The notes under the pieces: generated by a model
Told to the model about the DNA's origin: nothing
Databases searched by the model: none
The model's input: only the letters and a program-made list of their open reading frames with translations
Program-made: the position numbers and the translations under genes
Shown here: positions 1 to 56,451 of the stretch, in pieces
Position numbering within the stretch: position 1 is the first letter of the stretch
Layout: each line of letters opens with the position of its first letter
Source of the DNA: a virus
Lineage: Duplodnaviria > Caudoviricetes
DNA length: 56,451 bases
Reading direction: 5' to 3' (one strand)
IMG/VR virus record: IMGVR_UViG_3300026518_000669
Span: 1-56,451 of that record

Positions 1-1095
1 CTAGGCTTTCTTTTTCCTCCCCAGCAGTGCCTCGATATTCTCCACCGGTTCTTTAACGTGATGAGAACGTGATTGCAGCTTGGCCACGGCGTCCCTTGCG
101 CGGTGGGGTGCTAGGTGCGCATAACGCTCGGTCATGTTGATGGTGGAATGCCCCAACACTTCCTTTACATCGGCCAGCGGTACGCCTTCCGACACCAGCC
201 AGCTTGCGCAGGTATGCCGCAAGTCGTGAATGGTGAAGTCTTTGATGCACGCCAGCGCGCACGCCTTTTTGAATACCGGGTTAGGGTAGACGTATCGGCT
301 GCCGTCACGCTTGCAGAATACCCAAGGGCAAGAAGGGCAGTAGGTTTGCGCGTATCGGTGCCGCCGTTTGAGCGCGGCCACGGCCGACTCGTTGAGCGGT
401 ATCGTTCTGCGCTTACCAGCTTTGCTGTCCTCTGGCTCCAGGGTTATCAGTGCGTGCTCCCAATTAACGCGCCGCCATTCCAGCTTTAATAGCTCGCCTT
501 TGCGTGCGCCGGTGTGCAGGGCTAGCTCGATGAAGTCGGCCAAGCGCTCGCCTTCGCGGGTGGTTTTGGCTTTCTCGATCAGCGTGTCCGCTTCCTTGCG
601 GGTAATCCAACGCACGCGCCCGGGCGGCTCTTTCAGCATCCGGCCCTTCACAGGGTTGGGTAGCGACCATTCAAGATGCGTGACCGCGTGGGTAATCATG
701 GCGGCGAGTATGGCCAGCTCTCGGTTGATCGTGGCAGGCCCGACGCCTTCACGTTGCCGAAAGGCAATAAAGGCGCGAACGTCTGCGCCTTCTAGCTTGC
801 CCATTACTTTGTCGGCACCAAAGAAGTCGTAGAGTTTGCCGGTGCGCATCTTGATGTCGGCCAATGAGCGCTTGTCCTGACTGGCCAGCAGGTACTCGGT
901 GGCCACTTCGGCAAAGCTGCGCTCGGGGACTTCGTCCCAATAGGATTGGCGATAGAGCTGCGCCTTCCATTTCCCCTCTAGCGCTTCAGCCGCTTGCTTG
1001 TCGGTCGTCCGAGTAGAGCGTCTAATTGGCTCGCCGCCTCCCGGCGGGGATAGGTAGACCCACCAGTAAGGCGAGTCTGGGCGCTTATACGGCAT
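1..1095 (-). CDS. int: Tyrosine recombinase (phage integrase)
   Basis: Catalytic motifs TGARKGE, HDLRHT, LGHS and RYAH; N-terminal arm-binding-like domain. Confidence 0.96.
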   Translation of the reverse strand: MPYKRPDSPYWWVYLSPPGGGEPIRRSTRTTDKQAAEALEGKWKAQLYRQSYWDEVPERSFAEVATEYLLASQDKRSLADIKMRTGKLYDFFGADKVMGKLEGADVRAFIAFRQREGVGPATINRELAILAAMITHAVTHLEWSLPNPVKGRMLKEPPGRVRWITRKEADTLIEKAKTTREGERLADFIELALHTGARKGELLKLEWRRVNWEHALITLEPEDSKAGKRRTIPLNESAVAALKRRHRYAQTYCPSCPWVFCKRDGSRYVYPNPVFKKACALACIKDFTIHDLRHTCASWLVSEGVPLADVKEVLGHSTINMTERYAHLAPHRARDAVAKLQSRSHHVKEPVENIEALLGRKKKA

Positions 1096-1310
1096 GGCTT
1101 ACCTCCCGTTATCGCGCCGGGTGCATCGGTAGTGTGGCTGACCGGTGCATCTCCGGCAATCATCGCTTTGAGTGCTTGTTTGTTGACGTAGGTTTTGCCG
1201 CCGATCTTTAGACCTGGCAGCGTGCCGCTATTTACCCACTTAGAAATGGTGGCGGGGTGGCACGACAATTCTTTAGCCGCTTCATCACGGCTCATTAGCA
1301 TTTCGCCCAT
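978..1310 (-). CDS. Excisionase-like HTH protein
   Basis: LMSRDEAAKELSCHPATISKWVNSGTLPGLKIGG is a MerR/HTH_17-type motif; the gene overlaps the int start. Confidence 0.8.
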   Translation of the reverse strand: MGEMLMSRDEAAKELSCHPATISKWVNSGTLPGLKIGGKTYVNKQALKAMIAGDAPVSHTTDAPGAITGGKPCRISAQTRLTGGSTYPRREAASQLDALLGRPTSKRLKR

Positions 1311-1325
1311 GGCTTTCTCCCAGGC

Positions 1326-1354
1326 AAAAGAAAGCCGCCTCCTGGGCGGCTGTT
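1326..1354 (-). terminator. Intrinsic terminator upstream of xis
   Basis: Stem AGCCGCC/GGCGGCT with an A-run on its left (U-tract on the minus strand). Confidence 0.55.
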
Positions 1355-1375
1355 AATCGTTGCTTGTTAGCGGCT

Positions 1376-1744
1376 TCATGCGTCACCTGGTTCTGGTGCG
1401 GCTGATCGCATTTCTCTCCACGTCTCTATAGCCGCGCATCCTGGGTATGGCGCAGAATCAAGCATTTCATCCGTCGGTTCTACCGGCACGGCTTGCCAGC
1501 CTTCCGGGCATGCAATCTTCCAAGTTTCCCACGCTGACTGCGCCTGCATCAGCCTATAACCTTCACCGCTTCGCTCTACCGACTGCGGCCACTTGCCTTG
1601 ATCGCTAAACCAGCGCTCAAAACGCTCCCGCTGGCTTGGCCTTACAATCTCCGCTTCCCGCTGCCGTGCCTCGATAGCCCGAAGCGCCTCTTCTTCCTCC
1701 GGCGTGCATACTGCAAACTGGTCATCAAATGCTGTGCTAGTCAT
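1376..1744 (-). CDS. Phage early hypothetical protein
   Basis: ORF with GAGG RBS; PEGWQAVPVEPTDEM motif is common in phage Ea-region proteins. Confidence 0.7.
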   Translation of the reverse strand: MTSTAFDDQFAVCTPEEEEALRAIEARQREAEIVRPSQRERFERWFSDQGKWPQSVERSGEGYRLMQAQSAWETWKIACPEGWQAVPVEPTDEMLDSAPYPGCAAIETWREMRSAAPEPGDA

Positions 1745-1755
1745 TATTCACCTCG

Positions 1756-1962
1756 TTAAAGATTGTTATCACCAGGATCCCAGCAAGAAGCACAAACTCT
1801 ATCGTCTGGGTTAGCGTTGGCGTCAGCTATGCGATCAACTAAGCGCTCTTGGTTTCGCGGCGCGTTTTCCTTGATCGTGCAGCCGCACTTGGTGCACTCG
1901 TATTCAAGGAACGGGCCTCTAACGTGTCCCATAAAACCTCCATCCAATAAAAAACCGCTCAA
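1756..1962 (-). CDS. Small Cys-rich (zinc-ribbon-like) hypothetical protein
   Basis: CTKC...CASC; lies in the leftward early operon; start uncertain. Confidence 0.5.
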   Translation of the reverse strand: MSGFLLDGGFMGHVRGPFLEYECTKCGCTIKENAPRNQERLVDRIADANANPDDRVCASCWDPGDNNL

Positions 1963-2022
1963 CGGCGGTAGTCTTTAAACAGTCGTGTCGATAGTCGCCA
2001 TGGCGGCGTATTGAGTATGCGC

Positions 2023-2208
2023 CTACGCACTGCCAGCGCGGCGATGCGGCGTGCGTTGGGTAGTTGATCGAGCATATTCAGTGCACCGAACTATGACGAC
2101 GCCCTTGTGCTTGCTCATTGGCGGCATCTGGCTAAACGGTAGGTGGTTGCAATCGGATAGGGCGTGGCGGCATGCTGTGCACTGCCCGCCCTTGGGCTGA
2201 TGGGTCAT
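2023..2208 (-). CDS. Small Cys-rich phage protein
   Basis: MTHQPKGGQCxxC...C...C pattern; GAGG RBS. Confidence 0.65.
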   Translation of the reverse strand: MTHQPKGGQCTACRHALSDCNHLPFSQMPPMSKHKGVVIVRCTEYARSTTQRTPHRRAGSA

Positions 2209-2221
2209 TGCTGGGCCTCAG

Positions 2222-2653
2222 TCACAAACTTGTACTCCCAAATTCGCACCGCTTCCCTATGCTCTCAATTCGTTGCATCACACGCTTGGCAAGCGGCTGG
2301 TATTGTGGAGCGCGGTAAATTGACGGATGTGCGACTACCGCTACACACCGTTTTGCATCAACCAATACGTATCGGATGCTCTCGACATGCGCCGCCAGCA
2401 CCTGTTCTCGCCCCTCAAGCTCAGCAACGCGCTCAGTCAGCACCGCATTTGCATCACGCTCACTTTCTAGCGCCCGCGGATTGCACTCAGCATGCAGCCG
2501 CTTGGCTTGTTCCAATTCGGAACATGCCACCGACTTGGCCGCATCCATACCCTGCTGGGCGGCTTTAGCCTGGCGTGCCAGCAAATACTCCAGCTCGGCA
2601 ATGCGCTTCTGTGCGTCGCTCAGCTCGCCCTCTATTCGCTCCATTGGTGTCAT
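2222..2653 (-). CDS. Coiled-coil early protein (Ead/Ea22-like)
   Basis: Heptad-rich sequence (RIAELE, RVAELE); operon context. Confidence 0.65.
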   Translation of the reverse strand: MTPMERIEGELSDAQKRIAELEYLLARQAKAAQQGMDAAKSVACSELEQAKRLHAECNPRALESERDANAVLTERVAELEGREQVLAAHVESIRYVLVDAKRCVAVVAHPSIYRAPQYQPLAKRVMQRIESIGKRCEFGSTSL

Positions 2654-2658
2654 TTTGA

Positions 2659-2913
2659 TCAGCCCTCTAATTGCTCACGCAGCTTAGCAACATAGGTTTC
2701 AAGGTATTTCAGCTTACACGCTGGGCATATAAGCCCGTTGGTAACACCATACGGCTGGCTGAATCTCAGTTCGGCAGTGATATAAGCAGGCCCAACGTCA
2801 CGACCATCGCCGCTATTTACTCGCGCCCTAATAACCCCGTCGCTCTCACCGCACTCTTTACCGCAAATATCGCAAGTAACCTCACTGATTGTTCTCTGCT
2901 TAATGCCCATCAC
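2659..2913 (-). CDS. Hypothetical Zn-finger protein
   Basis: CDICG...CPAC; coupled to neighbouring genes. Confidence 0.65.
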   Translation of the reverse strand: MMGIKQRTISEVTCDICGKECGESDGVIRARVNSGDGRDVGPAYITAELRFSQPYGVTNGLICPACKLKYLETYVAKLREQLEG

Positions 2914-3119
2914 GCCGCCCTCATGCTAGCCAACTGCTTAGCCTGCTCGGCTACCTCAAGCCGCAGCTTGGCATTCTCAATCGCCAGTGCGTCGTTTTCT
3001 GCTAGCGCGGCCTCTTTTTCATGCTCGCAATCTTCCCAGCGCGATAAAACGTGATCAAGAAAGTCGTCAATCACTGCTTCGCGTTCGGCAGCGGTGCCGT
3101 TATGTACGGGTATCAGCAT
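2910..3119 (-). CDS. Hypothetical protein
   Basis: GGAG RBS; overlapping operon arrangement. Confidence 0.6.
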   Translation of the reverse strand: MLIPVHNGTAAEREAVIDDFLDHVLSRWEDCEHEKEAALAENDALAIENAKLRLEVAEQAKQLASMRAA

Positions 3120-3297
3120 GGTTATCTCCAGTAATGATGTAGCGGTCGCGGCTTGGGCCGACTAGCGGTTTCTGCCCAGGCGCTAAGTGCCAGTCGAATT
3201 CATGCAAGCACTCGTCGCACTGTTTCAGATTGATTGAGCGAAACAGCCGTAGGCGCTCACTGCCGCACTTTGGGCAGCGTTTGGTTGTGGGTTTCAT
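3100..3297 (-). CDS. Small zinc-ribbon protein
   Basis: CPKC...CDEC; abuts the MTase stop codon. Confidence 0.6.
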   Translation of the reverse strand: MKPTTKRCPKCGSERLRLFRSINLKQCDECLHEFDWHLAPGQKPLVGPSRDRYIITGDNHADTRT

Positions 3298-4074
3298 TCA
3301 TGCTGCCTCTTCGCTATCAGCGAAAATGTCTAGCTGCTGTTCGCTGCTAGGCTTCTCTATGAATTCGCAGGTGACGATCTCGACCTTTGGGCTAACGCCA
3401 TGCCACTCGGCTTGATAAACGGTGGTGTCGATGCCGCAGTTATTGCTAAGAGTGATGCCGGTTTGCTTCATGAATGTTCGGCACCGGTCATTGATCTCTT
3501 CGCGATAGCAGCGCTCACCCGAGTAGCGAAAAGATGCGGACTCTTGAGGAATGATAAAGGCGCCGAAGCTGGATATTCGCGAGCCCATTTCGATCACTCT
3601 GTACTCGAATAGACCGCCGCGGTAATTTCCTTCGTAATTGCCTGTCTTGATTTTCCCAAACGGCGGATTCGAGACTGACCAATCAAAGAAGCCCAGCCCG
3701 CGATACAGCTCCTTGTCGAACACGTCGCCTTGTATCCATTCCGCATCCGGCAGCACTCGCTTGCCAACCTCAATGTAAGCCTCGCAATACTCGACGCAGA
3801 CCAAGCGCGTCGCTTTCTGCTCTAAAGCAAAGCCCAGGCGGCCTATCCCAGCGCAAAGATCAATAATCGATACGCCATCGCTGACCTCTATCGCAAAGTC
3901 GCGGGCCAATCCCTCAGGCGTAAAAAAGGCGCCGCTTAAACTGTTAAGGGCGCCCGCTGATTCTTGGTAGTTTTCGAGGATGAAATATCGCTCATTCTCG
4001 CTAAGCCTTCGGTCTGAGTGCACAAGCTCCATCACTTGATTTTGAAGCTGTGACTGTTTTTTCGATAGCCTCAT
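3298..4074 (-). CDS. Orphan DNA amino-methyltransferase (N6-adenine type)
   Basis: FFTP, SAM-binding DLCAGIG and catalytic NPPF motifs; no adjacent restriction nuclease. Confidence 0.85.
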   Translation of the reverse strand: MRLSKKQSQLQNQVMELVHSDRRLSENERYFILENYQESAGALNSLSGAFFTPEGLARDFAIEVSDGVSIIDLCAGIGRLGFALEQKATRLVCVEYCEAYIEVGKRVLPDAEWIQGDVFDKELYRGLGFFDWSVSNPPFGKIKTGNYEGNYRGGLFEYRVIEMGSRISSFGAFIIPQESASFRYSGERCYREEINDRCRTFMKQTGITLSNNCGIDTTVYQAEWHGVSPKVEIVTCEFIEKPSSEQQLDIFADSEEAA

Positions 4075-4083
4075 TCAGCCTCC

Positions 4084-4287
4084 TTATGCGCTATACCGCG
4101 TCACGTAGTTTGTAATGTCTCTTGCCGCACTCACGCCGCAGCCGTACTTCAACGCTAAGCGCCGATAGCTCATGCCGTGGCGCTCTCGGTCGTGGCGCAT
4201 TGCTCTAACCTGGGCGTCAGATAGCACGGCCTTTTGATGGCATTCGCCGCAGCGGTGGCCGGTGGGTGCGCGGGCTATCTGGCTCAC
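4084..4287 (-). CDS. Small HTH DNA-binding protein
   Basis: GTG start at 4287; VLSDAQVRAMR...SYRRLALKYGC HTH. Confidence 0.6.
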   Translation of the reverse strand: MSQIARAPTGHRCGECHQKAVLSDAQVRAMRHDRERHGMSYRRLALKYGCGVSAARDITNYVTRYSA

Positions 4288-4463
4288 AGCACACCGAACC
4301 ACACCAGCCAGCCGTGCAGCACGCCTACCGGAAATATCACAGCGCCCAGCACTAGCAGCACCCACATTTCTTCATTAATGGCTGTAACGAAGTGCTGGAT
4401 ATAAGCGCCAAAAGTGGCTAGCGCGATACCGATAAAAAAGATGATTCCGAATAGTGACTGCAT
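4284..4463 (-). CDS. Small two-TM membrane protein
   Basis: ATG at 4463 with GGAG RBS; two hydrophobic stretches. Confidence 0.65.
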   Translation of the reverse strand: MQSLFGIIFFIGIALATFGAYIQHFVTAINEEMWVLLVLGAVIFPVGVLHGWLVWFGVL

Positions 4464-4498
4464 AATGATCTCCAGATAGTAAAAAGCCCCTTTCGGGG

Positions 4499-4879
4499 CT
4501 AGGCTCTGCGTTGTTCGGCGGCTAGCTGCCTGCCAACCGTTTGATGTGGCCACGACTGCCATAGCTCTGCTGGCAGCAAGCGCTTGAGCGTACCGTAGTA
4601 AATGCCTATGTCAGCGGCTAGCTCTGTTCGTGATAAACGTCTGGCCATGTAATGCTTTGCCACCTCAACCAGCGGCTTACCCTTTTGCTGCTCAAAGTTA
4701 CTTACCGCTAGCTCAGTGCAGTGACGGGGCCTGACCAGGCCGAGCGCCCTGGCGCGTACGCAAACCTGCTCACGAGGCCTTTTCAAGAAGGCGGCTATGT
4801 CGTCAATGGGGGTGCTAGTTGGGTAGTGGCGCTTAAGGTAAGCGTAATCAGCTAGCGTCCAGGGAGGTTTCGTAGCCAT
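4499..4879 (-). CDS. Hypothetical DNA-binding protein
   Basis: W-T...YLKRHYP Myb/SANT-like start and a C-terminal HTH-like segment; flanked by terminator-like hairpins. Confidence 0.65.
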   Translation of the reverse strand: MATKPPWTLADYAYLKRHYPTSTPIDDIAAFLKRPREQVCVRARALGLVRPRHCTELAVSNFEQQKGKPLVEVAKHYMARRLSRTELAADIGIYYGTLKRLLPAELWQSWPHQTVGRQLAAEQRRA

Positions 4880-4928
4880 AAGCCCTCCAAAAGAAAAGGC
4901 CCCGCAGGGCCTCGTTGTGGGTGAGTGC

Positions 4929-5735
4929 TTAGCGCGGCGCGTCGGCGTGGAGGATCATCACGTCATCGCCCAGCGTTTCTTTGATGCTGGCCATGGTCTG
5001 CGAGAACGCATCTTCTAGCAGGCGCTCAGGGCGCAGTAGGTCGAACCACATCACCAGCTGGCCGTCACCAATGCGATAGCGCAGCCGGGCATCTAGCGCG
5101 TAGTGGTCACCACCTTCAAATACTGGAATGCCCAGCTTGAACACCTCGGGAATTTCAATCGTCCCTTTGCCAGCCGTGCCTTGAATTTCCTCGTTGTAGG
5201 TAATCTGCACCTCGCCGTTATCCAGGCGAACGCCGCTTTGGAAGTCGACTTTCTTTTTGGCTTCCAGCGTGCGGCTCACCATAAGAATGTCACTTCCGCT
5301 GGGCTCTTGAACGTCCGGCAGGTTGTCTTCGATGAACTTAGCGAAGTCATGCTGCGTCATCTTCTTGCCGTCTGCTTTCGACCACGTTTCCCAGCTGCGT
5401 GAGTGCGGACAGGCGTAGGTGGCGCGATGCCTGCCCCAAGCAGGCGCATCTTTTTCAGGATGATCAATCACAGCGGTGAAGCGTGTGTTCGACAGGTCTG
5501 CGTACACCGTTGTAGCTTCGTTCTTGAAGCGATTTACGTAGATGGTGAAGTCGGTGGCGTTATGGATGGTGACCGTTTGCGCTGTGATCCGGGGTGCTTT
5601 GCGATACTGCTCAAGGTCTTCAATGCGGTAGCCTTCTGGCAGCATGACCGCTTCGTCTTTTTCTGGATCAAATCCAGCCATTTGCGTACCGGCGGCGATA
5701 GCGTCAGCAACGAAGGTTTGGTTTAGCTCTGTCAT
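4929..5735 (-). CDS. DUF2303 (YfdQ-like) protein
   Basis: AVIDHP...WGRHRATY, QHDFAKFIEDN, IPVFEGG and ARLRYRI motifs. Confidence 0.85.
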   Translation of the reverse strand: MTELNQTFVADAIAAGTQMAGFDPEKDEAVMLPEGYRIEDLEQYRKAPRITAQTVTIHNATDFTIYVNRFKNEATTVYADLSNTRFTAVIDHPEKDAPAWGRHRATYACPHSRSWETWSKADGKKMTQHDFAKFIEDNLPDVQEPSGSDILMVSRTLEAKKKVDFQSGVRLDNGEVQITYNEEIQGTAGKGTIEIPEVFKLGIPVFEGGDHYALDARLRYRIGDGQLVMWFDLLRPERLLEDAFSQTMASIKETLGDDVMILHADAPR

Positions 5736-5738
5736 TAC

Positions 5739-6116
5739 TTACACCTGCTTCAGTTGGGTGGGTTTGGTTTCTTCAGCGAGCTGCTTGGCTTCACGCTTCT
5801 GTAGCTCTACTTCGCGAAGGTCCATCTTCTGCTGACGCGGGTCTTCTAGCTGCAGCTGCATGTTGGCGTCCTCAAACATGACGCTTGCCCCGCGATCGAA
5901 CTGTGGCAGCTTCGATTTAATTTCATCGGACAGCATGAACATGCCGGGCATGCCTTTTTCTGGCTTGATCTTCACCTTTAGGGTGATCTCGGCCATCTTG
6001 CCCGTGTCTTTGCAGCGCTCTTGCGCTTCGACCAGGGCTTCTGATAGCTCTTCCAGTGTTTGGCCACGGCGTAGCTTGGCCAGCATCATGGTGAATGCTT
6101 GCGGGTTGATTTCCAT
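5739..6116 (-). CDS. Conserved partner of DUF2303 (YfdP-like)
   Basis: TGKMAEITLKVKIKP and DPRQQKMDL motifs; immediately upstream of the DUF2303 gene. Confidence 0.7.
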   Translation of the reverse strand: MEINPQAFTMMLAKLRRGQTLEELSEALVEAQERCKDTGKMAEITLKVKIKPEKGMPGMFMLSDEIKSKLPQFDRGASVMFEDANMQLQLEDPRQQKMDLREVELQKREAKQLAEETKPTQLKQV

Positions 6117-6180
6117 TGCGTGTTGCCTCTTGCGGTGGGTTGGGGCCACTGGCCCCAGGTGGGTAAATCGTCAGGGCATT

Positions 6181-6203
6181 AAAAAGCCCCTGCGTGAGGG
6201 GCT
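6181..6203 (-). terminator. Intrinsic terminator after yqaJ
   Basis: AAAAAGCCCCT-GCGTG-AGGGGCT. Confidence 0.6.
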
Positions 6204-7839
6204 AGGCTGCGTTCAGTTGGGCCATGGCTTCGGGATACCCTGACCAGTTATCCACGCCTGCGGCTTTCAAGGCGTCGAGCATGGCCTGGGCAGCGAGCAA
6301 TCGGTCATACTCCTTGCGCGAGATAGTGACTTGCTCGGGCGCTTTCGCCTGGCTGCCACGCTGGAATGATTCGGCGGCAGCATGAAGGCGGCTAGCATCA
6401 AGCGGCTTATACTCGGCAGCGGCGGGCAGTGGTTCAGGCTCTGGCTGCGGCTCTGGTTTGCGCTTCTCAGCTTCCTCGGCTTGGCGTTTAGCTTCAGCCT
6501 CGGCGGCGTCACGCTGCGCCTTGGCCGCTTCCTCCTGGCGGATGCGCTCGCGCTCGGCGTCTAGCTTTGCTTGCTCGGCGGCTTTGTGCTGTGCGATGCG
6601 TGACGCAATCACCGCCTGCAAGTCGTCGCGCTGTTTCTGAATCAGGTCGCGCCAATCGCTAAACAGGAAGGCATACTCGCCTTGCTCGGTATCTAGCAGC
6701 GCCTTGTTGCCATTGATCTCGTTTGCTAGCTGCTGGCATTCGACTTTGGCGCGGGCTACCTCGTCATCGGCGGCAGCTTGCAGGGTGGCGATGGTCTTTT
6801 TTCCCTTCATCGCGCCTACAATATCCAGGCTGTGCGCGGGCACGATTGGGCAATCCAGCTTGGCAAGAAAGGCATCAAACGCTGCAGCCGCATTGCGCTG
6901 AATCTCGATGCGCCGGTTTTCTTTCTCTGCCTTCACCAGCTTGTTCAGATAGAGCCGCTTTTGCCGCATGGTTTCGCGCAGCTCGTCGATGGTGTCGAAC
7001 AGCTCGGCAATGCTGGCGGTTTGCTCTAGTGCGCGCTGCTTGCTTTCTTCAAGCTGCTTCTCGCCTTTCTGCAGGAACTTGACCGTGCTTTCTGCGTCGG
7101 CAAAGTCCTTATCGGTGACTAGCTCCGTCTTGATACTGTCGATCATCGCCAGCGCTTTGGCTTTGAAGTCCGGTAAGTTCGACGCCTGCACGCCGCCGGT
7201 CATTTGAATGCTGAGCGCGGGCAGCTTGTCCGGCGCTTCGCCTTGCGGCGCTACTTTTTGCTCTTGCGGCTGATAGGCTTCCAGATCCGCTTTGAACTGT
7301 TCCCAGCCTGCAAACAGCGCCGCGATGCGCTCCGGCGTGGTGGTGTACCAGAACCAGTTGCAATCCTCCTCGGTACCGTTACTCGACATAAATAGGCACT
7401 TCTCGGCACCGCTGACGGCTAGCTGCTGGTCCATCTGCACTTTGTAATGCTCGGGCAGCGTTTCGGCGGTGGCGGTGCGCAGCTCGTCGTTCGCCAGTTT
7501 GTGCTCCCAGATCACCGTTTCCATCATGGTGCAGCCGTCGAAGCTGGCTAGCATCCATGGGTGCTCGTCGTGGGTGGCGGTGCAGGGGTAGAGCTCCTCA
7601 CCGATGATGCGCTCGGCAATCGGGCGTGCGCTGGCTTCGGCGGCATGGCCCTTGTCGAAGATGCGCTGCTGCGCTGGCGTTATCTCCGGCACTTCGCCTG
7701 TGTATTTCTGCTTGAGCAGGTCAGATCGTGACTGGTACTTGCTGACCCCCGCCATTGCCGGTGCTTCGCTAGCCGTAAAACAAGAGGCGCGTAGCGCGCC
7801 CCATTCGGTTGAGCCTTGAACTACGTCATGGATGTTCAT
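6202..7839 (-). CDS. YqaJ / lambda-exonuclease-family recombination nuclease with coiled-coil extension
   Basis: QGSTEW..LR, TASEA, GHAAE, ASFDG, EHK and Y..Q..QQL motifs. Confidence 0.9.
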   Translation of the reverse strand: MNIHDVVQGSTEWGALRASCFTASEAPAMAGVSKYQSRSDLLKQKYTGEVPEITPAQQRIFDKGHAAEASARPIAERIIGEELYPCTATHDEHPWMLASFDGCTMMETVIWEHKLANDELRTATAETLPEHYKVQMDQQLAVSGAEKCLFMSSNGTEEDCNWFWYTTTPERIAALFAGWEQFKADLEAYQPQEQKVAPQGEAPDKLPALSIQMTGGVQASNLPDFKAKALAMIDSIKTELVTDKDFADAESTVKFLQKGEKQLEESKQRALEQTASIAELFDTIDELRETMRQKRLYLNKLVKAEKENRRIEIQRNAAAAFDAFLAKLDCPIVPAHSLDIVGAMKGKKTIATLQAAADDEVARAKVECQQLANEINGNKALLDTEQGEYAFLFSDWRDLIQKQRDDLQAVIASRIAQHKAAEQAKLDAERERIRQEEAAKAQRDAAEAEAKRQAEEAEKRKPEPQPEPEPLPAAAEYKPLDASRLHAAAESFQRGSQAKAPEQVTISRKEYDRLLAAQAMLDALKAAGVDNWSGYPEAMAQLNAA

Positions 7840-8603
7840 GCCTGCACCTCGTTAATAGCTTGCTTCTGTTCGTCGGTGAGAATCGCCTTGCTGCTGACCA
7901 TGGCGATAATCTGATCGGGCGTGCGCTTACCTGACTCAATGGCGGACTGCCAAGTGGGAAAGTTCTTCTTAAAGTCGACGTCGCTGTAATACTCCAACGC
8001 CTCACGCTGCGGCGTAACGTCCCGCTCAACGTTGGCGCTGCGGTAGCGGTCGGCCTCGTCCTCGTCGATAATCCCAGAGAGGCCGAAAGCGTAGCGGGCG
8101 CACTGAATTGTGGCCTTGTGGCGCAGCATGCGGACTGGCCATTTCTTCCATGGCTCAGAGTTACCCTGGCATTCGCTCAGATACTCAGTGACCTCGGTGG
8201 CGCGCCCCCGATCTTTGCGGTAAATGCGGCAAGTGATCGCCATTAGTCCGCCGTTATCGTTCAGCTTGTCATCAAACTCCATGCCATCGAACTGCGGGTG
8301 GGTATTAATGACTTTTAGCCAGCCATCTATGCTGACAATGGGCTGAATGGCACCGCGATTGTTGAACGCGTAAATCTCTTTTGTTAGCGGGTTAAGACGG
8401 TACTCGTTGGCAATGGACATAAAGACCATCAGCTCTTCATGGCTGACCTGTTGGTTGCCGCCTTTCGCCTTCATCAGCGTGTTGGTCATGATCTGCTGGA
8501 CAGTGTCAGGGTCGACGCTAATACGGCTGGCCATTGCCTGAAATGGGTTCGTGGCCTGCACCTGTTGGCTTGGGTGCTGATGTACTTGGGCTGATTGACT
8601 CAT
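7836..8603 (-). CDS. bet: Bet/RecT single-strand annealing protein
   Basis: LNPLTKEIY, PIVSIDGW, PWKKWPVRMLRHKATIQCARYAFG motifs. Confidence 0.92.
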   Translation of the reverse strand: MSQSAQVHQHPSQQVQATNPFQAMASRISVDPDTVQQIMTNTLMKAKGGNQQVSHEELMVFMSIANEYRLNPLTKEIYAFNNRGAIQPIVSIDGWLKVINTHPQFDGMEFDDKLNDNGGLMAITCRIYRKDRGRATEVTEYLSECQGNSEPWKKWPVRMLRHKATIQCARYAFGLSGIIDEDEADRYRSANVERDVTPQREALEYYSDVDFKKNFPTWQSAIESGKRTPDQIIAMVSSKAILTDEQKQAINEVQA

Positions 8604-9046
8604 GCTGCATCTCCTGATTGATGTTTGCGTCGCTTGCCGGTAATTATCATGCTGACTTGTGACTGGGTTATGCCGAACCTCTTGGCTAGCTGGTATTGAT
8701 TGCGGTCTTTTGAGCGAGGCTTGTAGAGACGCCTTATCTCTTCCGCTTGTTCATCTGTCAGCTTTGAATTACCAATCATCTCTCCTTTAAGCCCGCGACC
8801 TCTTGAGTGCATATCGGCTATATTGTCAGCCTGCGTTCCTAGCTCCAGGTGCTCTGGATTGACGCACTTTGGGTTGTCGCATTTGTGACGAACTACCTGC
8901 GCATCTATATCTGAAATGTCTAGGCCGTTGGCCTGGCAGTAAGCGAGACGATGAGCCAAAACCTGCTTACCTCGGTGTTGCAGGTAGCCGTATCCAGCGC
9001 CTCTACACTTAAACTGATGTTCTGAGCATTCGCTTTTAAGCAACAT
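8600..9046 (-). CDS. HNH endonuclease with C-terminal HTH
   Basis: AHRLAY...VRHKCDNPKCVNPEHLELGTQADN. Confidence 0.9.
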   Translation of the reverse strand: MLLKSECSEHQFKCRGAGYGYLQHRGKQVLAHRLAYCQANGLDISDIDAQVVRHKCDNPKCVNPEHLELGTQADNIADMHSRGRGLKGEMIGNSKLTDEQAEEIRRLYKPRSKDRNQYQLAKRFGITQSQVSMIITGKRRKHQSGDAA

Positions 9047-9125
9047 GGTGTTACCCTCCTCATTGATTCGTTTTGCGATGGATCGATGAACGGCCCGCTA
9101 CCTGTTCGCGCAGGAGCGGGTTTTC

Positions 9126-9458
9126 TTATTTCTGCGGCAGTGGCGGCAGGGGCATCCAGTGAGTTGGCGTCACATCACAGCGGTCGCCGTCCAGATAGCG
9201 CCAGGGCCGGTGAGGGTTTCCGCAGCGCTGAACGAAGAACGGACCCAGCTCCTTTCGCTTACCTTTGCGATACGCCAGCACCTCTTGCCCATTCTCCGGA
9301 AGCCTCTCCTCAACGCTTATCCACCCAGCCAACAGCGCCTCTAGCTCGTCTTGCTCAGCAGCATTAAACCGGCTGCCACCTTTGGCCACCGGGTAGACCA
9401 TGCCGACGCCTTCAACGAAGCGTGGCGGGCCGGTTACTTTCCACTGGTTCATATCCAC
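9126..9458 (-). CDS. DUF551-like phage protein
   Basis: WISVEERLP...THWMPLPPLP. Confidence 0.85.
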   Translation of the reverse strand: MDMNQWKVTGPPRFVEGVGMVYPVAKGGSRFNAAEQDELEALLAGWISVEERLPENGQEVLAYRKGKRKELGPFFVQRCGNPHRPWRYLDGDRCDVTPTHWMPLPPLPQK

Positions 9459-9703
9459 TCTCCCGCTTGAACCTGCTTATCCCACGCCGCAATCGCGCTA
9501 TCTCGGTGGTGGGTGGCGTTGCGCTCAAAGAAGATGTCGCACAGCCAGTGCTCGTTTTCGGGCTGCTGTGCCCAGCGGATCAGCGAATCACAGGCGGCTC
9601 GCTCGCCTTCCTCGATGCAATCGGTGGGCGTTTTGTCGGCTTCTGGCGAGAACTGCGGATACCGCACGGCGGTTTTGTCGGGTACTGCATAAGCCATGTT
9701 CAT
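9449..9703 (-). CDS. Hypothetical protein
   Basis: ATG at 9703 with AAGGAG RBS. Confidence 0.6.
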   Translation of the reverse strand: MNMAYAVPDKTAVRYPQFSPEADKTPTDCIEEGERAACDSLIRWAQQPENEHWLCDIFFERNATHHRDSAIAAWDKQVQAGEWI

Positions 9704-9713
9704 GTGGTTCTCC

Positions 9714-9947
9714 TTAATCAGCAGGACGTAGACCAGGGCAAATCTCGGCAGCGTTGCCGCGGTAATCGGGGTGTCCGGTGCGGTGGTGCGGGTCAATGCC
9801 CCGCGCCGCCTCAGCGGCCCATACGGCGACCTCTTGGCAGTATTGGCGGTGCATCTGCTCGTTATCGGATGCGTCTAGATTGCTAGCCACGATCATGCTG
9901 CCGATGATGGCGGCCAGCGCGATGAGGCTAAGGGTTTTCGTTGGCAT
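9714..9947 (-). CDS. Small exported/membrane-anchored protein
   Basis: N-terminal hydrophobic segment; YC..V..W...GHPDY...C pattern. Confidence 0.65.
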   Translation of the reverse strand: MPTKTLSLIALAAIIGSMIVASNLDASDNEQMHRQYCQEVAVWAAEAARGIDPHHRTGHPDYRGNAAEICPGLRPAD

Positions 9948-10091
9948 GCTTACTTACCTTCTTGATCAGTTTCGGCGGGTAGCCTAGGCGCTTGGCCGTG
10001 GTGCGGGCCAAACGCAGGCCAAAAAAAACGCCCAGGTCAGGGCGTGGCGTGATGATGTCTCCGCGCTTCTAGCGGATCAGGTAGCGTGTGG

Positions 10092-10406
10092 TCATGTCTC
10101 ACCTCGAGCTTTGGCTAGGGCAGCATGGGCGGCTCGCACAACATCACCTTCAAGTGGTGAAATCTCATCTATCAATTCAAGGCATCCGCATAGCGACTCG
10201 AAAAGCTCAGGGGCGGCGGCGATTAGGTGGGCGTTGGCCTCGTCTTCCTTGGTTGGTATTGGTGGGTCGAACATGCCATGGCTCGCATGTACAAATGCGA
10301 CAATATGGGAGACGTACTGACTATCAATATGCTCAATAAATGATCCGCCAGTTTCTTTTGACAGACTACGCTGCCACGGCCCCGGCGTTGCTCTCAGCTC
10401 GCTCAT
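10092..10406 (-). CDS. Conserved phage hypothetical protein
   Basis: TPGPW...ANAHLIAAAPEL motif; GAGAGG RBS. Confidence 0.8.
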   Translation of the reverse strand: MSELRATPGPWQRSLSKETGGSFIEHIDSQYVSHIVAFVHASHGMFDPPIPTKEDEANAHLIAAAPELFESLCGCLELIDEISPLEGDVVRAAHAALAKARGET

Positions 10407-10785
10407 AGATCACCTCTCATAGAATTAGGCGCGCTGCCTCGCGGCTCTCGCAGTGCCAGTGCAGTGTTGATTGAGGGAAGCAGCGCGGGAATGCAGCCGA
10501 TGCGGCAACATTCCGGTGCAAAAAAGCCCGCTGGGCGCGGGCGAATGCTTGCTCTTCCTGAGCGGGCACGTGATGTCGGGTGACATCGGAAAGAGCGCCT
10601 GTCGCTAGCAGGGGCTGGCTTTGTGACTTCACCGTTAAGACGGCTAGTATCCAGCTTGTCATGTATGCGAGACGCGCTACTCGCACTACAGAGCGCTTGC
10701 TCCACACTCTTTCCGATGGCCCTTGGTATTCTCAGCGGAGAGGGAGCGCTTTAGGCCGCGTTTTACCCAGCGGAACGGGTGGTGC

Positions 10786-11013
10786 TCAAAAATCTTCTTC
10801 CCTTAGAACAAATACCGTTTTTTCGTTTCGCGTGGTTTGCCTTGTGTGCCTTGCTTCCTCTATTCCACCCACAGGGTTAACGCCAGCGATCTTAATGTGC
10901 GTTCGCGGATAGCCGAGGTGCTCGTCAAGAGCGTTGCGGATAACCTCAAGCACTTCGCTTTTTCCGCACCCGACTTTTCCGCTAACTGTTATTTCTATTA
11001 CGTTCGTCTTCAT
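10786..11013 (-). CDS. First gene of the leftward early operon, hypothetical
   Basis: ATG at 11013 with AGGAGG RBS. Confidence 0.65.
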   Translation of the reverse strand: MKTNVIEITVSGKVGCGKSEVLEVIRNALDEHLGYPRTHIKIAGVNPVGGIEEARHTRQTTRNEKTVFVLREEDF

Positions 11014-11150
11014 ACCCACCTCCTGTTTCATCCATCAGCGCCCTCAAGGAAGGCGCTGTAAGATGGCCTGATACTTCGACAGCCTCAGGCAGGCGTATGC
11101 CTGACGCGCTCTCGCAGATGCAATCCACTACGGCGGGGCAGGCTATAACT

Positions 11151-11162
11151 TGTTAAAGAGCG
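11151..11162 (-). promoter_or_regulatory. boxA antitermination element (nutL-like)
   Basis: Minus strand reads CGCTCTTTAACA, the lambdoid/rrn boxA consensus, about 40 nt downstream of PL. Confidence 0.75.
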
Positions 11163-11208
11163 GCGGCCTGTGAGGGCCTGAGCACGTTGTGGTGTGTTCG
11201 TGCCTCTA

Positions 11209-11250
11209 AATATAGGCATACCTTTCAAATAGGTCAACAGGAATACCTAT
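11209..11250 (-). promoter_or_regulatory. PL promoter with two OL operators
   Basis: TTGACC (11237-11232), 17 bp, TATATT (11214-11209); operators ATAGGCATACCTTT (11212-11225) and ACAGGAATACCTAT (11237-11250). Confidence 0.75.
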
Positions 11251-11267
11251 ATTTTTTTATAGGGACG

Positions 11268-11295
11268 AAAAAAAGCCCACCTCGGAGGGTGGGCT
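11268..11295 (-). terminator. Terminator of the cI operon
   Basis: A7-GCCCACC-TCGGAG-GGTGGGCT. Confidence 0.7.
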
Positions 11296-11314
11296 GATTG
11301 CTTCTAGGTGTTTT

Positions 11315-11647
11315 CTACCACATTGAAATTGCTAGGTATGTGCCGATAATTATCGCGATAGGAGAAAAGAAAAGCATGGTCTCGCCTAGCTTTGAGGCAA
11401 AGAATGTCATTACAGGCATAGCCGCTATGGTTATAACGATGGCGTAAGCCAGGGTTTCCCATTCAGAGTTAAGCGCAAGTCTTCCCAGAAAAGCCAGTGC
11501 AAACAAAAAACCTGCAATCGAAGCGACAGGAAGTGCCAGCTTAAGCCATTCCCATGACCCCCTAAAGTTTCGAGCATGGACATTCACCAGCCACATACAG
11601 CATCTAAAAATGGCCCACTCAATCAGCATATGCGCCTCCCCATTCAA
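11315..11647 (-). CDS. Membrane protein co-transcribed with cI
   Basis: Three to four hydrophobic segments; start overlaps the cI stop. Confidence 0.7.
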   Translation of the reverse strand: MNGEAHMLIEWAIFRCCMWLVNVHARNFRGSWEWLKLALPVASIAGFLFALAFLGRLALNSEWETLAYAIVITIAAMPVMTFFASKLGETMLFFSPIAIIIGTYLAISMW

Positions 11648-12363
11648 TCAAAAACTTCCCACCAAAACACGCGGCCTATAATTTTCGGTGAGTCCGGCCC
11701 CATCAGGCTATAAGTCTCTTCGGGATACTCGTCTGCATTGTCGCTAACCAAGCGCACGCGCCCCAGGGGCATCTTGTAGAGGCGCTTAATGCGCAGCATG
11801 CCCCCGTGGTCGAGCGCGTAAATCTTGCCATCGATGATGTGGCGAGTGCCCTTGTCGATAGCAATAGGGGAGCCATCGGCAATCGTGGGCATCATGGAAG
11901 TGCCGCTGGCAGTTGCGCAGGCGGCATTGCTGGGCGAAACGTTGCGCGCAGCCAGCTTGCTTAACGGGAAGCGCATGGTGTGACCACCGTTTTCAACTAC
12001 CTGCGTGCGGCCATCACCAGCAGCAAACTCTACTTCTCTAAAGCACGGCAGCTCTACCTCATCAGGCCTTAGTGGCGCGGCGCCTTCTACAATTTCGGTC
12101 GGGTGCAGTATTAACTCATCCGTACCCGCCGAATATCCAGCGCGAGGATCGCGGGCACCTTCCATCATGCCTTCGCCAGTCGCCAGCCAGCGGGCATCCA
12201 CCCCGCAGACAGAAGCTATCTGAACGAGGTACGCGCTTGAGCGTGATTCTCCGCGCTCAAGTTCAGAGAGAGAGGGTTGGGTAATGCCAATCGCCTTGGC
12301 CAACTCTCGCTGATTCAGCCCTGCGTGTTTGCGGGCACGCTTCACCCGGTCGCCGATATTCAT
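11644..12363 (-). CDS. cI: CI-like repressor (HTH_XRE + S24 peptidase)
   Basis: IGDRVKRARKHAGLNQRELAKAIGITQPSLSELERG; AAG cleavage site; GTSMMPTI and IKRL catalytic motifs. Likely start is ATG 12363. Confidence 0.93.
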   Translation of the reverse strand: MNIGDRVKRARKHAGLNQRELAKAIGITQPSLSELERGESRSSAYLVQIASVCGVDARWLATGEGMMEGARDPRAGYSAGTDELILHPTEIVEGAAPLRPDEVELPCFREVEFAAGDGRTQVVENGGHTMRFPLSKLAARNVSPSNAACATASGTSMMPTIADGSPIAIDKGTRHIIDGKIYALDHGGMLRIKRLYKMPLGRVRLVSDNADEYPEETYSLMGPDSPKIIGRVFWWEVFD

Positions 12364-12376
12364 ATTTAAGCAAGAT

Positions 12377-12456
12377 ATAGGCTGGCCTATATGCTTGCAA
12401 AAAGGAGTTCCTATATCTAATATATCGGTAATCCTTTCAGTATTAGGCATACCTAT
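12377..12456. promoter_or_regulatory. OR operators and PR promoter
   Basis: 14-bp palindromes ATAGGCTGGCCTAT (12377), AAAGGAGTTCCTAT (12401), ATCGGTAATCCTTT (12424) and TTAGGCATACCTAT (12443) match the OL sites; TTGCAA (12395), 17 bp, TAATAT (12418). Confidence 0.8.
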
Positions 12457-12664
12457 GGAAACCCCCGTTCAGAAATTGATAAAGCACTTTGGTAACCAGC
12501 AGAAAACTGCAGAAGCCCTGGGTGTAAAGCAGGGAACGGTTTCCGGCTGGGCCACAGGTCGCCACGGCGTTTCTGAGGTTCATGCCTTGATAGCCGAAAA
12601 GCTGACTGGCGGAAAAGTTAAGGCTGTGGAGCTTTGCCCGCGCCTTATTGCTGTAGCCGCTTAA
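12455..12664 (+). CDS. cro: Cro-like repressor
   Basis: LIKHFGNQQKTAEALGVKQGTVSGW...ELCP; divergent from cI. Confidence 0.88.
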   Translation: METPVQKLIKHFGNQQKTAEALGVKQGTVSGWATGRHGVSEVHALIAEKLTGGKVKAVELCPRLIAVAA

Positions 12665-12719
12665 CCCCAACCGCCAGCCTGTGAAGGCCGCGATATTCTC
12701 ACGGTACAGAGGTAATTCC

Positions 12720-13046
12720 ATGACTCGATACCTGAATGATGATCGTCGCCGTAAGCAAGAAGGCGAACACTTAACCAACGTCGTGAAAGTGCGCTTCACC
12801 GATGCTGAGCTAGAGGACATTGAGCGCGCGGCGGCAATGACCACTGGCGGGCGCATCGCGCCGTTGCTTCATGAGCTTTCTTTGGAAGCCCTGGAAGCGC
12901 GACGCATTCATCAAGCGCAGCTGTTAGACGACTTAGCCAACGGGCGCCCACTGGATGAGCGGGCTCGCCAAACCCTAGCCGAGCTAATGGCAAAAACCGC
13001 TGAACGCCACTTATTGGAAAGCGTGGCACAGCGCGCAATGGCCTGA
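12720..13046 (+). CDS. Regulator in the cII position (RHH-like N-terminus)
   Basis: ATG 12720 with GAGG RBS; VKVRFTDAELEDIERAA. Confidence 0.6.
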   Translation: MTRYLNDDRRRKQEGEHLTNVVKVRFTDAELEDIERAAAMTTGGRIAPLLHELSLEALEARRIHQAQLLDDLANGRPLDERARQTLAELMAKTAERHLLESVAQRAMA

Positions 13047-13065
13047 CAGGGCCGAGGAGTAAGCA

Positions 13066-13278
13066 GTGATTGATCGTCAGGTAATCGCGCTCGCAGTAGC
13101 GAGTATGTCGGCAGAGGGGTTGCAGGCAGCACGGCAAGAAGCTGCGCATCGGCGTATGAGCGTCGAGGACGTAGTGCTGGAGGCAAACCTTAGCGCCGTA
13201 AAAGAGCAGCTGTACGCGCTACGGCAATCCGTTGTTGCTGCGCCGTCGTTAACCGTGATCGAGGGAGGTCGGGCGTAA
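13066..13278 (+). CDS. Hypothetical protein
   Basis: GAGGAG RBS; ends in LTVIEGG. Confidence 0.65.
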   Translation: MIDRQVIALAVASMSAEGLQAARQEAAHRRMSVEDVVLEANLSAVKEQLYALRQSVVAAPSLTVIEGGRA

Positions 13279-13388
13279 GTCCGGCTTTTCGATAGTAGGC
13301 CCTGGTAGGGCAGTCCTGAAACGACAAAGCCCGGCATATCGCTGGGGAGCGTGCCGGGCTTTGAATCGCAACTTGATGGAGAAAGCTT

Positions 13389-14498
13389 ATGTCATCCGCA
13401 GAGATATATCAATTCCCTTCAACGCCTCCCGGCGAAGTCAGGGAAAAGCGAGGTCCGCAGGTGGAGGACGGATACACGCGCATCGCGAATGAGCTGCTAG
13501 AGCAGGTCATGGCAGCGCCTTTCACACTGAGAGAGCTTCGTGTGGTGATGGCCGTCATTCGCCTCACCTATGGCTGGAATCGCAAGCAGGCTCGCGTTAC
13601 AGGCGGTCTGCTGGAAAAACTGACGGGTATTCATGCGACCACTTGCGCAAAAGTTCTTTCCAGCCTTATCGAGAAAGACGTCATCGTTCGCAAGGGTGGC
13701 AGCAGGTCGCCAGTATCGTTAAACAAGCACGCTGAAGAATGGAAGGTTGAGCAGCCGAAACGCGCCATTCCTGAGCCATTAACAAAATGCACTGACTCAG
13801 GTCAAAACGACCTATCTGACTCAGGTCAAAACGACCTACCTTCTAAAGACATGAAAGACATAACTACTGCTGACGCAGTAGTTAATGCGCAAATTCTGCG
13901 TGACGCCTTCGAGGTTTTTTACAACGCCGGTCTGCCGAAAAAAGACCGCAAGCGTGCTGAAGACAAATTCAAGAAAACCGCCAAGCGGCTAAAGCGTGAG
14001 CCAATGGAGTTTGCTGAATTCCTGGCTAGCGACATTGGCAAGCGCCTTGCTGCTGAACAACAAGGTTTTGAATTGCTTCACCCCACCACGTACCTGAACA
14101 ACGAGCGCTGGCTGGACGATATCGAAGAGCGGCAGACGCCTGCGGCAAACAGTCCCGATATCCCCGCCTGCCCCCATGCTGACCTGCTCGCTATCTGGGA
14201 CGAGACGTGCGGCAAGGTGAAAGGCAAGGCCCCTAACCTGCTGGACTGGCAAGGCACGAAGTCTGCTGACGCACTGGCTGAGCGCTGGGCAGAGTTCTAC
14301 GGCGTCGAGGTTAATGGCCGCGTTCGCTATGACTCGCTGGAGACCGGCTTGAAATGGTGGCGTATGGCGTTAGAAACCATCGCTGCCAAACAGGACTTCC
14401 GTAGCGCTGATGCAGACATTTGGAGTCTGTTTTACAAGGGCCGCTTTGGCCGCGCCGCCAATGGCAACCTCTGCAGCCAAGGAGGTGCCACGCGATGA
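13389..14498 (+). CDS. Phage replication initiator (lambda O-like N-terminus)
   Basis: EDGYTRIANELLE...RLTYGWN motif; HPTTYLNNERW; internal iterons. Confidence 0.88.
   Translation: MSSAEIYQFPSTPPGEVREKRGPQVEDGYTRIANELLEQVMAAPFTLRELRVVMAVIRLTYGWNRKQARVTGGLLEKLTGIHATTCAKVLSSLIEKDVIVRKGGSRSPVSLNKHAEEWKVEQPKRAIPEPLTKCTDSGQNDLSDSGQNDLPSKDMKDITTADAVVNAQILRDAFEVFYNAGLPKKDRKRAEDKFKKTAKRLKREPMEFAEFLASDIGKRLAAEQQGFELLHPTTYLNNERWLDDIEERQTPAANSPDIPACPHADLLAIWDETCGKVKGKAPNLLDWQGTKSADALAERWAEFYGVEVNGRVRYDSLETGLKWWRMALETIAAKQDFRSADADIWSLFYKGRFGRAANGNLCSQGGATR
13792..13884. repeat. Replication origin: two 23-bp iterons plus an inverted repeat
   Basis: CTGACTCAGGTCAAAACGACCTA at 13792 and 13816; perfect inverted repeat TAACTACTGC-TGAC-GCAGTAGTTA at 13861-13884. 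Confidence 0.75.
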
Positions 14499-15799
14499 GC
14501 GAACTACTCCACTACGAAACCCTGCTAATCGGTGCCTGCCTACGCTCCCCTGAGTTAATAGGCCAAGTTTTTGTCCGCGCCGATGACCTAAGTGGTGAGT
14601 TTCACGCAGAAATTTGGCAGACGATGAAGGCGCTGATCGCGAAGGGGCAAACTCCTGATTTGGTGTCTGTCTCTGACAGTTGCGCCGCCCCTATTGGAGT
14701 CATGGCCGAGGCTATGCGTGAGTGCTACAGCACAAGCCCGGAGCTGGTCATCGCGTGGTCTGAGGTTATCTGTAGTAAGGCGCGCCGCCGTCGCTTGGCT
14801 ACTGGCCTTGCAGCGTTAGCCGACTCTGACCATGACGCCGATATGCTGCTTCATTATGCCCGTGAGCTTCTGCTGGGTGTTGAAGACGATGCGCCCAAGG
14901 CAGAGCGCACAAATCGGGACATTATCGACGAGCGCATCATGGCGCTTGAAGACCGGATGCTGGGCAAAGCCTCTCACATCGGGCTGACATTCGGCGTTAA
15001 AGACCTCGACAACCTCAGCTACGGCATGCGCCCCGGTGAGCTGGTGGTGATGGCGGCACGGCCTGCTATGGGCAAGAGCGCCATGGCCCTTCAAGCTGCC
15101 CGCCTCAATGCCGTCGCGGGCAAGCGTGTTGCGTTCTTCTCGCTGGAAATGGACACAGGCGAGCTGTTCGACCGGATGCTTTGCCAGGGTGGCAAAGTGT
15201 TTGCCGACCGCTACGCAGCCCCGGCGCGGGATGATGACCGTCTCTATCAAAATATCAGCGAGACGGTTAAAGCGCTCAAGGCGGCTGACCTGCATTGCTT
15301 CGATAACATTTTCGATATTGAGGGAATCACCGCCAAGTGTCGCTCACTTCACCAGGGCAAGCCGCTTGACCTGATCGTTGTTGATTACCTCCAACTGGTG
15401 GGCTCCAAAGGCAATCGTAACGCCAACCGCGCTATCGAGGTGGGCGAGTATAGCCGCGCCTTAAAGATGCTTGCCATGCAGCTTGGTTGCCCCGTTCTGC
15501 TGCTTTCCCAGCTTAACCGTAACGTCGAGACCCGCCCTGACAAGCGCCCGCTCATGGCTGACCTGCGCGAATCGGGAAGTGTCGAGCAGGACGCGAACAA
15601 GATCGTGATGCTCTACCGCGATGAAGTTTACAACGAGCAAACGCCAGACGAAGGCATCGCTGAGCTGATCGTTCGTAAGCACCGTGGCGGCAACATCGGC
15701 ACCGTTCGCGCTGCTGGGCATCTTCGCTGGTTCACCTTTAGCGACCTCGCTTTCACCTCACAACAAACGGGGGCGGCCAACTATGACCCTTTCAATTAA
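14495..15799 (+). CDS. DnaB-like replicative helicase
   Basis: AARPAMGKS, FSLEM, VDYLQL, LSQLNR and DLRESGSVEQDA motifs. Confidence 0.95.
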   Translation: MSELLHYETLLIGACLRSPELIGQVFVRADDLSGEFHAEIWQTMKALIAKGQTPDLVSVSDSCAAPIGVMAEAMRECYSTSPELVIAWSEVICSKARRRRLATGLAALADSDHDADMLLHYARELLLGVEDDAPKAERTNRDIIDERIMALEDRMLGKASHIGLTFGVKDLDNLSYGMRPGELVVMAARPAMGKSAMALQAARLNAVAGKRVAFFSLEMDTGELFDRMLCQGGKVFADRYAAPARDDDRLYQNISETVKALKAADLHCFDNIFDIEGITAKCRSLHQGKPLDLIVVDYLQLVGSKGNRNANRAIEVGEYSRALKMLAMQLGCPVLLLSQLNRNVETRPDKRPLMADLRESGSVEQDANKIVMLYRDEVYNEQTPDEGIAELIVRKHRGGNIGTVRAAGHLRWFTFSDLAFTSQQTGAANYDPFN

Positions 15800-15980
15800 G
15801 CAGCGTGCCCAGCTCCGCGCCAAGCAGATCATCGTGAGAATTGAGTACGCAAATGGGTCGGTGAAGTGCAGCACGCCCGAAGGCGAGCGGTATTACACGG
15901 CAGGCGAGCTAAAGCAGCTGGCCAAGCCTGGGTTTATGGATCGGTTTACAGCATGGATTGGAGGTGCGTCATGCGGCTAA
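15783..15980 (+). CDS. Hypothetical protein
   Basis: Overlapping operon ORF starting at ATG 15783. Confidence 0.55.
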   Translation: MTLSIKQRAQLRAKQIIVRIEYANGSVKCSTPEGERYYTAGELKQLAKPGFMDRFTAWIGGASCG

Positions 15981-16189
15981 CTAAATACGACAAACCAATG
16001 ACGGCAGCGCTATCTCAGCCAGAGCCCTTGCCTGGGGGCAAGAGCCGTCCATCCATTCTCGGCAATGCTGATTATGTTGCCGATCTCAAGACCAAGACGA
16101 AAGGAAAGGTCGTGGCCGCCAAGTGGGGCTTAGCCCTCAACACGGTCTGGCAGCACCGCTCGATTCTACGCAAGCGGGGTGAGTTATGA
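15971..16189 (+). CDS. Small basic HTH-like protein
   Basis: GGAGG RBS; VAAKWGLALNTVWQHR. Confidence 0.55.
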   Translation: MRLTKYDKPMTAALSQPEPLPGGKSRPSILGNADYVADLKTKTKGKVVAAKWGLALNTVWQHRSILRKRGEL

Positions 16190-16428
16190 AGCCTATTGAG
16201 CCGGGGTGCTTAGCCCTAGTCGTGAATGCGAATAAAGACAGAAGCATGATCGGCAAAGTGATGAAAGTAACTGAGCGCGCTCAAGACAAAGACCATTTTT
16301 TTGATGGTAATCCAGCATGGCGGCTAGATAAACCTATTCCAAACTTGGCTTGCGAGGACTGGCTGATTCGCATTGACGATCATGATTTAAACGTCGAAGA
16401 GCAAGAGCTGGAGGTGGAGCATGGGTAA
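16186..16428 (+). CDS. Hypothetical protein
   Basis: ATGA coupling; PGCLALVV motif. Confidence 0.6.
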   Translation: MKPIEPGCLALVVNANKDRSMIGKVMKVTERAQDKDHFFDGNPAWRLDKPIPNLACEDWLIRIDDHDLNVEEQELEVEHG

Positions 16429-16876
16429 GCAGCTCACGTACACCATCCGCACCTTTGAGGAAATGCAGGGCACCTTGGCGCGCATTTCCAGCGCCATCGG
16501 GCGCGGCATCGAGCGCGCACCGGTGGAGGTATCGCTTCGGCACCAGGACGGAAAGCGCACACTCGATCAAAACCGCAAGCTCTGGCCGATGCTGACCGAC
16601 GTATCCCGCCAAGTGCGGTGGCCCATCAATGGCGCTATGGGCCACCTGCCGCCCGAAGACTGGAAAGACATTCTGACGGCGGGCCTGGACAGCGAGCAGC
16701 GCGTAGCCCCGGGCATCGACGGCGGGTTCGTCATGCTCGGCAAGCGCACTAGCAAGATGCGTAAGGCCGAGTTCGCGCAGCTTATTGAGCTGATCTATGC
16801 CTTTGGCAGCCAGCACGGCGTTCAGTGGAGTGAGCCCGCCTTGGCGGTATATGACGAATATCGGGAGGCGGCATGA
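16421..16876 (+). CDS. ninB: NinB/YbcN family recombination protein
   Basis: RTLDQNRKLW..LTDVSRQV, WKDI, RTSKM and ELIYAFG motifs. Confidence 0.88.
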   Translation: MGKQLTYTIRTFEEMQGTLARISSAIGRGIERAPVEVSLRHQDGKRTLDQNRKLWPMLTDVSRQVRWPINGAMGHLPPEDWKDILTAGLDSEQRVAPGIDGGFVMLGKRTSKMRKAEFAQLIELIYAFGSQHGVQWSEPALAVYDEYREAA

Positions 16877-17082
16877 GCAGCTTAGGCGGCGCATGGATGG
16901 GTCTGATCAATCAGCTTAATCGAATTGGCTCTAGTCCAGCGCCCAAGAAAATCGAGCTATCGCAAAATCTTATCAGGGTGTCAGAAGGGCCAGGGCAGAT
17001 TAATCGCGGCTGCCGTGCCATAGGGCTTAAGTATTTAGCCGAAGCGGTGGTGGATAAAGATCGCAAGGAGCTCGCTGCATGA
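16873..17082 (+). CDS. Hypothetical protein
   Basis: ATGA coupling on both sides. Confidence 0.55.
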   Translation: MSSLGGAWMGLINQLNRIGSSPAPKKIELSQNLIRVSEGPGQINRGCRAIGLKYLAEAVVDKDRKELAA

Positions 17083-17375
17083 TGAAGACGAAACCCTACC
17101 GCAGCCGAAAGTGGCTATCTGCCGTGCATGAGATCGACCAGTGCGTTTTATGCGGCGCTTGGGGCGTACAGGCCGCGCACAGTAACCAGCACCGGGGTCG
17201 CGGCCAGAAAGCGTCCGACGCGCTCACCGCCGCGCTGTGCCCGTCGTGTCACGGTGAGATCGACAACGGCAAGAACCTTTCGCGGGACGAGCGGCGCGCG
17301 CGGATGAACGAAGCGATCGTGCTGACCCTCGATCAATTGGCCCGGCGGCAACTGGTCAAGGCGGTGAAGGCATGA
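17079..17375 (+). CDS. Nin-region Zn-finger / HNH-like protein (DUF968/DUF1364-like)
   Basis: CVLCG...AAHSN...G.G.K..D...AALCPSCH. Confidence 0.75.
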   Translation: MMKTKPYRSRKWLSAVHEIDQCVLCGAWGVQAAHSNQHRGRGQKASDALTAALCPSCHGEIDNGKNLSRDERRARMNEAIVLTLDQLARRQLVKAVKA

Positions 17376-17785
17376 AGTTGTTCATTCCCTACCTGGCCAC
17401 CAGCACCAACGTAGGCACCCGCCAGCACTGGACCAAGCGCAAACGCGAGGTCGATAGCTGCCATCTGCTTGTGCGCAGTGTCGTGAAGCGCGAGGGCGTC
17501 CAGCCGATCGGCCAGCGTGTGGATCTGGTATTCCGCCCCAGGCTTGGCAAGGGCGTGCGCCGGCGCGACACCAGCAACTACAGCCTGAACGTGAAGCACC
17601 TCGAGGACGGACTGGTCGCCGCAGGCTTGCTTCCCGACGACCGCGGCGAGTATGTGCGCCGGGTGATCATGGAGCCGCCCGAGATCGACCGGGGGGCAGA
17701 GACGGGGACGTGGATCGAGATCATTCCAGTACAAAACGAGCAGCAAAATATAACCGGCGACATAACCGAGGTGACAAATGGGTGA
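17372..17785 (+). CDS. RusA-like Holliday junction resolvase
   Basis: RDTSNY...KHLEDGLV..GLLPDD acidic catalytic pattern. Confidence 0.75.
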   Translation: MKLFIPYLATSTNVGTRQHWTKRKREVDSCHLLVRSVVKREGVQPIGQRVDLVFRPRLGKGVRRRDTSNYSLNVKHLEDGLVAAGLLPDDRGEYVRRVIMEPPEIDRGAETGTWIEIIPVQNEQQNITGDITEVTNG

Positions 17786-17975
17786 CGTGATCGACATTGG
17801 CGGCAAGCCACGCGCTGGCGAAACCGTATTCCCAGCCTGCCGGTGCGGCGAAACCTTCGTGCCGCTGGCCATCATGGGCGACCGGCCATTCATAGCCGCG
17901 TTGGTCTGTCCAGCCTGCGAGGCTGAGGTGTCAGTAAACCAGGGATATATCGGGCAGGGAGGTGATAGCGAGTGA
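17778..17975 (+). CDS. Small zinc-ribbon protein
   Basis: CRCG...CPAC; GAGG RBS. Confidence 0.55.
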   Translation: MGDVIDIGGKPRAGETVFPACRCGETFVPLAIMGDRPFIAALVCPACEAEVSVNQGYIGQGGDSE

Positions 17976-18292
17976 TCGAGCGTCCGACGCAGTGGCCAGA
18001 CGGTCGCCCGTTGGGAGGCACCAATGGCTATCCCCCTGAGTGGCACGATTGGGCGCGTCAGTGCGAAGTGAAGCACATCGCTCGGCAAATGCTCAAGGCG
18101 CCACAAGCTCAACGAAAGGCCGTGCATGAGCAGTGGGTAAAGAAGTTCCCGCACGCAACACCGCAACGGATAAAAGATGTTTGGGAACAAGTAGTTGAAG
18201 AAGAACGCGCAACGCGGCAGGGCAACAAAACGCAACAGACGCGAAATATCGCAACGAAAACGCAACGGCAGCGCAACGGCAGGGGGTGGTGA
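17972..18292 (+). CDS. Hypothetical protein
   Basis: Coupled ORF; EWHDWARQCEVK motif. Confidence 0.6.
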   Translation: MIERPTQWPDGRPLGGTNGYPPEWHDWARQCEVKHIARQMLKAPQAQRKAVHEQWVKKFPHATPQRIKDVWEQVVEEERATRQGNKTQQTRNIATKTQRQRNGRGW

Positions 18293-18906
18293 TGCGTTAC
18301 GGCTCGGCACGGCAGATGATTTTTGATTGCTACCATGAACAGCGTGGCAGCGTGATGCAGCACGCTGCAGAGATAGCGCGCATGGGTGCGCAGATACAGA
18401 CGACGCAGCGCAATAACAACGACTGGCGGATAGTGCATGGTCTTGAAGCGGGGCAAGTTATTAGCGTCGTTGAGCGCTTGCCGCAGCACCTGCAGTCATT
18501 GGCGCGGTACTGCTTCGGCCCGTTTACCCGCGACGAACTTGCCGAGGATCGGGAATGGCTGCATGCCGCGCTGATGCACGCTGGCATGCAGATGCGGCTA
18601 CCAGGGCAGGGGCAGAGCGAATATCCGACAGCAGAGGCAGCGCGTCAGCTGCGCTGGATAGTATCGGCAGCAATTCACCACCACGCTGAGACCACGTACC
18701 CGTATAACCGACCAGGGCTGCATAATCCTCGGCGCATTGCTGCGTGGATTGAAGCAGAGCATGGGGAAGCGGTAGATGTTGGTCGCTGGTCACGATCAGG
18801 GCGCGCTTGTTGGGGTGGCGTTTGGGAGCGGTTGCTGGATGTGCTGGATACATGGGAGTGTTCAGCGCTTGCGCCGGTGGCTGCGCTGATTAGTAAAGCG
18901 GCTTAG
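18286..18906 (+). CDS. Probable late antiterminator/activator (Q position)
   Basis: Last gene of the nin region before the late promoter; assigned mostly by position. Confidence 0.55.
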   Translation: MVMRYGSARQMIFDCYHEQRGSVMQHAAEIARMGAQIQTTQRNNNDWRIVHGLEAGQVISVVERLPQHLQSLARYCFGPFTRDELAEDREWLHAALMHAGMQMRLPGQGQSEYPTAEAARQLRWIVSAAIHHHAETTYPYNRPGLHNPRRIAAWIEAEHGEAVDVGRWSRSGRACWGGVWERLLDVLDTWECSALAPVAALISKAA

Positions 18907-18930
18907 ACTAAAGGCGAACAAAAATAATAT

Positions 18931-18959
18931 TTGCAAGGGGAAATAATTTCCCATAAGCT
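18931..18959 (+). promoter_or_regulatory. Sigma70 promoter with a palindromic operator in the spacer
   Basis: TTGCAA, 17 bp, TAAGCT; GGGAAAT-A-ATTTCCC at 18938-18952. Confidence 0.7.
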
Positions 18960-19004
18960 GTGGTTATCGAAGCAGCAAACACCAACCGCAGCGGAGAAAA
19001 TAAC

Positions 19005-19262
19005 ATGAGCTACAACATCCAAGGCCAGCTTTTCAACACGCGCGATGAAGCACTTACCAAACTAGTAGCGCTATGGGTTTCTAATGGCGGCGAGCAAACC
19101 GACTGGGATGAAATCAAAAGAGCCCTGAACGACAGCGATACCCCCGCCGAGATTATCGAAGAATGGGGCGGCAGTCTGGGCGAATTTGTGGAAGAAGCCG
19201 ACGAAGGTGAGCTGGTCGATCATATCAAAACCCGCAAAACTGACATCATCGCCGCTTGCTAA
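19005..19262 (+). CDS. Small acidic protein, candidate anti-CRISPR/anti-defence
   Basis: 85 aa with 19 D/E versus 7 K/R; GGAG RBS; first gene of the operon ending in the aca1-like gene. Confidence 0.7.
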   Translation: MSYNIQGQLFNTRDEALTKLVALWVSNGGEQTDWDEIKRALNDSDTPAEIIEEWGGSLGEFVEEADEGELVDHIKTRKTDIIAAC

Positions 19263-19318
19263 TAAAAAACCAAACCCTGGCAATGACCAGAGCCTGAAAA
19301 CACAAAGGAGCTTCTATC

Positions 19319-19609
19319 ATGGCGGCAGTAACTCAAGACGATATTAATACTTTTATATCTACATTCATTGACGTAACAGAAGGCACGCGGGAAGGAACTT
19401 TCTGCTGGGCACTAAGCAAAATGGCAAATGTGACCAGCGCAAGAGAAATGCAGATCATGGGCGACGGGCACAAAACACACCAATCAGCCATGTTTGCAGG
19501 TATTGGTTACATCAAGAAATGCCGGAATGATCTTTATCGGGCAGCGCAAAAAGAAGCAATCGAAAGCGCTCGCTACATTGCGATGAAAAACAAGGCCGCT
19601 AATGCATGA
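19319..19609 (+). CDS. Small protein, candidate anti-CRISPR/anti-defence
   Basis: 96 aa; AAGGAG RBS; ATGA-coupled to the aca1-like gene. Confidence 0.7.
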   Translation: MAAVTQDDINTFISTFIDVTEGTREGTFCWALSKMANVTSAREMQIMGDGHKTHQSAMFAGIGYIKKCRNDLYRAAQKEAIESARYIAMKNKAANA

Positions 19610-19806
19610 TCGACGCCCGCACCCACTACGACCCGGCCAGAGCGCCGGGCTTAATCGCCTCAGCAACCAAAACGGCAGGCTCACAAAAAGAGCTAGCGGA
19701 GCAGCTGGGCGTGACGCCGCGCACACTTCGCCATCTATCCCGCCGCGAGCGCGATATGTCGTACACCATGCAAGTAGCGTTAGAACAGATCACGAATAGC
19801 GGATAG
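19606..19806 (+). CDS. Aca1-like HTH repressor (anti-CRISPR associated)
   Basis: DARTHYDP...GL...AGSQKELAEQLGVTPRTLR...YTMQVALE parallels Pseudomonas Aca1 as I recall it (DASNHDPDP..GL..AGISQRRAAELLG....R...YTVQFALE). Confidence 0.75.
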   Translation: MIDARTHYDPARAPGLIASATKTAGSQKELAEQLGVTPRTLRHLSRRERDMSYTMQVALEQITNSG

Positions 19807-19807
19807 C

Positions 19808-19884
19808 TTGCAGGATGGGCACGAACCAACCATAATATCCCCACTATCTAATTCTACGCCCTGGCTTTGAGCCGGGGCGTTTTC
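19808..19884 (+). promoter_or_regulatory. Late promoter (PR'-like) followed by a terminator (tR'-like)
   Basis: TTGCAG, 17 bp, CATAAT; hairpin ACGCCCTGGCT-TTG-AGCCGGGGCGT followed by T-run. Confidence 0.7.
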
Positions 19885-19953
19885 GATTCAGGCCCTGCCA
19901 GTCTCTGGTGTGGCTTTTCTGTTTTCCCCCGCCGTGAGGCGCTGGAGCCCTAC

Positions 19954-20580
19954 ATGACAACCTCCCTCAAGCAACGACTGGTCGCCTCGGTCATGGATCG
20001 AGAGGGTGGCTACGTCAATCACCCGTCTGATCGTGGCGGCCCGACCAATTACGGCATCACTGTCGCGGTAGCGCGTGAGAACGGCTACCAGGGTGATATG
20101 CGCAGCCTGCCGAAGTCACTGGCCGTGCGTATCTATGAAGCACGCTACTGGACAAGCATTCGCCTCGACCGCATCGCGCCGATCAGCGCCACGCTGGCAG
20201 AATACCTGTTTGACTTCGGCGTTAACTCTGGCCCAGGCCGAGCGGCGCAAGAGCTGCAGCGCACGCTTAACGTGCTGAATAGTCGCGGCAAGCTGTTTCC
20301 TGATCTCAATGTGGATGGTGCCGTGGGGCCTGTCACGCTGAACGCGCTTGCCGATTACCGCAAGGCGCGTGGCGGCGCTGGACTGTACGTGCTGGCAGAA
20401 TCTATCAACGGTGTGCGCATCGCCTTCTGTCGCGGGCTGGCTGAGCGAGACGAACGACAAGAGGACTTCGCATACGGGTGGTTTAAGCGCGTCGTCAATC
20501 TGCGCAACGAAGTTGAAAGCGATCAGGCGGACAGCATGGCGGTTTCGCTGTATGCCGAAATTGATACTGAGGTGGCCTGA
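19954..20580 (+). CDS. Endolysin, glycoside hydrolase family 108 with PG-binding domain
   Basis: EGGYVNHPSDRGGPTNYGIT, FDFGVNSG, DGAVGPVTL and FAYGWFKR motifs. Confidence 0.93.
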   Translation: MTTSLKQRLVASVMDREGGYVNHPSDRGGPTNYGITVAVARENGYQGDMRSLPKSLAVRIYEARYWTSIRLDRIAPISATLAEYLFDFGVNSGPGRAAQELQRTLNVLNSRGKLFPDLNVDGAVGPVTLNALADYRKARGGAGLYVLAESINGVRIAFCRGLAERDERQEDFAYGWFKRVVNLRNEVESDQADSMAVSLYAEIDTEVA

Positions 20581-20900
20581 TGCCATGGCGAAACACCGGA
20601 CTGATACAGGAGGTGCTGCTGGCGTTAGGTACGTCAGTGGCAGTCGTTATGGGTCTACTCGCTAAGATCGCTCACGAGGTCAAAAGCGGTGAGCGTGAAC
20701 GTTTCTTCACGCGCCGATTGTGGCTGGATGCGCCTGCGCTGGTCGTCATGATCACGATGGCTGCCGGTATCAATCTCTATTTCGACCTGACCGGCTGGCC
20801 TGCGTCTGCCGTGGCAGCGGTATGCGGCTGGGCGGGCCCGCGCAGTATCGACCTAATGCTCCTGGCCCTGGCTGACCGCGTGAGGGGTGCCAAAAAATGA
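20580..20900 (+). CDS. Putative holin
   Basis: Small protein with three hydrophobic segments directly after the endolysin. Confidence 0.7.
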   Translation: MPWRNTGLIQEVLLALGTSVAVVMGLLAKIAHEVKSGERERFFTRRLWLDAPALVVMITMAAGINLYFDLTGWPASAVAAVCGWAGPRSIDLMLLALADRVRGAKK

Positions 20901-21340
20901 ATCTAGTCACGAAAGCGCTGAGCGCCATCACTGGCCCGCTGTTCGGCGTCATCGATAAGGCAGTGACCGATAAAGACGAAGCCAACCGGCTCAAGTCGGA
21001 GATTCGGTCGCAGCTCATCGAGTCGCAAGACTCACTGCTCAAGGCTCAGATGCAGATCATCTTGGCGGAAGCGCAGGGCGAGAGCTGGCTGCAGCGTAAC
21101 TGGCGACCGCTGCTGATGATCGTGATTGTCGCCGTGATTGCGAACAACTACCTGCTGGCCCCTTATCTAGGGGCCATCTTTGGTGTGGGACTGCAACTCG
21201 ATCTGCCAGAGCGGCTATGGGATTTGATGACCATCGGCGTGGGCGGCTACGTCACCGGTCGCACGGTGGAGAAGGGCATTAGCTCATGGCAGCAAGGCAA
21301 GGCGCAGTCAGGCTTCTACCGTGAAGCTGACACCAAGTAG
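20897..21340 (+). CDS. 3TM (GTA-type) holin family protein
   Basis: SWLQRNWRP and GGYVTGRTVEK motifs. Confidence 0.8.
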   Translation: MNLVTKALSAITGPLFGVIDKAVTDKDEANRLKSEIRSQLIESQDSLLKAQMQIILAEAQGESWLQRNWRPLLMIVIVAVIANNYLLAPYLGAIFGVGLQLDLPERLWDLMTIGVGGYVTGRTVEKGISSWQQGKAQSGFYREADTK

Positions 21341-21644
21341 GCGCGTTGAAGCGTGGCTTCGGCTGCGCTGGATTATCGTCACGTTTTTACTGTCCGCGTA
21401 CTGGCATCGCAAAAGGCGCTGACTCTATCTCGCCGTGAGGCGACACGCCACGCTGTGAAGCGTTGCGCACTGAATCCCCGTCCACGTAGGAGGTGATCCG
21501 TCTCGGATACCCCTGACCGTTAGATGGGGGAGGTAGTCACGCCATGCTGTGAAGCACCGCCGACACTACCGACACCCGCCGCACGCTGTGAAGCGTCCGG
21601 CATCTATTTATGGAGGCGCTACCAGTGATGGTGGCGTTTTTTTT
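21341..21644 (+). ncRNA. Putative structured RNA leader upstream of terS
   Basis: About 300 nt without a credible ORF, containing a C(UUCG)G hairpin, five GTGA-loop hairpins and AGGAGGTGATCC. Confidence 0.4.
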
Positions 21645-22184
21645 ATGGCGAAGCTGAAAAGTCCAAAGCAAGAAGCATTCGCCCAGCATTACGTCTTGAC
21701 TGGCAACGCGAGCGAGGCGTACCGCAAGGCGTATAGCACTAAGACAAAGAGCAGTCAGACAGTAAATGTCAATGCCGCCACCCTGCTTAAAAACACTAAT
21801 GTCGCACTAAGGGTAAATGAGCTTCAACATAAGGCGTCAGAAGCGGCTGATAAATCGTTCGGCATTGATGCTGAGTGGATGCTTGGTCGCCTTAAGTCCA
21901 TTGACGAACTGGACATTGCTGACCTGTTGGATGATGACGGCACCCCCCTGCCAGTAAAACAGTGGCCCAAAGTCTGGCGAACGTCTATCAGTGGCTTGGA
22001 TATCAATACGCTGATGACTGGCGACATTGAAACTATTGTTCGTAAAATCAAGATGCCAGATAAGCTGAAGAACCTAGAGCTGATTGGTCGCCACGTTGAG
22101 GTTCAGGCATTCAAGGACAAGGTGGAGGTTTCTACTGGCAAGAGCCTAGGAGACTTGCTAGCAGAGGTGCGTTCTGAGCGATGA
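21645..22184 (+). CDS. terS: Terminase small subunit
   Basis: KQEAFAQHY..TGNASEAYRKAY and KMPDKLKNLELIGRH motifs. Confidence 0.9.
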   Translation: MAKLKSPKQEAFAQHYVLTGNASEAYRKAYSTKTKSSQTVNVNAATLLKNTNVALRVNELQHKASEAADKSFGIDAEWMLGRLKSIDELDIADLLDDDGTPLPVKQWPKVWRTSISGLDINTLMTGDIETIVRKIKMPDKLKNLELIGRHVEVQAFKDKVEVSTGKSLGDLLAEVRSER

Positions 22185-23776
22185 CTAGGGCGGAAGAGGT
22201 TAAGCGAGCCAATGCGTACTTGCGCGCACTTGAGAAAGGCCGCCTGACTGAAAAGGCTGATTTGGTCGAGGCCTTGGCGCTCAAGTGGTTTCGTATCTGC
22301 GCGCTGTACAAGATCAAAGATAAGGATGGTCGCGTTCAGGTGTTCACACCGAACGATGCGCAGAGAGAGCGTTATATCAACCGGCATTGCCGCGACATTA
22401 TCTTGAAAGCCCGGCAACTTGGCTTCACGACCTTTGAAATGATCGACGCCCTGGATGACTGCTTGTTCATCGATAATTTCAGCGCTGGCTGCATCTGTCA
22501 CAAGCTCGATGACGCACAGGATATATTCCGCAACAAGATCACGTTTGCATACCAAAATGTCAGCGATGCATGGCTCGCCATCTTCGACATGATCGGCTTG
22601 AGGTTTCCTAAGCCGTCGAGCGATAAAAGCGGCAGCGGTGCTTACGTCTTCGATAATGGCTCAAGCATTCGGGTCAGCACGTCTTATCGTGGCGGCACGC
22701 TGCAGCGCCTGCACGTATCGGAGTTCGGCAAGATATGCCGCCAGTTCCCACACAAAGCACAAGAGATCGTCACCGGCGCGTTTGAAGCTGTTGGGCTGGG
22801 TAATCAGATAACGCTGGAATCAACAGCCGAAGGGCGCGAAGGCTATTTTTTCAGCTATTGCGAGTCAGCCCGCCAACTGCAGGATCAAGGCCGAAACCCC
22901 ACTTCGATGGACTTCCAGTTTCATTTCTTCCCTTGGTGGCAAGAGTCAGCGTATACGCTCGACCCTAAAGGTGTGGTGATACCGCAGCGGCTAAACGAAT
23001 ACTTCGAGCAGCTAGAGCATAAGCACGGCATCAAGACTAGTGATGGACAGCGCGCCTGGTATGCAAAGAAATCAGAGGTGCTGCAAGACGATATGCAGCG
23101 CGAGTACCCCAGCACACCAGAGGAGGCGTTTAGCCAGTCGGTGGAAGGTGCGTATTTCGCCACGCAAATGCAGCATCTACGGAAGAACAAGCGCCTCACG
23201 TCTGAGGTGCAGGTCAACCCGAGCCTGCCGGTTTATACTGGTTGGGACTTGGGCATGAACGACACCATGGCGATTTGGTTTGCCCAGGTCGTTGGGCGTG
23301 AAGTTCATCTAGTGGACTACCTCGAAGGCGAGGGCGAAGGCATCGAATACTACGCTGACCTGCTGAACAAGAAGGGCTACCGCTATGGTGGCCACTTCGG
23401 GCCGCACGATCTGGCGGTTAGAGAGCTAGGCACTGGCCTGAGTCGTTCCGATGTTGCCAAAGGCTTTGGCATTAACTTTGAAACAGTGCCACGCATTAGT
23501 AATCACGCCGAGGGCGTGCAGGCCACGCGCCAGTTCTTGCCGATGTGCTGGATAGACGAGGAAGCATGCCACCAGGGCGTGCTATGTCTCGACAACTATC
23601 GCAAGGAATGGGATGACAAGCGCGGCGTATACAAATCGACGCCTCGCCACGATTGGGCATCCCACGGTGCCAAAGCGCTAGAAACCCTCGCACGCTCATC
23701 GCTATTTACCAGAGCGCAGCTGCCCACCACCTCCGCTAACCGCGAGTCGCGTGGCGGCTGGAACGCTCATACCTGA
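22181..23776 (+). CDS. terL: Terminase large subunit
   Basis: ILKARQLGFTT Walker A, LHVSE Walker B, ESTAEG, WDLG nuclease and HDWASH motifs. Confidence 0.95.
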   Translation: MTRAEEVKRANAYLRALEKGRLTEKADLVEALALKWFRICALYKIKDKDGRVQVFTPNDAQRERYINRHCRDIILKARQLGFTTFEMIDALDDCLFIDNFSAGCICHKLDDAQDIFRNKITFAYQNVSDAWLAIFDMIGLRFPKPSSDKSGSGAYVFDNGSSIRVSTSYRGGTLQRLHVSEFGKICRQFPHKAQEIVTGAFEAVGLGNQITLESTAEGREGYFFSYCESARQLQDQGRNPTSMDFQFHFFPWWQESAYTLDPKGVVIPQRLNEYFEQLEHKHGIKTSDGQRAWYAKKSEVLQDDMQREYPSTPEEAFSQSVEGAYFATQMQHLRKNKRLTSEVQVNPSLPVYTGWDLGMNDTMAIWFAQVVGREVHLVDYLEGEGEGIEYYADLLNKKGYRYGGHFGPHDLAVRELGTGLSRSDVAKGFGINFETVPRISNHAEGVQATRQFLPMCWIDEEACHQGVLCLDNYRKEWDDKRGVYKSTPRHDWASHGAKALETLARSSLFTRAQLPTTSANRESRGGWNAHT

Positions 23777-23785
23777 GAGAACGAT

Positions 23786-24025
23786 ATGCAGCCAGTCAAG
23801 CAAGACATCTTGTGCCAAATGGTTATTCAGGACATCGAAGGGGTCGTTGATGCGACCCGGGAAGAAGATGGAGCGCTTCGTATTTACTACATCAGGCAGG
23901 ACGGAAAAGAGCGAGTCATGCTATGCGTCCCACCAATTCCAGACGATCTGGATGGCCGTTACTCCTGGCTGGAGCAGGTACGCCGCACTATCACTGCCGA
24001 CAATCGGCTAGCCGCCCACACCTGA
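23786..24025 (+). CDS. Hypothetical protein
   Basis: 79-aa ORF between terL and the pre-portal gene. Confidence 0.6.
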   Translation: MQPVKQDILCQMVIQDIEGVVDATREEDGALRIYYIRQDGKERVMLCVPPIPDDLDGRYSWLEQVRRTITADNRLAAHT

Positions 24026-24045
24026 TACCACCGCCGGGAGTCGCT

Positions 24046-24495
24046 ATGATCCACACCACACCGAACGGCTCGCAACAGCAGCGGGCGCGCACGGCAGCAT
24101 TGCGCCTCGCGGGACTGCAAAGCCGTGACATTGAGAAGTTTGCCCGCGATGCCGCCATGGGTATTGCGCAAGAGCTGATGAAGTACGGTATCCCAATTCC
24201 CTCCAAGCGTTTCCGTCCCGACGTTGGCAACGTGCAAATCGATATGATCCTCATCGAAGAGAAGGTGACCACGCCAGAGCCTGGTATGCGCCTGCAGTTT
24301 GAGGTCGAGGGCAACATGGGCGTGACGTTCAACGTCAAGCTATTGGAGTTCCTAGACGACCCCGCTGGCTACGTGACCGACCTCTTTAAACAGCTAGGCC
24401 CGATGCGCCGCAACGTACAGCGCATGCGTACCCACAAGCGCGCTGCCGATGCCGCTATCTACAAGGCGATAACGCAGGGTGCTGCTAATGGCTAG
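24046..24495 (+). CDS. Hypothetical protein
   Basis: ATG 24046 with GGGAG RBS; overlaps the portal start. Confidence 0.7.
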   Translation: MIHTTPNGSQQQRARTAALRLAGLQSRDIEKFARDAAMGIAQELMKYGIPIPSKRFRPDVGNVQIDMILIEEKVTTPEPGMRLQFEVEGNMGVTFNVKLLEFLDDPAGYVTDLFKQLGPMRRNVQRMRTHKRAADAAIYKAITQGAANG

Positions 24496-26743
24496 TTTGG
24501 GACTACTGCAGTACAAGTCGGCGACTGAGATGCACGCCGAGCAGGCCGCCGAAGCCCAGCAAATGCAGGCCGAGGAAGAGCGCCGTCGCCAGATCATGGA
24601 GTCGTCGCTTGGTGCGCATATTCGCCGGTCATGGGAATCCGCCAAGACCGCTAAGCAGGAGGTCGAGTACCGCTTGCTTGATTGCCTTCGCCGCCGTAAA
24701 GGCGAGTACGACCCCAACAAGCTAGCGGCGATTCGCAAGGAAGGTGGTGCTGAGATTTACATGATGTTGACCGCCACCAAGTGCCGCGCCGCCGGTGCTT
24801 GGATTCGCGACATTATGATGCCTGCGAATGAGCAGCCGTGGGGCTTGCAGCCTACACCAGTGGCTGACGTGCCCGATGAGTACGTAATGCCCGTGTTTCA
24901 GCAGCTCCAGCAGCAAGCGATGCAGGCGCAGCAGCAGGGCCAGCAGGTGGATATGGTTTCGCTGATCGAACAAGCCCGCGAGCAAGTGCGGCAAATGGCG
25001 CAAGAGAAGGCCGAGGAAGCTGCCGAACGCCATGAAGACGTGATTGCCGATCAGCTAGCCGAAGGTGGCTGGTCTGAGGCGTTTGAGCAATTCGTGGACG
25101 ACTTTGTCACTTATCCTGCTGCGTTTGTGCGAGCACCAATCCTGCGTCGCGTGCCTACGCTGGAATGGCTAGAAGGCTGGCAGCCGGTCAAGAGCACCAC
25201 TATCCGACCTGAGTTTGAGCGGGTATCACCGTTCGATATGTACCCCAGCCCGGACGCCACCAGCGTAGACGACGGCGCATTCATCATTGAGCGCGCGCGC
25301 TTTACCCGGATGCAGCTTAACCAGCTGATTGGCGTGCCGTCGTTCAATGAAGAGTCGATTCGTCGTGTGCTGGAGCAGTACGGCCAAGGCGGATTACGTG
25401 ACTGGCTATGGACAGATGGCGAGCGTGCCGAGCTAGAGGGGCGTGGCCATGAGTGGCTTACCCATGGTGAAACTATCGATGGCCTGATCTACTCCGGCGG
25501 TGCTCAGGGCGTCACGTTACTGCAGTGGGGCGTCAACCCTGACGAGATCGAGGACCCGCTGGCAGAGTATGAGATTGAGGCCATCTTGATTGGCCAGCAC
25601 GTTATTCGCGTTCGCATTAACCGTGACCCGTTGGAGCGTCGGCCGTACCACAAGGCGAGCTATCAACCGGTGCCAGGCAGCTTCTGGGGCCAAGCTATCC
25701 CCGAGCTGATGGCTGATATTCAAGACGTGTGCAACGCCACGGCACGCAGCTTGGTGAACAACCTCGCTATTTCCTCCGGGCCGCAGGTGGAGGTGTATGA
25801 AGACCGCCTGCAACCTCAGGAAGACCCGACCAACATTTATCCGTGGAAAATCTGGCGTACCAAAGATAGCCAGGTCACCGGTAATAACGCCGCCGTTCGC
25901 TTCTACCAGCCCAGCAGTAACGCGGCTGAATTGCTCGCTGTTTACGATCAATTTGAGCGCCGTGCCGATGATGCGACCAACATACCTCGCTACACCTATG
26001 GCAATGAGAACGTAGGCGGTGCTGGTAATACTGCGAGTGGCCTATCGATGCTCATGGAATCCGCGAATAAGGGGATCAAAGACGCCATCCGGCATATTGA
26101 CCGCGGTGTGTTGCGCCGAGTGATCGAGGCGCTTTGGCTCTACAACATGCAGTACAGCGAAGACCCGAGCATCAAAGGTGATTGCAACGTTGTCGCGCGT
26201 GGTAGCTCTGCCATGCTGATTCGCGAGCAGACGAACATGCTACGCCAGCAGTTCCTGCAGCTGACTCAAAATGAAATGGATATGGGTATTGTGGGTATGG
26301 AAGGCCGTCGCAAGCTGTTGGATAGCGTGGCTGAGAAGCTGGATATGCCAGGCCTGATCCCCACGCAAGAGCAAATGGAGCAGAACCTAGCCGAGCAGCA
26401 GAAGGCACAGCAAGCGCAGCTAGAGGCTCAACAACAGATTGAGCAAGCCAAGGCGCAGGCTGAAGTGGCCGTCAAGCAGGCTCAGGCTCAGAAGTACGGC
26501 GCCGACGCGGCTGAAACCCAAGCCGACACCCAGATCGCCCAGCAAATGGCACCGCTGGATGCCCAACACCTGCTGGCACAGATTGCCAAGCTCATTGCCG
26601 AAACGCAGAGAGGCCAGAATGAACGAGCAGCAGTGGAAAGCCCTGTCGCGAATCAACAGCAGCCCAGAGGGCCAGCACCTGCGGGAAATGCTCAAGTCCC
26701 AGCGCGAGGATTGTCGCAGCCTGCTGGAGCAATGCCGCGATAG
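24488..26743 (+). CDS. Portal protein
   Basis: Size and position after terL; SPFDMYPSP, FWGQAIPELM and TASGLSML motifs; Q-rich barrel-like C-terminus. Confidence 0.88.
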   Translation: MASLGLLQYKSATEMHAEQAAEAQQMQAEEERRRQIMESSLGAHIRRSWESAKTAKQEVEYRLLDCLRRRKGEYDPNKLAAIRKEGGAEIYMMLTATKCRAAGAWIRDIMMPANEQPWGLQPTPVADVPDEYVMPVFQQLQQQAMQAQQQGQQVDMVSLIEQAREQVRQMAQEKAEEAAERHEDVIADQLAEGGWSEAFEQFVDDFVTYPAAFVRAPILRRVPTLEWLEGWQPVKSTTIRPEFERVSPFDMYPSPDATSVDDGAFIIERARFTRMQLNQLIGVPSFNEESIRRVLEQYGQGGLRDWLWTDGERAELEGRGHEWLTHGETIDGLIYSGGAQGVTLLQWGVNPDEIEDPLAEYEIEAILIGQHVIRVRINRDPLERRPYHKASYQPVPGSFWGQAIPELMADIQDVCNATARSLVNNLAISSGPQVEVYEDRLQPQEDPTNIYPWKIWRTKDSQVTGNNAAVRFYQPSSNAAELLAVYDQFERRADDATNIPRYTYGNENVGGAGNTASGLSMLMESANKGIKDAIRHIDRGVLRRVIEALWLYNMQYSEDPSIKGDCNVVARGSSAMLIREQTNMLRQQFLQLTQNEMDMGIVGMEGRRKLLDSVAEKLDMPGLIPTQEQMEQNLAEQQKAQQAQLEAQQQIEQAKAQAEVAVKQAQAQKYGADAAETQADTQIAQQMAPLDAQHLLAQIAKLIAETQRGQNERAAVESPVANQQQPRGPAPAGNAQVPARGLSQPAGAMPR

Positions 26744-26843
26744 CGCAGAGTTAGCGCGTAAGCAGGGCGAGGCCACTGCACTAGCGGGCCTTATCGAAAA
26801 GTTAGAAACCGCGCGTGATGTTATCGACACGCGCTTTAAGTAG
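26619..26843 (+). CDS. Small post-portal protein (Bbp19-like)
   Basis: ATG 26619 with GAGG RBS; SPEGQHL...ARKQGEA; overlaps the portal 3' end. Confidence 0.6.
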   Translation: MNEQQWKALSRINSSPEGQHLREMLKSQREDCRSLLEQCRDSAELARKQGEATALAGLIEKLETARDVIDTRFK

Positions 26844-26867
26844 CCGGATGCGTCCGGCCTCACAAGC

Positions 26868-26895
26868 AAGCCGCTTCTTTGGAGGCGGCTTTTTT
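26868..26895 (+). terminator. Intrinsic terminator
   Basis: AAGCCGCTTC-TTTG-GAGGCGGCTT followed by T-run. Confidence 0.7.
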
Positions 26896-26996
26896 GTGGG
26901 CAACGCTCAACACTGCAGGTTGAACACGTTACCCGAATCGTGAACCCCGGCTAAGACCGGCTCACAGACACGCCGTGAGGCGTCATAGGAGTTGAA

Positions 26997-27947
26997 ATGT
27001 CATTACCCCAGTCCGTACAGGCACAAGCTGCCGCTGCCGCTAAGCACTTTGACCGCGAGCCAGAGAATCCCGACGCCAATAAGGCCAAGGCTCCTGACAG
27101 TGAGCAAAACCCGCCACGCGACGCTGAGAAGCCGGACACTGACAAGCCCGATACGCAATCCGCCGAGCCACCGAAAGACGAGCCGAAGCCAGAAATCCAA
27201 GATGCGCTGTATTGGCAGCATCGATTTCAAGTGCTGCAAGGCAAGTACAACGGTGAGCTTCCAGCGCTGCGCAAAGAGATCGAACAGCTAAAACAGCACG
27301 TCGCTGGCAAGGATCGGCGCATTAATGAGCTTGAAAAACAAGCGCCTGCACCCGATAGCAGCGGCATCACTGACGACCAGCTCGCCCACTTCAAGCAGGA
27401 GTTTGGCGAAGACCTGGTGACGTTCATTGAGCGCATGACCCAAAAGGGAGCGGCCCCAACTGATGCCGGTAACACCAAAGAGCTGCAGGAGCGTCTGGAT
27501 CGTCTCGAATCCGAGAAGCACGAAGACGCTGAAGCACGCTTTTGGGTGAGCTTAGAGCAAGCGGTGCCCAATTTCCGACAGGTCAACAGTGATCCCGCGT
27601 TCCTGCAATTCCTTAGCACGCTCAATCCACAAACGGGTAAGCAGTACCAACAGGCACTCAGCCAGGCGCAACAGAGCCTAGACGCGAAAGGGGTGGCTGA
27701 CGTTTTCAAACTCTATCTGAACCAGGCGAAGCCAACGCAGCAGCAGCGCCAAGTCCCCGATGAACAAGTGGAGCCGCGCACCACGAAAGCAACGCAAACG
27801 CCGAATTCTCAAGGCGGCAAGTTGTGGACGGGTGCCGACATTGCCCAGTTCTATCGAGACAAGACCGCTGGCCGCTATGCCGCCGATGAAGCGCAACGCC
27901 TGGAAGCCGACATATTCGCCGCCCAACGTGAAGGCCGGGTTCGCTAA
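26997..27947 (+). CDS. Capsid scaffolding protein
   Basis: Low-complexity N-terminus, coiled coil, C-terminal AQREGRVR; precedes the capsid gene. Confidence 0.75.
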   Translation: MSLPQSVQAQAAAAAKHFDREPENPDANKAKAPDSEQNPPRDAEKPDTDKPDTQSAEPPKDEPKPEIQDALYWQHRFQVLQGKYNGELPALRKEIEQLKQHVAGKDRRINELEKQAPAPDSSGITDDQLAHFKQEFGEDLVTFIERMTQKGAAPTDAGNTKELQERLDRLESEKHEDAEARFWVSLEQAVPNFRQVNSDPAFLQFLSTLNPQTGKQYQQALSQAQQSLDAKGVADVFKLYLNQAKPTQQQRQVPDEQVEPRTTKATQTPNSQGGKLWTGADIAQFYRDKTAGRYAADEAQRLEADIFAAQREGRVR

Positions 27948-27999
27948 CCCGGCTGGCGGTTCAACGATTCTCGCCGTGAGGCGATAAGAGGTTATTCCA

Positions 28000-28944
28000 A
28001 TGGCAGGTCCAGTACGCGACGCAAGTCATCCCGACTACTCCAGCACGTCCGCCTCCGGGTTCATCCCGCAGGTCTGGTCGGGAAAGATGGTTGAAAAGCT
28101 GTATCAGCGAACCTGTTTCGCTGAAATCTCCAACACTTACTACGAGGGTGAGATCAAGTCGCAAGGCGACACGGTGATGATCCGCACCACACCGTCTATC
28201 ACGATCAACGACTATGAGATTGGTGGTGGCCTCAATTATGAGAAGCCGACCAGCGACAAAGTAGAGCTGCACATCGACAAGGCGAAGTATTTTGCCTTCG
28301 AGGTGAACGACGTTGACGAGTATCAAGCCGATATCAAGTTGATGGACAACTGGTCGGACGATGCTGGCCAGCAGATGAAGATCGCCATCGACAAGGTGAT
28401 TCTCGGTGACGTGTTCGCCGATGCGGCTGCAGAGAACGCAGGCGCTGCCGCTGGTCGTGAGTCTGGCGGGTACAACATGGGTGCGGCCGGTGCGCCGGTG
28501 TCCGTGAGCAAAACCAACATCCTCGATGTACTGGTTGATTGTGGTTCGGTGCTGGATGAGCAGAACGTGCCTGACGACGGTCGCTGGATTGTTCTGCCCG
28601 CCTGGATGAATGGCATGCTCAAGAAGTCCGACCTGCGCGACGCGAGCCACATGGGGGATAACACCTCGGTGTTCCGTAACGGCAAGGTAGGCATGCTCGA
28701 CCGCTTCGACGTGTATATCAGCAACAACATGTCGAAAGTCACCGACGCCACCACCACACGGCAGGCTACTAACTGCCTCTTCGGTCACAAGAAGGCGCTT
28801 ACTTTTGCGTCGCAGATGACCAAGATGGAGAACTTGCCTAACCCGCAGGACTTCGGCCAGCTAGTGCGCGGCCTAAACGTATTTGGCTATGAGGTCATTG
28901 ACCCTAACGCCATGGGTCACCTGTACGCCGAGCGTGCCGCCTAA
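28000..28944 (+). CDS. Major capsid protein
   Basis: FIPQVWS, YEGEIK..GDTV.I, LDEQNVP.DGRW and VRGL.VFG motifs typical of podoviral coat proteins. Confidence 0.88.
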   Translation: MAGPVRDASHPDYSSTSASGFIPQVWSGKMVEKLYQRTCFAEISNTYYEGEIKSQGDTVMIRTTPSITINDYEIGGGLNYEKPTSDKVELHIDKAKYFAFEVNDVDEYQADIKLMDNWSDDAGQQMKIAIDKVILGDVFADAAAENAGAAAGRESGGYNMGAAGAPVSVSKTNILDVLVDCGSVLDEQNVPDDGRWIVLPAWMNGMLKKSDLRDASHMGDNTSVFRNGKVGMLDRFDVYISNNMSKVTDATTTRQATNCLFGHKKALTFASQMTKMENLPNPQDFGQLVRGLNVFGYEVIDPNAMGHLYAERAA

Positions 28945-28953
28945 GGGCTCCAT

Positions 28954-28979
28954 ATCGCCATCCTTCGGGGTGGCGTTTT
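28954..28979 (+). terminator. Terminator after the capsid gene
   Basis: CGCCATCC-TTCG-GGGTGGCG-TTTT. Confidence 0.75.
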
Positions 28980-29000
28980 ACTTTCCGCGAGGAAATACGC

Positions 29001-29321
29001 ATGACTAAATCACTGATTGAGCAGATTGAAGAAGCGGTAACCAAAGATGATTTTGAGCCGCTAGCCGAAACACTGGGCGTTGAGATCAATAAGCGCCAAG
29101 GCGTCGAGACTATCCGCGCCGAGCTGCTTGAAGCCGCTGAAACGTTAGCAGAGCAAGGTGTAACGGAAGAGGGCGAGCTAGGCACTGGTGAAGCGCCGAG
29201 CGAAGCTGTCGAGCCTGAAAAACCGAAGTACAAGGGCCGAATGCTCAAACACTTAAAGAACGGGCGAACCTTCCCGTGGACGGCTGCCTTGGCTAAAAAC
29301 CGCTACATGCAAGAGGTGTAA
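29001..29321 (+). CDS. Hypothetical virion-associated protein
   Basis: GAGG RBS; acidic. Confidence 0.7.
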   Translation: MTKSLIEQIEEAVTKDDFEPLAETLGVEINKRQGVETIRAELLEAAETLAEQGVTEEGELGTGEAPSEAVEPEKPKYKGRMLKHLKNGRTFPWTAALAKNRYMQEV

Positions 29322-29324
29322 GTC

Positions 29325-29975
29325 ATGGCGGAGACCGTCGGCGGCGTTATTGATCGCGCTAAGCGCATCCTTCAAGAGCGAGGCAGCGGTATTCGCTGGA
29401 CAGTGGAAGAGCTGGTGGCATGGCTCAACGAGGCTTATGTCATTGTTGCTACTCAGCGACCGGATGCCCACAGCAAGCTAGCCATGATCAGCTTGGTGGC
29501 GGGTGCGCGGCAAGAGATACCCGCTGACGGGCTGCGCCTTATGGACGTTCTTTCTACAGAGCAAGGGCGAGCGATTCGCGCTTCAGAGCGCCGTACGCTG
29601 GCGACTATGCGCCCTAATTGGATGAACGAGCGCGCTTCATTGGCCACTGAATTCTTTGTGTTTGATGAACGCATGCCTCGTGAGTTTTGGGTCTATCCGC
29701 CGGCAAAAGCAGGTGCTCGTGTAGAGGCGAGCTACGTCGCTAAGCCAGCGTCGCATACGGTGGCCGATATGGCGAGCAGCTTGAGCGTGAGTGAGCGTTA
29801 CGCCCCGGCCTTGCTTGATCTTGTGTTGTATCGCGCCTTTTCAAAAGATGCTGAAAACCCAGCCAATCTAAGTCGCGCGCAAATGCACTACCGCGCTGCA
29901 ATGGAAGGCATCGGTATGAAAACACAGGGCGATGCGATGACCTCACCTAATGGAGGCGGGCAAGATGCTGGATGA
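29325..29975 (+). CDS. Head-tail adaptor-like protein
   Basis: RW...EL..WLNEA, VYPP and YRAFSKDAE motifs. Confidence 0.75.
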   Translation: MAETVGGVIDRAKRILQERGSGIRWTVEELVAWLNEAYVIVATQRPDAHSKLAMISLVAGARQEIPADGLRLMDVLSTEQGRAIRASERRTLATMRPNWMNERASLATEFFVFDERMPREFWVYPPAKAGARVEASYVAKPASHTVADMASSLSVSERYAPALLDLVLYRAFSKDAENPANLSRAQMHYRAAMEGIGMKTQGDAMTSPNGGGQDAG

Positions 29976-30519
29976 GCTAATCGACAGCGCGGCCCTTGAG
30001 GTGCCAGACGCGCCACGAGCGACGATACGGGACATGCTCTCCTGGGCGTCGCGCGAGTTCTGCACCGAAGCTGACGCCTGGGTAACGGAAGAAGGCCCGG
30101 TGATTTATGGCGCCGACTCTGACTACCCGCTAATAGTCGCTCCCACAGGAGAGGCGATTCGGATTGTGTCGCTCACTATGGATGGCCGAATGGTCACGCA
30201 AGGCGAAGGCTTCGAGCAGCGGTCGCCCACTGAGATCGTGTTTAGCCAGACACCCAGCCAGGCAGTGATAAGCGGTCGCTTGGCGTGCCGACCAAAGCGA
30301 GGTGATTTTCCAGCCGATGTGGTGCTGTCGCGCTGGGGTGAGCCTATCGCCGACGGCGCGCGATGGCGATTGCTCTTACTGCCCCAGTCCTGGCGAGACC
30401 CTGAGCTAGCCAGCTACTACCAACGACGCTTCTTGGCAGGCATTACCGATGCTAAGCAGCAATCCCGACTCGGCTATGCCCGAGGTGGCGCGCGCGTCAA
30501 GATGCGGCGCTTTGTCTAA
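29965..30519 (+). CDS. Virion adaptor-like protein
   Basis: VPDAP...REFC motif; GGAGG RBS; position. Confidence 0.65.
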   Translation: MLDELIDSAALEVPDAPRATIRDMLSWASREFCTEADAWVTEEGPVIYGADSDYPLIVAPTGEAIRIVSLTMDGRMVTQGEGFEQRSPTEIVFSQTPSQAVISGRLACRPKRGDFPADVVLSRWGEPIADGARWRLLLLPQSWRDPELASYYQRRFLAGITDAKQQSRLGYARGGARVKMRRFV

Positions 30520-30551
30520 ATCCACTCCCCACTTGCCGAGAGGTAACCCCC

Positions 30552-30977
30552 ATGGGAGCAATGTCGAACTATCTTGAACAGCGCATGATTAATGCCACGC
30601 TACGGGGTGATAACTTCACTGCCCCTGCTGTGTCTGATCTACACCTTGCGCTCTTCATCGCCGATCCTACCGACGACAACGTCACCACCAACGAGGTGGG
30701 CGAAACATGGTATTTGAGAAAGCAAACGGGCAATTGGTCTAGCCCCAGTGTTGATGTCGAAGGGCGCACGCGGACGGATAACGCCGCGAGCATTACGTTT
30801 GATGCTGTTCAGAATGCGAACCCGGCGCACACCATCACCATCACCCATATCGGTATTTATGATTCCGATGTGGCGGGCAACCTGCTGTATCACGAAGCGC
30901 TAACGACGCCGAAAACCCTCGAAGTGGGTGACGTTATTTCGTTCGCCTCAGGCGCGCTTATCCTGCGTCTCGATTAA
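30552..30977 (+). CDS. Tail-associated structural protein
   Basis: MSNYLE..., LALF..DP, ITHIGIYD..GNLL and GD.ISF..GAL motifs. Confidence 0.75.
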   Translation: MGAMSNYLEQRMINATLRGDNFTAPAVSDLHLALFIADPTDDNVTTNEVGETWYLRKQTGNWSSPSVDVEGRTRTDNAASITFDAVQNANPAHTITITHIGIYDSDVAGNLLYHEALTTPKTLEVGDVISFASGALILRLD

Positions 30978-30988
30978 GGGGATAGGCA

Positions 30989-32185
30989 ATGTTTAACGGC
31001 TCCCGTTTCAATGGGGCAGCATACAATGCTGGCTCTGGGGGTGTTCGCGTCCTGCTGGCATCGGCTGTGCTGGCGGTTTCATCTACCGGAAATGCGGAGC
31101 CGTTGCGCACCCAGTATGGCGCAACGGATGCGCCTGTTCAGGCTGGCATCCATGAGCCACGAGCGGTAGCTGAGCGCGCAGCCTCAACACTGATCTACCC
31201 AGCGGCCATCTTTGATGTTTCGCGGCCATGGGACTTGGCCACCGCCGAGATGTGGGCGACGGGCAGCTTAGAACCTGAGCACCTAGTTATTCGGGCTGGC
31301 GTCGCGGGCATTGAAGCAAAGGCTGTCTTGGGTGCTGACGCCATTCGCTACGCCTTCTTCTCTGACATGCAGGCGTCGGCGCAGATTGGTCCGGTTCAGG
31401 CTTGGGGCATTCGCCCTGGCGTCGCTGAGATTCAGGTAAACGCTACCGGCGAGATATTTGCAACGCGAGAGCGGCCCGGGGCAAGCGGCCTGCTGGCAAC
31501 AGCAACAGCGTCGTTTGATGGAGATATATTCGCTGGCGGCATTACTGATTTTGTGCCGTACAGCGCCTTCTTTGCAGAGCCCCACCTAAACGGCATCCAG
31601 CCCGGGTGGTCTGCCCTAGATGTTGTTACCCGTCTAACTGTCGGCGGCGACCGCATGGCGGGCGGAAATACGGACGGCTTAGTGGCGTCTTGGTTTGATG
31701 CGTCGGCTTTGCCAGGGCGCGGCGCGCAGGTAAACGAAGGCATCGTTACCGCTGAGCTAACGGCTGTTTGGTGGGCGTTCAACTATGAAAAGTGCACGTT
31801 CACGACTCAGTCAGCCCTGACGGCAAACCCTACGCGAACGTCAGCAGGCGTCTCTACGCTCGATGCGAAAGCATTTGTAACAGCCCCCTGGTCGCTGATT
31901 GTTGAGCCCCGCAAAACCCTCGTTGTTAGTGGCGCATCACTAACGGCCACGCCTTGGCGCATACGACCTGTAGCAGCTGATGCCAGCGTGGAAGGCACTG
32001 CCTACGCCTACGCCAACCGCATCTACTACTTGAGCGTTACCTTCGATGGGGTGGGGTCGGTTATGCGCAATCGCTTGAGCGTCAATCTAACGAATCAAGC
32101 GCCCCCTGCTCGCCAGATGGTCGCGCCTTTCGAGTCGCGCGCCATGGTGGTGCCTGCGGAAAATCGGACAATGGTGGTTTTTTAA
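30989..32185 (+). CDS. Ala-rich beta-strand tail/fiber protein
   Basis: FNG..FNG start; repetitive Ala/Thr-rich composition. Confidence 0.7.
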   Translation: MFNGSRFNGAAYNAGSGGVRVLLASAVLAVSSTGNAEPLRTQYGATDAPVQAGIHEPRAVAERAASTLIYPAAIFDVSRPWDLATAEMWATGSLEPEHLVIRAGVAGIEAKAVLGADAIRYAFFSDMQASAQIGPVQAWGIRPGVAEIQVNATGEIFATRERPGASGLLATATASFDGDIFAGGITDFVPYSAFFAEPHLNGIQPGWSALDVVTRLTVGGDRMAGGNTDGLVASWFDASALPGRGAQVNEGIVTAELTAVWWAFNYEKCTFTTQSALTANPTRTSAGVSTLDAKAFVTAPWSLIVEPRKTLVVSGASLTATPWRIRPVAADASVEGTAYAYANRIYYLSVTFDGVGSVMRNRLSVNLTNQAPPARQMVAPFESRAMVVPAENRTMVVF

Positions 32186-32481
32186 TGGCTATTTTAGGCA
32201 CGTTCACGATGCAGCCCGCTGACGAGTGGGATTACGACATTGATTACAGCGAGTGGATGCCCGAATCCGACGGCCTTTCGGAAAATGTCGCGCCGGAAGT
32301 GACGGCATCGCCGGAGGGCTTGATGGTCGAGTCAGTGACGCGTGACTACGACAACAAGCGCGTGAAAGTTTGGCTGTCTGGCGGTGCGGATGGCGAGCGC
32401 TATAAGATAGAGATAACGACGCGGACGCGAGAAGGCCGTGTCCGCCAAGATGAATTTTTTGTCATCGTGAGAGAATTTTAA
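32185..32481 (+). CDS. Fiber-tail adaptor-like protein
   Basis: DYDIDY..W, KVWLSGG..G.RY and T.EGR motifs. Confidence 0.7.
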   Translation: MAILGTFTMQPADEWDYDIDYSEWMPESDGLSENVAPEVTASPEGLMVESVTRDYDNKRVKVWLSGGADGERYKIEITTRTREGRVRQDEFFVIVREF

Positions 32482-32482
32482 C

Positions 32483-34366
32483 ATGCCGGAAATTTACGCG
32501 AACAACGCTCGCGGCAAGCTAGCTTCTCCTGTCACGGCAGGGGATCAAAGCCTGCCCCTTGAGGCGGGCCATTCTTTCCCAGATCCGGGCGGTGATTGGT
32601 ACCGCGCGACGCTTTATCGCTGGGAGTTTGCGAGTGACGGCATCCGTGAATTTGACCACGAGATCGTTAAGGTGACCGCGCTCTCATCCAATACAATGAC
32701 AGTTGAGCGCAGCCAAGAGGGTACGGTGGCATTCGCCTATGACCCTGGCACGCCTGTTGAGCTGCGCATGACAGCGGGCAGCCTGGCCGAGAAGCCTGCA
32801 GATACGCTTGCGGTGATGCAGTCGCTCACTTCACCGCCTGAAATTCGCGATATCGATACTTGGTCGATTGATGCCACGGCCATTAGTCGCCAGAGCGGTG
32901 GCAGTATCGCGTCGTTTGAGGTGACGTGGTGGGACGGCAGTACCGAAGCAGTGGCGGCAGCTGGCGGCGCGGCCACGCTCTCCAGAGCGGTGGATCAGCC
33001 AGTAGGAGGTGTCGTTTCAGCAACCGTGCGAGCGCTTGACGACATCGGCAATGCCAGCGCACCCGAGACCGTTACGGCTGATGTAGTTGCCAACCGCGTG
33101 CCGGAAGGCCCTGTTGTGATAAGCGCGCCCACCCAGACCGGCAAGAACAGCACGTTCCAAGTTTCTTTTAGTGGCGCGACCGACCCGGACGGCGATTCGA
33201 TCAGCTACACGATCACTGACACAGGCGCGTTCACCTTTGCCAAGACGTCGGGCATTGCTGGCGGAGAGATTGTAGAAGTCACGGCGCCCGATGTTACTGA
33301 CGATATCGCTATCACGTTTAGCGTGAAGGCAGTGGACAGCCTTGGCGCCTCGACAGCCACCTATAGCGAAACAGTGACCGTGCTGGCTGCCCAGGTTATT
33401 GGCGTCGCGCTGCGCGCCACGGGCGGCCCTGGCGGTACGTGGGATCATATCGACGATACCGGCGCAACCATTGCCACTCCTAGCGCCTCCTGGTTTAACG
33501 CTCATCCTATTTTTGGCGGCATGCAAGATGTCACGGTGGATGGTCAGGCTATGGTCGAAGTGCCGAAATTCTACGTAAAGCGCGGCACCGCAGGCGGCGA
33601 CCCCGCGTGGTGGATTAGCGACCAACCGCTGGCGGGGTATGAGGTGCATCCTGCGTTTCTGCTAGATGGCGTCGAGGTGCCCGCGTTTCAGTACGGCAAA
33701 TATCAGGCATCGCTCAGCGGCGGCAAGCTGCAGTCTGTGCCGGGCGTTACGCCAACGGCATCGCGCAGCTTGACGCAGTTCCTGGCAGATGCCGAGGCCC
33801 GTAACGTGGGCGGCGTCGCTGGCTTTAGGCTGCACCACTACGACATGTGGCTGGCCATTCAGTGGTTATACCTGGTCGAAAACGCGACGATGGATAGCCA
33901 AACGAAAACGGGCGAGGGCCGCGTTAATCAGTCCAGCGCCGCCGCTGTCGATGCCGCTGACGTAGCCCAAGCGACGTATCGCGGCATCGTTGGGCTATGG
34001 GGTAACGTCTATCAGTGGATGGACGGAGCCCGTACGCTCAATAGTGTCATTGAGCGGCGTGACTATAACGGCGCGTGGCAAAGTACGGGCGAGAGCGTTC
34101 CTAACGCTGGTGCCGCCACTTACCCCATCACGTTCCGCAATTCAGCCCCGCTAGAATTTATCCCCGACACCTATTCAACCAGTAACGACAGCACCGCCAC
34201 GCTGCCGGACTACGTGCGGTGGCGTGATGCTGGGGAGTATTACCCCTACGTCGGCGGCTACTGGAGCGTTGGCGCGATTGCCGGGCTTTGGTACGTGTAC
34301 TGCGGCAATTCGGCGTCGAGCTCGAGCAGCTTCATCGGGGCGCGTCTCGCGAGGGTCGTGTCATGA
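32483..34366 (+). CDS. DGR target: receptor-binding tail fiber (anchor domain, Ig-like repeats, C-terminal CLec/FGE-like domain with VR)
   Basis: EIVKVT..VERSQEGT anchor; ATDPDGDSISY Ig/cadherin-like segments; GLWGNVYQW and GG.W...AG...IGARL CLec motifs; VR at the C-terminus. Confidence 0.92.
   Translation: MPEIYANNARGKLASPVTAGDQSLPLEAGHSFPDPGGDWYRATLYRWEFASDGIREFDHEIVKVTALSSNTMTVERSQEGTVAFAYDPGTPVELRMTAGSLAEKPADTLAVMQSLTSPPEIRDIDTWSIDATAISRQSGGSIASFEVTWWDGSTEAVAAAGGAATLSRAVDQPVGGVVSATVRALDDIGNASAPETVTADVVANRVPEGPVVISAPTQTGKNSTFQVSFSGATDPDGDSISYTITDTGAFTFAKTSGIAGGEIVEVTAPDVTDDIAITFSVKAVDSLGASTATYSETVTVLAAQVIGVALRATGGPGGTWDHIDDTGATIATPSASWFNAHPIFGGMQDVTVDGQAMVEVPKFYVKRGTAGGDPAWWISDQPLAGYEVHPAFLLDGVEVPAFQYGKYQASLSGGKLQSVPGVTPTASRSLTQFLADAEARNVGGVAGFRLHHYDMWLAIQWLYLVENATMDSQTKTGEGRVNQSSAAAVDAADVAQATYRGIVGLWGNVYQWMDGARTLNSVIERRDYNGAWQSTGESVPNAGAATYPITFRNSAPLEFIPDTYSTSNDSTATLPDYVRWRDAGEYYPYVGGYWSVGAIAGLWYVYCGNSASSSSSFIGARLARVVS
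34243..34353 (+). repeat. DGR variable repeat (VR)
   Basis: 111-bp copy of TR with 11 substitutions. Confidence 0.97.
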
Positions 34367-34776
34367 GTCAGGCAAATCAGCGTCAAGCTCAGGGGCGCGG
34401 TAGCGCCCCGTACCAACACCTTCGACCCTTTGAGGGCATGCTCACTAAGGTGGAAGAGCTGGAAGATTACAGTCGTCGAGCCCTGGTGAATTTTCCGAAA
34501 AGTGAGCGACACTTGCTCAGCGCGGAGGTGCGGCTGTGTATTGAGCGCATCGAGCGAATCACGCTTACTGCATGGAAGCGCTATCAGAAGAAAACCACCC
34601 TCACCGACTTGGATATTGAGATAGAGATACTACGCCGCAAGGTGCGCAAGGCCGAGCGGTACGGCTATATCTCAGGTCGCCAATATAGAGATTGGGCAGA
34701 ACACATAAGCGCTCTGGGGTCTATTCTTGGCGGCTGGCTGCGCCACGAACGGGCCAAGCAGGGCTATAGCAAGTAG
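34363..34776 (+). CDS. avd: Accessory variability determinant Avd
   Basis: ATGA overlap with the target stop; FPKSERHLL, LDIEIEILR and ILGGW four-helix-bundle motifs; basic. Confidence 0.92.
   Translation: MSQANQRQAQGRGSAPYQHLRPFEGMLTKVEELEDYSRRALVNFPKSERHLLSAEVRLCIERIERITLTAWKRYQKKTTLTDLDIEIEILRRKVRKAERYGYISGRQYRDWAEHISALGSILGGWLRHERAKQGYSK
34392..34409 (+). promoter_or_regulatory. DGR target-recognition hairpin (GC stem, GRNA loop)
   Basis: GGGGCGC-GGTA-GCGCCCC about 40 nt downstream of VR. Confidence 0.75.
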
Positions 34777-34808
34777 AGCAAGAAAGGGAAGTCGCTTATT
34801 TCGATGTG

Positions 34809-34919
34809 CCCCTACGTCGGCGGCAACTGGAGCAATGGCGCGAATGCCGGGCTTTGGTACGTGAACTGCAACAATTCGGCGTCGAACTCGAACAGCAACA
34901 TCGGGGCGCGTCTCGCGAG
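34809..34919 (+). repeat. DGR template repeat (TR)
   Basis: Nine AAY codons aligned to VR; lies between avd and RT. Confidence 0.97.
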
Positions 34920-35078
34920 CGACCGCTTTACCGGCCAGAAACCGCCCGCCTACGGGTTGGCGGGCAGTGCCACATCCCTCGGGGCGGCTTTCCTCGCTTC
35001 ACGGCGAAACATCAATAGAGCGCGGCGGCCTACGGGTGGCCGCGTTTCATTTTGCACAAACTGCATAAGGACAATGCG

Positions 35079-36125
35079 GTGTCGCTTTATCAAGACATTA
35101 TTGATTTCGATAACCTCATGCGCGGCTATCATGCCGCCAGAAAGCGCAAGCGCTACCGGCCAGAGGTGGTGAAATACACCGCCAACCTGGAAGAAAACCT
35201 CCTAAACCTTCACAACCACTTGGTTCACGAAACATGGCAACCGGGCCGCGCCAGAGAGTTTGTGGTGCTGGAGCCTAAAATGCGGATGATTCAAGCCCCA
35301 CCGTTTAAAGATCGGGTGCTGCATCACGCCGTGGTGGACTTGGTAGAACCACTATTTGAGCGCAGGTTTATCTATCACAGCTACGCCTGTCGCAAGGGAA
35401 AGGGCACCCAAGCAGGGGTGCTTGCTCTGCAACGCATGCTCAGAAAAGCTAAGCGGCGCTGGGATAGTGTGTACGTCGTACAGGCAGACGTAAGCAAGTT
35501 TTTCGACTCGCTGCCCCATGATGCCGTACTAGACAGTATTTCTCAGACGATTGACTGCCCAGATACACTGCAACTGTGGCGCGCCATGATACGCGGCTAT
35601 GGCCATGATGACGGCATCGGACAACCGGTGGGCGCGCTTAGCAGTCAGCTAAACGCTAACGCCACCCTAGATGGTGTCGACCATGAAATGACCGACGACC
35701 ACGGCGCAGGGCAATACGTGCGCTATATGGATGACATAGTGATCGTTTGCCCAAGCAAAGCCGAAGCCTGGCAGCGGCTACACCAGCTGCAAGCGGCGCT
35801 AGAGCGGCGCGGTCTATCACTCAACCCTAAAACCCAAGTACGCCCTGCCAGCGCGGGCGTGGATTGGTGCGGCTACCGCATATGGGCCACCCACATACTG
35901 CCCCGCAAGCGCAACATTCAGCGCTTTAAGCGCCGCCTGAAAATCCTACAGCGCCGTTATGCCCGAGGTGACGCCAGCCTGGACGAAGTGCAGCAACATC
36001 TACACGCCTTCCTGGCTTACGCCAAGCACTGCGATAGCTGGAATACCGTTAACCACCTAGTGGACCAACTCACCCTGAAGCGAGATTTTGCCGATGTCGA
36101 ATTTGCAGATTGTCACTACGCCTGA
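35079..36125 (+). CDS. DGR reverse transcriptase
   Basis: GTG 35079 with AAGGA RBS; FKDRVLHHA, SYACRKGKG, DVSKFF, GQPVGALSSQ (DGR-type SQ), RYMDD and WCGY motifs. Confidence 0.96.
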   Translation: MSLYQDIIDFDNLMRGYHAARKRKRYRPEVVKYTANLEENLLNLHNHLVHETWQPGRAREFVVLEPKMRMIQAPPFKDRVLHHAVVDLVEPLFERRFIYHSYACRKGKGTQAGVLALQRMLRKAKRRWDSVYVVQADVSKFFDSLPHDAVLDSISQTIDCPDTLQLWRAMIRGYGHDDGIGQPVGALSSQLNANATLDGVDHEMTDDHGAGQYVRYMDDIVIVCPSKAEAWQRLHQLQAALERRGLSLNPKTQVRPASAGVDWCGYRIWATHILPRKRNIQRFKRRLKILQRRYARGDASLDEVQQHLHAFLAYAKHCDSWNTVNHLVDQLTLKRDFADVEFADCHYA

Positions 36126-36708
36126 CGGGCGCGCCCTTGAGCACGATGGGCAGCAAATCCCGCTGCCTGCGTTAGCCGTTGATGCCATTGTTCACGCTTA
36201 CGCTACCCCCGCTGGACTGTGGGCGGGCGTGCAGAAGCCCGGCGAGCCGCGCCCGGTCTATCCTGGCGGCGGTGGGCAAAAGCTGGGGAGCGTTGAGCTA
36301 GAGGCCGATGCGGTCGCACTGCTTGAGGCGGAGCGTAATCGTAAGCAGGCCGACTTAAACGCTGCGCGTGATGACGCCTTTGCGGCAGGGATGCTCTACC
36401 AGTTTGATAACGGCGACGATGTCGTTCAGACGCGCCCGCAAGATCAGATCAACCTTATAGGGTTGTCAGCGAAGGCACAGCGACAAATAGCGGCAGGTGA
36501 CAACACGCCAATGCCGTTTCGTGGCTTATCCAACGAAACGCGACTGTTAGAGCCTCGCGAGATGGACGCCATGGCTATGACCGCGCTTGCTCACATCGAA
36601 GGCATATACGCGCGAAGCTGGGCGAGAAAAGACGCTGTAGATGCAGCGACAACCCAGGCGGAGATCGACGCTATTAGCTGGGAGGTAGGCAGTGAAGATC
36701 CAGCATAG
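36094..36708 (+). CDS. DUF4376-like tail fiber accessory protein
   Basis: QTRPQDQINL...MPFR..SN...W..KD...ISW pattern. Confidence 0.7.
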   Translation: MSNLQIVTTPDGRALEHDGQQIPLPALAVDAIVHAYATPAGLWAGVQKPGEPRPVYPGGGGQKLGSVELEADAVALLEAERNRKQADLNAARDDAFAAGMLYQFDNGDDVVQTRPQDQINLIGLSAKAQRQIAAGDNTPMPFRGLSNETRLLEPREMDAMAMTALAHIEGIYARSWARKDAVDAATTQAEIDAISWEVGSEDPA

Positions 36709-38359
36709 CGCCTTTCGTGGCGAGCTACCGATTCTTGATCCTCGCCTGCTGCCTGAGAATAACGCGCAGGTAGCGCGCAATGTTTACCTGAAGCGCGGCA
36801 CGCTGCGGCCTGAGAAAGCCCCTTCCACGGTGGTATCACTGCCAGGCGTTACCAGCCCCGCCAACTTGTACCACTATGACGTGGGTAGCGATGGCGATGG
36901 ATTCTGGTTTTCCTGGGGGCAGTCTTATGATGTTGACGTGGTTCGCTCGCCGATTGCCAGCGATGCTTATGCCCGGGTGTACTGGACAGGGCAGGGTCCG
37001 CCTAAAATGTCATCGCTCGATATGGCAACCGGCGGGAGTGGGCCATACCCCTCTAGCTGGTATCAGTTGGGCGTACCAGCACCCAGTGAAGCGCCCAGCG
37101 TTGCCACGCCATCTGATCGTGTCCCTCCCGAGCCTATCCGCAACGAACAAGGCGATGTGATTGAAGAGATCACGTTCCCGCCAAGAACCTCGCTGGAAAC
37201 CGTTTATGTAGTGACCTGCGTTACGCGCTTTGGTGAGGAAGGCCCGCCAAGCAATCCGTCTGGCTTTATTTCGCGCTGGGACAGTGGCGAAGATATTCCA
37301 GCAGGCGGCTCGGTTGAGGTAAGCCTGCCCAGCATTCCGAGCGGCAACTTTGATATTGTCGCCAAAAGGATTTACCGCGCAGAGAGCGGCGGGCAGTACC
37401 AAATGGTGGCCGAGGTAGACGCGTCGGCAGCGAGTTACACCGATGGCGTTAATTCAGCAGCGCTGGGCGTTACACTGCAAAGCCTGGAATGGGACATGCC
37501 GCCTGCACAGTTAACCGGCTTAACGCAGCTTCCTAACGGCATATTGGCAGGGTTCTTTGATAGCACCCTAGCGTTTAGCGAAGCCTATCGACCCCACGCC
37601 TGGCCAGTGGGTTACCAGCTGGCGTTCGATGATCCTATTGTCGGTATCGCATCGATCAGCGTCGGCTTGGTCGTTGTGACTACCGGGCAGCCCTGGCTGG
37701 TGACTGGCTCGAGCCCAGCCGCTATGTCGCAAATGCAGCTTGACGTTAACCAATCCTGCGTTGCCAAGCGCTCCCTGGTAGACATGGGCGGCTTTGCGCT
37801 CTACGCCTCTCCGGATGGTATTGTGGCGGCTGGTGGTGACGGCGCCCGAGTGGTAACGCGAGAGCTATTTACTCGCGAGCAGTGGCAAGCACTAAACCCT
37901 AGCACCATTCACGCGTACCGCCACGATGGCCGCTATCTAGCGTTTTACAGCGGTGGCTGCTTTGCGCTCACGCTGGGCCAGGGCGTGGAGTTTTACGACC
38001 TGAGCGCAAGCGGTGGTTACTACGATGTCACGCGCGACATACTGTATCTTATCCAAGGCGGCAGCGTTTCAGCCTGGGGTGAGGGTGAGGCCATGACGTA
38101 TACATGGCGGTCACGACTACACGAAATACCGCCAGGCGCTGCAGGGTTTAGCTGTGCCAAGGTGATTGCTAGCCAGTATCCGGTAACGCTTCGCGTGATT
38201 GCCGATGGAGAGATGGTTCTTGAGCATGAGGTGATCGACGCACATCTCTTCCGATTGCCCGCAGGCTACACGCTGTCGCGAAACTGGGAAATTGAAGTGT
38301 CCGGCAGCCACGAAGTGCACTCCGTGCAAGTCTCAACGTCGCCGGGAGAGCTCATTTAA
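36692..38359 (+). CDS. Tail tube/nozzle (stabilisation-like) protein
   Basis: F.GE.P..DPRLLP..AQ.A.N start; FSEAYRPHAWP and YASPDG beta-propeller-type motifs. Confidence 0.75.
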   Translation: MKIQHSAFRGELPILDPRLLPENNAQVARNVYLKRGTLRPEKAPSTVVSLPGVTSPANLYHYDVGSDGDGFWFSWGQSYDVDVVRSPIASDAYARVYWTGQGPPKMSSLDMATGGSGPYPSSWYQLGVPAPSEAPSVATPSDRVPPEPIRNEQGDVIEEITFPPRTSLETVYVVTCVTRFGEEGPPSNPSGFISRWDSGEDIPAGGSVEVSLPSIPSGNFDIVAKRIYRAESGGQYQMVAEVDASAASYTDGVNSAALGVTLQSLEWDMPPAQLTGLTQLPNGILAGFFDSTLAFSEAYRPHAWPVGYQLAFDDPIVGIASISVGLVVVTTGQPWLVTGSSPAAMSQMQLDVNQSCVAKRSLVDMGGFALYASPDGIVAAGGDGARVVTRELFTREQWQALNPSTIHAYRHDGRYLAFYSGGCFALTLGQGVEFYDLSASGGYYDVTRDILYLIQGGSVSAWGEGEAMTYTWRSRLHEIPPGAAGFSCAKVIASQYPVTLRVIADGEMVLEHEVIDAHLFRLPAGYTLSRNWEIEVSGSHEVHSVQVSTSPGELI

Positions 38360-38382
38360 TAACGCCTAGCCGTGAGGCTCGC

Positions 38383-40041
38383 ATGAATAATCGACGTAAG
38401 ACGCTGCCCCCGATTGACCCCAAGACCGACCCGAAGCTGCGCCCGCTTCTCGAAGCGCTTAAGGAAATCACTGAAACCGGTGACGGCGTGCGCGGTGATC
38501 CTATGGATCGCAAGCTGACGATTCGCGACTTGGTGGATGCAGGGCTAGCCCGCCTCAGGCCAGGCAGCATGACGGAGTTTGGCCCCGCTGATGACGAGGC
38601 CATCGACAACGACCCGCCTGGTTCAACGCTGATTCCGCCGCGCCCAACAGGCTTTAACGCTATCGGAAGCTTTGGCTATATTGTGCTGTCCTGGGATATT
38701 CCCGGTGACCAGTATCTTAATCATGCCTTTACCAATATCTATCGCAGCGAGACCGACAACTTCGCTAATGCGGAGATGATAGGCCGCGATACTGGGATGA
38801 TGTATACCGATCATATCCGAGAGGTTGAGGAGGATGGCGTTGGGTTTTACTACTGGATCACCTTTACCAGCACGGAGGACAGGGAAGGGCCAGCCAACAG
38901 CACTAGCGGTACCTATGCCGAAGTCATTCCGGATATTGGTTTTTTACTGGATAAGCTTTCTGGCCAGGTAAACGAAGAGGTGTTGACGCCTGCTTTTAAA
39001 AATAGGCTTAATGGCTTTCAGGAAACAATCAGTGATTTAGGCGACCGTTATACGCTGTCGGTGACCAATAACGGGTACGTTTCTGGCTTTACCATCTTCA
39101 ATACTGGGCAGCAAAGCGACTTCGCTGTCTTGGCCGACCGCTTTACGATAGCCAATCAGTTTGGCGATGAACGTCATCCATTCTTTGTGACCGGCGGAAA
39201 GACCTACATTGATACCGCATTTATCAGAAACGCCTCTATCCAAGAAGGCCAGCTTGGCCCTATATCGTTTGGCAAAATAACCGATAGTCGCGGGAATCCT
39301 GTTACTACCGTTGCAGGCAAGCTAAAGGGTGAGCTGATTGAGGCGGATAATTTAAGCGTTGCTGAAGCAGCAAAGTTTTATGGCAACGTTTTTTCAAATA
39401 ATTTTCGGTCAGGTGTTTCTGGCTGGGCGATATACCAGAGCGGTAACTTCGAGCTAAACGAGGGGCGCATTAGAAACTCGGTTCAGATTGGCAATACGAC
39501 GGCTGGCGATATAGCTCAGGGCGTAGGTAGTATTAATAACTGGAAGCGCCCTAACTCTACTCTTATTGATGGCAATAAGATTTTCACCGGCGATGCATAC
39601 GTCGATACTTTGCAGATCAAGGGTGAAGCTGTAACAGTGCCTGTGGCTTCTTTCACTGAATCTGGGATAAGTTTAGGTACTAACTGGACTACCGTACAAA
39701 CACTTTGGGTTAGTCGTGCCAATGCTCCTATACATCTGACGTTTGGTTGTTCTTGTCGCGCAGACGACTCATCGTCGGCAGTTGCCGATGCGTCTGTATC
39801 TGCCCGGTTGGTAATAAACTATCGGGAGGCTGCGGTCTATAACACAATCGTCAGTGACTCTGCTAGGGCATATAACACCGGTTCGGGGACTGTATTTGCG
39901 CGCGCACGTGGCTTGTTTTCGGGAGGCTATCTGTTAGGCGCTGGTACTGGCGCAGCTATAGTGCAAATACAACTGTCCCGAACTGGAAACTCGGGTGGTG
40001 CCTTTAATCGCTTCATTCAAGCACTTACCGTTAAGAGGTAA
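38383..40041 (+). CDS. Tail tip/fiber protein with FN3 and DUF1983-like domain
   Basis: P.PTGF...W...IYRS...YYWI FN3 segment; FAVLADRF...PF.V.GG..YI..AFI.NASI. Confidence 0.75.
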   Translation: MNNRRKTLPPIDPKTDPKLRPLLEALKEITETGDGVRGDPMDRKLTIRDLVDAGLARLRPGSMTEFGPADDEAIDNDPPGSTLIPPRPTGFNAIGSFGYIVLSWDIPGDQYLNHAFTNIYRSETDNFANAEMIGRDTGMMYTDHIREVEEDGVGFYYWITFTSTEDREGPANSTSGTYAEVIPDIGFLLDKLSGQVNEEVLTPAFKNRLNGFQETISDLGDRYTLSVTNNGYVSGFTIFNTGQQSDFAVLADRFTIANQFGDERHPFFVTGGKTYIDTAFIRNASIQEGQLGPISFGKITDSRGNPVTTVAGKLKGELIEADNLSVAEAAKFYGNVFSNNFRSGVSGWAIYQSGNFELNEGRIRNSVQIGNTTAGDIAQGVGSINNWKRPNSTLIDGNKIFTGDAYVDTLQIKGEAVTVPVASFTESGISLGTNWTTVQTLWVSRANAPIHLTFGCSCRADDSSSAVADASVSARLVINYREAAVYNTIVSDSARAYNTGSGTVFARARGLFSGGYLLGAGTGAAIVQIQLSRTGNSGGAFNRFIQALTVKR

Positions 40042-40044
40042 TTT

Positions 40045-40404
40045 ATGTTCAATAGATATGCTTTTGTTTCAGTTGAAGGTCGTATAGAAAGCATCATTTC
40101 TGGGCCGATGCGTTATGTCGAGTGTAGTAGTGAAATAAGGGACACAACTCATTACTTTGACAATACATTGGGCGTTATTTGTAGAAAGGAAGCACTCAAT
40201 TATCAGCAAAACACTAGAGGATTGGTCGTTACTTTTGAAGGGGTTCCGTCTGGTGTAAAGGTTGAAACCAACGGCATGGAAACTATTGCGGATAATGAAC
40301 CGCTAGTGATTGAGTATGATGTTCCGGGCACTTATACGATCATCTTTAGTGGACACGTTCGTTATCTAGATCATGAGCTGGAGGTGACGGTTGGCAACGC
40401 TTAA
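40045..40404 (+). CDS. Tail accessory hypothetical protein
   Basis: GAGG RBS; DVPGTYTI motif. Confidence 0.65.
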   Translation: MFNRYAFVSVEGRIESIISGPMRYVECSSEIRDTTHYFDNTLGVICRKEALNYQQNTRGLVVTFEGVPSGVKVETNGMETIADNEPLVIEYDVPGTYTIIFSGHVRYLDHELEVTVGNA

Positions 40405-40768
40405 AGCCAGTACGTTTAATGATCGTGATAGCGCCGAACGCCACTTTCTCGGCCTTGTGGATCAGGGGGCAGAGAACGCTCGTATGCGACATTTGACTCC
40501 TGGCCCCGGTCAGTCGATGACGTATGAACTCAAGCATCAGGAAGCGCTTGCAGGCGGTGGGCCAATGATTGCTGCCGAGGCTGAAGCGCTAGGCGTCACA
40601 AATCAAGAGGTGGTTGACTCGGTGCTGCTGGCCCGTCAAAAGTGGCAGGCGTTGAGCGCCAAGATTGAATCTGCGCGACTGAAGGCCAAAAAGCAGATAC
40701 GTGAAGCCGAGACGGCGGTCGAAATGCACCGCATTGCCAGTGAGCTACAAGGCCAGCTCGCGCCGTAA
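40391..40768 (+). CDS. Tail fiber chaperone-like protein
   Basis: TPGPGQSMTY..K..EA and IESARL.AK motifs. Confidence 0.6.
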   Translation: MATLKASTFNDRDSAERHFLGLVDQGAENARMRHLTPGPGQSMTYELKHQEALAGGGPMIAAEAEALGVTNQEVVDSVLLARQKWQALSAKIESARLKAKKQIREAETAVEMHRIASELQGQLAP

Positions 40769-40812
40769 CCTGCTACACTGTTCCTTTAAATTGCCCCACC
40801 GTGAGGTGCCGC

Positions 40813-41298
40813 ATGCCCCGTCAAGATGAAGCTGTGTTTTTACGCAGCGTGCTACAAAATAATGAAAGCGCCGCTGCCTTCTGTGAGTCGCTTTTCCGCA
40901 TTTCTCAGACCCTCGATGACCTGATTGATAAAGACAATCCGGTCACCGACGCGACGCTTATCCGCACGTTTTGGGAAGCGCTGATCGAGCTGCCCGCTAA
41001 CCCGTTCTATCGCCAGCACGAGCCCTACCTTCGCCCACTAATGGCCAGCGCATTACAAGACTGGCGAGATAGCGCGTGCCTTGAGCGCACCGACAATCAC
41101 CACTACCGCTCGATTGCCTTTGTGCTCCGCGACCAGCTCGCCACGGTACTGATCCAGTGCGCCTACTTGGTAGGTGGTTACGATTGGATGAATCAGGTCA
41201 GCGTGCCGGTTCGTCAGCATATTCACGAAGATACACTTGGCGATTACATGGCATCGCTCAACAAGACGCCAGCAGTAGAAGAGGAGGAAAGCCAATGA
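40813..41298 (+). CDS. Conserved helical protein with DDxxD motif
   Basis: LDDLIDKD and LPANPFY; precedes the ejection cluster. Confidence 0.7.
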   Translation: MPRQDEAVFLRSVLQNNESAAAFCESLFRISQTLDDLIDKDNPVTDATLIRTFWEALIELPANPFYRQHEPYLRPLMASALQDWRDSACLERTDNHHYRSIAFVLRDQLATVLIQCAYLVGGYDWMNQVSVPVRQHIHEDTLGDYMASLNKTPAVEEEESQ

Positions 41299-41963
41299 GC
41301 GGCGACGGCGGTGGTGGTGACAACACGGTTAAGGATACGCCTGAGCAACGCGAGCTGGCAGCGGTCGCTGCGGAGAAATGGAACTTCGCACAAGAGAAGC
41401 TGGCACCGCTGGAAAACGCTTACATGGAATCAGTGGGCGATATGACCAATGCGGGCAATATGAGCTACATCGCAGGCCGCACCATGCAGAGCCAGCAGCA
41501 GGCCACAGGCGAGGCAAGCCAGCAGGTTGGGGCACAGCTCGGGCAGGCAGGTATTAACCCTGCTAGCGGCCGCTATCAGTCGGCTATGAGCGGCATTGCT
41601 CTTGGCGGTGCCAGCGCAGGCGGCGAAACCCTCGGGCGCGCTCAGTTCGAGCAAGAGAACCAGCAGATTCAGGGCCTGCAAAATATCGTAGCCATTGGTC
41701 AGGGCCAAGCGGGACAGGCACAGCAAGGCTTATCGAATATTGCCAGCCAATCAGCCGCCGATGCCCGCCAGTCAGCGGCGAATCAGTTCAATCGACGCAG
41801 CGCTAATTTGCAGCTTCTTGGTCAGGTTGCCGGTGCCGGAGCCGCTTACGGCTTGAACAGCAGTGGTAGTACCCCGCCAGCTGCAGGTCTTGATCTTTAC
41901 CAGCAAGTCAATACGGGAAGCGTCGCTCCCGGTCAGGGTGCTGGCTACTTTGGCGGTTTCTAA
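41295..41963 (+). CDS. Ejection (internal virion) protein
   Basis: G/Q/A-rich helical composition; GAGGAGG RBS. Confidence 0.7.
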   Translation: MSGDGGGGDNTVKDTPEQRELAAVAAEKWNFAQEKLAPLENAYMESVGDMTNAGNMSYIAGRTMQSQQQATGEASQQVGAQLGQAGINPASGRYQSAMSGIALGGASAGGETLGRAQFEQENQQIQGLQNIVAIGQGQAGQAQQGLSNIASQSAADARQSAANQFNRRSANLQLLGQVAGAGAAYGLNSSGSTPPAAGLDLYQQVNTGSVAPGQGAGYFGGF

Positions 41964-41972
41964 GGAGGTGCT

Positions 41973-42449
41973 ATGCAATACCAACCCACGCTAGGGCAGA
42001 TTAGTTACGCCCCCTCTGAAACCGCGCAGCAGCGCGTCGACCCCAATCAAGCCATGCGCGGCGACCAAGGGGCCTCGCGGCTACTCGGCCAGCTCAACCG
42101 CGCCCAATGGGCAGACTGGAGAAACCGCTTCGCCCCCTACGTCGATGAGCTGGCCCGTGTGGCCCAAGACAACAACGCCCCAGGCGCAGCCGCTGCCAAT
42201 GCCAGTAACGCGGTGGGCTTGGCATTCGACAGCAGCCAGCAAGGGCTTGCCCAGCAGCGCCAAGGATTCGGCATCAACCTAACGCCACAGCAGCAAGCGG
42301 CAGAACAGCGCCGCACCAGCGTTGAGCGCAGCGCCTCAATGGTGAGCGCAGGCAACGAAGCGCGCATCTCTGCCCAAGACCGTCAAAATGCCATTCTGGC
42401 GGGCGGCATGGGCCTCTCCAATATTCCTGACAGGGTGATGAACCAATGA
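41973..42449 (+). CDS. Ejection (internal virion) protein
   Basis: Q/A-rich; TAAGGAGG RBS. Confidence 0.7.
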   Translation: MQYQPTLGQISYAPSETAQQRVDPNQAMRGDQGASRLLGQLNRAQWADWRNRFAPYVDELARVAQDNNAPGAAAANASNAVGLAFDSSQQGLAQQRQGFGINLTPQQQAAEQRRTSVERSASMVSAGNEARISAQDRQNAILAGGMGLSNIPDRVMNQ

Positions 42450-42685
42450 GCTACGGACTATTAGGCCTTCGCCAACAAATGGAAGGCCAGGCCATGCAAG
42501 GATTAAGCGACCTCGCAGGCCAGCAGCGTCAAGCCAAGCTGCAAGAAGAGCAGATGAAGCAGGCCGAGCGCGCCCAGAAGATGAGTGCCGTCGGCACCGG
42601 CGCAGGTATCGGCATGATGGCCGGTGGGCCAGTAGGCGCTGCGATTGGCGCGGGCGTTGGCTTTCTTGCCAGCTCAATCTTTTAG
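42446..42685 (+). CDS. Small glycine-zipper ejection protein
   Basis: GTGAGIGMMAGGPVGAAIGAGVG. Confidence 0.7.
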   Translation: MSYGLLGLRQQMEGQAMQGLSDLAGQQRQAKLQEEQMKQAERAQKMSAVGTGAGIGMMAGGPVGAAIGAGVGFLASSIF

Positions 42686-42694
42686 GAGGTCACT

Positions 42695-43954
42695 ATGTCA
42701 GGACTCGATACACGCGGCTTGGCCAGCGGCTTTGCGCAAGGCTTTGGGCTGATGAACCAGTATCAGCAACAGCAATTCCAGAACGAGCGCGCTGAAAAAC
42801 AGGATGCGATGCAAGCCGAGCAATTCGACATGCAGAAGCAACAGTTCAGCGCCCAGCAAGAAGATGTGCAGCGGCAGCGCGATATGGAAGAAATACAGTT
42901 CACGCTCGGCAAGATCGGCTCCGGCATGGACGTCGCCGAAGACGAGCTGGAAACCCTGCGCCGGTACCCGAAGTTTTGGGCCGCGCTAGACCCGCAGACA
43001 GACGCCTCTATTAATCAGGCCATGGCGGTGATTGACCCCAACACCACGGTAGATGCTAACGATCCCGAAAGCCTGGAAGCGCTCAACCAGATGTTTGGCG
43101 CCGAGATTAACCGTGGCGAGGGTGGCCAAAAGCGTGTGGTTGGTATGTATCCCGGCACGGACGGGCAGAGCGTCATGCTTGAGCTGGAAGTAGTGGGCGA
43201 GGACGGCAATACCTACCGAGCGCCGATGACCGAAGGGCGCGGTACCGCTGATGACGACCTGGTTAAAGCGGTGCCAATTGAAAAGCTGGTGGAGCAGGTG
43301 CAAGGCATGCGTTTGCTACGCAATACCATGCGCACGCCAGAAGCCCAGCAGCGTGCGACACAAGTGCTTGGTTTATTGCGTGGTGATAGCAACGAGCGTT
43401 GGGAGCAAGTGCAAGGCCCTGGCGGCTCTATCCTGCAGCGTAATACGGTGACCGGCGAAACTAGGCAGGTGCTAGGACGCGCGCCTCGCGCCGCTGGTGG
43501 CAGTGGCAGCACGCCAAGCCGTATTCAGGAGGCACAGGCGCTGGTGGATCGCGAGGTATACCCAACCTTTGCTGAAGCCTACGAAGCGGTGCGCGCCAGG
43601 GCTGGACAAAATAACCCTGCAGCTAATGCTCGTGACGAACTGGACTACGAGCTTAATCAGCTAGAAAGCATTATGAGTGTACTTAATGACCCTTTATCCC
43701 GAAACCGGCTAAGCGAAGAAGACCTTCAGCGCTACGAGCAAAGAGCGGCGGCTATTCAGGAGCGCATACCTAACCTTGAGCGGCAGGCATTTAATAGAAG
43801 CGCCGAGCCAGCCGGTCAGCGAACGCCTGCCCCGAGCGCCTCTCCACAGTCACAGCCGCAGCCTGAGCGTGAGCGCGGCTTAAGGCCTGGACCAGCACCT
43901 AGCGAAGAAACTGACGAAGACCCTGCTGCTGCCATTTTGAACAAATACTTCTAA
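42695..43954 (+). CDS. Ejection (DNA transfer) protein
   Basis: GLASGFAQGFGL start and Q-rich coiled coil; AGGAGG RBS. Confidence 0.7.
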   Translation: MSGLDTRGLASGFAQGFGLMNQYQQQQFQNERAEKQDAMQAEQFDMQKQQFSAQQEDVQRQRDMEEIQFTLGKIGSGMDVAEDELETLRRYPKFWAALDPQTDASINQAMAVIDPNTTVDANDPESLEALNQMFGAEINRGEGGQKRVVGMYPGTDGQSVMLELEVVGEDGNTYRAPMTEGRGTADDDLVKAVPIEKLVEQVQGMRLLRNTMRTPEAQQRATQVLGLLRGDSNERWEQVQGPGGSILQRNTVTGETRQVLGRAPRAAGGSGSTPSRIQEAQALVDREVYPTFAEAYEAVRARAGQNNPAANARDELDYELNQLESIMSVLNDPLSRNRLSEEDLQRYEQRAAAIQERIPNLERQAFNRSAEPAGQRTPAPSASPQSQPQPERERGLRPGPAPSEETDEDPAAAILNKYF

Positions 43955-43971
43955 TCAAGAAGGAGCCGCGT

Positions 43972-46900
43972 GTGAACGCCGCCGAAGACCGCACACCGCC
44001 CAAGTGGACAGATATCGCCAATGACCCAGATTTTCAGGCCGCTGACTGGCAGACAAAGCAGCGCGTGCGAGGCGAGTTCTACCGCCGCGCCATTGAGCCC
44101 AATACGCCAGCATCGCTGCGCGAAGATGTGCAAAGCCAGTTCTTTGCCCGCACGGCATCTGACGTGTTTGGTGAGCGCGAAACACCCAATTTAGCCAGCA
44201 ACGCTTTGCGTAACGCTGGTGAGCGCGGCCTCGATTTGGCGGGCAATGCGCTGCAGTTCGTGGGCAACGTGGCAGACCGTGGAGAGCAGGCAATTACCGA
44301 CGCGCTTGGAGGCATTAACCCGGGCGTGATCGGTGGCAGCGTTGACGAGATGCGCGAGCGGGGCTACGAACCGGATGTGGCGCTAGGTGGCTTTGGCCTA
44401 GACTTCACGATGCGCGCCAAGCCAGAGGATACCAGCACCGGGCTTATCGACACTGGGCAGGCGGTTGAAGACATTAGCCTAGGCTACCAGCCTAACTACA
44501 CGATTGACCGTGCCCTTGATGAACCAAGCATTAGAACCATCGCGGGCGCTGCTGCCGAGCAAGGGCCAGCAGCACTGGCCGATATGGCAGGCCTAGTGGT
44601 AAGTCTGCCTGCCTACCTAGCGGCGCGAACACAGGAGATAGGCGAAGGCCGTGTTGAGAACGACAACCGCGAAGGAATGCCGGAAGGTCGCGATTATGCC
44701 GTCTCTGGCCCGACGGCTGCCGCCTCTGTGCTGCTAGACCGCTTTGCTCTTGGCCGATTACTTCCAGGCAGTGGAAATGCGGTAACTAGCGCACGACAAA
44801 TACCCGGGGCTGTTGGTCGCGCCGCAGCTACAGAAAGTGTTACTGAGGCGATTCAAGAGGGTGGTATTGAGTACGCTGGGGAGTCTGTGGGCACTGAGAC
44901 AGGCTGGAATGCCACAACCGCTGCGCGCCGTGCGGCAGGTGGCGTGATTGTTGGCGGCCCCACCGGGGGCGCTGTGCGAGCTGGTACCGCCGCCATGGAG
45001 TTGCGCGGAAATAATCAGCAGGGAAGTGAGCAACCAGAGCCTAGCGAATCCCCTGCTGAGCAATCTTCCCCCGCTCCAGAGGAAGCGCCGACCCCAGAAG
45101 CTGAAACCGCTAATGACGAGGCAATCGGCACCGCTGCCGAACTAATCGCCAAGCCTCGTTTTGAGCTGTCATCCGCTGAGCGCGAAGTGCGCGACTCCAT
45201 TAGCTACGGCGATGCCTTTAAGGCTCTGCGAGCGGCTGCTGAAGCGCGCGGCGATAGTGACGCCGTTGCAGAACTGGACGCCGTTAGCAGCGAGATTTCA
45301 GCGGCGCTGGAAGCGGAAACCATAGCGCGCTCGCGAAACGATAGCGACGCTTTCACACCTATTCGTGAGCAGCTGAAAAGCGCGTCAGAGCGCTTCACGC
45401 GTGTAATGGATCGCCTTAACACGCCCGAGGCTGAGAGCAAGGCAAGCGCGCCCAGCGCTAACAAGGATGGCAACGCCCAGTGGGAAGAGGCTTGGCGCGA
45501 GCAAGCCGCCCAAGACGGCATTGCAGACTACGACCCTAACGCCAACCTGCCTGACACCACGATCACGATTAACGGTGAACAGGTGGCTGATGAATCTCTG
45601 GTGCCGCCCGAAACACTTGACGTTGCGCGCCAAGACGAGCAAGCAGAAGAAGTGACTAAAGAAGTGGGGCAGCCAGCAGTGGCCCAGCCTGAGCCAGCGC
45701 TTGCCCCCGACCAGCCTTCACCCAATCCTGACACCAAGACTCCGCGCCGCGTGCCGGTTGAAAGCATCCAGGTAGACCCCGAGGCCTACCAGTTCCGCGC
45801 CGAGGTAAACGATCAGGGCGTGGACACTCGCCTGGAAGGCATCGAGAAATGGGACGACCTACGTGCTGGCAACCTGATTCTGCATGAGCGTACCGACGGT
45901 AGCGTGTACGCTGCTGATGGTCACCACCGCATTAACCTAGCTCGCCAGCTACAACAGCCAGACGTGAACGCGATTGTGCTGCGTGAAGCCGATGGCGTTA
46001 CCGTTGAGGATGCGCGCCGTGCCGCCGCTGAGGCGAACATTGCCGCAGGCAGCGCTACTGCTTTGGATTCCGCGAAGGTATTCCGTAATAGCAATGGTGA
46101 TATCGATACGGTGATTCGTGAGAGTAACCTGCCGCGTACCCAGCTTGTGCGCGACGGTGCCGACATTGCCAAGCTGGACACTGAGCCGTTTGGTGCGGTG
46201 CTTAACAAGGTAATCACTGAGAAGGACGGCGCGGTTATCGGTCGTTCTTTTGCCGACCCCGACCAGCAGCTTGCCGCCGTGGGCGTCTTCCAGCGAGTGA
46301 AGCCGACCAACGACAATCAGCGCGAGTTGCTAGCCAATGAAGTGCGCCAAGCAGGCTTTGCCGAAAGCCAAGGCGAGCAAGGCGGCTTGTTTGGTAATGA
46401 TCCAGCAGAGTCGCTTATTGGCGAGCGCGTAAAGGTAATGGATAGCCTTCGCCAAACCCTGGTGCGCGACAAGCGCTTATTCGCTACGCTGAACGATAAC
46501 GCCCAAACGGCTGAGCAGGCAGGCAACCGCATTGCCAAGGACCGCAACAACGCCCTACAGGAAACCTCGGCAGACGCCATTGCACTGCTAGAGCGGGCGA
46601 CGACCACGCCGGAAATTAACCAGCAGATCAACGACGCCGCGCGCCGTGTGAAGGATGGCGAAACACTTGCCAGCGTGACGCGAGAACTTAAAGAGGCATT
46701 ACTAAATGGCACAAACAGCCCAGCAGCGAGCGAAGGACGTACACCAGCACCTAGCAGCGGACAGGCTGATCAAGCAGGGCAAGACGCTGGAAGAAGTGAA
46801 CCAGTACCTGCAAGCAACGACGCACGAACAGCGCGTTCAGGAGAACAACGCCCACGCCCTGGAGCAGGAGCGCAAGCAGAACCAGCGGTAACTCTAAAGA

Positions 46901-49900
46901 CTGACGGCACGCCTTTCCAAACCCGTCGCGCTGTTGAACTGTCTAGGCGCTTCCGCGACACGCCTAACGCCCAGCCCGTTGAAGTAGAGGGTGGATGGGG
47001 TTTTGCTGTGGCTGACACGCCTATGCAGAATGCAGAAAGCACTAAGCCAGCAGGCCAGAATGTTAGCGGCCTTACCTCGTTGCCTTATGGGGGCAAGCGT
47101 TGGAACAAGGGCACCAAAACGGCAGAGGAAATGAGCGGCCAGGCGCCTATCGTTGATTACTCCGGTCGCCGCGTTGTGCTGAAAGACGTTAATGGCGTTA
47201 CCGTGCCGTTCTATCAAAGCACTGGCGCCGGCGGCAAGGCAGCCACCAAGCCTGGGCAGTGGTATCCATTCACCGGCATTGGTAGCGATGGCTGGATTAA
47301 CAAGCTGGGCGATGCTGATATATCGCAATACTACGGCAGCCCAGCGCTGCGCCAGGCAGCGCAAGAGCTAGATGCTACGGTTGGTGACATTCGCAGTCGT
47401 GACGATATCCCTAAGACCGGCACGACCGGCACCGGCCAGGCGTTTATTGATGCGGTGAACAGTGCCTTTGATGGACAGCAGGTGTCAGCAAACAATCAGC
47501 CTGACTCAAAAATCAACGTTCAATCCAGCGTTGATGCACTAAAAACAGCCGTTGATTCACAGACCTCCGATCTGGCCCTCGAAACCCAAACAGAAGAAAG
47601 CCTTGCGCAACGCGAGCAGGAAGTTCAGGCCGCTGAACAGACCGAAGCCGACCAGCGCAACCAAGAAGCGCAGCGCGCCCAAGCAGACGCCGAGGTCGAC
47701 GACTTTACTCTATCCGGCAGCAATCGCACCGCTGATGTGGCTGCTGCACGCGGGCAGAGTGACCTGCTTGGCGCGCAGCCAGCGTCTAATGAAAATACTC
47801 CGCCAAGCGAGCAGCAGTATTACCGCGACTGGCCACTATTAGACGAGATGCCTGACGGCTGGAAGAGAGATCCGACCGCCGGATCACCCTTGGCCAGGTA
47901 CGAGTTTGCTACTAACGGCCGTAGCGTGCTGTCTGGCCAGCAAGAGCGTGCGTTAGTGCGAATCAGGCCCGCACCTGCAGCCGGCCAGAACACTGATTCA
48001 CCTACGGCCCAAGTCCAGCAGGATTTAGCCAACGAAGCGCCCAAGCCCAAGCGCCGTAACCAGCCGCTGCAATACACCGGCTACTCAGGCGAACAGCGCA
48101 GCGTGCGCAGCTATCAAGAGGTTGGTAACTTCCGCATTGCCAAGGTGAACGACAGCCTTTACGAAGTGATTAACCCTGATGGTCAAGCCGTTAGCCAGCG
48201 AGCGGGGGCGGACGGTGCCGCACAAGAGGCTCAGCGACTAAACGACCTCCCCGCCGACGACCAGCGCTACGCTATCGGCCAAAGCGACGCCCGCCCGGTA
48301 AGCCGTGACGCCATCGAGGAAGCGCTGGCCAGCTCGCCCGAACTATCCGATGTAACGGTGATCCAGTCCGCAACCGAGCTGCCGCCGCAATCCATCCTGA
48401 TGATGGCCTTGCAAGGCGTGACGCCACGCGACGTGCGCGGCCTGTTCGTGGGCGACCAGCTCTATGTGATTGCGGATAACGTTGATGACGTACAAGAGGG
48501 CGTGCGTACCGCCGTTCATGAAGCCGTAGGTCACAAAGGTATGCGCGCCGTGCTGGGCGACGAGCTAGAAACAGTCATGCGCCAAGTCTATAACTCGCTA
48601 CCATTAGATCCGCGAGGACGCGAGGCGCTGAACGAAGTGCTAGAAAGCTACCCGTTCCTTGATCAGTCCAACCCTGAACATCAGCTTACCATCGCTGAAG
48701 AGATGGTCGCCCACCTCACCGAGAAGGGCTGGCAGCCTAACGTAATACGCCGCGCCGTGGCTAAAATCCGCGAGCTGCTGCGCCGCTACTTCCCCAGCAT
48801 GAACTGGACGGATGCGGACGTTATGCAGCTATCCGAGCGTTCGCGTGAGTACCTGCGCAGCCAGCAGGAAAAGGCGCAAGCGAGTACTGATCCTTGGTCA
48901 GATATGCGCTTTTCAATGGCTACGCCCCCCGGCGGCAACTTTAATCCCAATGACAGCACCAACTTCGCGCTGCCTGATGAAACGCTAAGCCAAACCGCGT
49001 TACGTAAAATGGCTGACAAAATGAACCGCCTCAAAGTCACGCAAGAAGCTATCAAACAAGCCGGTGGCAACATCAATGAAGACAATGATGTGTACCTAGC
49101 GGAGGAGCTTTTCCACGGCAAAACAGAGCGTGACTTGAATGAGCTAAGCCGCAACTACGTCGAGAAGCTAGCCAAAGGCATGGCTGCGCGCGGCATTCAG
49201 CAAGAAGAGTTGGACGCCTACCTTTATGCTCGTCATGCTCCAGAGCGAAATGCCCGAATAGCTGAACGCAATCCTAATGATCCCAAGTACGCAGATGGCG
49301 GCTCAGGCATGACGAATGCCGAAGCGGCCGCCATCATGCAAGAGGCCGAAAGCAGCGGCAAGAAGCTCCGGCTTGAGCGCTTGGCCGCTATCGTGGATGA
49401 CATGCTGGCACATCGCCGCGAGATCATCCGCGAAGGCGGACTGGAGACGGATGAGGTGCTAGATGCTTGGGATGCCAGCTATGACTACTACGTACCGTTG
49501 AAAGGTTGGGCAAATGATGAAGATGTTCCTGTGGGCCAGGACGGCAGTGGCCGGATGCGTTCTGGTCGCGGCTATGAGATCGGTGGGCGAGAAACTAAAA
49601 CGGCGCTTGGTCGCCTATCAAAAGCGGCTTCACCTTCTACGCAAGCGATTGTCGATACCACTGAGTCTGTTATTCGCAAGCGCAAAAACGAAGTTGGCAA
49701 TGCCTTGCTATCACTGATCACGGATAACCCCAACCCCGATTTGTGGCAGGTGTTCACCAACAACGACCCGGATACTCAGCGTACTCAGGTCGAGCGCACT
49801 AACCCAGACGGCACCAAACGCATTGAAGTAGAAGAGCGCCCGGTAGCCATGGAAATGAACGAGCGTTACTTCAAAACCAAGAAGGCGGGCCGGACATACT

Positions 49901-51708
49901 ACATTAAGATCAACGACCAGCGCCTGCTGAACGCAATGCGCAATGTAGGGCCAGAGCAGAACAACCTGCTGGTACGTACTGCCGCAGCTGGCACACGCGC
50001 TCTATCCGCTATGATGACCAGCTATAACCCTGAGTTCATGCTGTCCAACTTTACCCGAGACGTGCAGACGGCGCTTCTGAACGTGGCGGCAGAGCAGACC
50101 AGGGACGACGGCAAGATAAAAGGCCAGAAGATTGCCAGGCAGACGGCGAGAGATATTCCCCGCGCCATGAAGGCAGCCTATCGAGGGCTTGCTGACCCTG
50201 ACGCATCACGAAACACTGAGTGGGATCGTTGGTTCGATGAGTTTATCGAGGATGGGGCCAAGACAGGCTACTTCGATATGAAGGATTTGGCTGGTCAAGC
50301 CAAAGAGATCAAAAGCATTATTGGCCGTGAGAACGGCGGCACTATGGGCAATATGCTGAAGGCGAAGAAGACCGTAGCCGACTTCGTTGAGAACATGAAT
50401 GGCTCCGTTGAAAACGCGGTGCGCCTATCCGCCTACGTCAATGCACGCAGGGCAGGCATTAGCCGCAAGAAGGCCGCCAGCTTGGCCAAAAACCTAACGG
50501 TCAACTTTAACCGCAGAGGGGAGGCCGGCACTGCGCTTAATGCTGCGTACATGTTCGCCAACGCCTCCATCCAGGGCACCATGAACGTCGCCCGCACAAT
50601 GGTCACTGTGAAAGATACGCCGGTGGGCGGTAATAGGATGAACATCTGGGGCCGCATGAACGCCGCTCAAAAGCTAGCGGTAGGTATGGCCGTAGGCAGT
50701 TACGCAATGGCCATGTTCAACCGTATGATGTCAGACGAGGATGATGACGGCGAGCTGTTCTATGACAAAATTCCCGGTCACGTTAAAGAGCGCAACCTGA
50801 TCATCATGACAGGCGGCAAGGACTATGTCCGCATTCCTTTGCCTTATGGATACAGCGTCTTCTCAAACATTGGCACGCACGCTGAATCCGTCATGTCGGG
50901 TAAATCATCACTGACGGAGGCAGGAAAGGACATGACGCTGGCCATTCTTGGCAGCTTCTCACCTATTGGCTTCCAGGATTCAGAGGATATATCCAATTTG
51001 GTGATGAAAAACCTCACACCTACGCTGTTAGGTTCGGTGACCCAGGTGGCAGTCAATGAGGACTTTGCAGGCCGCGTGATCTTTAAAGAGAACTTCCCCT
51101 CCGGCACGCCCAAGCCGTATAGCTCACTTGCCTTCCGCTCTACGCCATCGGCTTACCAAAGCTTTGCCCAGTTTATTAACGAGCTGACAGGCGGCAGCGA
51201 GTACCGGTCAGGCGGTATTGATGTTAGCCCTGACGTACTACAGCACGTGGTCAACTATTACGGTGGCGGTGCTTGGTCGTTTACTGAGAAAGTGGCCGAC
51301 AGCATTAAGCGTACAGCGACTGGCGAGACCATCGACGCCCACCGTATTCCGTTTGTGGGCCGCTTCAAGTCTGAGGTCAATGAGTACGGCGATATTCAAA
51401 CGTTCTACGAGCGCCGTACCGAGGTTGGGCAACTGCATGAGGAGTTTATCAATCTGCCTAGAGAGGAAGCGCGCAGTTTCTATGACGAACATGGCGGCAA
51501 GATAGCGCTGTTTGATATGGCGAAAGATCTTGAAAAAACGCTGACAGAACTACGCAAGGTGCGTGACGCCATCGAGGCCGATGAGCGCCTTACTCCTGAA
51601 GAACGCGACGAACAGCTCGACGAGATTGAAGACGCGATGGATAGCGAGGTGGATTTCTTTAACCTGCTTTACAACCAGGCCGAAGGGACGGTTCAGTCGG
51701 CAAAGTAA
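43972..51708 (+). CDS. Giant internal virion / polyvalent protein (ParB-like, zincin-like, C-terminal LPD38-like)
   Basis: 2578 aa; DGHHR ParB-like motif; HEAVGH..G/EEMVA metallopeptidase-like motif; YARHAPERN, NPEF..SNF.RD, TVNFNRRG and IPLPYG motifs. Confidence 0.85.
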   Translation: MNAAEDRTPPKWTDIANDPDFQAADWQTKQRVRGEFYRRAIEPNTPASLREDVQSQFFARTASDVFGERETPNLASNALRNAGERGLDLAGNALQFVGNVADRGEQAITDALGGINPGVIGGSVDEMRERGYEPDVALGGFGLDFTMRAKPEDTSTGLIDTGQAVEDISLGYQPNYTIDRALDEPSIRTIAGAAAEQGPAALADMAGLVVSLPAYLAARTQEIGEGRVENDNREGMPEGRDYAVSGPTAAASVLLDRFALGRLLPGSGNAVTSARQIPGAVGRAAATESVTEAIQEGGIEYAGESVGTETGWNATTAARRAAGGVIVGGPTGGAVRAGTAAMELRGNNQQGSEQPEPSESPAEQSSPAPEEAPTPEAETANDEAIGTAAELIAKPRFELSSAEREVRDSISYGDAFKALRAAAEARGDSDAVAELDAVSSEISAALEAETIARSRNDSDAFTPIREQLKSASERFTRVMDRLNTPEAESKASAPSANKDGNAQWEEAWREQAAQDGIADYDPNANLPDTTITINGEQVADESLVPPETLDVARQDEQAEEVTKEVGQPAVAQPEPALAPDQPSPNPDTKTPRRVPVESIQVDPEAYQFRAEVNDQGVDTRLEGIEKWDDLRAGNLILHERTDGSVYAADGHHRINLARQLQQPDVNAIVLREADGVTVEDARRAAAEANIAAGSATALDSAKVFRNSNGDIDTVIRESNLPRTQLVRDGADIAKLDTEPFGAVLNKVITEKDGAVIGRSFADPDQQLAAVGVFQRVKPTNDNQRELLANEVRQAGFAESQGEQGGLFGNDPAESLIGERVKVMDSLRQTLVRDKRLFATLNDNAQTAEQAGNRIAKDRNNALQETSADAIALLERATTTPEINQQINDAARRVKDGETLASVTRELKEALLNGTNSPAASEGRTPAPSSGQADQAGQDAGRSEPVPASNDARTARSGEQRPRPGAGAQAEPAVTLKTDGTPFQTRRAVELSRRFRDTPNAQPVEVEGGWGFAVADTPMQNAESTKPAGQNVSGLTSLPYGGKRWNKGTKTAEEMSGQAPIVDYSGRRVVLKDVNGVTVPFYQSTGAGGKAATKPGQWYPFTGIGSDGWINKLGDADISQYYGSPALRQAAQELDATVGDIRSRDDIPKTGTTGTGQAFIDAVNSAFDGQQVSANNQPDSKINVQSSVDALKTAVDSQTSDLALETQTEESLAQREQEVQAAEQTEADQRNQEAQRAQADAEVDDFTLSGSNRTADVAAARGQSDLLGAQPASNENTPPSEQQYYRDWPLLDEMPDGWKRDPTAGSPLARYEFATNGRSVLSGQQERALVRIRPAPAAGQNTDSPTAQVQQDLANEAPKPKRRNQPLQYTGYSGEQRSVRSYQEVGNFRIAKVNDSLYEVINPDGQAVSQRAGADGAAQEAQRLNDLPADDQRYAIGQSDARPVSRDAIEEALASSPELSDVTVIQSATELPPQSILMMALQGVTPRDVRGLFVGDQLYVIADNVDDVQEGVRTAVHEAVGHKGMRAVLGDELETVMRQVYNSLPLDPRGREALNEVLESYPFLDQSNPEHQLTIAEEMVAHLTEKGWQPNVIRRAVAKIRELLRRYFPSMNWTDADVMQLSERSREYLRSQQEKAQASTDPWSDMRFSMATPPGGNFNPNDSTNFALPDETLSQTALRKMADKMNRLKVTQEAIKQAGGNINEDNDVYLAEELFHGKTERDLNELSRNYVEKLAKGMAARGIQQEELDAYLYARHAPERNARIAERNPNDPKYADGGSGMTNAEAAAIMQEAESSGKKLRLERLAAIVDDMLAHRREIIREGGLETDEVLDAWDASYDYYVPLKGWANDEDVPVGQDGSGRMRSGRGYEIGGRETKTALGRLSKAASPSTQAIVDTTESVIRKRKNEVGNALLSLITDNPNPDLWQVFTNNDPDTQRTQVERTNPDGTKRIEVEERPVAMEMNERYFKTKKAGRTYYIKINDQRLLNAMRNVGPEQNNLLVRTAAAGTRALSAMMTSYNPEFMLSNFTRDVQTALLNVAAEQTRDDGKIKGQKIARQTARDIPRAMKAAYRGLADPDASRNTEWDRWFDEFIEDGAKTGYFDMKDLAGQAKEIKSIIGRENGGTMGNMLKAKKTVADFVENMNGSVENAVRLSAYVNARRAGISRKKAASLAKNLTVNFNRRGEAGTALNAAYMFANASIQGTMNVARTMVTVKDTPVGGNRMNIWGRMNAAQKLAVGMAVGSYAMAMFNRMMSDEDDDGELFYDKIPGHVKERNLIIMTGGKDYVRIPLPYGYSVFSNIGTHAESVMSGKSSLTEAGKDMTLAILGSFSPIGFQDSEDISNLVMKNLTPTLLGSVTQVAVNEDFAGRVIFKENFPSGTPKPYSSLAFRSTPSAYQSFAQFINELTGGSEYRSGGIDVSPDVLQHVVNYYGGGAWSFTEKVADSIKRTATGETIDAHRIPFVGRFKSEVNEYGDIQTFYERRTEVGQLHEEFINLPREEARSFYDEHGGKIALFDMAKDLEKTLTELRKVRDAIEADERLTPEERDEQLDEIEDAMDSEVDFFNLLYNQAEGTVQSAK

Positions 51709-51941
51709 TGCTTTTTTTCAAGATAACGCAACCGCTCTAACCGGCGGTTGTTTTCTTTGTATTCTTCATTTTCCAATATCATCCAAGCTACCGGTGCCAC
51801 AAAAAATATGCAAACAACAGCTACTACAGGTGCTTTAATCCACCATGGAGCGAATTGAAGGTTATCATTTTGCCACGCTATCAAGAAAAAGGCGGCAGTA
51901 TATAATTGCGCTACTACTATGAATTTTATTGCGTTAAGCAT
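51693..51941 (-). CDS. Small two-TM membrane moron protein
   Basis: AT-rich; AGGAG RBS; two TM segments and a charged C-terminus; convergent with the giant gene. Confidence 0.7.
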   Translation of the reverse strand: MLNAIKFIVVAQLYTAAFFLIAWQNDNLQFAPWWIKAPVVAVVCIFFVAPVAWMILENEEYKENNRRLERLRYLEKKHYFAD

Positions 51942-51965
51942 AAGCCGCTCCTGATGGCGTTGCTG

Positions 51966-52439
51966 TTATTCATCCAAGGGGCTTGAAGCATCCCTATCAA
52001 ATGCGTCAAAAACATTTCTGTCCAGGTCGGACTCTGTACGATCCATAAACACGGTTCGCACCTCTTGTTCAAGCTCCTCTCTTTGCTCTTTGGTCATGCT
52101 TGGAATTATCACCCAATCAAGGAATTTTCTGCGCATAAGGTCTCGCGCATCCCTATCGGCCAATAAAAAATCTTCTGAGCTAGCCACTTGCCTCCAAGTT
52201 ACCGCCACGCTGTCGTCAACATCGTCTGACTTGGCAACCGCAGGCTCTGACTGACCTCTAAGGTTGGTTTCATGCTTGCGCGCGCAAGCCCGAAGAAGCT
52301 CGTCGGCTGCAAAATCGGATCTCGCTATCGACACAAACTCTAATACGCAGTCATTAAAACCATCAGGGTCATAAGCGCTTACGGCTTGAGGTGAAAGAAT
52401 CGCGACTGTAGCAACTGCTATCAAAATTCCTTTTATCAT
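51966..52439 (-). CDS. Secreted moron protein carrying a segment similar to the ejection-protein N-terminus
   Basis: ATG 52439 with GGGAG RBS; signal peptide ending ..AVSA/Y; DC...AC..K Cys pair; C-terminal W..VA...DF..AD...R..F...I.P segment. Confidence 0.8.
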   Translation of the reverse strand: MIKGILIAVATVAILSPQAVSAYDPDGFNDCVLEFVSIARSDFAADELLRACARKHETNLRGQSEPAVAKSDDVDDSVAVTWRQVASSEDFLLADRDARDLMRRKFLDWVIIPSMTKEQREELEQEVRTVFMDRTESDLDRNVFDAFDRDASSPLDE

Positions 52440-52516
52440 TGAAGCGCTCCCATGTTTAGCGGTGAGGGCCTGATCTTGCCATGTTAGCTTGCTTGGCGAT
52501 AAGCAGCGAGGGCCTG

Positions 52517-52924
52517 CTATTGCATGCACGCTCTAACAACTGCTTCTTGGGCTTCAGAAATATCCAGGCTATCAACCGCGCACTCCTGAAGTTCTTTCAG
52601 TATTGCGGCGTCAAGCGTGCAGATATCGGAAATAACACCGGAGAACTTCTTCTGAAGCGCTTCGCTTGCCTTGAGTTCATAGTAAACGTCTAGGCACACC
52701 CAAGTTGTTTTCTGTAGATAGCAGGTATGCAGCGGAAGATGGAAGTTTGGGAATCGGTCTTCAGGCTGGCAACCATAAACATTGCCACGCCCATGCTGCT
52801 TGGAGGTGGTTTTAGCCACGACGGCGACACCGTCTTTGAAGCCCAAGACAACAAATAATTTCTCGCCCGATACGCCATCATGGAAATGAAAATCTCTATC
52901 GAAAAACACTGACCCTGGCGTCAC
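52517..52924 (-). CDS. Putative toxin (PemK/MazF-like fold)
   Basis: GSVF.....K.FVVL.....TTSK pattern; overlaps the Panacea gene end. Confidence 0.6.
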   Translation of the reverse strand: MTPGSVFFDRDFHFHDGVSGEKLFVVLGFKDGVAVVAKTTSKQHGRGNVYGCQPEDRFPNFHLPLHTCYLQKTTWVCLDVYYELKASEALQKKFSGVISDICTLDAAILKELQECAVDSLDISEAQEAVVRACMQ

Positions 52925-53477
52925 CGCGTAAGCTCTCCATTAGCTGCTGATGCTCGTTGGCAACGGCCATGACCTCATCGCGCTCTTGCGCTCGCACTGC
53001 AAGATCGTAAGGAATTTTTTCTTGCTGCCCGCCCCATTGATTGAATACCTTGTCCCATGGCTGGTTTTCCAGGTGGGTCGCTTCAATCATGTCTTCGGCC
53101 TTATGATGCTCAAATTCTTTAGCAAGGCGCTCCATAAGCTTGCGCTCTCGCTTGCTGAAATGGGAACCATCAAATTGAGCCTTAGGCTTGAAGGTAAGCA
53201 TAGGGCGGCCATACCCAGTGGGTATTTCGGTAAAATCAATCGCCTTTGCCATGTCCGGTTCAGGGCAGTTGATCTCATCAAAAAGGCTCTGCGGAACCGG
53301 TCCCATCTTCCAGGCGTAGTAATCCTGACCGGTCACATTGCGGCCAGTATCCTTAAAATGCTCAAAATCGAGGAAGTAGAGCAGCTTGAAAAGCTTAATC
53401 TTCCCGCATTTCTGTGTGTTCTGTGCGAAGTAGATGATCGTATTAATCAACTTCTCGCGTTCGTGTGTCATTAACAT
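52896..53477 (-). CDS. Panacea (DUF4065/SocA) antitoxin
   Basis: KLFKLLYF.D, AWKMGPVP and THLENQPW motifs. Confidence 0.88.
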   Translation of the reverse strand: MLMTHEREKLINTIIYFAQNTQKCGKIKLFKLLYFLDFEHFKDTGRNVTGQDYYAWKMGPVPQSLFDEINCPEPDMAKAIDFTEIPTGYGRPMLTFKPKAQFDGSHFSKRERKLMERLAKEFEHHKAEDMIEATHLENQPWDKVFNQWGGQQEKIPYDLAVRAQERDEVMAVANEHQQLMESLRGDARVSVFR

Positions 53478-53608
53478 GGTGGCGACCTCGCGTACTGGCA
53501 TTGCCAGCGCGCTCGATATAGCTCCTGCTGAATTTTTTTTGCGTACGCTACATACGTTACAACATAGCGCATATTGCTACATCTTAGATAGCGAATAGGG
53601 GAGAAGGT

Positions 53609-53884
53609 TTAGGCTTTCTTGCTCTTTTCCCTTTCCTCCATCTGCTTCAAAAGCCTCTCCTCAACCATCTCGGCGATCATCGAGGCCAGCAGCTCCCGGC
53701 GTACTTCTTCGGTCAGATCAGGACTTTCAACAGAAGATGTGTAGGTGTTTTCTTCGTCGAAGCTTTCTTGCAAGCGAGCCACTATCTCCGCATTCATGGA
53801 GCGGTGATTTTCTTCTGAGGCTTGCTTGATTTTTTCTTTCAAATCAGCGGGCAAGCGCAATTTGTACTGAGGGTCTGTTTGCAT
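53609..53884 (-). CDS. Arc/Mnt-family RHH repressor (mnt position)
   Basis: DPQYKLRLPADLKEKI...RSMNAEIVARL. Confidence 0.9.
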   Translation of the reverse strand: MQTDPQYKLRLPADLKEKIKQASEENHRSMNAEIVARLQESFDEENTYTSSVESPDLTEEVRRELLASMIAEMVEERLLKQMEEREKSKKA

Positions 53885-53910
53885 AGTGTAAATAATGAAC
53901 CAGATAGGTG

Positions 53911-53962
53911 TTGACGGCAATAAACCTAACAGGTACCTTTTAACGGTACCTACAAGGTACCT
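53911..53962. promoter_or_regulatory. Divergent promoter with three GGTACC operator boxes
   Basis: TTGACG at 53911; GGTACC at 53932, 53945 and 53956. Confidence 0.6.
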
Positions 53963-53983
53963 TAGCAAAAAGGAGAATCACTA

Positions 53984-54142
53984 ATGAAACGAAACGGGCA
54001 GCAGTTCAAAGCACGATTCAACGCGGACGTAAAAGCTTGGATTGAAGAGAAGGCGAGAAAGGAGGATAGAAGTCAGACCTGGATTATCAATCATTACTTA
54101 GAGAAGGCAATGCGCCATGAATCCAAACACTCAGCAGCCTAA
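53984..54142 (+). CDS. Arc-like RHH protein (52 aa, absent from the ORF track)
   Basis: AAGGAG RBS; translates as MKRNGQQFKARFNADVKAWIEEKARKEDRSQTWIINHYLEKAMRHESKHSAA. Confidence 0.8.
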   Translation: MKRNGQQFKARFNADVKAWIEEKARKEDRSQTWIINHYLEKAMRHESKHSAA

Positions 54143-54215
54143 AAACGAAGAAGCCCCAGCGTTGAGGGACGCCAGGGCTTCGGATTACCACCAACCATCT
54201 ACGAAAGGTGACAAC

Positions 54216-55175
54216 ATGAACGCAACCAGAAAAGGTAACGCTCAAATGAATGATAGCATCACCGACCAAAGCTCGCATCTACCCGTCATCGCAGGCCATG
54301 AGATCACAACCGACGAGCATGGGCGCTTCAACCTTAATGCCATCCACCGGGCCAGCGGAGAAGGGGAGCACAAGCGCCCATCAAAATGGGCCGTAACAGC
54401 CCAGGCAAAAGAGCTTATTGAAGAGCTTGAAGCCCAAGGCCCGATTTCGGGCTTTGCTCCACTCGGCTCAAAACATGGCGGTTCAGGGCGCGGCACCTAC
54501 GCTCATGAGCTTCTAGCCATCAGCTACGCCGGATGGATCAGCCCCAAGTTTCAGCTTCAAGTGAATCAGGTGTTCCTCGACTACCGCATGGGTAAGCTGC
54601 AGCAAGTCGAAACAAAGCCCGCTTGTGAGGCCCTGCCAAACCCTCTTACCCCAGCGCATCAGCGCGGCATCCAAAAAGCCGTTGGTCGCCGCTGCTTCAA
54701 TATGCCAGAAGCGGCACGCCCTAAAGCCTACAAACGCATCTATTCATACCTGAAAGACCGCTTCGGCGTGGCCAAGTACGATCAGATACCGGACGAACTC
54801 TACACCGAGGCGCTTGGTGCGGTGGAATCTTACACGTTCAATGGCGATTTTCTGGAAGCTGAAACGCTGCCGCAAGCCAAGCCGGTTAAGGTGCTGGATA
54901 TCGACGAATGGCTGAACATGAATTACTACATGAAGTCTCGCCAGCAAAATTCAGGGCGACTCTTGGTGACCGCTAAATTCTTGCTGGATTCGGAATACCG
55001 CTCACCCTGTATGCGTTTGGTGAAAGAGCTAGAAGCAGAAGGGCATAACTTGGACGCTTGCCGCCTAGAGATCGCCAGCTTGCGACACCACTTAGAAAGC
55101 GCAGTGGCAAAACTCGAGCATGTCATATCAATGGCGCAAGGCGTCAACATTCAGGCGGTTAGCTTTGCACGCTGA
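54216..55175 (+). CDS. Antirepressor (KilA-N + ORF6C-like)
   Basis: GRFNLNAIHRA and GTYAHELLAISYAGWISPKF (KilA-N); LKDRFGVAKYDQIP (ORF6C-like). Start may be 54117, 54216 or 54246. Confidence 0.88.
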   Translation: MNATRKGNAQMNDSITDQSSHLPVIAGHEITTDEHGRFNLNAIHRASGEGEHKRPSKWAVTAQAKELIEELEAQGPISGFAPLGSKHGGSGRGTYAHELLAISYAGWISPKFQLQVNQVFLDYRMGKLQQVETKPACEALPNPLTPAHQRGIQKAVGRRCFNMPEAARPKAYKRIYSYLKDRFGVAKYDQIPDELYTEALGAVESYTFNGDFLEAETLPQAKPVKVLDIDEWLNMNYYMKSRQQNSGRLLVTAKFLLDSEYRSPCMRLVKELEAEGHNLDACRLEIASLRHHLESAVAKLEHVISMAQGVNIQAVSFAR

Positions 55176-55202
55176 ACGCCAGCTATATTAAGAAGCTCAC
55201 TC

Positions 55203-55225
55203 AAGCCGCCTACGGGCGGCTTTTT
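55203..55225 (+). terminator. Intrinsic terminator
   Basis: AAGCCGCC-TACG-GGCGGCTTTTT. Confidence 0.7.
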
Positions 55226-55386
55226 GGTGCTTGGTCACTGGATGGCTTCGGGTAGCGATGCCCCGTTAGCTCCTCGATCCTATCCGCCGCTTCACGGCAT
55301 GCACGATTAGCGGGCAGCTTGCGCAGTTTGGTGACCAGTTCTTCATCGGTGAGCTTTCGATCAAAGTATTCGGCAGGGGTTTCCAT
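55210..55386 (-). CDS. Small hypothetical protein
   Basis: ATG 55386 with AGGAG RBS; EAADRIEEL motif. Confidence 0.55.
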   Translation of the reverse strand: METPAEYFDRKLTDEELVTKLRKLPANRACREAADRIEELTGHRYPKPSSDQAPKSRP

Positions 55387-55630
55387 GGGTGGCTCCTGTT
55401 CGTTTTGAACCAGGATAGCAGGGCAGGGGTGTAGCGGGGAGGTATGGCAGGCAAAGCATTCAAGCATGCAGCCATGCCTGAAAACTCTGTGAGGAGTTTG
55501 TGAGCGCGTCACCTTTGCTGACGTGAGTAACAGCACGTTATGCGCCGTTGATGTAGCAAATTCACGTTGCACCCAGCAGATAACTATATAAATATCAGTT
55601 GCTTATATTCAGGCGGGGTATGGTTTCGGT

Positions 55631-55691
55631 GTCTTGAAAACCGGCATAGGTTAATAGCCTATCCAGGGTTCGAATCCCTGTCCCTCCGCCA
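55631..55691 (+). other. attR: duplicated 3' half of tRNA-Ser(UGA)
   Basis: CTTGAAA anticodon loop, long variable arm (ATAGG-TTAATAG-CCTAT), GGTTCGAATCC T-arm and CCGCCA end; the 5' half (acceptor 5' strand, D-arm) is absent. Confidence 0.88.
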
Positions 55692-55696
55692 TTATT

Positions 55697-55740
55697 AAAA
55701 AAGCCCGTAGAGTCAACGACTTGCGGGCTTTGATTTTTTT
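55697..55740. terminator. Terminator downstream of the tRNA end
   Basis: AAAGCCCGTA...TGCGGGCTTT with a T-run. Confidence 0.6.
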
Positions 55741-56178
55741 GCATTCTAACCACTTTTTCTAACCATTTTTTTGAGAGCTATTCTCAGGTAGTCATACTGG
55801 ATAGATTTCCAGTTTCATGGTGAAAAGTCGGTTCCCCTCCTGACCTTCTTTCTAGCCTTTCATTCTGCTGGGCACCTAACCGATATGGGCCGCCGCGCTG
55901 TAGCGAGCGCCACCGATCCCGCCGCTAGTCAGCCGACACGCCCCGCCGAACTCCCGCTGGGGCCGGGTGACAAGTAGCGCTGAAATTGATGTGAGCGAGC
56001 CGCACCGGGTGCGGTTGATTGTTGTTTAGTCGAAGTCTCAAGCATTCGATGCTGTGGAGGTGGTGGTCATAGCCAGCCGTAAAAGGTGACGAACCGCACC
56101 TTTTACGCTGAAACTATGGGCAACGCATTGATTTAGCGTGATTCCTTCAGAGAGTCGGAATTATAGCCACACGCCACC

Positions 56179-56451
56179 TTAGCGGCTGTGGCTGTGCTCT
56201 TGAATGTACGTCTTTAGCGCCTGATCTATGCGCCGTTGCCAGCCTTCACCTTGCGCCTTGAAGTGCTCGATCACTTCCGGCGATAAGCGGATGGAAGTCT
56301 TTACCTTGGTGGGTGCCTGCTGGCGGCCACGCTGACCAATGGCGCGTTGTAGGTTAGCGGGCAACACCTCAGACATAGGGCGCATCTGCTTAACGTCCTG
56401 GTCTGTGAGTTCTCTTACTTCACCGTCTTTATTCGTGAGCCGCGTTTTCAT
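56179..56451 (-). CDS. BrnA-family (DUF4415) antitoxin, outside the prophage
   Basis: RGRQ...K..SIRLSPEVIEHFKA.G.GWQ.RI..AL. Confidence 0.85.
   Translation of the reverse strand: MKTRLTNKDGEVRELTDQDVKQMRPMSEVLPANLQRAIGQRGRQQAPTKVKTSIRLSPEVIEHFKAQGEGWQRRIDQALKTYIQEHSHSR

Follow-up and report, generated by a model that had tools for sequence, protein, structure and literature searches.

Three co-oriented small genes, encoding proteins of 85, 96 and 66 amino acids (P0001, P0002 and P0003), lie between a gene at the Q position and the lysis genes of a lambdoid prophage whose host is a marine bacterium of Halomonas (Halomonadaceae) type. The question raised by this locus is whether it represents an anti-CRISPR operon governed by its own repressor and, if so, which of its products act against host defence. 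The stretch analysed, hereafter the window, is the entire 56,451-nucleotide viral sequence; it contains neither Csy3 nor a tRNA gene, and the 5-kb operon region has no megablast match among phages. A preliminary description had read the cluster as an acr-aca-like operon forming an AT-richer insert, with two unrecognised genes upstream of an Aca1-like repressor gene. Taken as a whole, the evidence makes it likely that this is a real acr-aca7 operon of known kind, carrying one candidate for a new Acr family; as a system it is not new. This reading is built on observed homologies, an AcrIF4-like fold, a conserved promoter/operator layout, gene associations and the presence of the operon in RNA libraries.

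The promoter-like site, the palindrome and the three open reading frames were all found where they had first been placed (Table 1). The base composition needs a restriction: GC content drops to 0.46-0.50 across 18850-19600, whereas the flanking sequence has about 0.55-0.64. With 0.56-0.58, the aca gene does not share in the drop, and the AT-richness is limited to the promoter and the genes for P0001 and P0002. The gene upstream (18286-18906) had been called Q-like. Its position agrees with that name, but its product matches phrog_3373, a family of no known function, and has no match in Pfam or PDB; the label comes from position alone. At the other end of the operon, the start codon of the P0003 gene overlaps the stop codon of the P0002 gene (ATGA).

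Table 1. Positions in the window of the operon's genes and of its proposed regulatory signals
Feature	Coordinates	Strand	Basis
-35 hexamer TTGCAA	18931..18936	+	read from sequence
Inverted repeat GGGAAAT-A-ATTTCCC, proposed Aca7 operator	18938..18952	.	inverted-repeat scan; binding inferred
-10 hexamer TAAGCT (weak)	18954..18959	+	read from sequence, 17 nt from -35
Likely transcript 5' end (weak hint)	18966..18971	+	starts of RNA-library contigs X16, X15
85-aa acidic protein P0001, candidate new anti-CRISPR/anti-defence protein	19005..19262	+	ORF, composition, operon context
96-aa AcrIF4-family protein P0002	19319..19609	+	PHROGs, PDB, fold comparison
66-aa Aca7-family HTH repressor P0003	19606..19806	+	PDB 9lx1 match
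Terminator-like G+C-rich hairpin + T-run	19856..19880	+	11 pairs, 8 G-C

On sequence grounds, P0003 is a member of the Aca7 family. Residues 1-66 align without gaps to residues 1-66 of the reference Aca7 (WP_064702654, PDB 9LX1) at E 2.6e-14, with 33 of 66 positions identical (about 50%, counted by hand from the alignment), and P0003 is likewise 50% identical to the Aca7 of locus L016. Aca1 chains match it at only E 0.016-0.04, and alignment with the Aca1 of JBD24 gives 38% identity over 69 aligned positions with 11 gap positions. The Aca1 motifs named in the preliminary description do occur, since the patches D-P...L, SQ..AE.LG and Y..Q.ALE are common to P0003 and Aca1, and like Aca1 of JBD30 and JBD24, P0003 is a small putative HTH repressor whose gene ends an acr operon. 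However, Aca1 proteins are longer (74-79 residues) and can be aligned only with gaps. The Aca7 match is far above that to Aca1, and the term Aca1-like therefore describes a distant resemblance rather than membership. P0003 has no match among phage records.

The residues of P0003 at the two functional surfaces of Aca7 behave differently. Those at the dimer interface, R5, E29 and E32, whose mutants are monomeric according to the Aca7 study (PMC12658196), are all kept at the same positions in the gap-free alignment. The DNA-contact residues R38, Y40, K46 and K49 are not; they are P38, T40, R46 and R49 in P0003, where R39 adjoins P38. [quoted passage not shown] Since contact residues and operator sequence both differ, a changed specificity fits, and the substitutions give no argument for exclusion from the family.

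The TTGCAA-17-TAAGCT promoter with the perfect palindrome in its spacer was confirmed at 18931-18959. The putative operator can be extended to 18936-18954, with 9-nt arms and one mismatch, and GGGAAAT-A-ATTTCCC is the sole exact copy within the window. The -10 hexamer is weak (3/6 to TATAAT), and a consensus promoter scan did not call the site. A perfect 7+1+7 palindrome alone is not rare in the window, in which 6 occur against 4.8 +/- 2.2 in Markov shuffles; what lies above chance is the place of this one within the -35/-10 spacer and its recurrence at related loci. Indeed, the spacer encloses a perfect inverted repeat (arms of at least 6 nt) at 9 of 11 Aca7-bearing loci, the exceptions being L022, where the repeat abuts the -35 hexamer, and L018, where there is none. 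The one locus devoid of aca7, L004, has no inverted repeat in the spacer. At 8 related Aca7 loci, the repeat is preceded at the corresponding site by TTGCAA, TTGACA or TTGAAA. L009 and L011 share a perfect 9+1+9 repeat, AGGGGAAAT-N-ATTTCCCCT, at the same site as well as a -10 hexamer in the same position (TAAGCT in L009, TAAAGT in L011).

As far as sequence can tell, this arrangement of -35 hexamer, inverted repeat with one central base and -10 hexamer copies that of the acrIF11-aca7 operon of Halomonas caseinilytica. In the latter (PMC12658196), 17 nt separate a -35 TTGAAA from a -10 TATACT, and Aca7 binds the 9+1+9 repeat in EMSA; the L016 promoter is identical to the published H. caseinilytica probe, letter for letter. 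Both operons end in a gene for an Aca7-family HTH protein of 66-68 residues, both belong to a mobile element of the Halomonas group and, as expected of Aca7, the predicted operator here lies between the two promoter hexamers of the operon that encodes the protein. They differ in cargo, an AcrIF4-like and an acidic gene here and AcrIF11 there, in the length of the perfect arms (7 against 9 nt) and in the operator itself, which in H. caseinilytica is ATGATAACT-C-AGTTATCAT. Moreover, the repeat sequence covaries with the Aca7 recognition helix across loci: a TPRT[LI]R.L helix pairs with a GGGGAAAT repeat, SR.YLQLL with GATAACT and TPRYLRMV with AGGAAC. Such a natural series of Aca7 variants would be useful to work out and re-engineer Aca specificity. 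Going by this layout, P0003 would bind the palindrome, and the core of the original reading, an acr-aca operon whose HTH product represses its own promoter, is supported.

The cargo is where the original reading has to be changed most. The 96-residue protein had been taken as new and unrecognised, but it matches phrog_9769, annotated as type I-F anti-CRISPR, at E 2.1e-7 and the AcrIF4 chains 7jzw_J and 7yhs_J at E 1.3e-6 and 3.6e-6, respectively. It is 27% identical over its full length to the AcrIF4 of JBD24 (gp36; pairwise E 5e-11). A tblastn search with P0002 returned 39 Pseudomonas phage records, 37 of them at 80% query cover or more; the 50,697 phage records gave no match outside Pseudomonas, and viral contigs gave none at all. 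An AF2 model with pLDDT 85.7, for which the alignment held one partial AcrIF4 row and no templates were used, gave just two Foldseek matches at E <= 0.001, both AcrIF4 (TM 0.72/0.74 for 7yhs_J and 0.70/0.68 for 7jzw_J), the next match having E 0.9. The C-terminal helices (H.T...AM.A..GY..KCR.DL...A...AIE...Y) are conserved, and as in Pseudomonas Mu-like phages the gene lies directly 5' of the aca gene. Sequence and predicted fold together indicate that P0002 is a divergent homologue of the type I-F anti-CRISPR AcrIF4.

The divergence is nevertheless considerable. P0002 lacks about 12 residues of the beta region and is basic (pI 8.6), whereas a partial Pseudomonas AcrIF4 has pI 5.0; its gene accompanies aca7 instead of aca1, and the phage is a lambdoid one of a Halomonadaceae-type host instead of a Pseudomonas Mu-like phage. 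AcrIF4 needs L39 and F54 to hold the Cas8f helical bundle (PMC9637919). These residues are not kept and align with A41 and M44 of P0002 in a MAFFT alignment that is uncertain here, the region containing a 12-residue gap; with this uncertainty, and because the host Cas8f also differs, their loss is weak evidence. P0002 adds lambdoid phages of marine Halomonadaceae to the Pseudomonas Mu-like phages as carriers of the AcrIF4 family, in association with Aca7, and it is probably an active inhibitor as well.

P0001 is of another nature. Its strongly acidic character was correctly described (19 D/E versus 7 K/R), and its pI is 4.16. It has no match in Pfam, PHROGs (E <= 0.01), PADLOC, NCBIfam or PDB and no likeness to any known Acr in the libraries searched. 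Its family comprises 21 close clusters, with 20 matches in a profile search. A tblastn search with P0001 against 50,697 phage records and 72,556 plasmids gave no match, and a first-pass scan of genome contigs for the close family also gave none. The model is of low confidence (pLDDT 63), Foldseek against PDB yields nothing at E <= 0.001, the best Z in a wide VIA-align comparison is 4.5, from which no fold can be assigned, and a search of the ESM Atlas gave no usable match. A predicted complex of the Cas8f and Cas5f of Halomonas salifodinae with that species' own P0001-family protein scored 0.00, which is evidence neither for nor against an interaction.

An Aca7-like gene occurs in the same operon as a P0001 homologue at 7 of the 10 loci whose downstream side is readable (the window, L001, L002, L006, L018, L022 and L025), and at other loci, as here, the homologue is the first gene of the Aca7 operon. 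The remaining three (L004, L019 and L020) have no adjacent Aca7; L021 and L023 end at the P0001-family gene and fall outside the count. At two loci, the window and H. salifodinae, the family stands beside an AcrIF4-like gene; in H. salifodinae the P0001 homologue is followed by a second such gene. Homologues therefore do flank known acr genes, a point on which the preliminary description had made its interpretation depend, and its proposal of an unrecognised anti-CRISPR or anti-defence protein stands for this open reading frame, which has no family or fold match.

The slot in front of aca7 accepts various genes. The window has its promoter and 5' leader in common with L009/L010 and L011, as well as Aca7 (85% and 77% identity, respectively), but in the same slot the latter contain other acidic open reading frames of no known family; in L014 and L016 the cargo is AcrIF11. 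The pattern is one of a fixed frame of promoter, leader and Aca7 with variable cargo. In this setting P0001 qualifies as a testable and well-supported candidate for an undescribed anti-CRISPR family, with a native host system at hand, the type I-F system of H. salifodinae. PMC9410906 mentions one candidate Acr protein found with Aca7, which may or may not belong to the P0001 family. The chances appear evenly balanced that P0001 is the first known member of an anti-CRISPR family of Halomonadaceae/Oceanospirillales phages, directed most likely against type I-F and differing in fold and mechanism from the solved Acrs. The Aca7 slot would then be a hotspot, home to three or more additional undescribed inhibitor families, represented by the 69-aa and 107-aa open reading frames of L009 and the 87-aa open reading frame of L011.

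These elements can be combined into a model. In it, the acr-aca operon is a moron of the lambdoid prophage, lodged between Q-position gene and lysis cassette. A sigma-70-type promoter would start transcription, and an Aca7-family HTH dimer encoded by the last gene would bind the inverted repeat filling the -35/-10 spacer and shut the promoter after an early burst, a mode of repression shown for the acrIF11-aca7 operon in PMC12658196. The AcrIF4-family protein most likely binds the host Csy complex (Cascade) at the Cas8f-Cas5f tail and so blocks recruitment of Cas2/3. The 85-residue protein would most likely be a second inhibitor, acting on CRISPR-Cas or on some other defence, a best guess being a nucleic-acid mimic or a surface blocker of the type I-F complex. 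AcrIF2, AcrIF10 and AcrIIA4 are small acidic DNA-mimic anti-CRISPRs. P0001 resembles them in size and strong negative charge but not in sequence or fold, and DNA mimicry is a guess from charge alone.

The genomes that carry the P0001 family bear on its target. They are two of 342 Halomonadaceae species genomes (G001 and G244), each with Csy3/Cas7f and long I-F arrays; with a base rate of 116/342 for type I-F, two of two do not reach significance. The only Cas1 in G001 is of I-F type, and this genome has only one CRISPR-Cas system, while G244 has a type I-E system besides I-F. The 89 spacers of their I-F arrays matched neither the window nor the collected loci over more than 19 nt with 2 mismatches, so that these two genomes provide no evidence of targeting or self-targeting.

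Aca-controlled loci mix anti-defence genes, and acr loci reportedly cluster with other anti-defence genes. It is accordingly conceivable, if rather unlikely, that P0001 serves an anti-defence operon yet targets a system other than CRISPR-Cas, for example as a DNA mimic directed against restriction-modification or a different defence that binds DNA. Its acidity suits such a role, no tie to a particular CRISPR component was found for it, and with an AcrIF4-like I-F inhibitor already present the second gene could aim elsewhere. The type I-E system of G244 has been counted on the same side, whereas the CRISPR-Cas of G001 is type I-F alone. Further arguments for a CRISPR target are that no gene separates the P0001 homologue from the Aca7-like gene in L001, L002, L006, L022 and L025, and that the Aca7 partners studied so far, according to PMC12658196 and PMC9410906, are all type I-F Acrs.

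A role outside defence, either as a modulator of Aca7 (anti-repressor or co-factor) or as a host-directed moron, seems improbable. The tight linkage of P0001 to Aca7 at seven of ten loci rather than to a given Acr, and the failure of sequence and fold searches to yield a function, would agree with it. However, Aca7 works with AcrIF11 in the absence of such a partner (L014 and L016; PMC12658196), L004 has a P0001-family gene beside an AcrIF4-like gene and no Aca7, and in sister phages (L009, L011) unrelated small acidic genes fill the slot, as would be expected of exchangeable cargo rather than of a dedicated co-factor. The least probable reading, and a very unlikely one, is a toxin-antitoxin-like module in which the HTH protein is both antitoxin and autorepressor. 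It draws on weak HTH matches (YdaS_toxin at 27 bits against a cut-off of 30, HigA at E 0.0012 and an Xre-like antitoxin HTH) and on a toxin-first, HTH-last order resembling HigBA (PMC9410906). The HTH fits Aca7 far better, the middle protein has an AcrIF4 fold, neither P0001 nor P0002 matches a toxin family, and the genes upstream are freely exchanged, AcrIF11 being one of them. An acr-aca7 operon with P0001 as a second inhibitor remains the preferred reading.

In one RNA contig, 32 nt identical to 20091-20122, within the endolysin gene, are followed by a type I-F repeat; such a spacer shows I-F pressure on the phage. Whole RNA-library contigs from two studies cover 18971-19834 (X15) and 18966-19820 (X16), thus spanning exactly the operon, and RNA runs X15 and X16 gave no cover outside these limits (18966-19834) within 18300-20600, which is not evidence of silence there. 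The operon is therefore present in metatranscriptome contigs, although RNA libraries can contain DNA. The contigs start 7-12 nt past the -10 hexamer; contigs cannot prove transcript ends, and the start is a weak hint of the 5' end. Together with the matching spacer, these contigs suggest a phage-host conflict live in the sea. Downstream, the hairpin may be the operon terminator or part of the late-gene leader; the RNA contigs stop short of it, at 19820 and 19834.

The small operon downstream of the Q position is a genuine acr-aca7 operon, and two of its products, the 96-aa protein P0002 and the 66-aa helix-turn-helix protein P0003, belong with high confidence to the AcrIF4 and Aca7 families, respectively. 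The 56,451-base window comes from IMG/VR, where it is recorded as a provirus, and the gene order around the operon is lambdoid. The preliminary description of three genes, an acidic first ORF and an AT-richer stretch was correct, since coordinates, charge and GC content agree: P0001, the first product, has 19 D/E against 7 K/R residues and a pI of 4.16, and GC content drops to 0.46-0.50 across the promoter and the genes for P0001 and P0002. GGAG precedes the ATG of P0001 and AAGGAG that of P0002, and P0003 starts within the stop codon of P0002 (ATGA). The phrog_3373 protein is a candidate Q by position. Just 5' of the endolysin gene lie TTGCAG-17-CATAAT (19808-19836) and, 3' of it, a strong hairpin plus T-run (19856-19880), a layout that resembles the late promoter and leader terminator of lambdoid Q-dependent late operons.

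Features of the window in and around the acr-aca7 operon
Feature	Coordinates	Strand	Remarks
CI-like repressor	11644-12450	minus	
O-like initiator, DnaB-like helicase, NinB, HNH protein, RusA			between CI-like repressor and Q position
phrog_3373 protein, 206 aa	18286-18906		Q position; precedes the three small genes
Palindrome GGGAAAT-A-ATTTCCC	18938-18952		
P0001, 85 aa	19005-19262		
P0002, 96 aa	19319-19609		
P0003, 66 aa	19606-19806		
GH108 endolysin	19954-20580		downstream of the three small genes
Holin, then terminase subunits			3' of endolysin, in this order
2578-aa ORF	43972-51708	plus	tail region
Contig of RNA run X15	18971-19834		one whole contig; 5 variant letters, no loose ends
Contig of RNA run X16	18966-19820		one whole contig; 5 variant letters, no loose ends

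The repressor had been taken for an Aca1-like protein from its motifs. This likeness is real but distant: in a search of all PDB sequences, Aca1 chains reach E 0.016-0.04 at best, and pairwise alignment with JBD24 Aca1 gives 38% identity across 69 positions, of which 11 are gaps, whereas Aca7 of Halomonas caseinilytica (9lx1) matches P0003 with E 2.6e-14 in a gap-free alignment of residues 1 to 66, 33 of them identical by hand count. P0003 thus belongs to the Aca7 family and not to Aca1. According to the Aca7 study (PMC12658196), Aca7 is a dimer that the R5W, E29W and E32W mutations convert to monomers, and it represses a promoter bearing its target, a 19-bp inverted repeat (9+1+9) located between a -35 TTGAAA and a -10 TATACT 17 nt apart. 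P0003 keeps R5, E29 and E32. The four DNA-contact residues proposed in that study, R38, Y40, K46 and K49, are replaced by P, T, R and R.

The palindrome between the -35 (TTGCAA) and -10 (TAAGCT) elements is not in itself rare in 56 kb, where six perfect 7+1+7 palindromes are observed against 4.8 +/- 2.2 expected; moreover, a consensus promoter scan did not call the operon promoter, whose -10 is weak. More is learned from Aca7-like loci gathered from IMG/VR, metagenome contigs and two Halomonadaceae genomes. All eight loci first examined have a perfect repeat with arms of 7-9 nt and one central base immediately 3' of the -35: GGGAAAT-A-ATTTCCC in the window, AGGGGAAAT-N-ATTTCCCCT in L009 and L011, AGGAACA-T-TGTTCCT in L001, and GATAACT-N-AGTTATC and longer forms in L002, L006, L014 and L016, the last of which reproduces the published Aca7 probe. 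Three more loci bring the perfect repeat inside the spacer to 9/11: L025 has AGGAAC-AAC-GTTCCT within the spacer, the 6+3+6 repeat of L022 abuts the -35 on its upstream side, and L018 has no repeat with arms of at least 6 nt (L012, a substring of L025, was left out of the count). The class of repeat pairs with the recognition helix, TPRT[LI]R.L with the GGGGAAAT class, SR.YLQLL with GATAACT and TPRYLRMV with AGGAAC. This covariation is the best in-silico support for the palindrome as the operator, and the changed DNA-contact residues of P0003 are explained by such covariation of operator and protein. By analogy with the studied homologue, and with the support of operator covariation, we infer that repression here would be of the Aca7 type.

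Two conserved 5' leaders accompany these promoters. The block CACGGTCAGGGGA.AG.CCC, located some 45-65 nt 5' of the start codon, is common to L001 (370-400), L002 (3950-3980) and L025, three operons with different operators, and another, ATCGAAGCAGCAAACAC...AACGGAG, is common to the window, L009, L011, L018 and L020. They might be translational control elements.

P0002, previously put forward as a candidate new anti-CRISPR or anti-defence protein, is a divergent AcrIF4. It matches phrog_9769 ('type I-F anti-CRISPR protein', E 2.1e-7) and, across the C-terminal helices, two solved AcrIF4 chains (E 1.3e-6 and 3.6e-6). In a tblastn search, 39 records of Pseudomonas phages matched at 27% identity, and query cover was at least 80% in 37; the match in JBD24 is the annotated AcrIF4, encoded between an AcrIE gene and aca1, and pairwise alignment with AcrIF4 spans both proteins (E 5e-11). 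The AlphaFold2 model (pLDDT 85.7), built without templates from seven alignment rows, one a partial AcrIF4, has only two significant Foldseek matches in the PDB, both AcrIF4 (TM 0.70-0.74; next match E 0.9). AcrIF4, as described in PMC9637919, inserts itself as a wedge where the Cas8f-Cas5f tail meets the Cas7f backbone and holds the Cas8f helical bundle, thus blocking Cas2/3 recruitment, and L39 and F54 are needed for this hold. Unlike AcrIF4, P0002 has A41 and M44 aligned to these residues, beside a 12-residue gap, and has a basic pI of 8.6. The two proteins share a fold, but the contact surface of P0002 must have been adapted to a different Csy complex. P0002 is rare, with three close clusters by word-based search and four by profile search.

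P0001 is a well-founded candidate for a new Acr family. No match was found in Pfam, PADLOC, NCBIfam or the PDB, PHROGs gave one stray match (E 0.03), and structure searches gave no fold match and nothing in the ESM Atlas. The family is small (21 clusters, 69-96% identity); among 1.8 billion representatives searched by profile, 20 proteins matched at E <= 0.001, nine of these at E <= 1e-10. Most members have 80-107 aa and share the N-terminal block MSY..G....R..A...L...[WFY][VL]S, and the named ones (Halomonas salifodinae, an Alcanivorax MAG) are all 'hypothetical'. Ten of the 12 distinct loci examined are readable downstream (L021 and L023 stop at the gene), and seven of these have an Aca7-like gene in the operon (window, L001, L002, L006, L018, L022 and L025). 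In H. salifodinae (L004) an AcrIF4-like gene stands instead 3' of the P0001 homologue, and the identity of this AcrIF4-like protein is 31% with P0002 (E 2e-11) and 26% with JBD24 AcrIF4 (E 6e-7); this locus, devoid of an aca gene, has a good promoter (TTGACG-17-TATTAT) in which no repeat was found. Neither an Aca7-like nor an AcrIF4-like gene was found downstream in L019 and L020. The loci occupy differing places in differing elements, for example 3' of the Q-position gene in the window and L001 and 3' of a tail gene in L002. P0001 is quite likely to be an anti-defence protein of some kind, and inhibition of CRISPR is predicted at slightly better than even chances.

The 298-aa metagenome protein P0038, whose first 83 residues resemble P0001 (E 1e-11) and which has a long, very acidic C-terminal extension, is a fused form of the family, and in the metagenome locus L020 (743-1175) an extremely D/E-rich ORF of more than 144 aa lies 3' of the P0001 homologue instead of Aca7.

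Close relatives of this phage (L009/L010 and L011) have the Q-position protein, promoter and 5' leader in common with it, and their Aca7 proteins are 85% and 77% identical to that of the window. The slot of P0001 and P0002 is filled there by unrelated acidic ORFs of 69 aa (L009:2292-2501) and 87 aa (L011:2237-2500), and L009 has a further acidic ORF of 107 aa 3' of aca7 (2709-3032). None of these ORFs has a PHROG match, and all three are further candidate anti-defence genes. The cargo of L014 and L016 is AcrIF11 (6kyf, E 7e-9). These comparisons indicate that the Aca7 slot is one of exchangeable cargo. Cargo exchange is usual for acr loci.

The P0001 family is present in 2/342 Halomonadaceae species genomes, G001 and G244. 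Both have Csy3/Cas7f and type I-F arrays with a 60-nt period, of at least 59 repeats in G001 (L026:1-3700) and at least 32 in G244 (L027:8061-10001). The single Cas1 of G001 is that of type I-F, and G244 has a type I-E system besides. Type I-F in 2/2 carriers, against a Csy3 base rate of 116/342 genomes, is consistent but not significant.

The segment 18700-20100 (1401 nt) is present in 20 of 24 listed runs from 13 studies, six of the 20 being recorded as RNA. Contigs were mapped for four RNA runs (X15, X16, X19 and X20), each from a different study. The X15 and X16 contigs start 7-12 nt 3' of the -10 and end 14-28 nt 3' of the aca stop codon, and 0.53 of the sampled words of the segment are present in these runs, against 0.81-1.00 in DNA runs; these figures hint weakly at a discrete transcript. 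X19 and X20 cover the operon in part, and X20, at low depth, also some of the endolysin gene. An imperfect hairpin at 19764-19817, with 11-nt arms that are 82% complementary and stand 32 nt apart, closes just 5' of the contig ends at 19820 and 19834 and may mark where the operon transcript has a stable 3' terminus.

In another contig of X19 (178 nt, depth 7), the first 32 nt reproduce 20091-20122 of the endolysin gene exactly, and the sequence then runs on as TTAGCTGCCGCCCAGGCAGCTCAGAAA, which is identical to the type I-F repeat of G244 at 26/27 positions; the array repeats of G001 and of G244 are each one position off it. Given this endolysin-gene identity and repeat match, the contig is a transcript of a CRISPR array, one of whose natural spacers targets this phage. 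This one contig ties the phage to type I-F pressure and, if the spacer corresponds to 20090-20121, the I-F PAM CC lies at 20088-20089.

What the first reader, a model, noticed from the sequence alone, without database searches (positions are those of the whole stretch)
51966..52439. Secreted moron carrying a copy of the ejection protein's N-terminal domain: candidate decoy-type superinfection exclusion
Seen: residues about 82-139 of this signal-peptide protein (WRQVASSEDFLLADRDARDLMRRKFLDWVIIPSMTKEQREELEQEVRTVFMDRTESDL, nt 52196-52023) align by eye with residues 12-65 of the adjacent 2578-aa virion protein (WTDIANDPDFQAADWQTKQRVRGEFYRRAIEPNTPASLRED----VQSQFFARTASDV, nt 44005-44166). About 18 positions are identical with one 4-aa gap. 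The segment is followed by NVFDAFD, resembling NxFDxFD motifs I recall from podoviral internal virion proteins. Known: in P22 this slot (after the last ejection gene, before mnt-arc-ant) holds sieA, which blocks DNA injection. Inference: the lysogen exports a mimic of the ejectosome interaction domain to the periplasm to poison assembly of the trans-envelope channel of related phages. I know of no described exclusion mechanism of this type.
Basis: partly seen in the sequence, partly recalled or inferred. Interest (0 to 1): 0.88.

Follow-up and report, generated by a model that had tools for sequence, protein, structure and literature searches.

The report
Secreted copy of ejection-protein head
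A Halomonas prophage encodes a small exported protein that carries a true, anciently diverged copy of the N-terminal module of the phage's own giant virion protein, which may let lysogens block entry of related phages, but this function is untested.

Summary
The 157-aa ORF (52439-51966, minus strand) has a Sec-type signal peptide, a two-cysteine module, a ~60-aa "W-domain" and an NVFDAFD tail. The W-domain is homologous to residues ~9-70 of the adjacent 2578-aa LPD38 giant. BLASTP gives E 5e-6. A profile-profile comparison that leaves out the window's own protein gives E 2.5e-12.

The NxFDxFD recollection is also confirmed. N[VP]FDQFD lies within the first 45 residues of 194 of 207 viral ORFs found by pattern, and one related giant carries two copies followed by a W-domain. 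The small protein therefore combines both kinds of N-terminal "head" seen on these virion proteins.

It is rare (9 hits among 1.84 billion representatives). It lies next to a W-headed giant in 3 of 3 contexts seen, but is absent from most W-giant prophages. In Halomonas sp. H2 it is a clean ~0.5-kb cassette insertion. The W-domain shows purifying selection (dN/dS 0.26).

The duplication is old, and cognate pairs are no more alike than non-cognate pairs.

The exclusion function is inferred only; nothing tested export, expression or binding. The main rival is that these heads are capsid-targeting signals, as in P1 DarB. No structure model could be obtained.

The parts
51966..52439 (-). Small gene, 157 aa: signal peptide + two-Cys module + linker + W-domain + NVFDAFD tail
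   Evidence: Translation; RBS; family alignment; no Pfam, PHROG or PADLOC family.
52374..52439 (-). Residues 1-22, Sec-type signal peptide (MIKGILIAVATVAILSPQAVSA), read by eye
   Evidence: Sequence. All eight aligned relatives and the G228 protein also have an N-terminal hydrophobic segment. No SignalP was run.
52260..52373 (-). Residues 23-60, two-cysteine module (C31, C52 invariant). The same module occurs alone in other small exported proteins and at the N-terminus of a PLA1 phospholipase.
   Evidence: Weak, below-cutoff match to NF041602 (E 3.8e-4, 20.2 bits against a cutoff of 65).
52020..52202 (-). Residues 80-140, W-domain, paralogue of the giant's N-terminal head
   Evidence: dN/dS 0.26 against Halomonas sp. 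H2.
51996..52016 (-). Residues 142-148, NVFDAFD motif
   Evidence: Only match in the window's six frames. Related N[VP]FDQFD is an extreme-N-terminal tag of viral proteins of about 0.4-3.7 kaa.
43972..51708 (+). Giant 2578-aa LPD38 polyvalent virion or ejection protein, last gene of the late operon, convergent with the small gene's operon
   Evidence: PF18857 E 5.7e-41; phrog_616 E 2.3e-300; tblastn hit in 338 phage records, best 49.5% identity.
43996..44181 (+). Residues 9-70 of the giant: W-domain head
   Evidence: W profile E 3.5e-25.
51693..51941 (-). 82-aa ORF with two hydrophobic segments, directly downstream of the small gene (GGAG before the ATG); possible operon partner
   Evidence: 71% identical to a 92-aa ORF in the same slot of IMG/VR locus L130. 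Not found in 342 Halomonadaceae genomes.
52460..52516 (-). Two copies of the 13-mer CAGGCCCTC(G/A)C(T/C)G between the upstream ORF and the small gene. The same 13-mer brackets the small-gene cassette in Halomonas sp. H2.
52517..52924 (-). 135-aa ORF of no known family, overlapping the end of the Panacea gene; candidate toxin partner
   Evidence: Unrelated to the ORF at the same place in H2.
52896..53501 (-). Panacea/SocA-domain antitoxin-like protein
   Evidence: PF13274 E 1.6e-20.
53609..53968 (-). Arc-like ribbon-helix-helix regulator
   Evidence: PF03869 E 8.7e-17.
54117..55175 (+). KilA-N / ORF6C antirepressor-like protein (immI-like region)
   Evidence: PF04383 E 1.7e-20 and PF10552 E 1.5e-7; anti-repressor PHROGs.

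Best explanation
The small gene is a moron cassette. Its product is probably exported to the periplasm of the lysogen. There it would display the two kinds of N-terminal 'head' that this class of virion-delivered proteins carries: the W-domain and the NxFDxFD motif. The most likely role is superinfection exclusion. When a related phage ejects its internal proteins into the periplasm, the resident protein either occupies the partner that the incoming heads must engage, or binds the heads themselves. Either way the giant cannot take its place in the DNA-delivery path.

Shown here: the homology, the domain make-up, the tight linkage to giant genes, cassette-like gain and loss, and purifying selection.

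Inferred: export and disulfide formation, expression from the prophage, the periplasmic meeting with incoming heads, any binding, and exclusion itself.
For: - True homology of the W-domain between the small family and the giants.
- The small protein also carries NVFDAFD. One related giant, P0036, has NVFDQFD at residues 4 and 23, then a W-domain at 67-123 (E 3.6e-11), then the common core. Locus L088 has three FDQFD motifs before the same 'SN(I/A)(A/L)R(G/N)AGER' core. W and the motif are therefore alternative or combined heads of one protein class.
- N[VP]FDQFD lies within the first 45 aa in 85 of 94 and 109 of 113 viral ORFs. Carriers include an SLT transglycosylase and a glucosaminidase. 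Those are enzymes whose substrate is in the periplasm, so such heads reach the compartment the small protein would occupy.
- Exported character: a signal-peptide-like N-terminus in the eight aligned members and the G228 protein, and two invariant cysteines in the eight. The same Cys module heads an outer-membrane phospholipase PLA1.
- Context: opposite strand to the late operon, an immI-like region, and lower G+C (0.47-0.50 against 0.54-0.61).
- The small gene lies next to a W-headed giant in 3 of 3 contexts seen (window; G001/H2; G228).
- In other prophages the same slot holds small membrane or exported proteins.
- The gene is a clean ~0.5-kb insertion in H2 relative to the collinear G311 locus.
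- dN/dS is 0.42 overall and 0.26 for the W-domain plus tail.
- Periplasmic or membrane proteins that block ejection machinery are an established kind: T4 Spackle (PMC7677548, abstract) and P22 SieA (PMC10883804, abstract and passages).
Against: - Nothing here shows export, expression, binding or exclusion.
- Cognate small/giant W-domains are no more alike (28, 30, 25%) than non-cognate pairs (20-37%). The giants form a separate clade with support 0.991. The classes differ consistently, for example (E/D)W(V/I) in the small proteins where the giants have R/D/E-R-x.
- Most W-giant prophages lack the small protein: 9 of 11 genomes, and none of the 13 IMG/VR loci in the DNA held. Some IMG/VR loci duplicate the genomes, and some end at the giant gene.
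- The NVFDAFD tail is present only in the three closest members (P0001, P0003, P0004), and the window's own giant lacks the motif.
- N-terminal signals of injected proteins can serve capsid targeting (P1 DarB), which would put the partner in the cytoplasm.
- Most motif-bearing viral proteins have no annotated function.
Confidence: 0.35

Rival explanations
1. The W-domain and N[VP]FDQFD are capsid-targeting or packaging signals that load large proteins into procapsids in the cytoplasm. The small exported protein merely re-uses an old copy of the fold for an unrelated periplasmic task and never meets phage heads.
For: - The motif sits at the extreme N-terminus (residue 6 or earlier in 53 of 94 and 88 of 113 ORFs) on proteins of very different length and domain content, as expected of a portable sorting tag.
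- The first 30 aa of P1 DarB are sufficient for capsid targeting, and T4 IPIII has a similar signal (PMC9024508, abstract and passages).
- One carrier is DarB-like (phrog_10089).
- The small and giant W-domains diverged long ago and do not co-vary.
Against: - It does not explain why the small gene is found only beside W-headed giants (3 of 3).
- It does not explain why the closest members also acquired the second head element, NVFDAFD.
- A sorting tag and a periplasmic role at entry do not exclude each other.
Confidence: 0.25
2. The small protein is a lysogenic-conversion or envelope factor unrelated to phage entry. The W-domain is a general envelope-binding module (for peptidoglycan, membrane or a host periplasmic protein). 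The giant uses it on arrival, and the exported protein uses it for host physiology or for another defence.
For: - The Cys module occurs in small exported proteins away from giants (G130 beside type I R-M-like ORFs by eye; G263) and on a PLA1.
- The slot holds varied small membrane proteins and Panacea-type modules.
- No defence family matches.
Against: Outside the giants' N-termini, the W-domain itself was found only in this small family. That holds in 1.84 billion representatives, in the 'longer' search, which returned only fragments of giants besides small-family members already known, and in 742 genomes. This argues for a phage-specific partner.
Confidence: 0.2
3. The gene is a decaying by-product of recombination at the giant's 5' end, with no function.
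For: Rarity and patchy presence.
Against: - Intact ORFs across members only 27-37% identical to the window's protein, with conserved core residues and signal peptides.
- dN/dS 0.26 in the W-domain.
- A good RBS.
- Old divergence from the giants.
Confidence: 0.05

Closest known systems
T4 Spackle (Sp), periplasmic superinfection-exclusion protein
   Same: Small, signal-peptide-bearing periplasmic protein made by a resident phage that acts on a virion-delivered protein of the incoming phage (PMC7677548, abstract).
   Different: Spackle is not a paralogue of its target. It inhibits the gp5 lysozyme domain. No sequence relation was found (no Pfam hit). Here the protein copies the target's own N-terminal module, and no activity is known.
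P22 SieA
   Same: Prophage-expressed. Thought to interfere with the ejection-protein conduit (PMC10883804, abstract and passages). Comparable genomic position near the immI-type regulators (partly recalled; sieA-orf59a-mnt adjacency seen).
   Different: SieA is a multi-pass inner-membrane protein with a cytoplasmic FxRYPxEAxxFNK motif. The protein here has a single N-terminal hydrophobic segment and no such motif (read by eye).
Capsid-targeting signals of injected proteins (P1 DarB first 30 aa; T4 IPIII CTS)
   Same: Short N-terminal elements on large virion-delivered proteins, portable between cargoes (PMC9024508). N[VP]FDQFD and the W-domain have this placement on the giants.
   Different: No sequence likeness was tested or claimed. 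In the small protein the elements sit behind a signal peptide and at the C-terminal end, where a cytoplasmic sorting role makes no sense.
Giant LPD38 polyvalent protein of short-tailed Stx phages (phi24B gp47; Stx2-converting phage 86 gp35)
   Same: The C-terminal 912 aa of the window's giant are about 49% identical. It is the last late gene in both. gp47 was detected in virions and proposed as an ejection protein.
   Different: The first 200 aa of the phage-86 protein show neither a W-domain nor the motif (by eye). tblastn of the window giant's first 243 aa finds nothing in 50,697 phage records.
HXS system effector HxsA
   Same: A periplasmic protein reported to stop phage DNA entry (PMC13128918, abstract only).
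   Different: HxsA is a host defence system with rSAM maturation and a peptidoglycan-binding domain. It is unrelated in sequence and logic.

Membership tests
W-domain head of Halomonadaceae LPD38 giants (unnamed; a precomputed Pfam label PF28034.1 on member P0007 could not be looked up) | Significant profile-level sequence homology | tested here: met
   hhalign E 2.5e-12 without the window's protein. W profile gives small 3.7e-27 and giant 3.5e-25.
W-domain head of Halomonadaceae LPD38 giants (unnamed; a precomputed Pfam label PF28034.1 on member P0007 could not be looked up) | Conserved W / F / R / P / V / F / T core positions | tested here: met
   W, F, V and F are invariant, and R, P and T are at least 90% conserved, across 12 rows.
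W-domain head of Halomonadaceae LPD38 giants (unnamed; a precomputed Pfam label PF28034.1 on member P0007 could not be looked up) | Location at the extreme N-terminus of a protein of more than 2000 aa, followed by the SNALRNAGERGLDL core | tested here: not met
   In the small protein the domain is residues 80-140 of 157, behind a signal peptide and the Cys module, with no core.
N[VP]FDQFD N-terminal tag of viral proteins (about 0.4-3.7 kaa) | Motif sequence | tested here: met
   NVFDAFD, the single match in the window's six frames. It is a variant with A in place of Q.
N[VP]FDQFD N-terminal tag of viral proteins (about 0.4-3.7 kaa) | Position within the first 45 residues, often in two copies | tested here: not met
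   Residue 142 of 157, one copy. Compare 194 of 207 viral ORFs with the motif within the first 45 aa.
P22 SieA superinfection exclusion proteins | Multi-pass inner-membrane protein with the conserved FxRYPxEAxxFNK motif | tested here: not met
   One N-terminal hydrophobic segment only and no such motif, read by eye. Family features taken from PMC10883804.
P22 SieA superinfection exclusion proteins | Blocks DNA injection of related phages | not testable with these tools
   Needs plating and DNA-entry assays.
T4 Spackle | Sequence family membership | tested here: not met
   No Pfam, PHROG or NCBIfam family above its cutoff.
T4 Spackle | Periplasmic location through a signal peptide | tested here: inconclusive
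   A signal-peptide-like N-terminus and two conserved cysteines, read by eye. No predictor or experiment.
VF_A0006 four-cysteine family (NF041602) | Score at or above the curated cutoff, and four cysteines | tested here: not met
   20.2 bits against a cutoff of 65, over residues 11-57 only. The mature part has two cysteines.
LPD38 large polyvalent proteins (for the giant, not the small protein) | PF18857 above the gathering score | tested here: met
   141.1 bits against a cutoff of 27, residues 2264-2462.

The most novel reading that the evidence does not exclude
Lysogens export a paralogue of the N-terminal head of ejected virion proteins (the W-domain plus an NxFDxFD motif). In the periplasm it competes with, or caps, the heads of incoming phages. 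This would be superinfection exclusion by molecular mimicry of the ejection machinery's own docking element. As a by-product, it would identify W and N[VP]FDQFD as the docking or sorting code of a very large, unannotated class of internal virion proteins.
Probability: 0.3. Interest if true: 0.85.

Novelty: new variant of a known kind. Interest (0 to 1): 0.6.

Why it matters
If the protein excludes phages, it would be a periplasmic exclusion factor that works by copying part of its target, not by inhibiting an enzyme or plugging a membrane. My searches found no such mode. They were full-text searches for the motif strings, for 'superinfection exclusion' with 'decoy' and 'prophage', and for 'superinfection exclusion' with 'mimic' and 'ejection'. 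Only listings were read for most hits.

Independently of function, the work exposes two unannotated N-terminal head elements on internal or ejection proteins:
- the W-domain, found in Halomonadaceae giants;
- the N[VP]FDQFD tag, found in at least 194 viral contigs, on proteins from peptidoglycan hydrolases to DarB-like polyvalent proteins.

Knowing what these heads bind would bear on how podophage-type virions load and deliver large proteins. It would also offer a handle for loading foreign cargo, as was done with the P1 DarB signal.

Tried and rejected
- Structure prediction. Structure prediction accepted no jobs, each retried only after the stated wait. There is therefore no model, no fold search and no fold comparison of the two W-domains.
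- Complex prediction with giant residues 1-110 and small residues 23-157, both given as alignments: 'no answer', ipSAE 0.00 in both runs, partner fold uncertain. This is no evidence either way.
- RNA evidence. Seven metatranscriptome runs hold 5-10% of the words of 51600-54200. Contigs of the four runs laid cover parts of 52503-53853 (the Panacea gene, the 135-aa ORF and the Arc gene) and nothing over the small gene. Contigs cannot show absence of expression.
- ESM Atlas: no usable hit for P0001 or P0007.
- PDB sequence searches with the W profile and the family profile: only chance-level matches, E > 1.
- tblastn of the small protein and of the giant's first 243 aa against 50,697 phage records: no match.
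- Contexts of the distant members P0005-P0009 could not be seen. Scans of viral contigs with P0001, P0005, P0006 and P0008 found nothing. A metagenome scan with alignment A3 found nothing.
- The W profile against the 94 NVFDQFD loci: no W-domain.
- Search for other 'signal peptide plus motif' proteins among 207 motif loci: only one 98-aa ORF, in L045 and L072. Its contig has no other motif, so it is compatible with a chance hit.
- The 82-aa membrane ORF was not found in 342 Halomonadaceae genomes.
- Promoter scan of 51500-54200: 3 sites against 3.1 expected, none before the small gene.
- The search of earlier findings was not open.
- Recent duplication from the cognate giant: rejected by identities and tree.

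Full report
WHAT IS THERE. The window is an IMG/VR provirus record of 56,451 bases from a Halomonas/Vreelandella-type host; the close relatives of its proteins carry those names.

It has a podovirus-like late operon on the + strand. The identifiable genes are a terminase, a portal, a major head protein, tail-fibre proteins with a diversity-generating retroelement, and an internal virion protein. The operon ends with a 2578-aa ORF at 43972-51708. This giant carries Pfam LPD38 (E 5.7e-41) and matches phrog_616 (E 2.3e-300).

The giant's last 912 aa find 338 phage records by tblastn. The best are about 49% identical and belong to short-tailed Stx phages; others are Vibrio, Ralstonia and Burkholderia phages. 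In a 2026 preprint on phi24B (10.64898/2026.04.10.717836, passages read), the homologous gp47 was detected in virions by proteomics but was not seen in the reconstruction. The authors proposed it as an encapsidated ejection protein. Calling the window's giant a virion or ejection protein therefore rests on homology, not on a test.

Convergent with the giant, on the - strand, lie five ORFs in this order:
- an Arc-like gene (53968-53609);
- a Panacea/SocA gene (53501-52896);
- an overlapping 135-aa ORF of no family (52924-52517);
- the small gene (52439-51966);
- an 82-aa ORF with two hydrophobic segments (51941-51693).

A KilA-N/ORF6C antirepressor-like gene follows on the + strand (54117-55175). 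G+C is 0.47-0.50 across 51-54 kb, against 0.54-0.61 across 41-51 kb.

The small protein (157 aa) aligns with the giant's N-terminus at E 5e-6, with 19 of 66 positions identical. Against the whole giant, 0 of 2000 shuffles reach the observed score (Gumbel p about 8e-4).

The exhaustive search of 1.84 billion representatives found 9 proteins at E <= 1e-3. None was a giant. Six are full-length relatives of 135-159 aa. Three share only the N-terminal part.

The decisive test left out the window's own protein. A profile of the five distant relatives was compared with a profile of the first 75 aa of 23 giants. hhalign gave probability 97.7% and E 2.5e-12 over 62 columns.

A 12-row alignment of small and giant segments keeps W, F, V and F invariant, and R, P and T nearly so. 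I call this ~60-aa module the W-domain. In the window's six frames, the family profile finds only the small gene and the giant's N-terminus.

ANATOMY OF THE SMALL PROTEIN.
- Residues 1-22 read as a Sec signal peptide: K3, a hydrophobic core, then VSA|Y. This is by eye, with no predictor. The eight aligned members and the G228 protein all have such an N-terminus.
- Residues 23-60 are a module with two invariant cysteines. The same module occurs without a W-domain in three other small proteins (P0010-P0012). It also occurs in a 68-aa ORF in the same slot of a related provirus (L130) and at the N-terminus of a PLA1 outer-membrane phospholipase in another genome. It has a weak, below-cutoff likeness to NCBIfam's VF_A0006 four-cysteine family. 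This fits an exported protein with a periplasmic disulfide, which is an inference.
- Residues 80-140 are the W-domain.
- Residues 142-148 are NVFDAFD.

THE NxFDxFD RECOLLECTION IS CONFIRMED AND WIDENED. The motif occurs once in the window's six frames. Among the 25 giants retrieved, one (P0036) starts with NVFDQFD at residues 4 and 23. A W-domain follows at 67-123 (E 3.6e-11), and then the common SNALRNAGERGLDL core.

Two pattern scans of IMG/VR gave these counts:
- NVFDQFD: 94 loci. The motif lies within the first 45 residues of the ORF in 85, at residue 6 or earlier in 53, and 65 have at least two copies in the first 120 aa.
I analysed the 113 loci not already held. The motif lies within the first 45 residues in 109, and at residue 6 or earlier in 88.

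Most carriers are 0.4-3.7 kaa. Of 12 distinct NVFDQFD-locus proteins scanned, four gave informative matches: a glucosaminidase (PF01832), an SLT transglycosylase (PF01464), a 3717-aa LPD39/helicase polyvalent protein and a DarB-like protein. The rest were unassigned or in PHROGs of unknown function. Nine NPFDQFD carriers gave only unknown-function PHROGs and one 'major head protein' PHROG.

Locus L088 has three FDQFD motifs directly before a core like that of the window's giant. The W-domain and N[VP]FDQFD therefore appear to be alternative or combined N-terminal heads of one broad class of virion-delivered proteins, and the small protein carries both. The W-domain itself was not detectable in the 94 NVFDQFD loci.

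DISTRIBUTION AND LINKAGE. In 342 Halomonadaceae genomes, 13 match the family profile:
- 2 have a full small protein (G001 = Halomonas sp. H2, and G228), and both also have a W-headed giant;
- 9 have only a W-headed giant;
- 2 have only Cys-module proteins, which do not lie beside giants.

A sample of 401 genomes of the order added only the PLA1 fusion and one weak fragment.

In H2 the order is Arc-like, Panacea, a 141-aa membrane ORF, the small gene, a 72-aa membrane ORF, then the convergent giant. In G228 the small gene abuts the giant's stop codon, and host genes follow within about 1.5 kb. The small gene therefore lies beside a W-headed giant in 3 of 3 contexts I could see.

Most W-giant prophages lack the small gene. 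No divergent copy lies within the up to 8 kb held downstream of the nine other giants (one locus ends after 1.7 kb; hmmsearch with filters off). None lies in the DNA held for 13 IMG/VR loci. Some of those loci duplicate the genomes, and at least four end at or inside the giant gene.

In those prophages the slot holds other small membrane or exported ORFs, often a ~70-aa single-pass protein. An alignment of H2 with the collinear G311 locus shows the small gene as a clean ~0.5-kb insertion bracketed by CAGGCCCTCGCTG repeats. The window has two copies of this 13-mer just upstream of the gene.

EVOLUTION. Between the window and H2, dN/dS is 0.42 for the gene and 0.26 for the W-domain plus tail. 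This is a single pair.

W-domain identities are as follows:
- small to small, 21-78% (mean 35);
- giant to giant, 35-90% (mean 50);
- small to giant, 20-37% (mean 29).

The three cognate pairs score 28, 30 and 25%, no better than non-cognate pairs. In a FastTree of the domain the giants form one clade (support 0.991) and the small proteins fall outside it. The copy is therefore old and conserved, and it does not track its neighbour's head.

HOW IT MOST LIKELY WORKS. I put the exclusion reading first, at about 0.35. An exported protein that displays both head elements would meet incoming heads in the periplasm, the compartment where motif-bearing peptidoglycan hydrolases must act. It could compete for their partner or bind them.

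Known relatives in kind are T4 Spackle, a periplasmic protein that binds the gp5 lysozyme domain (PMC7677548, abstract), and P22 SieA, an inner-membrane protein whose escape mutations map to ejection proteins gp16 and gp20 (PMC10883804). The protein here belongs to neither family (see the membership tests). Every step after 'the protein has these modules' is inference.

The main rival, at about 0.25, is that the heads are capsid-targeting signals like the first 30 aa of P1 DarB (PMC9024508). Their partner would then be cytoplasmic, and the exported copy would do something else. A general envelope role (about 0.2) and a functionless remnant (about 0.05) are the other rivals.

WHAT I COULD NOT DO. 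No structure model was obtainable: structure prediction accepted no jobs. The one complex prediction gave no answer. RNA contigs do not cover the gene. The neighbourhoods of the five distant members could not be read. One distant member carries a precomputed Pfam label, PF28034.1, which is absent from the local Pfam copy. The small family may therefore already have a Pfam entry that I could not read. Supplementary files of the papers were not consulted.

VERDICT. As a thing, it is a new variant of a known kind, namely prophage envelope-acting exclusion candidates. It also uncovers a widespread N-terminal tag of internal virion proteins for which my full-text search of the motif strings found no paper. 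Interest 0.6.

Noticed in passing
window 32483-36125: Diversity-generating retroelement. A reverse transcriptase lies at 35052-36125 (phrog_1423 E 5.7e-113). The template repeat is 34809-34919 and the variable repeat is 34243-34353, at the 3' end of the tail-fibre gene 32483-34366. All 11 differences fall at template adenines.
   Followed up: partly
window 52517-53501 (-): Panacea/SocA-domain gene (PF13274 E 1.6e-20) overlapping a 135-aa ORF of no family: a candidate PanA-type toxin-antitoxin pair with a new toxin. H2 and G311 have a different Panacea gene followed by a 141/155-aa membrane ORF unrelated to the 135-aa ORF.
   Followed up: partly
window 51693-51941 (-); L130 18811-19089: 82-aa ORF with two hydrophobic segments directly after the small gene. 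It is 71% identical to a 92-aa ORF in the same slot of a related provirus, where it sits beside a 68-aa Cys-module-only ORF. It was not found in 342 Halomonadaceae genomes. It may itself be an exclusion-type membrane protein.
   Followed up: partly
L003 10579-10797; L028, L030, L031, L032 just after the giant gene (a likely copy, by eye, in L027): A conserved ~70-aa single-pass membrane ORF (e.g. MDKNGIILLLFF...) is the commonest occupant of the position convergent with the giant gene in Halomonadaceae prophages.
   Followed up: no
IMG/VR loci L034-L127 and L141-L253: N[VP]FDQFD, usually starting at residue 3-4 and often doubled, is an extreme-N-terminal tag on viral ORFs, mostly 0.4-3.7 kaa (194 of 207 ORFs). 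Carriers include SLT and glucosaminidase proteins and DarB-like/LPD39 polyvalent proteins. My full-text search for the motif strings found no relevant paper.
   Followed up: partly
L045 560-856 and L072 (same protein): 98-aa ORF with a signal-peptide-like N-terminus and NVFDQFD at residue 26, beside a CHAP-like hydrolase and a 1665-aa fibre gene. There is no other motif on the contig. It could be a second kind of exported motif carrier or a chance match.
   Followed up: partly
L003 9969-10560 vs L032; window 52460-52516: A 13-mer, CAGGCCCTCGCTG, brackets the small-gene cassette in Halomonas sp. H2. It occurs once at the empty site in G311 and twice upstream of the gene in the window. It may be a junction or recombination sequence of this moron slot.
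   Followed up: partly
L022 862-1860 (genome G683): An outer-membrane phospholipase A1 (PF02253 E 2.6e-98) carries the same two-cysteine module between its signal peptide and the PLA1 domain.
   Followed up: partly
window 41157-43954 (+): Three ORFs (268, 158 and 419 aa) between the tail genes and the giant match only PHROGs of unknown function (phrog_611, 596, 601).
   Followed up: no
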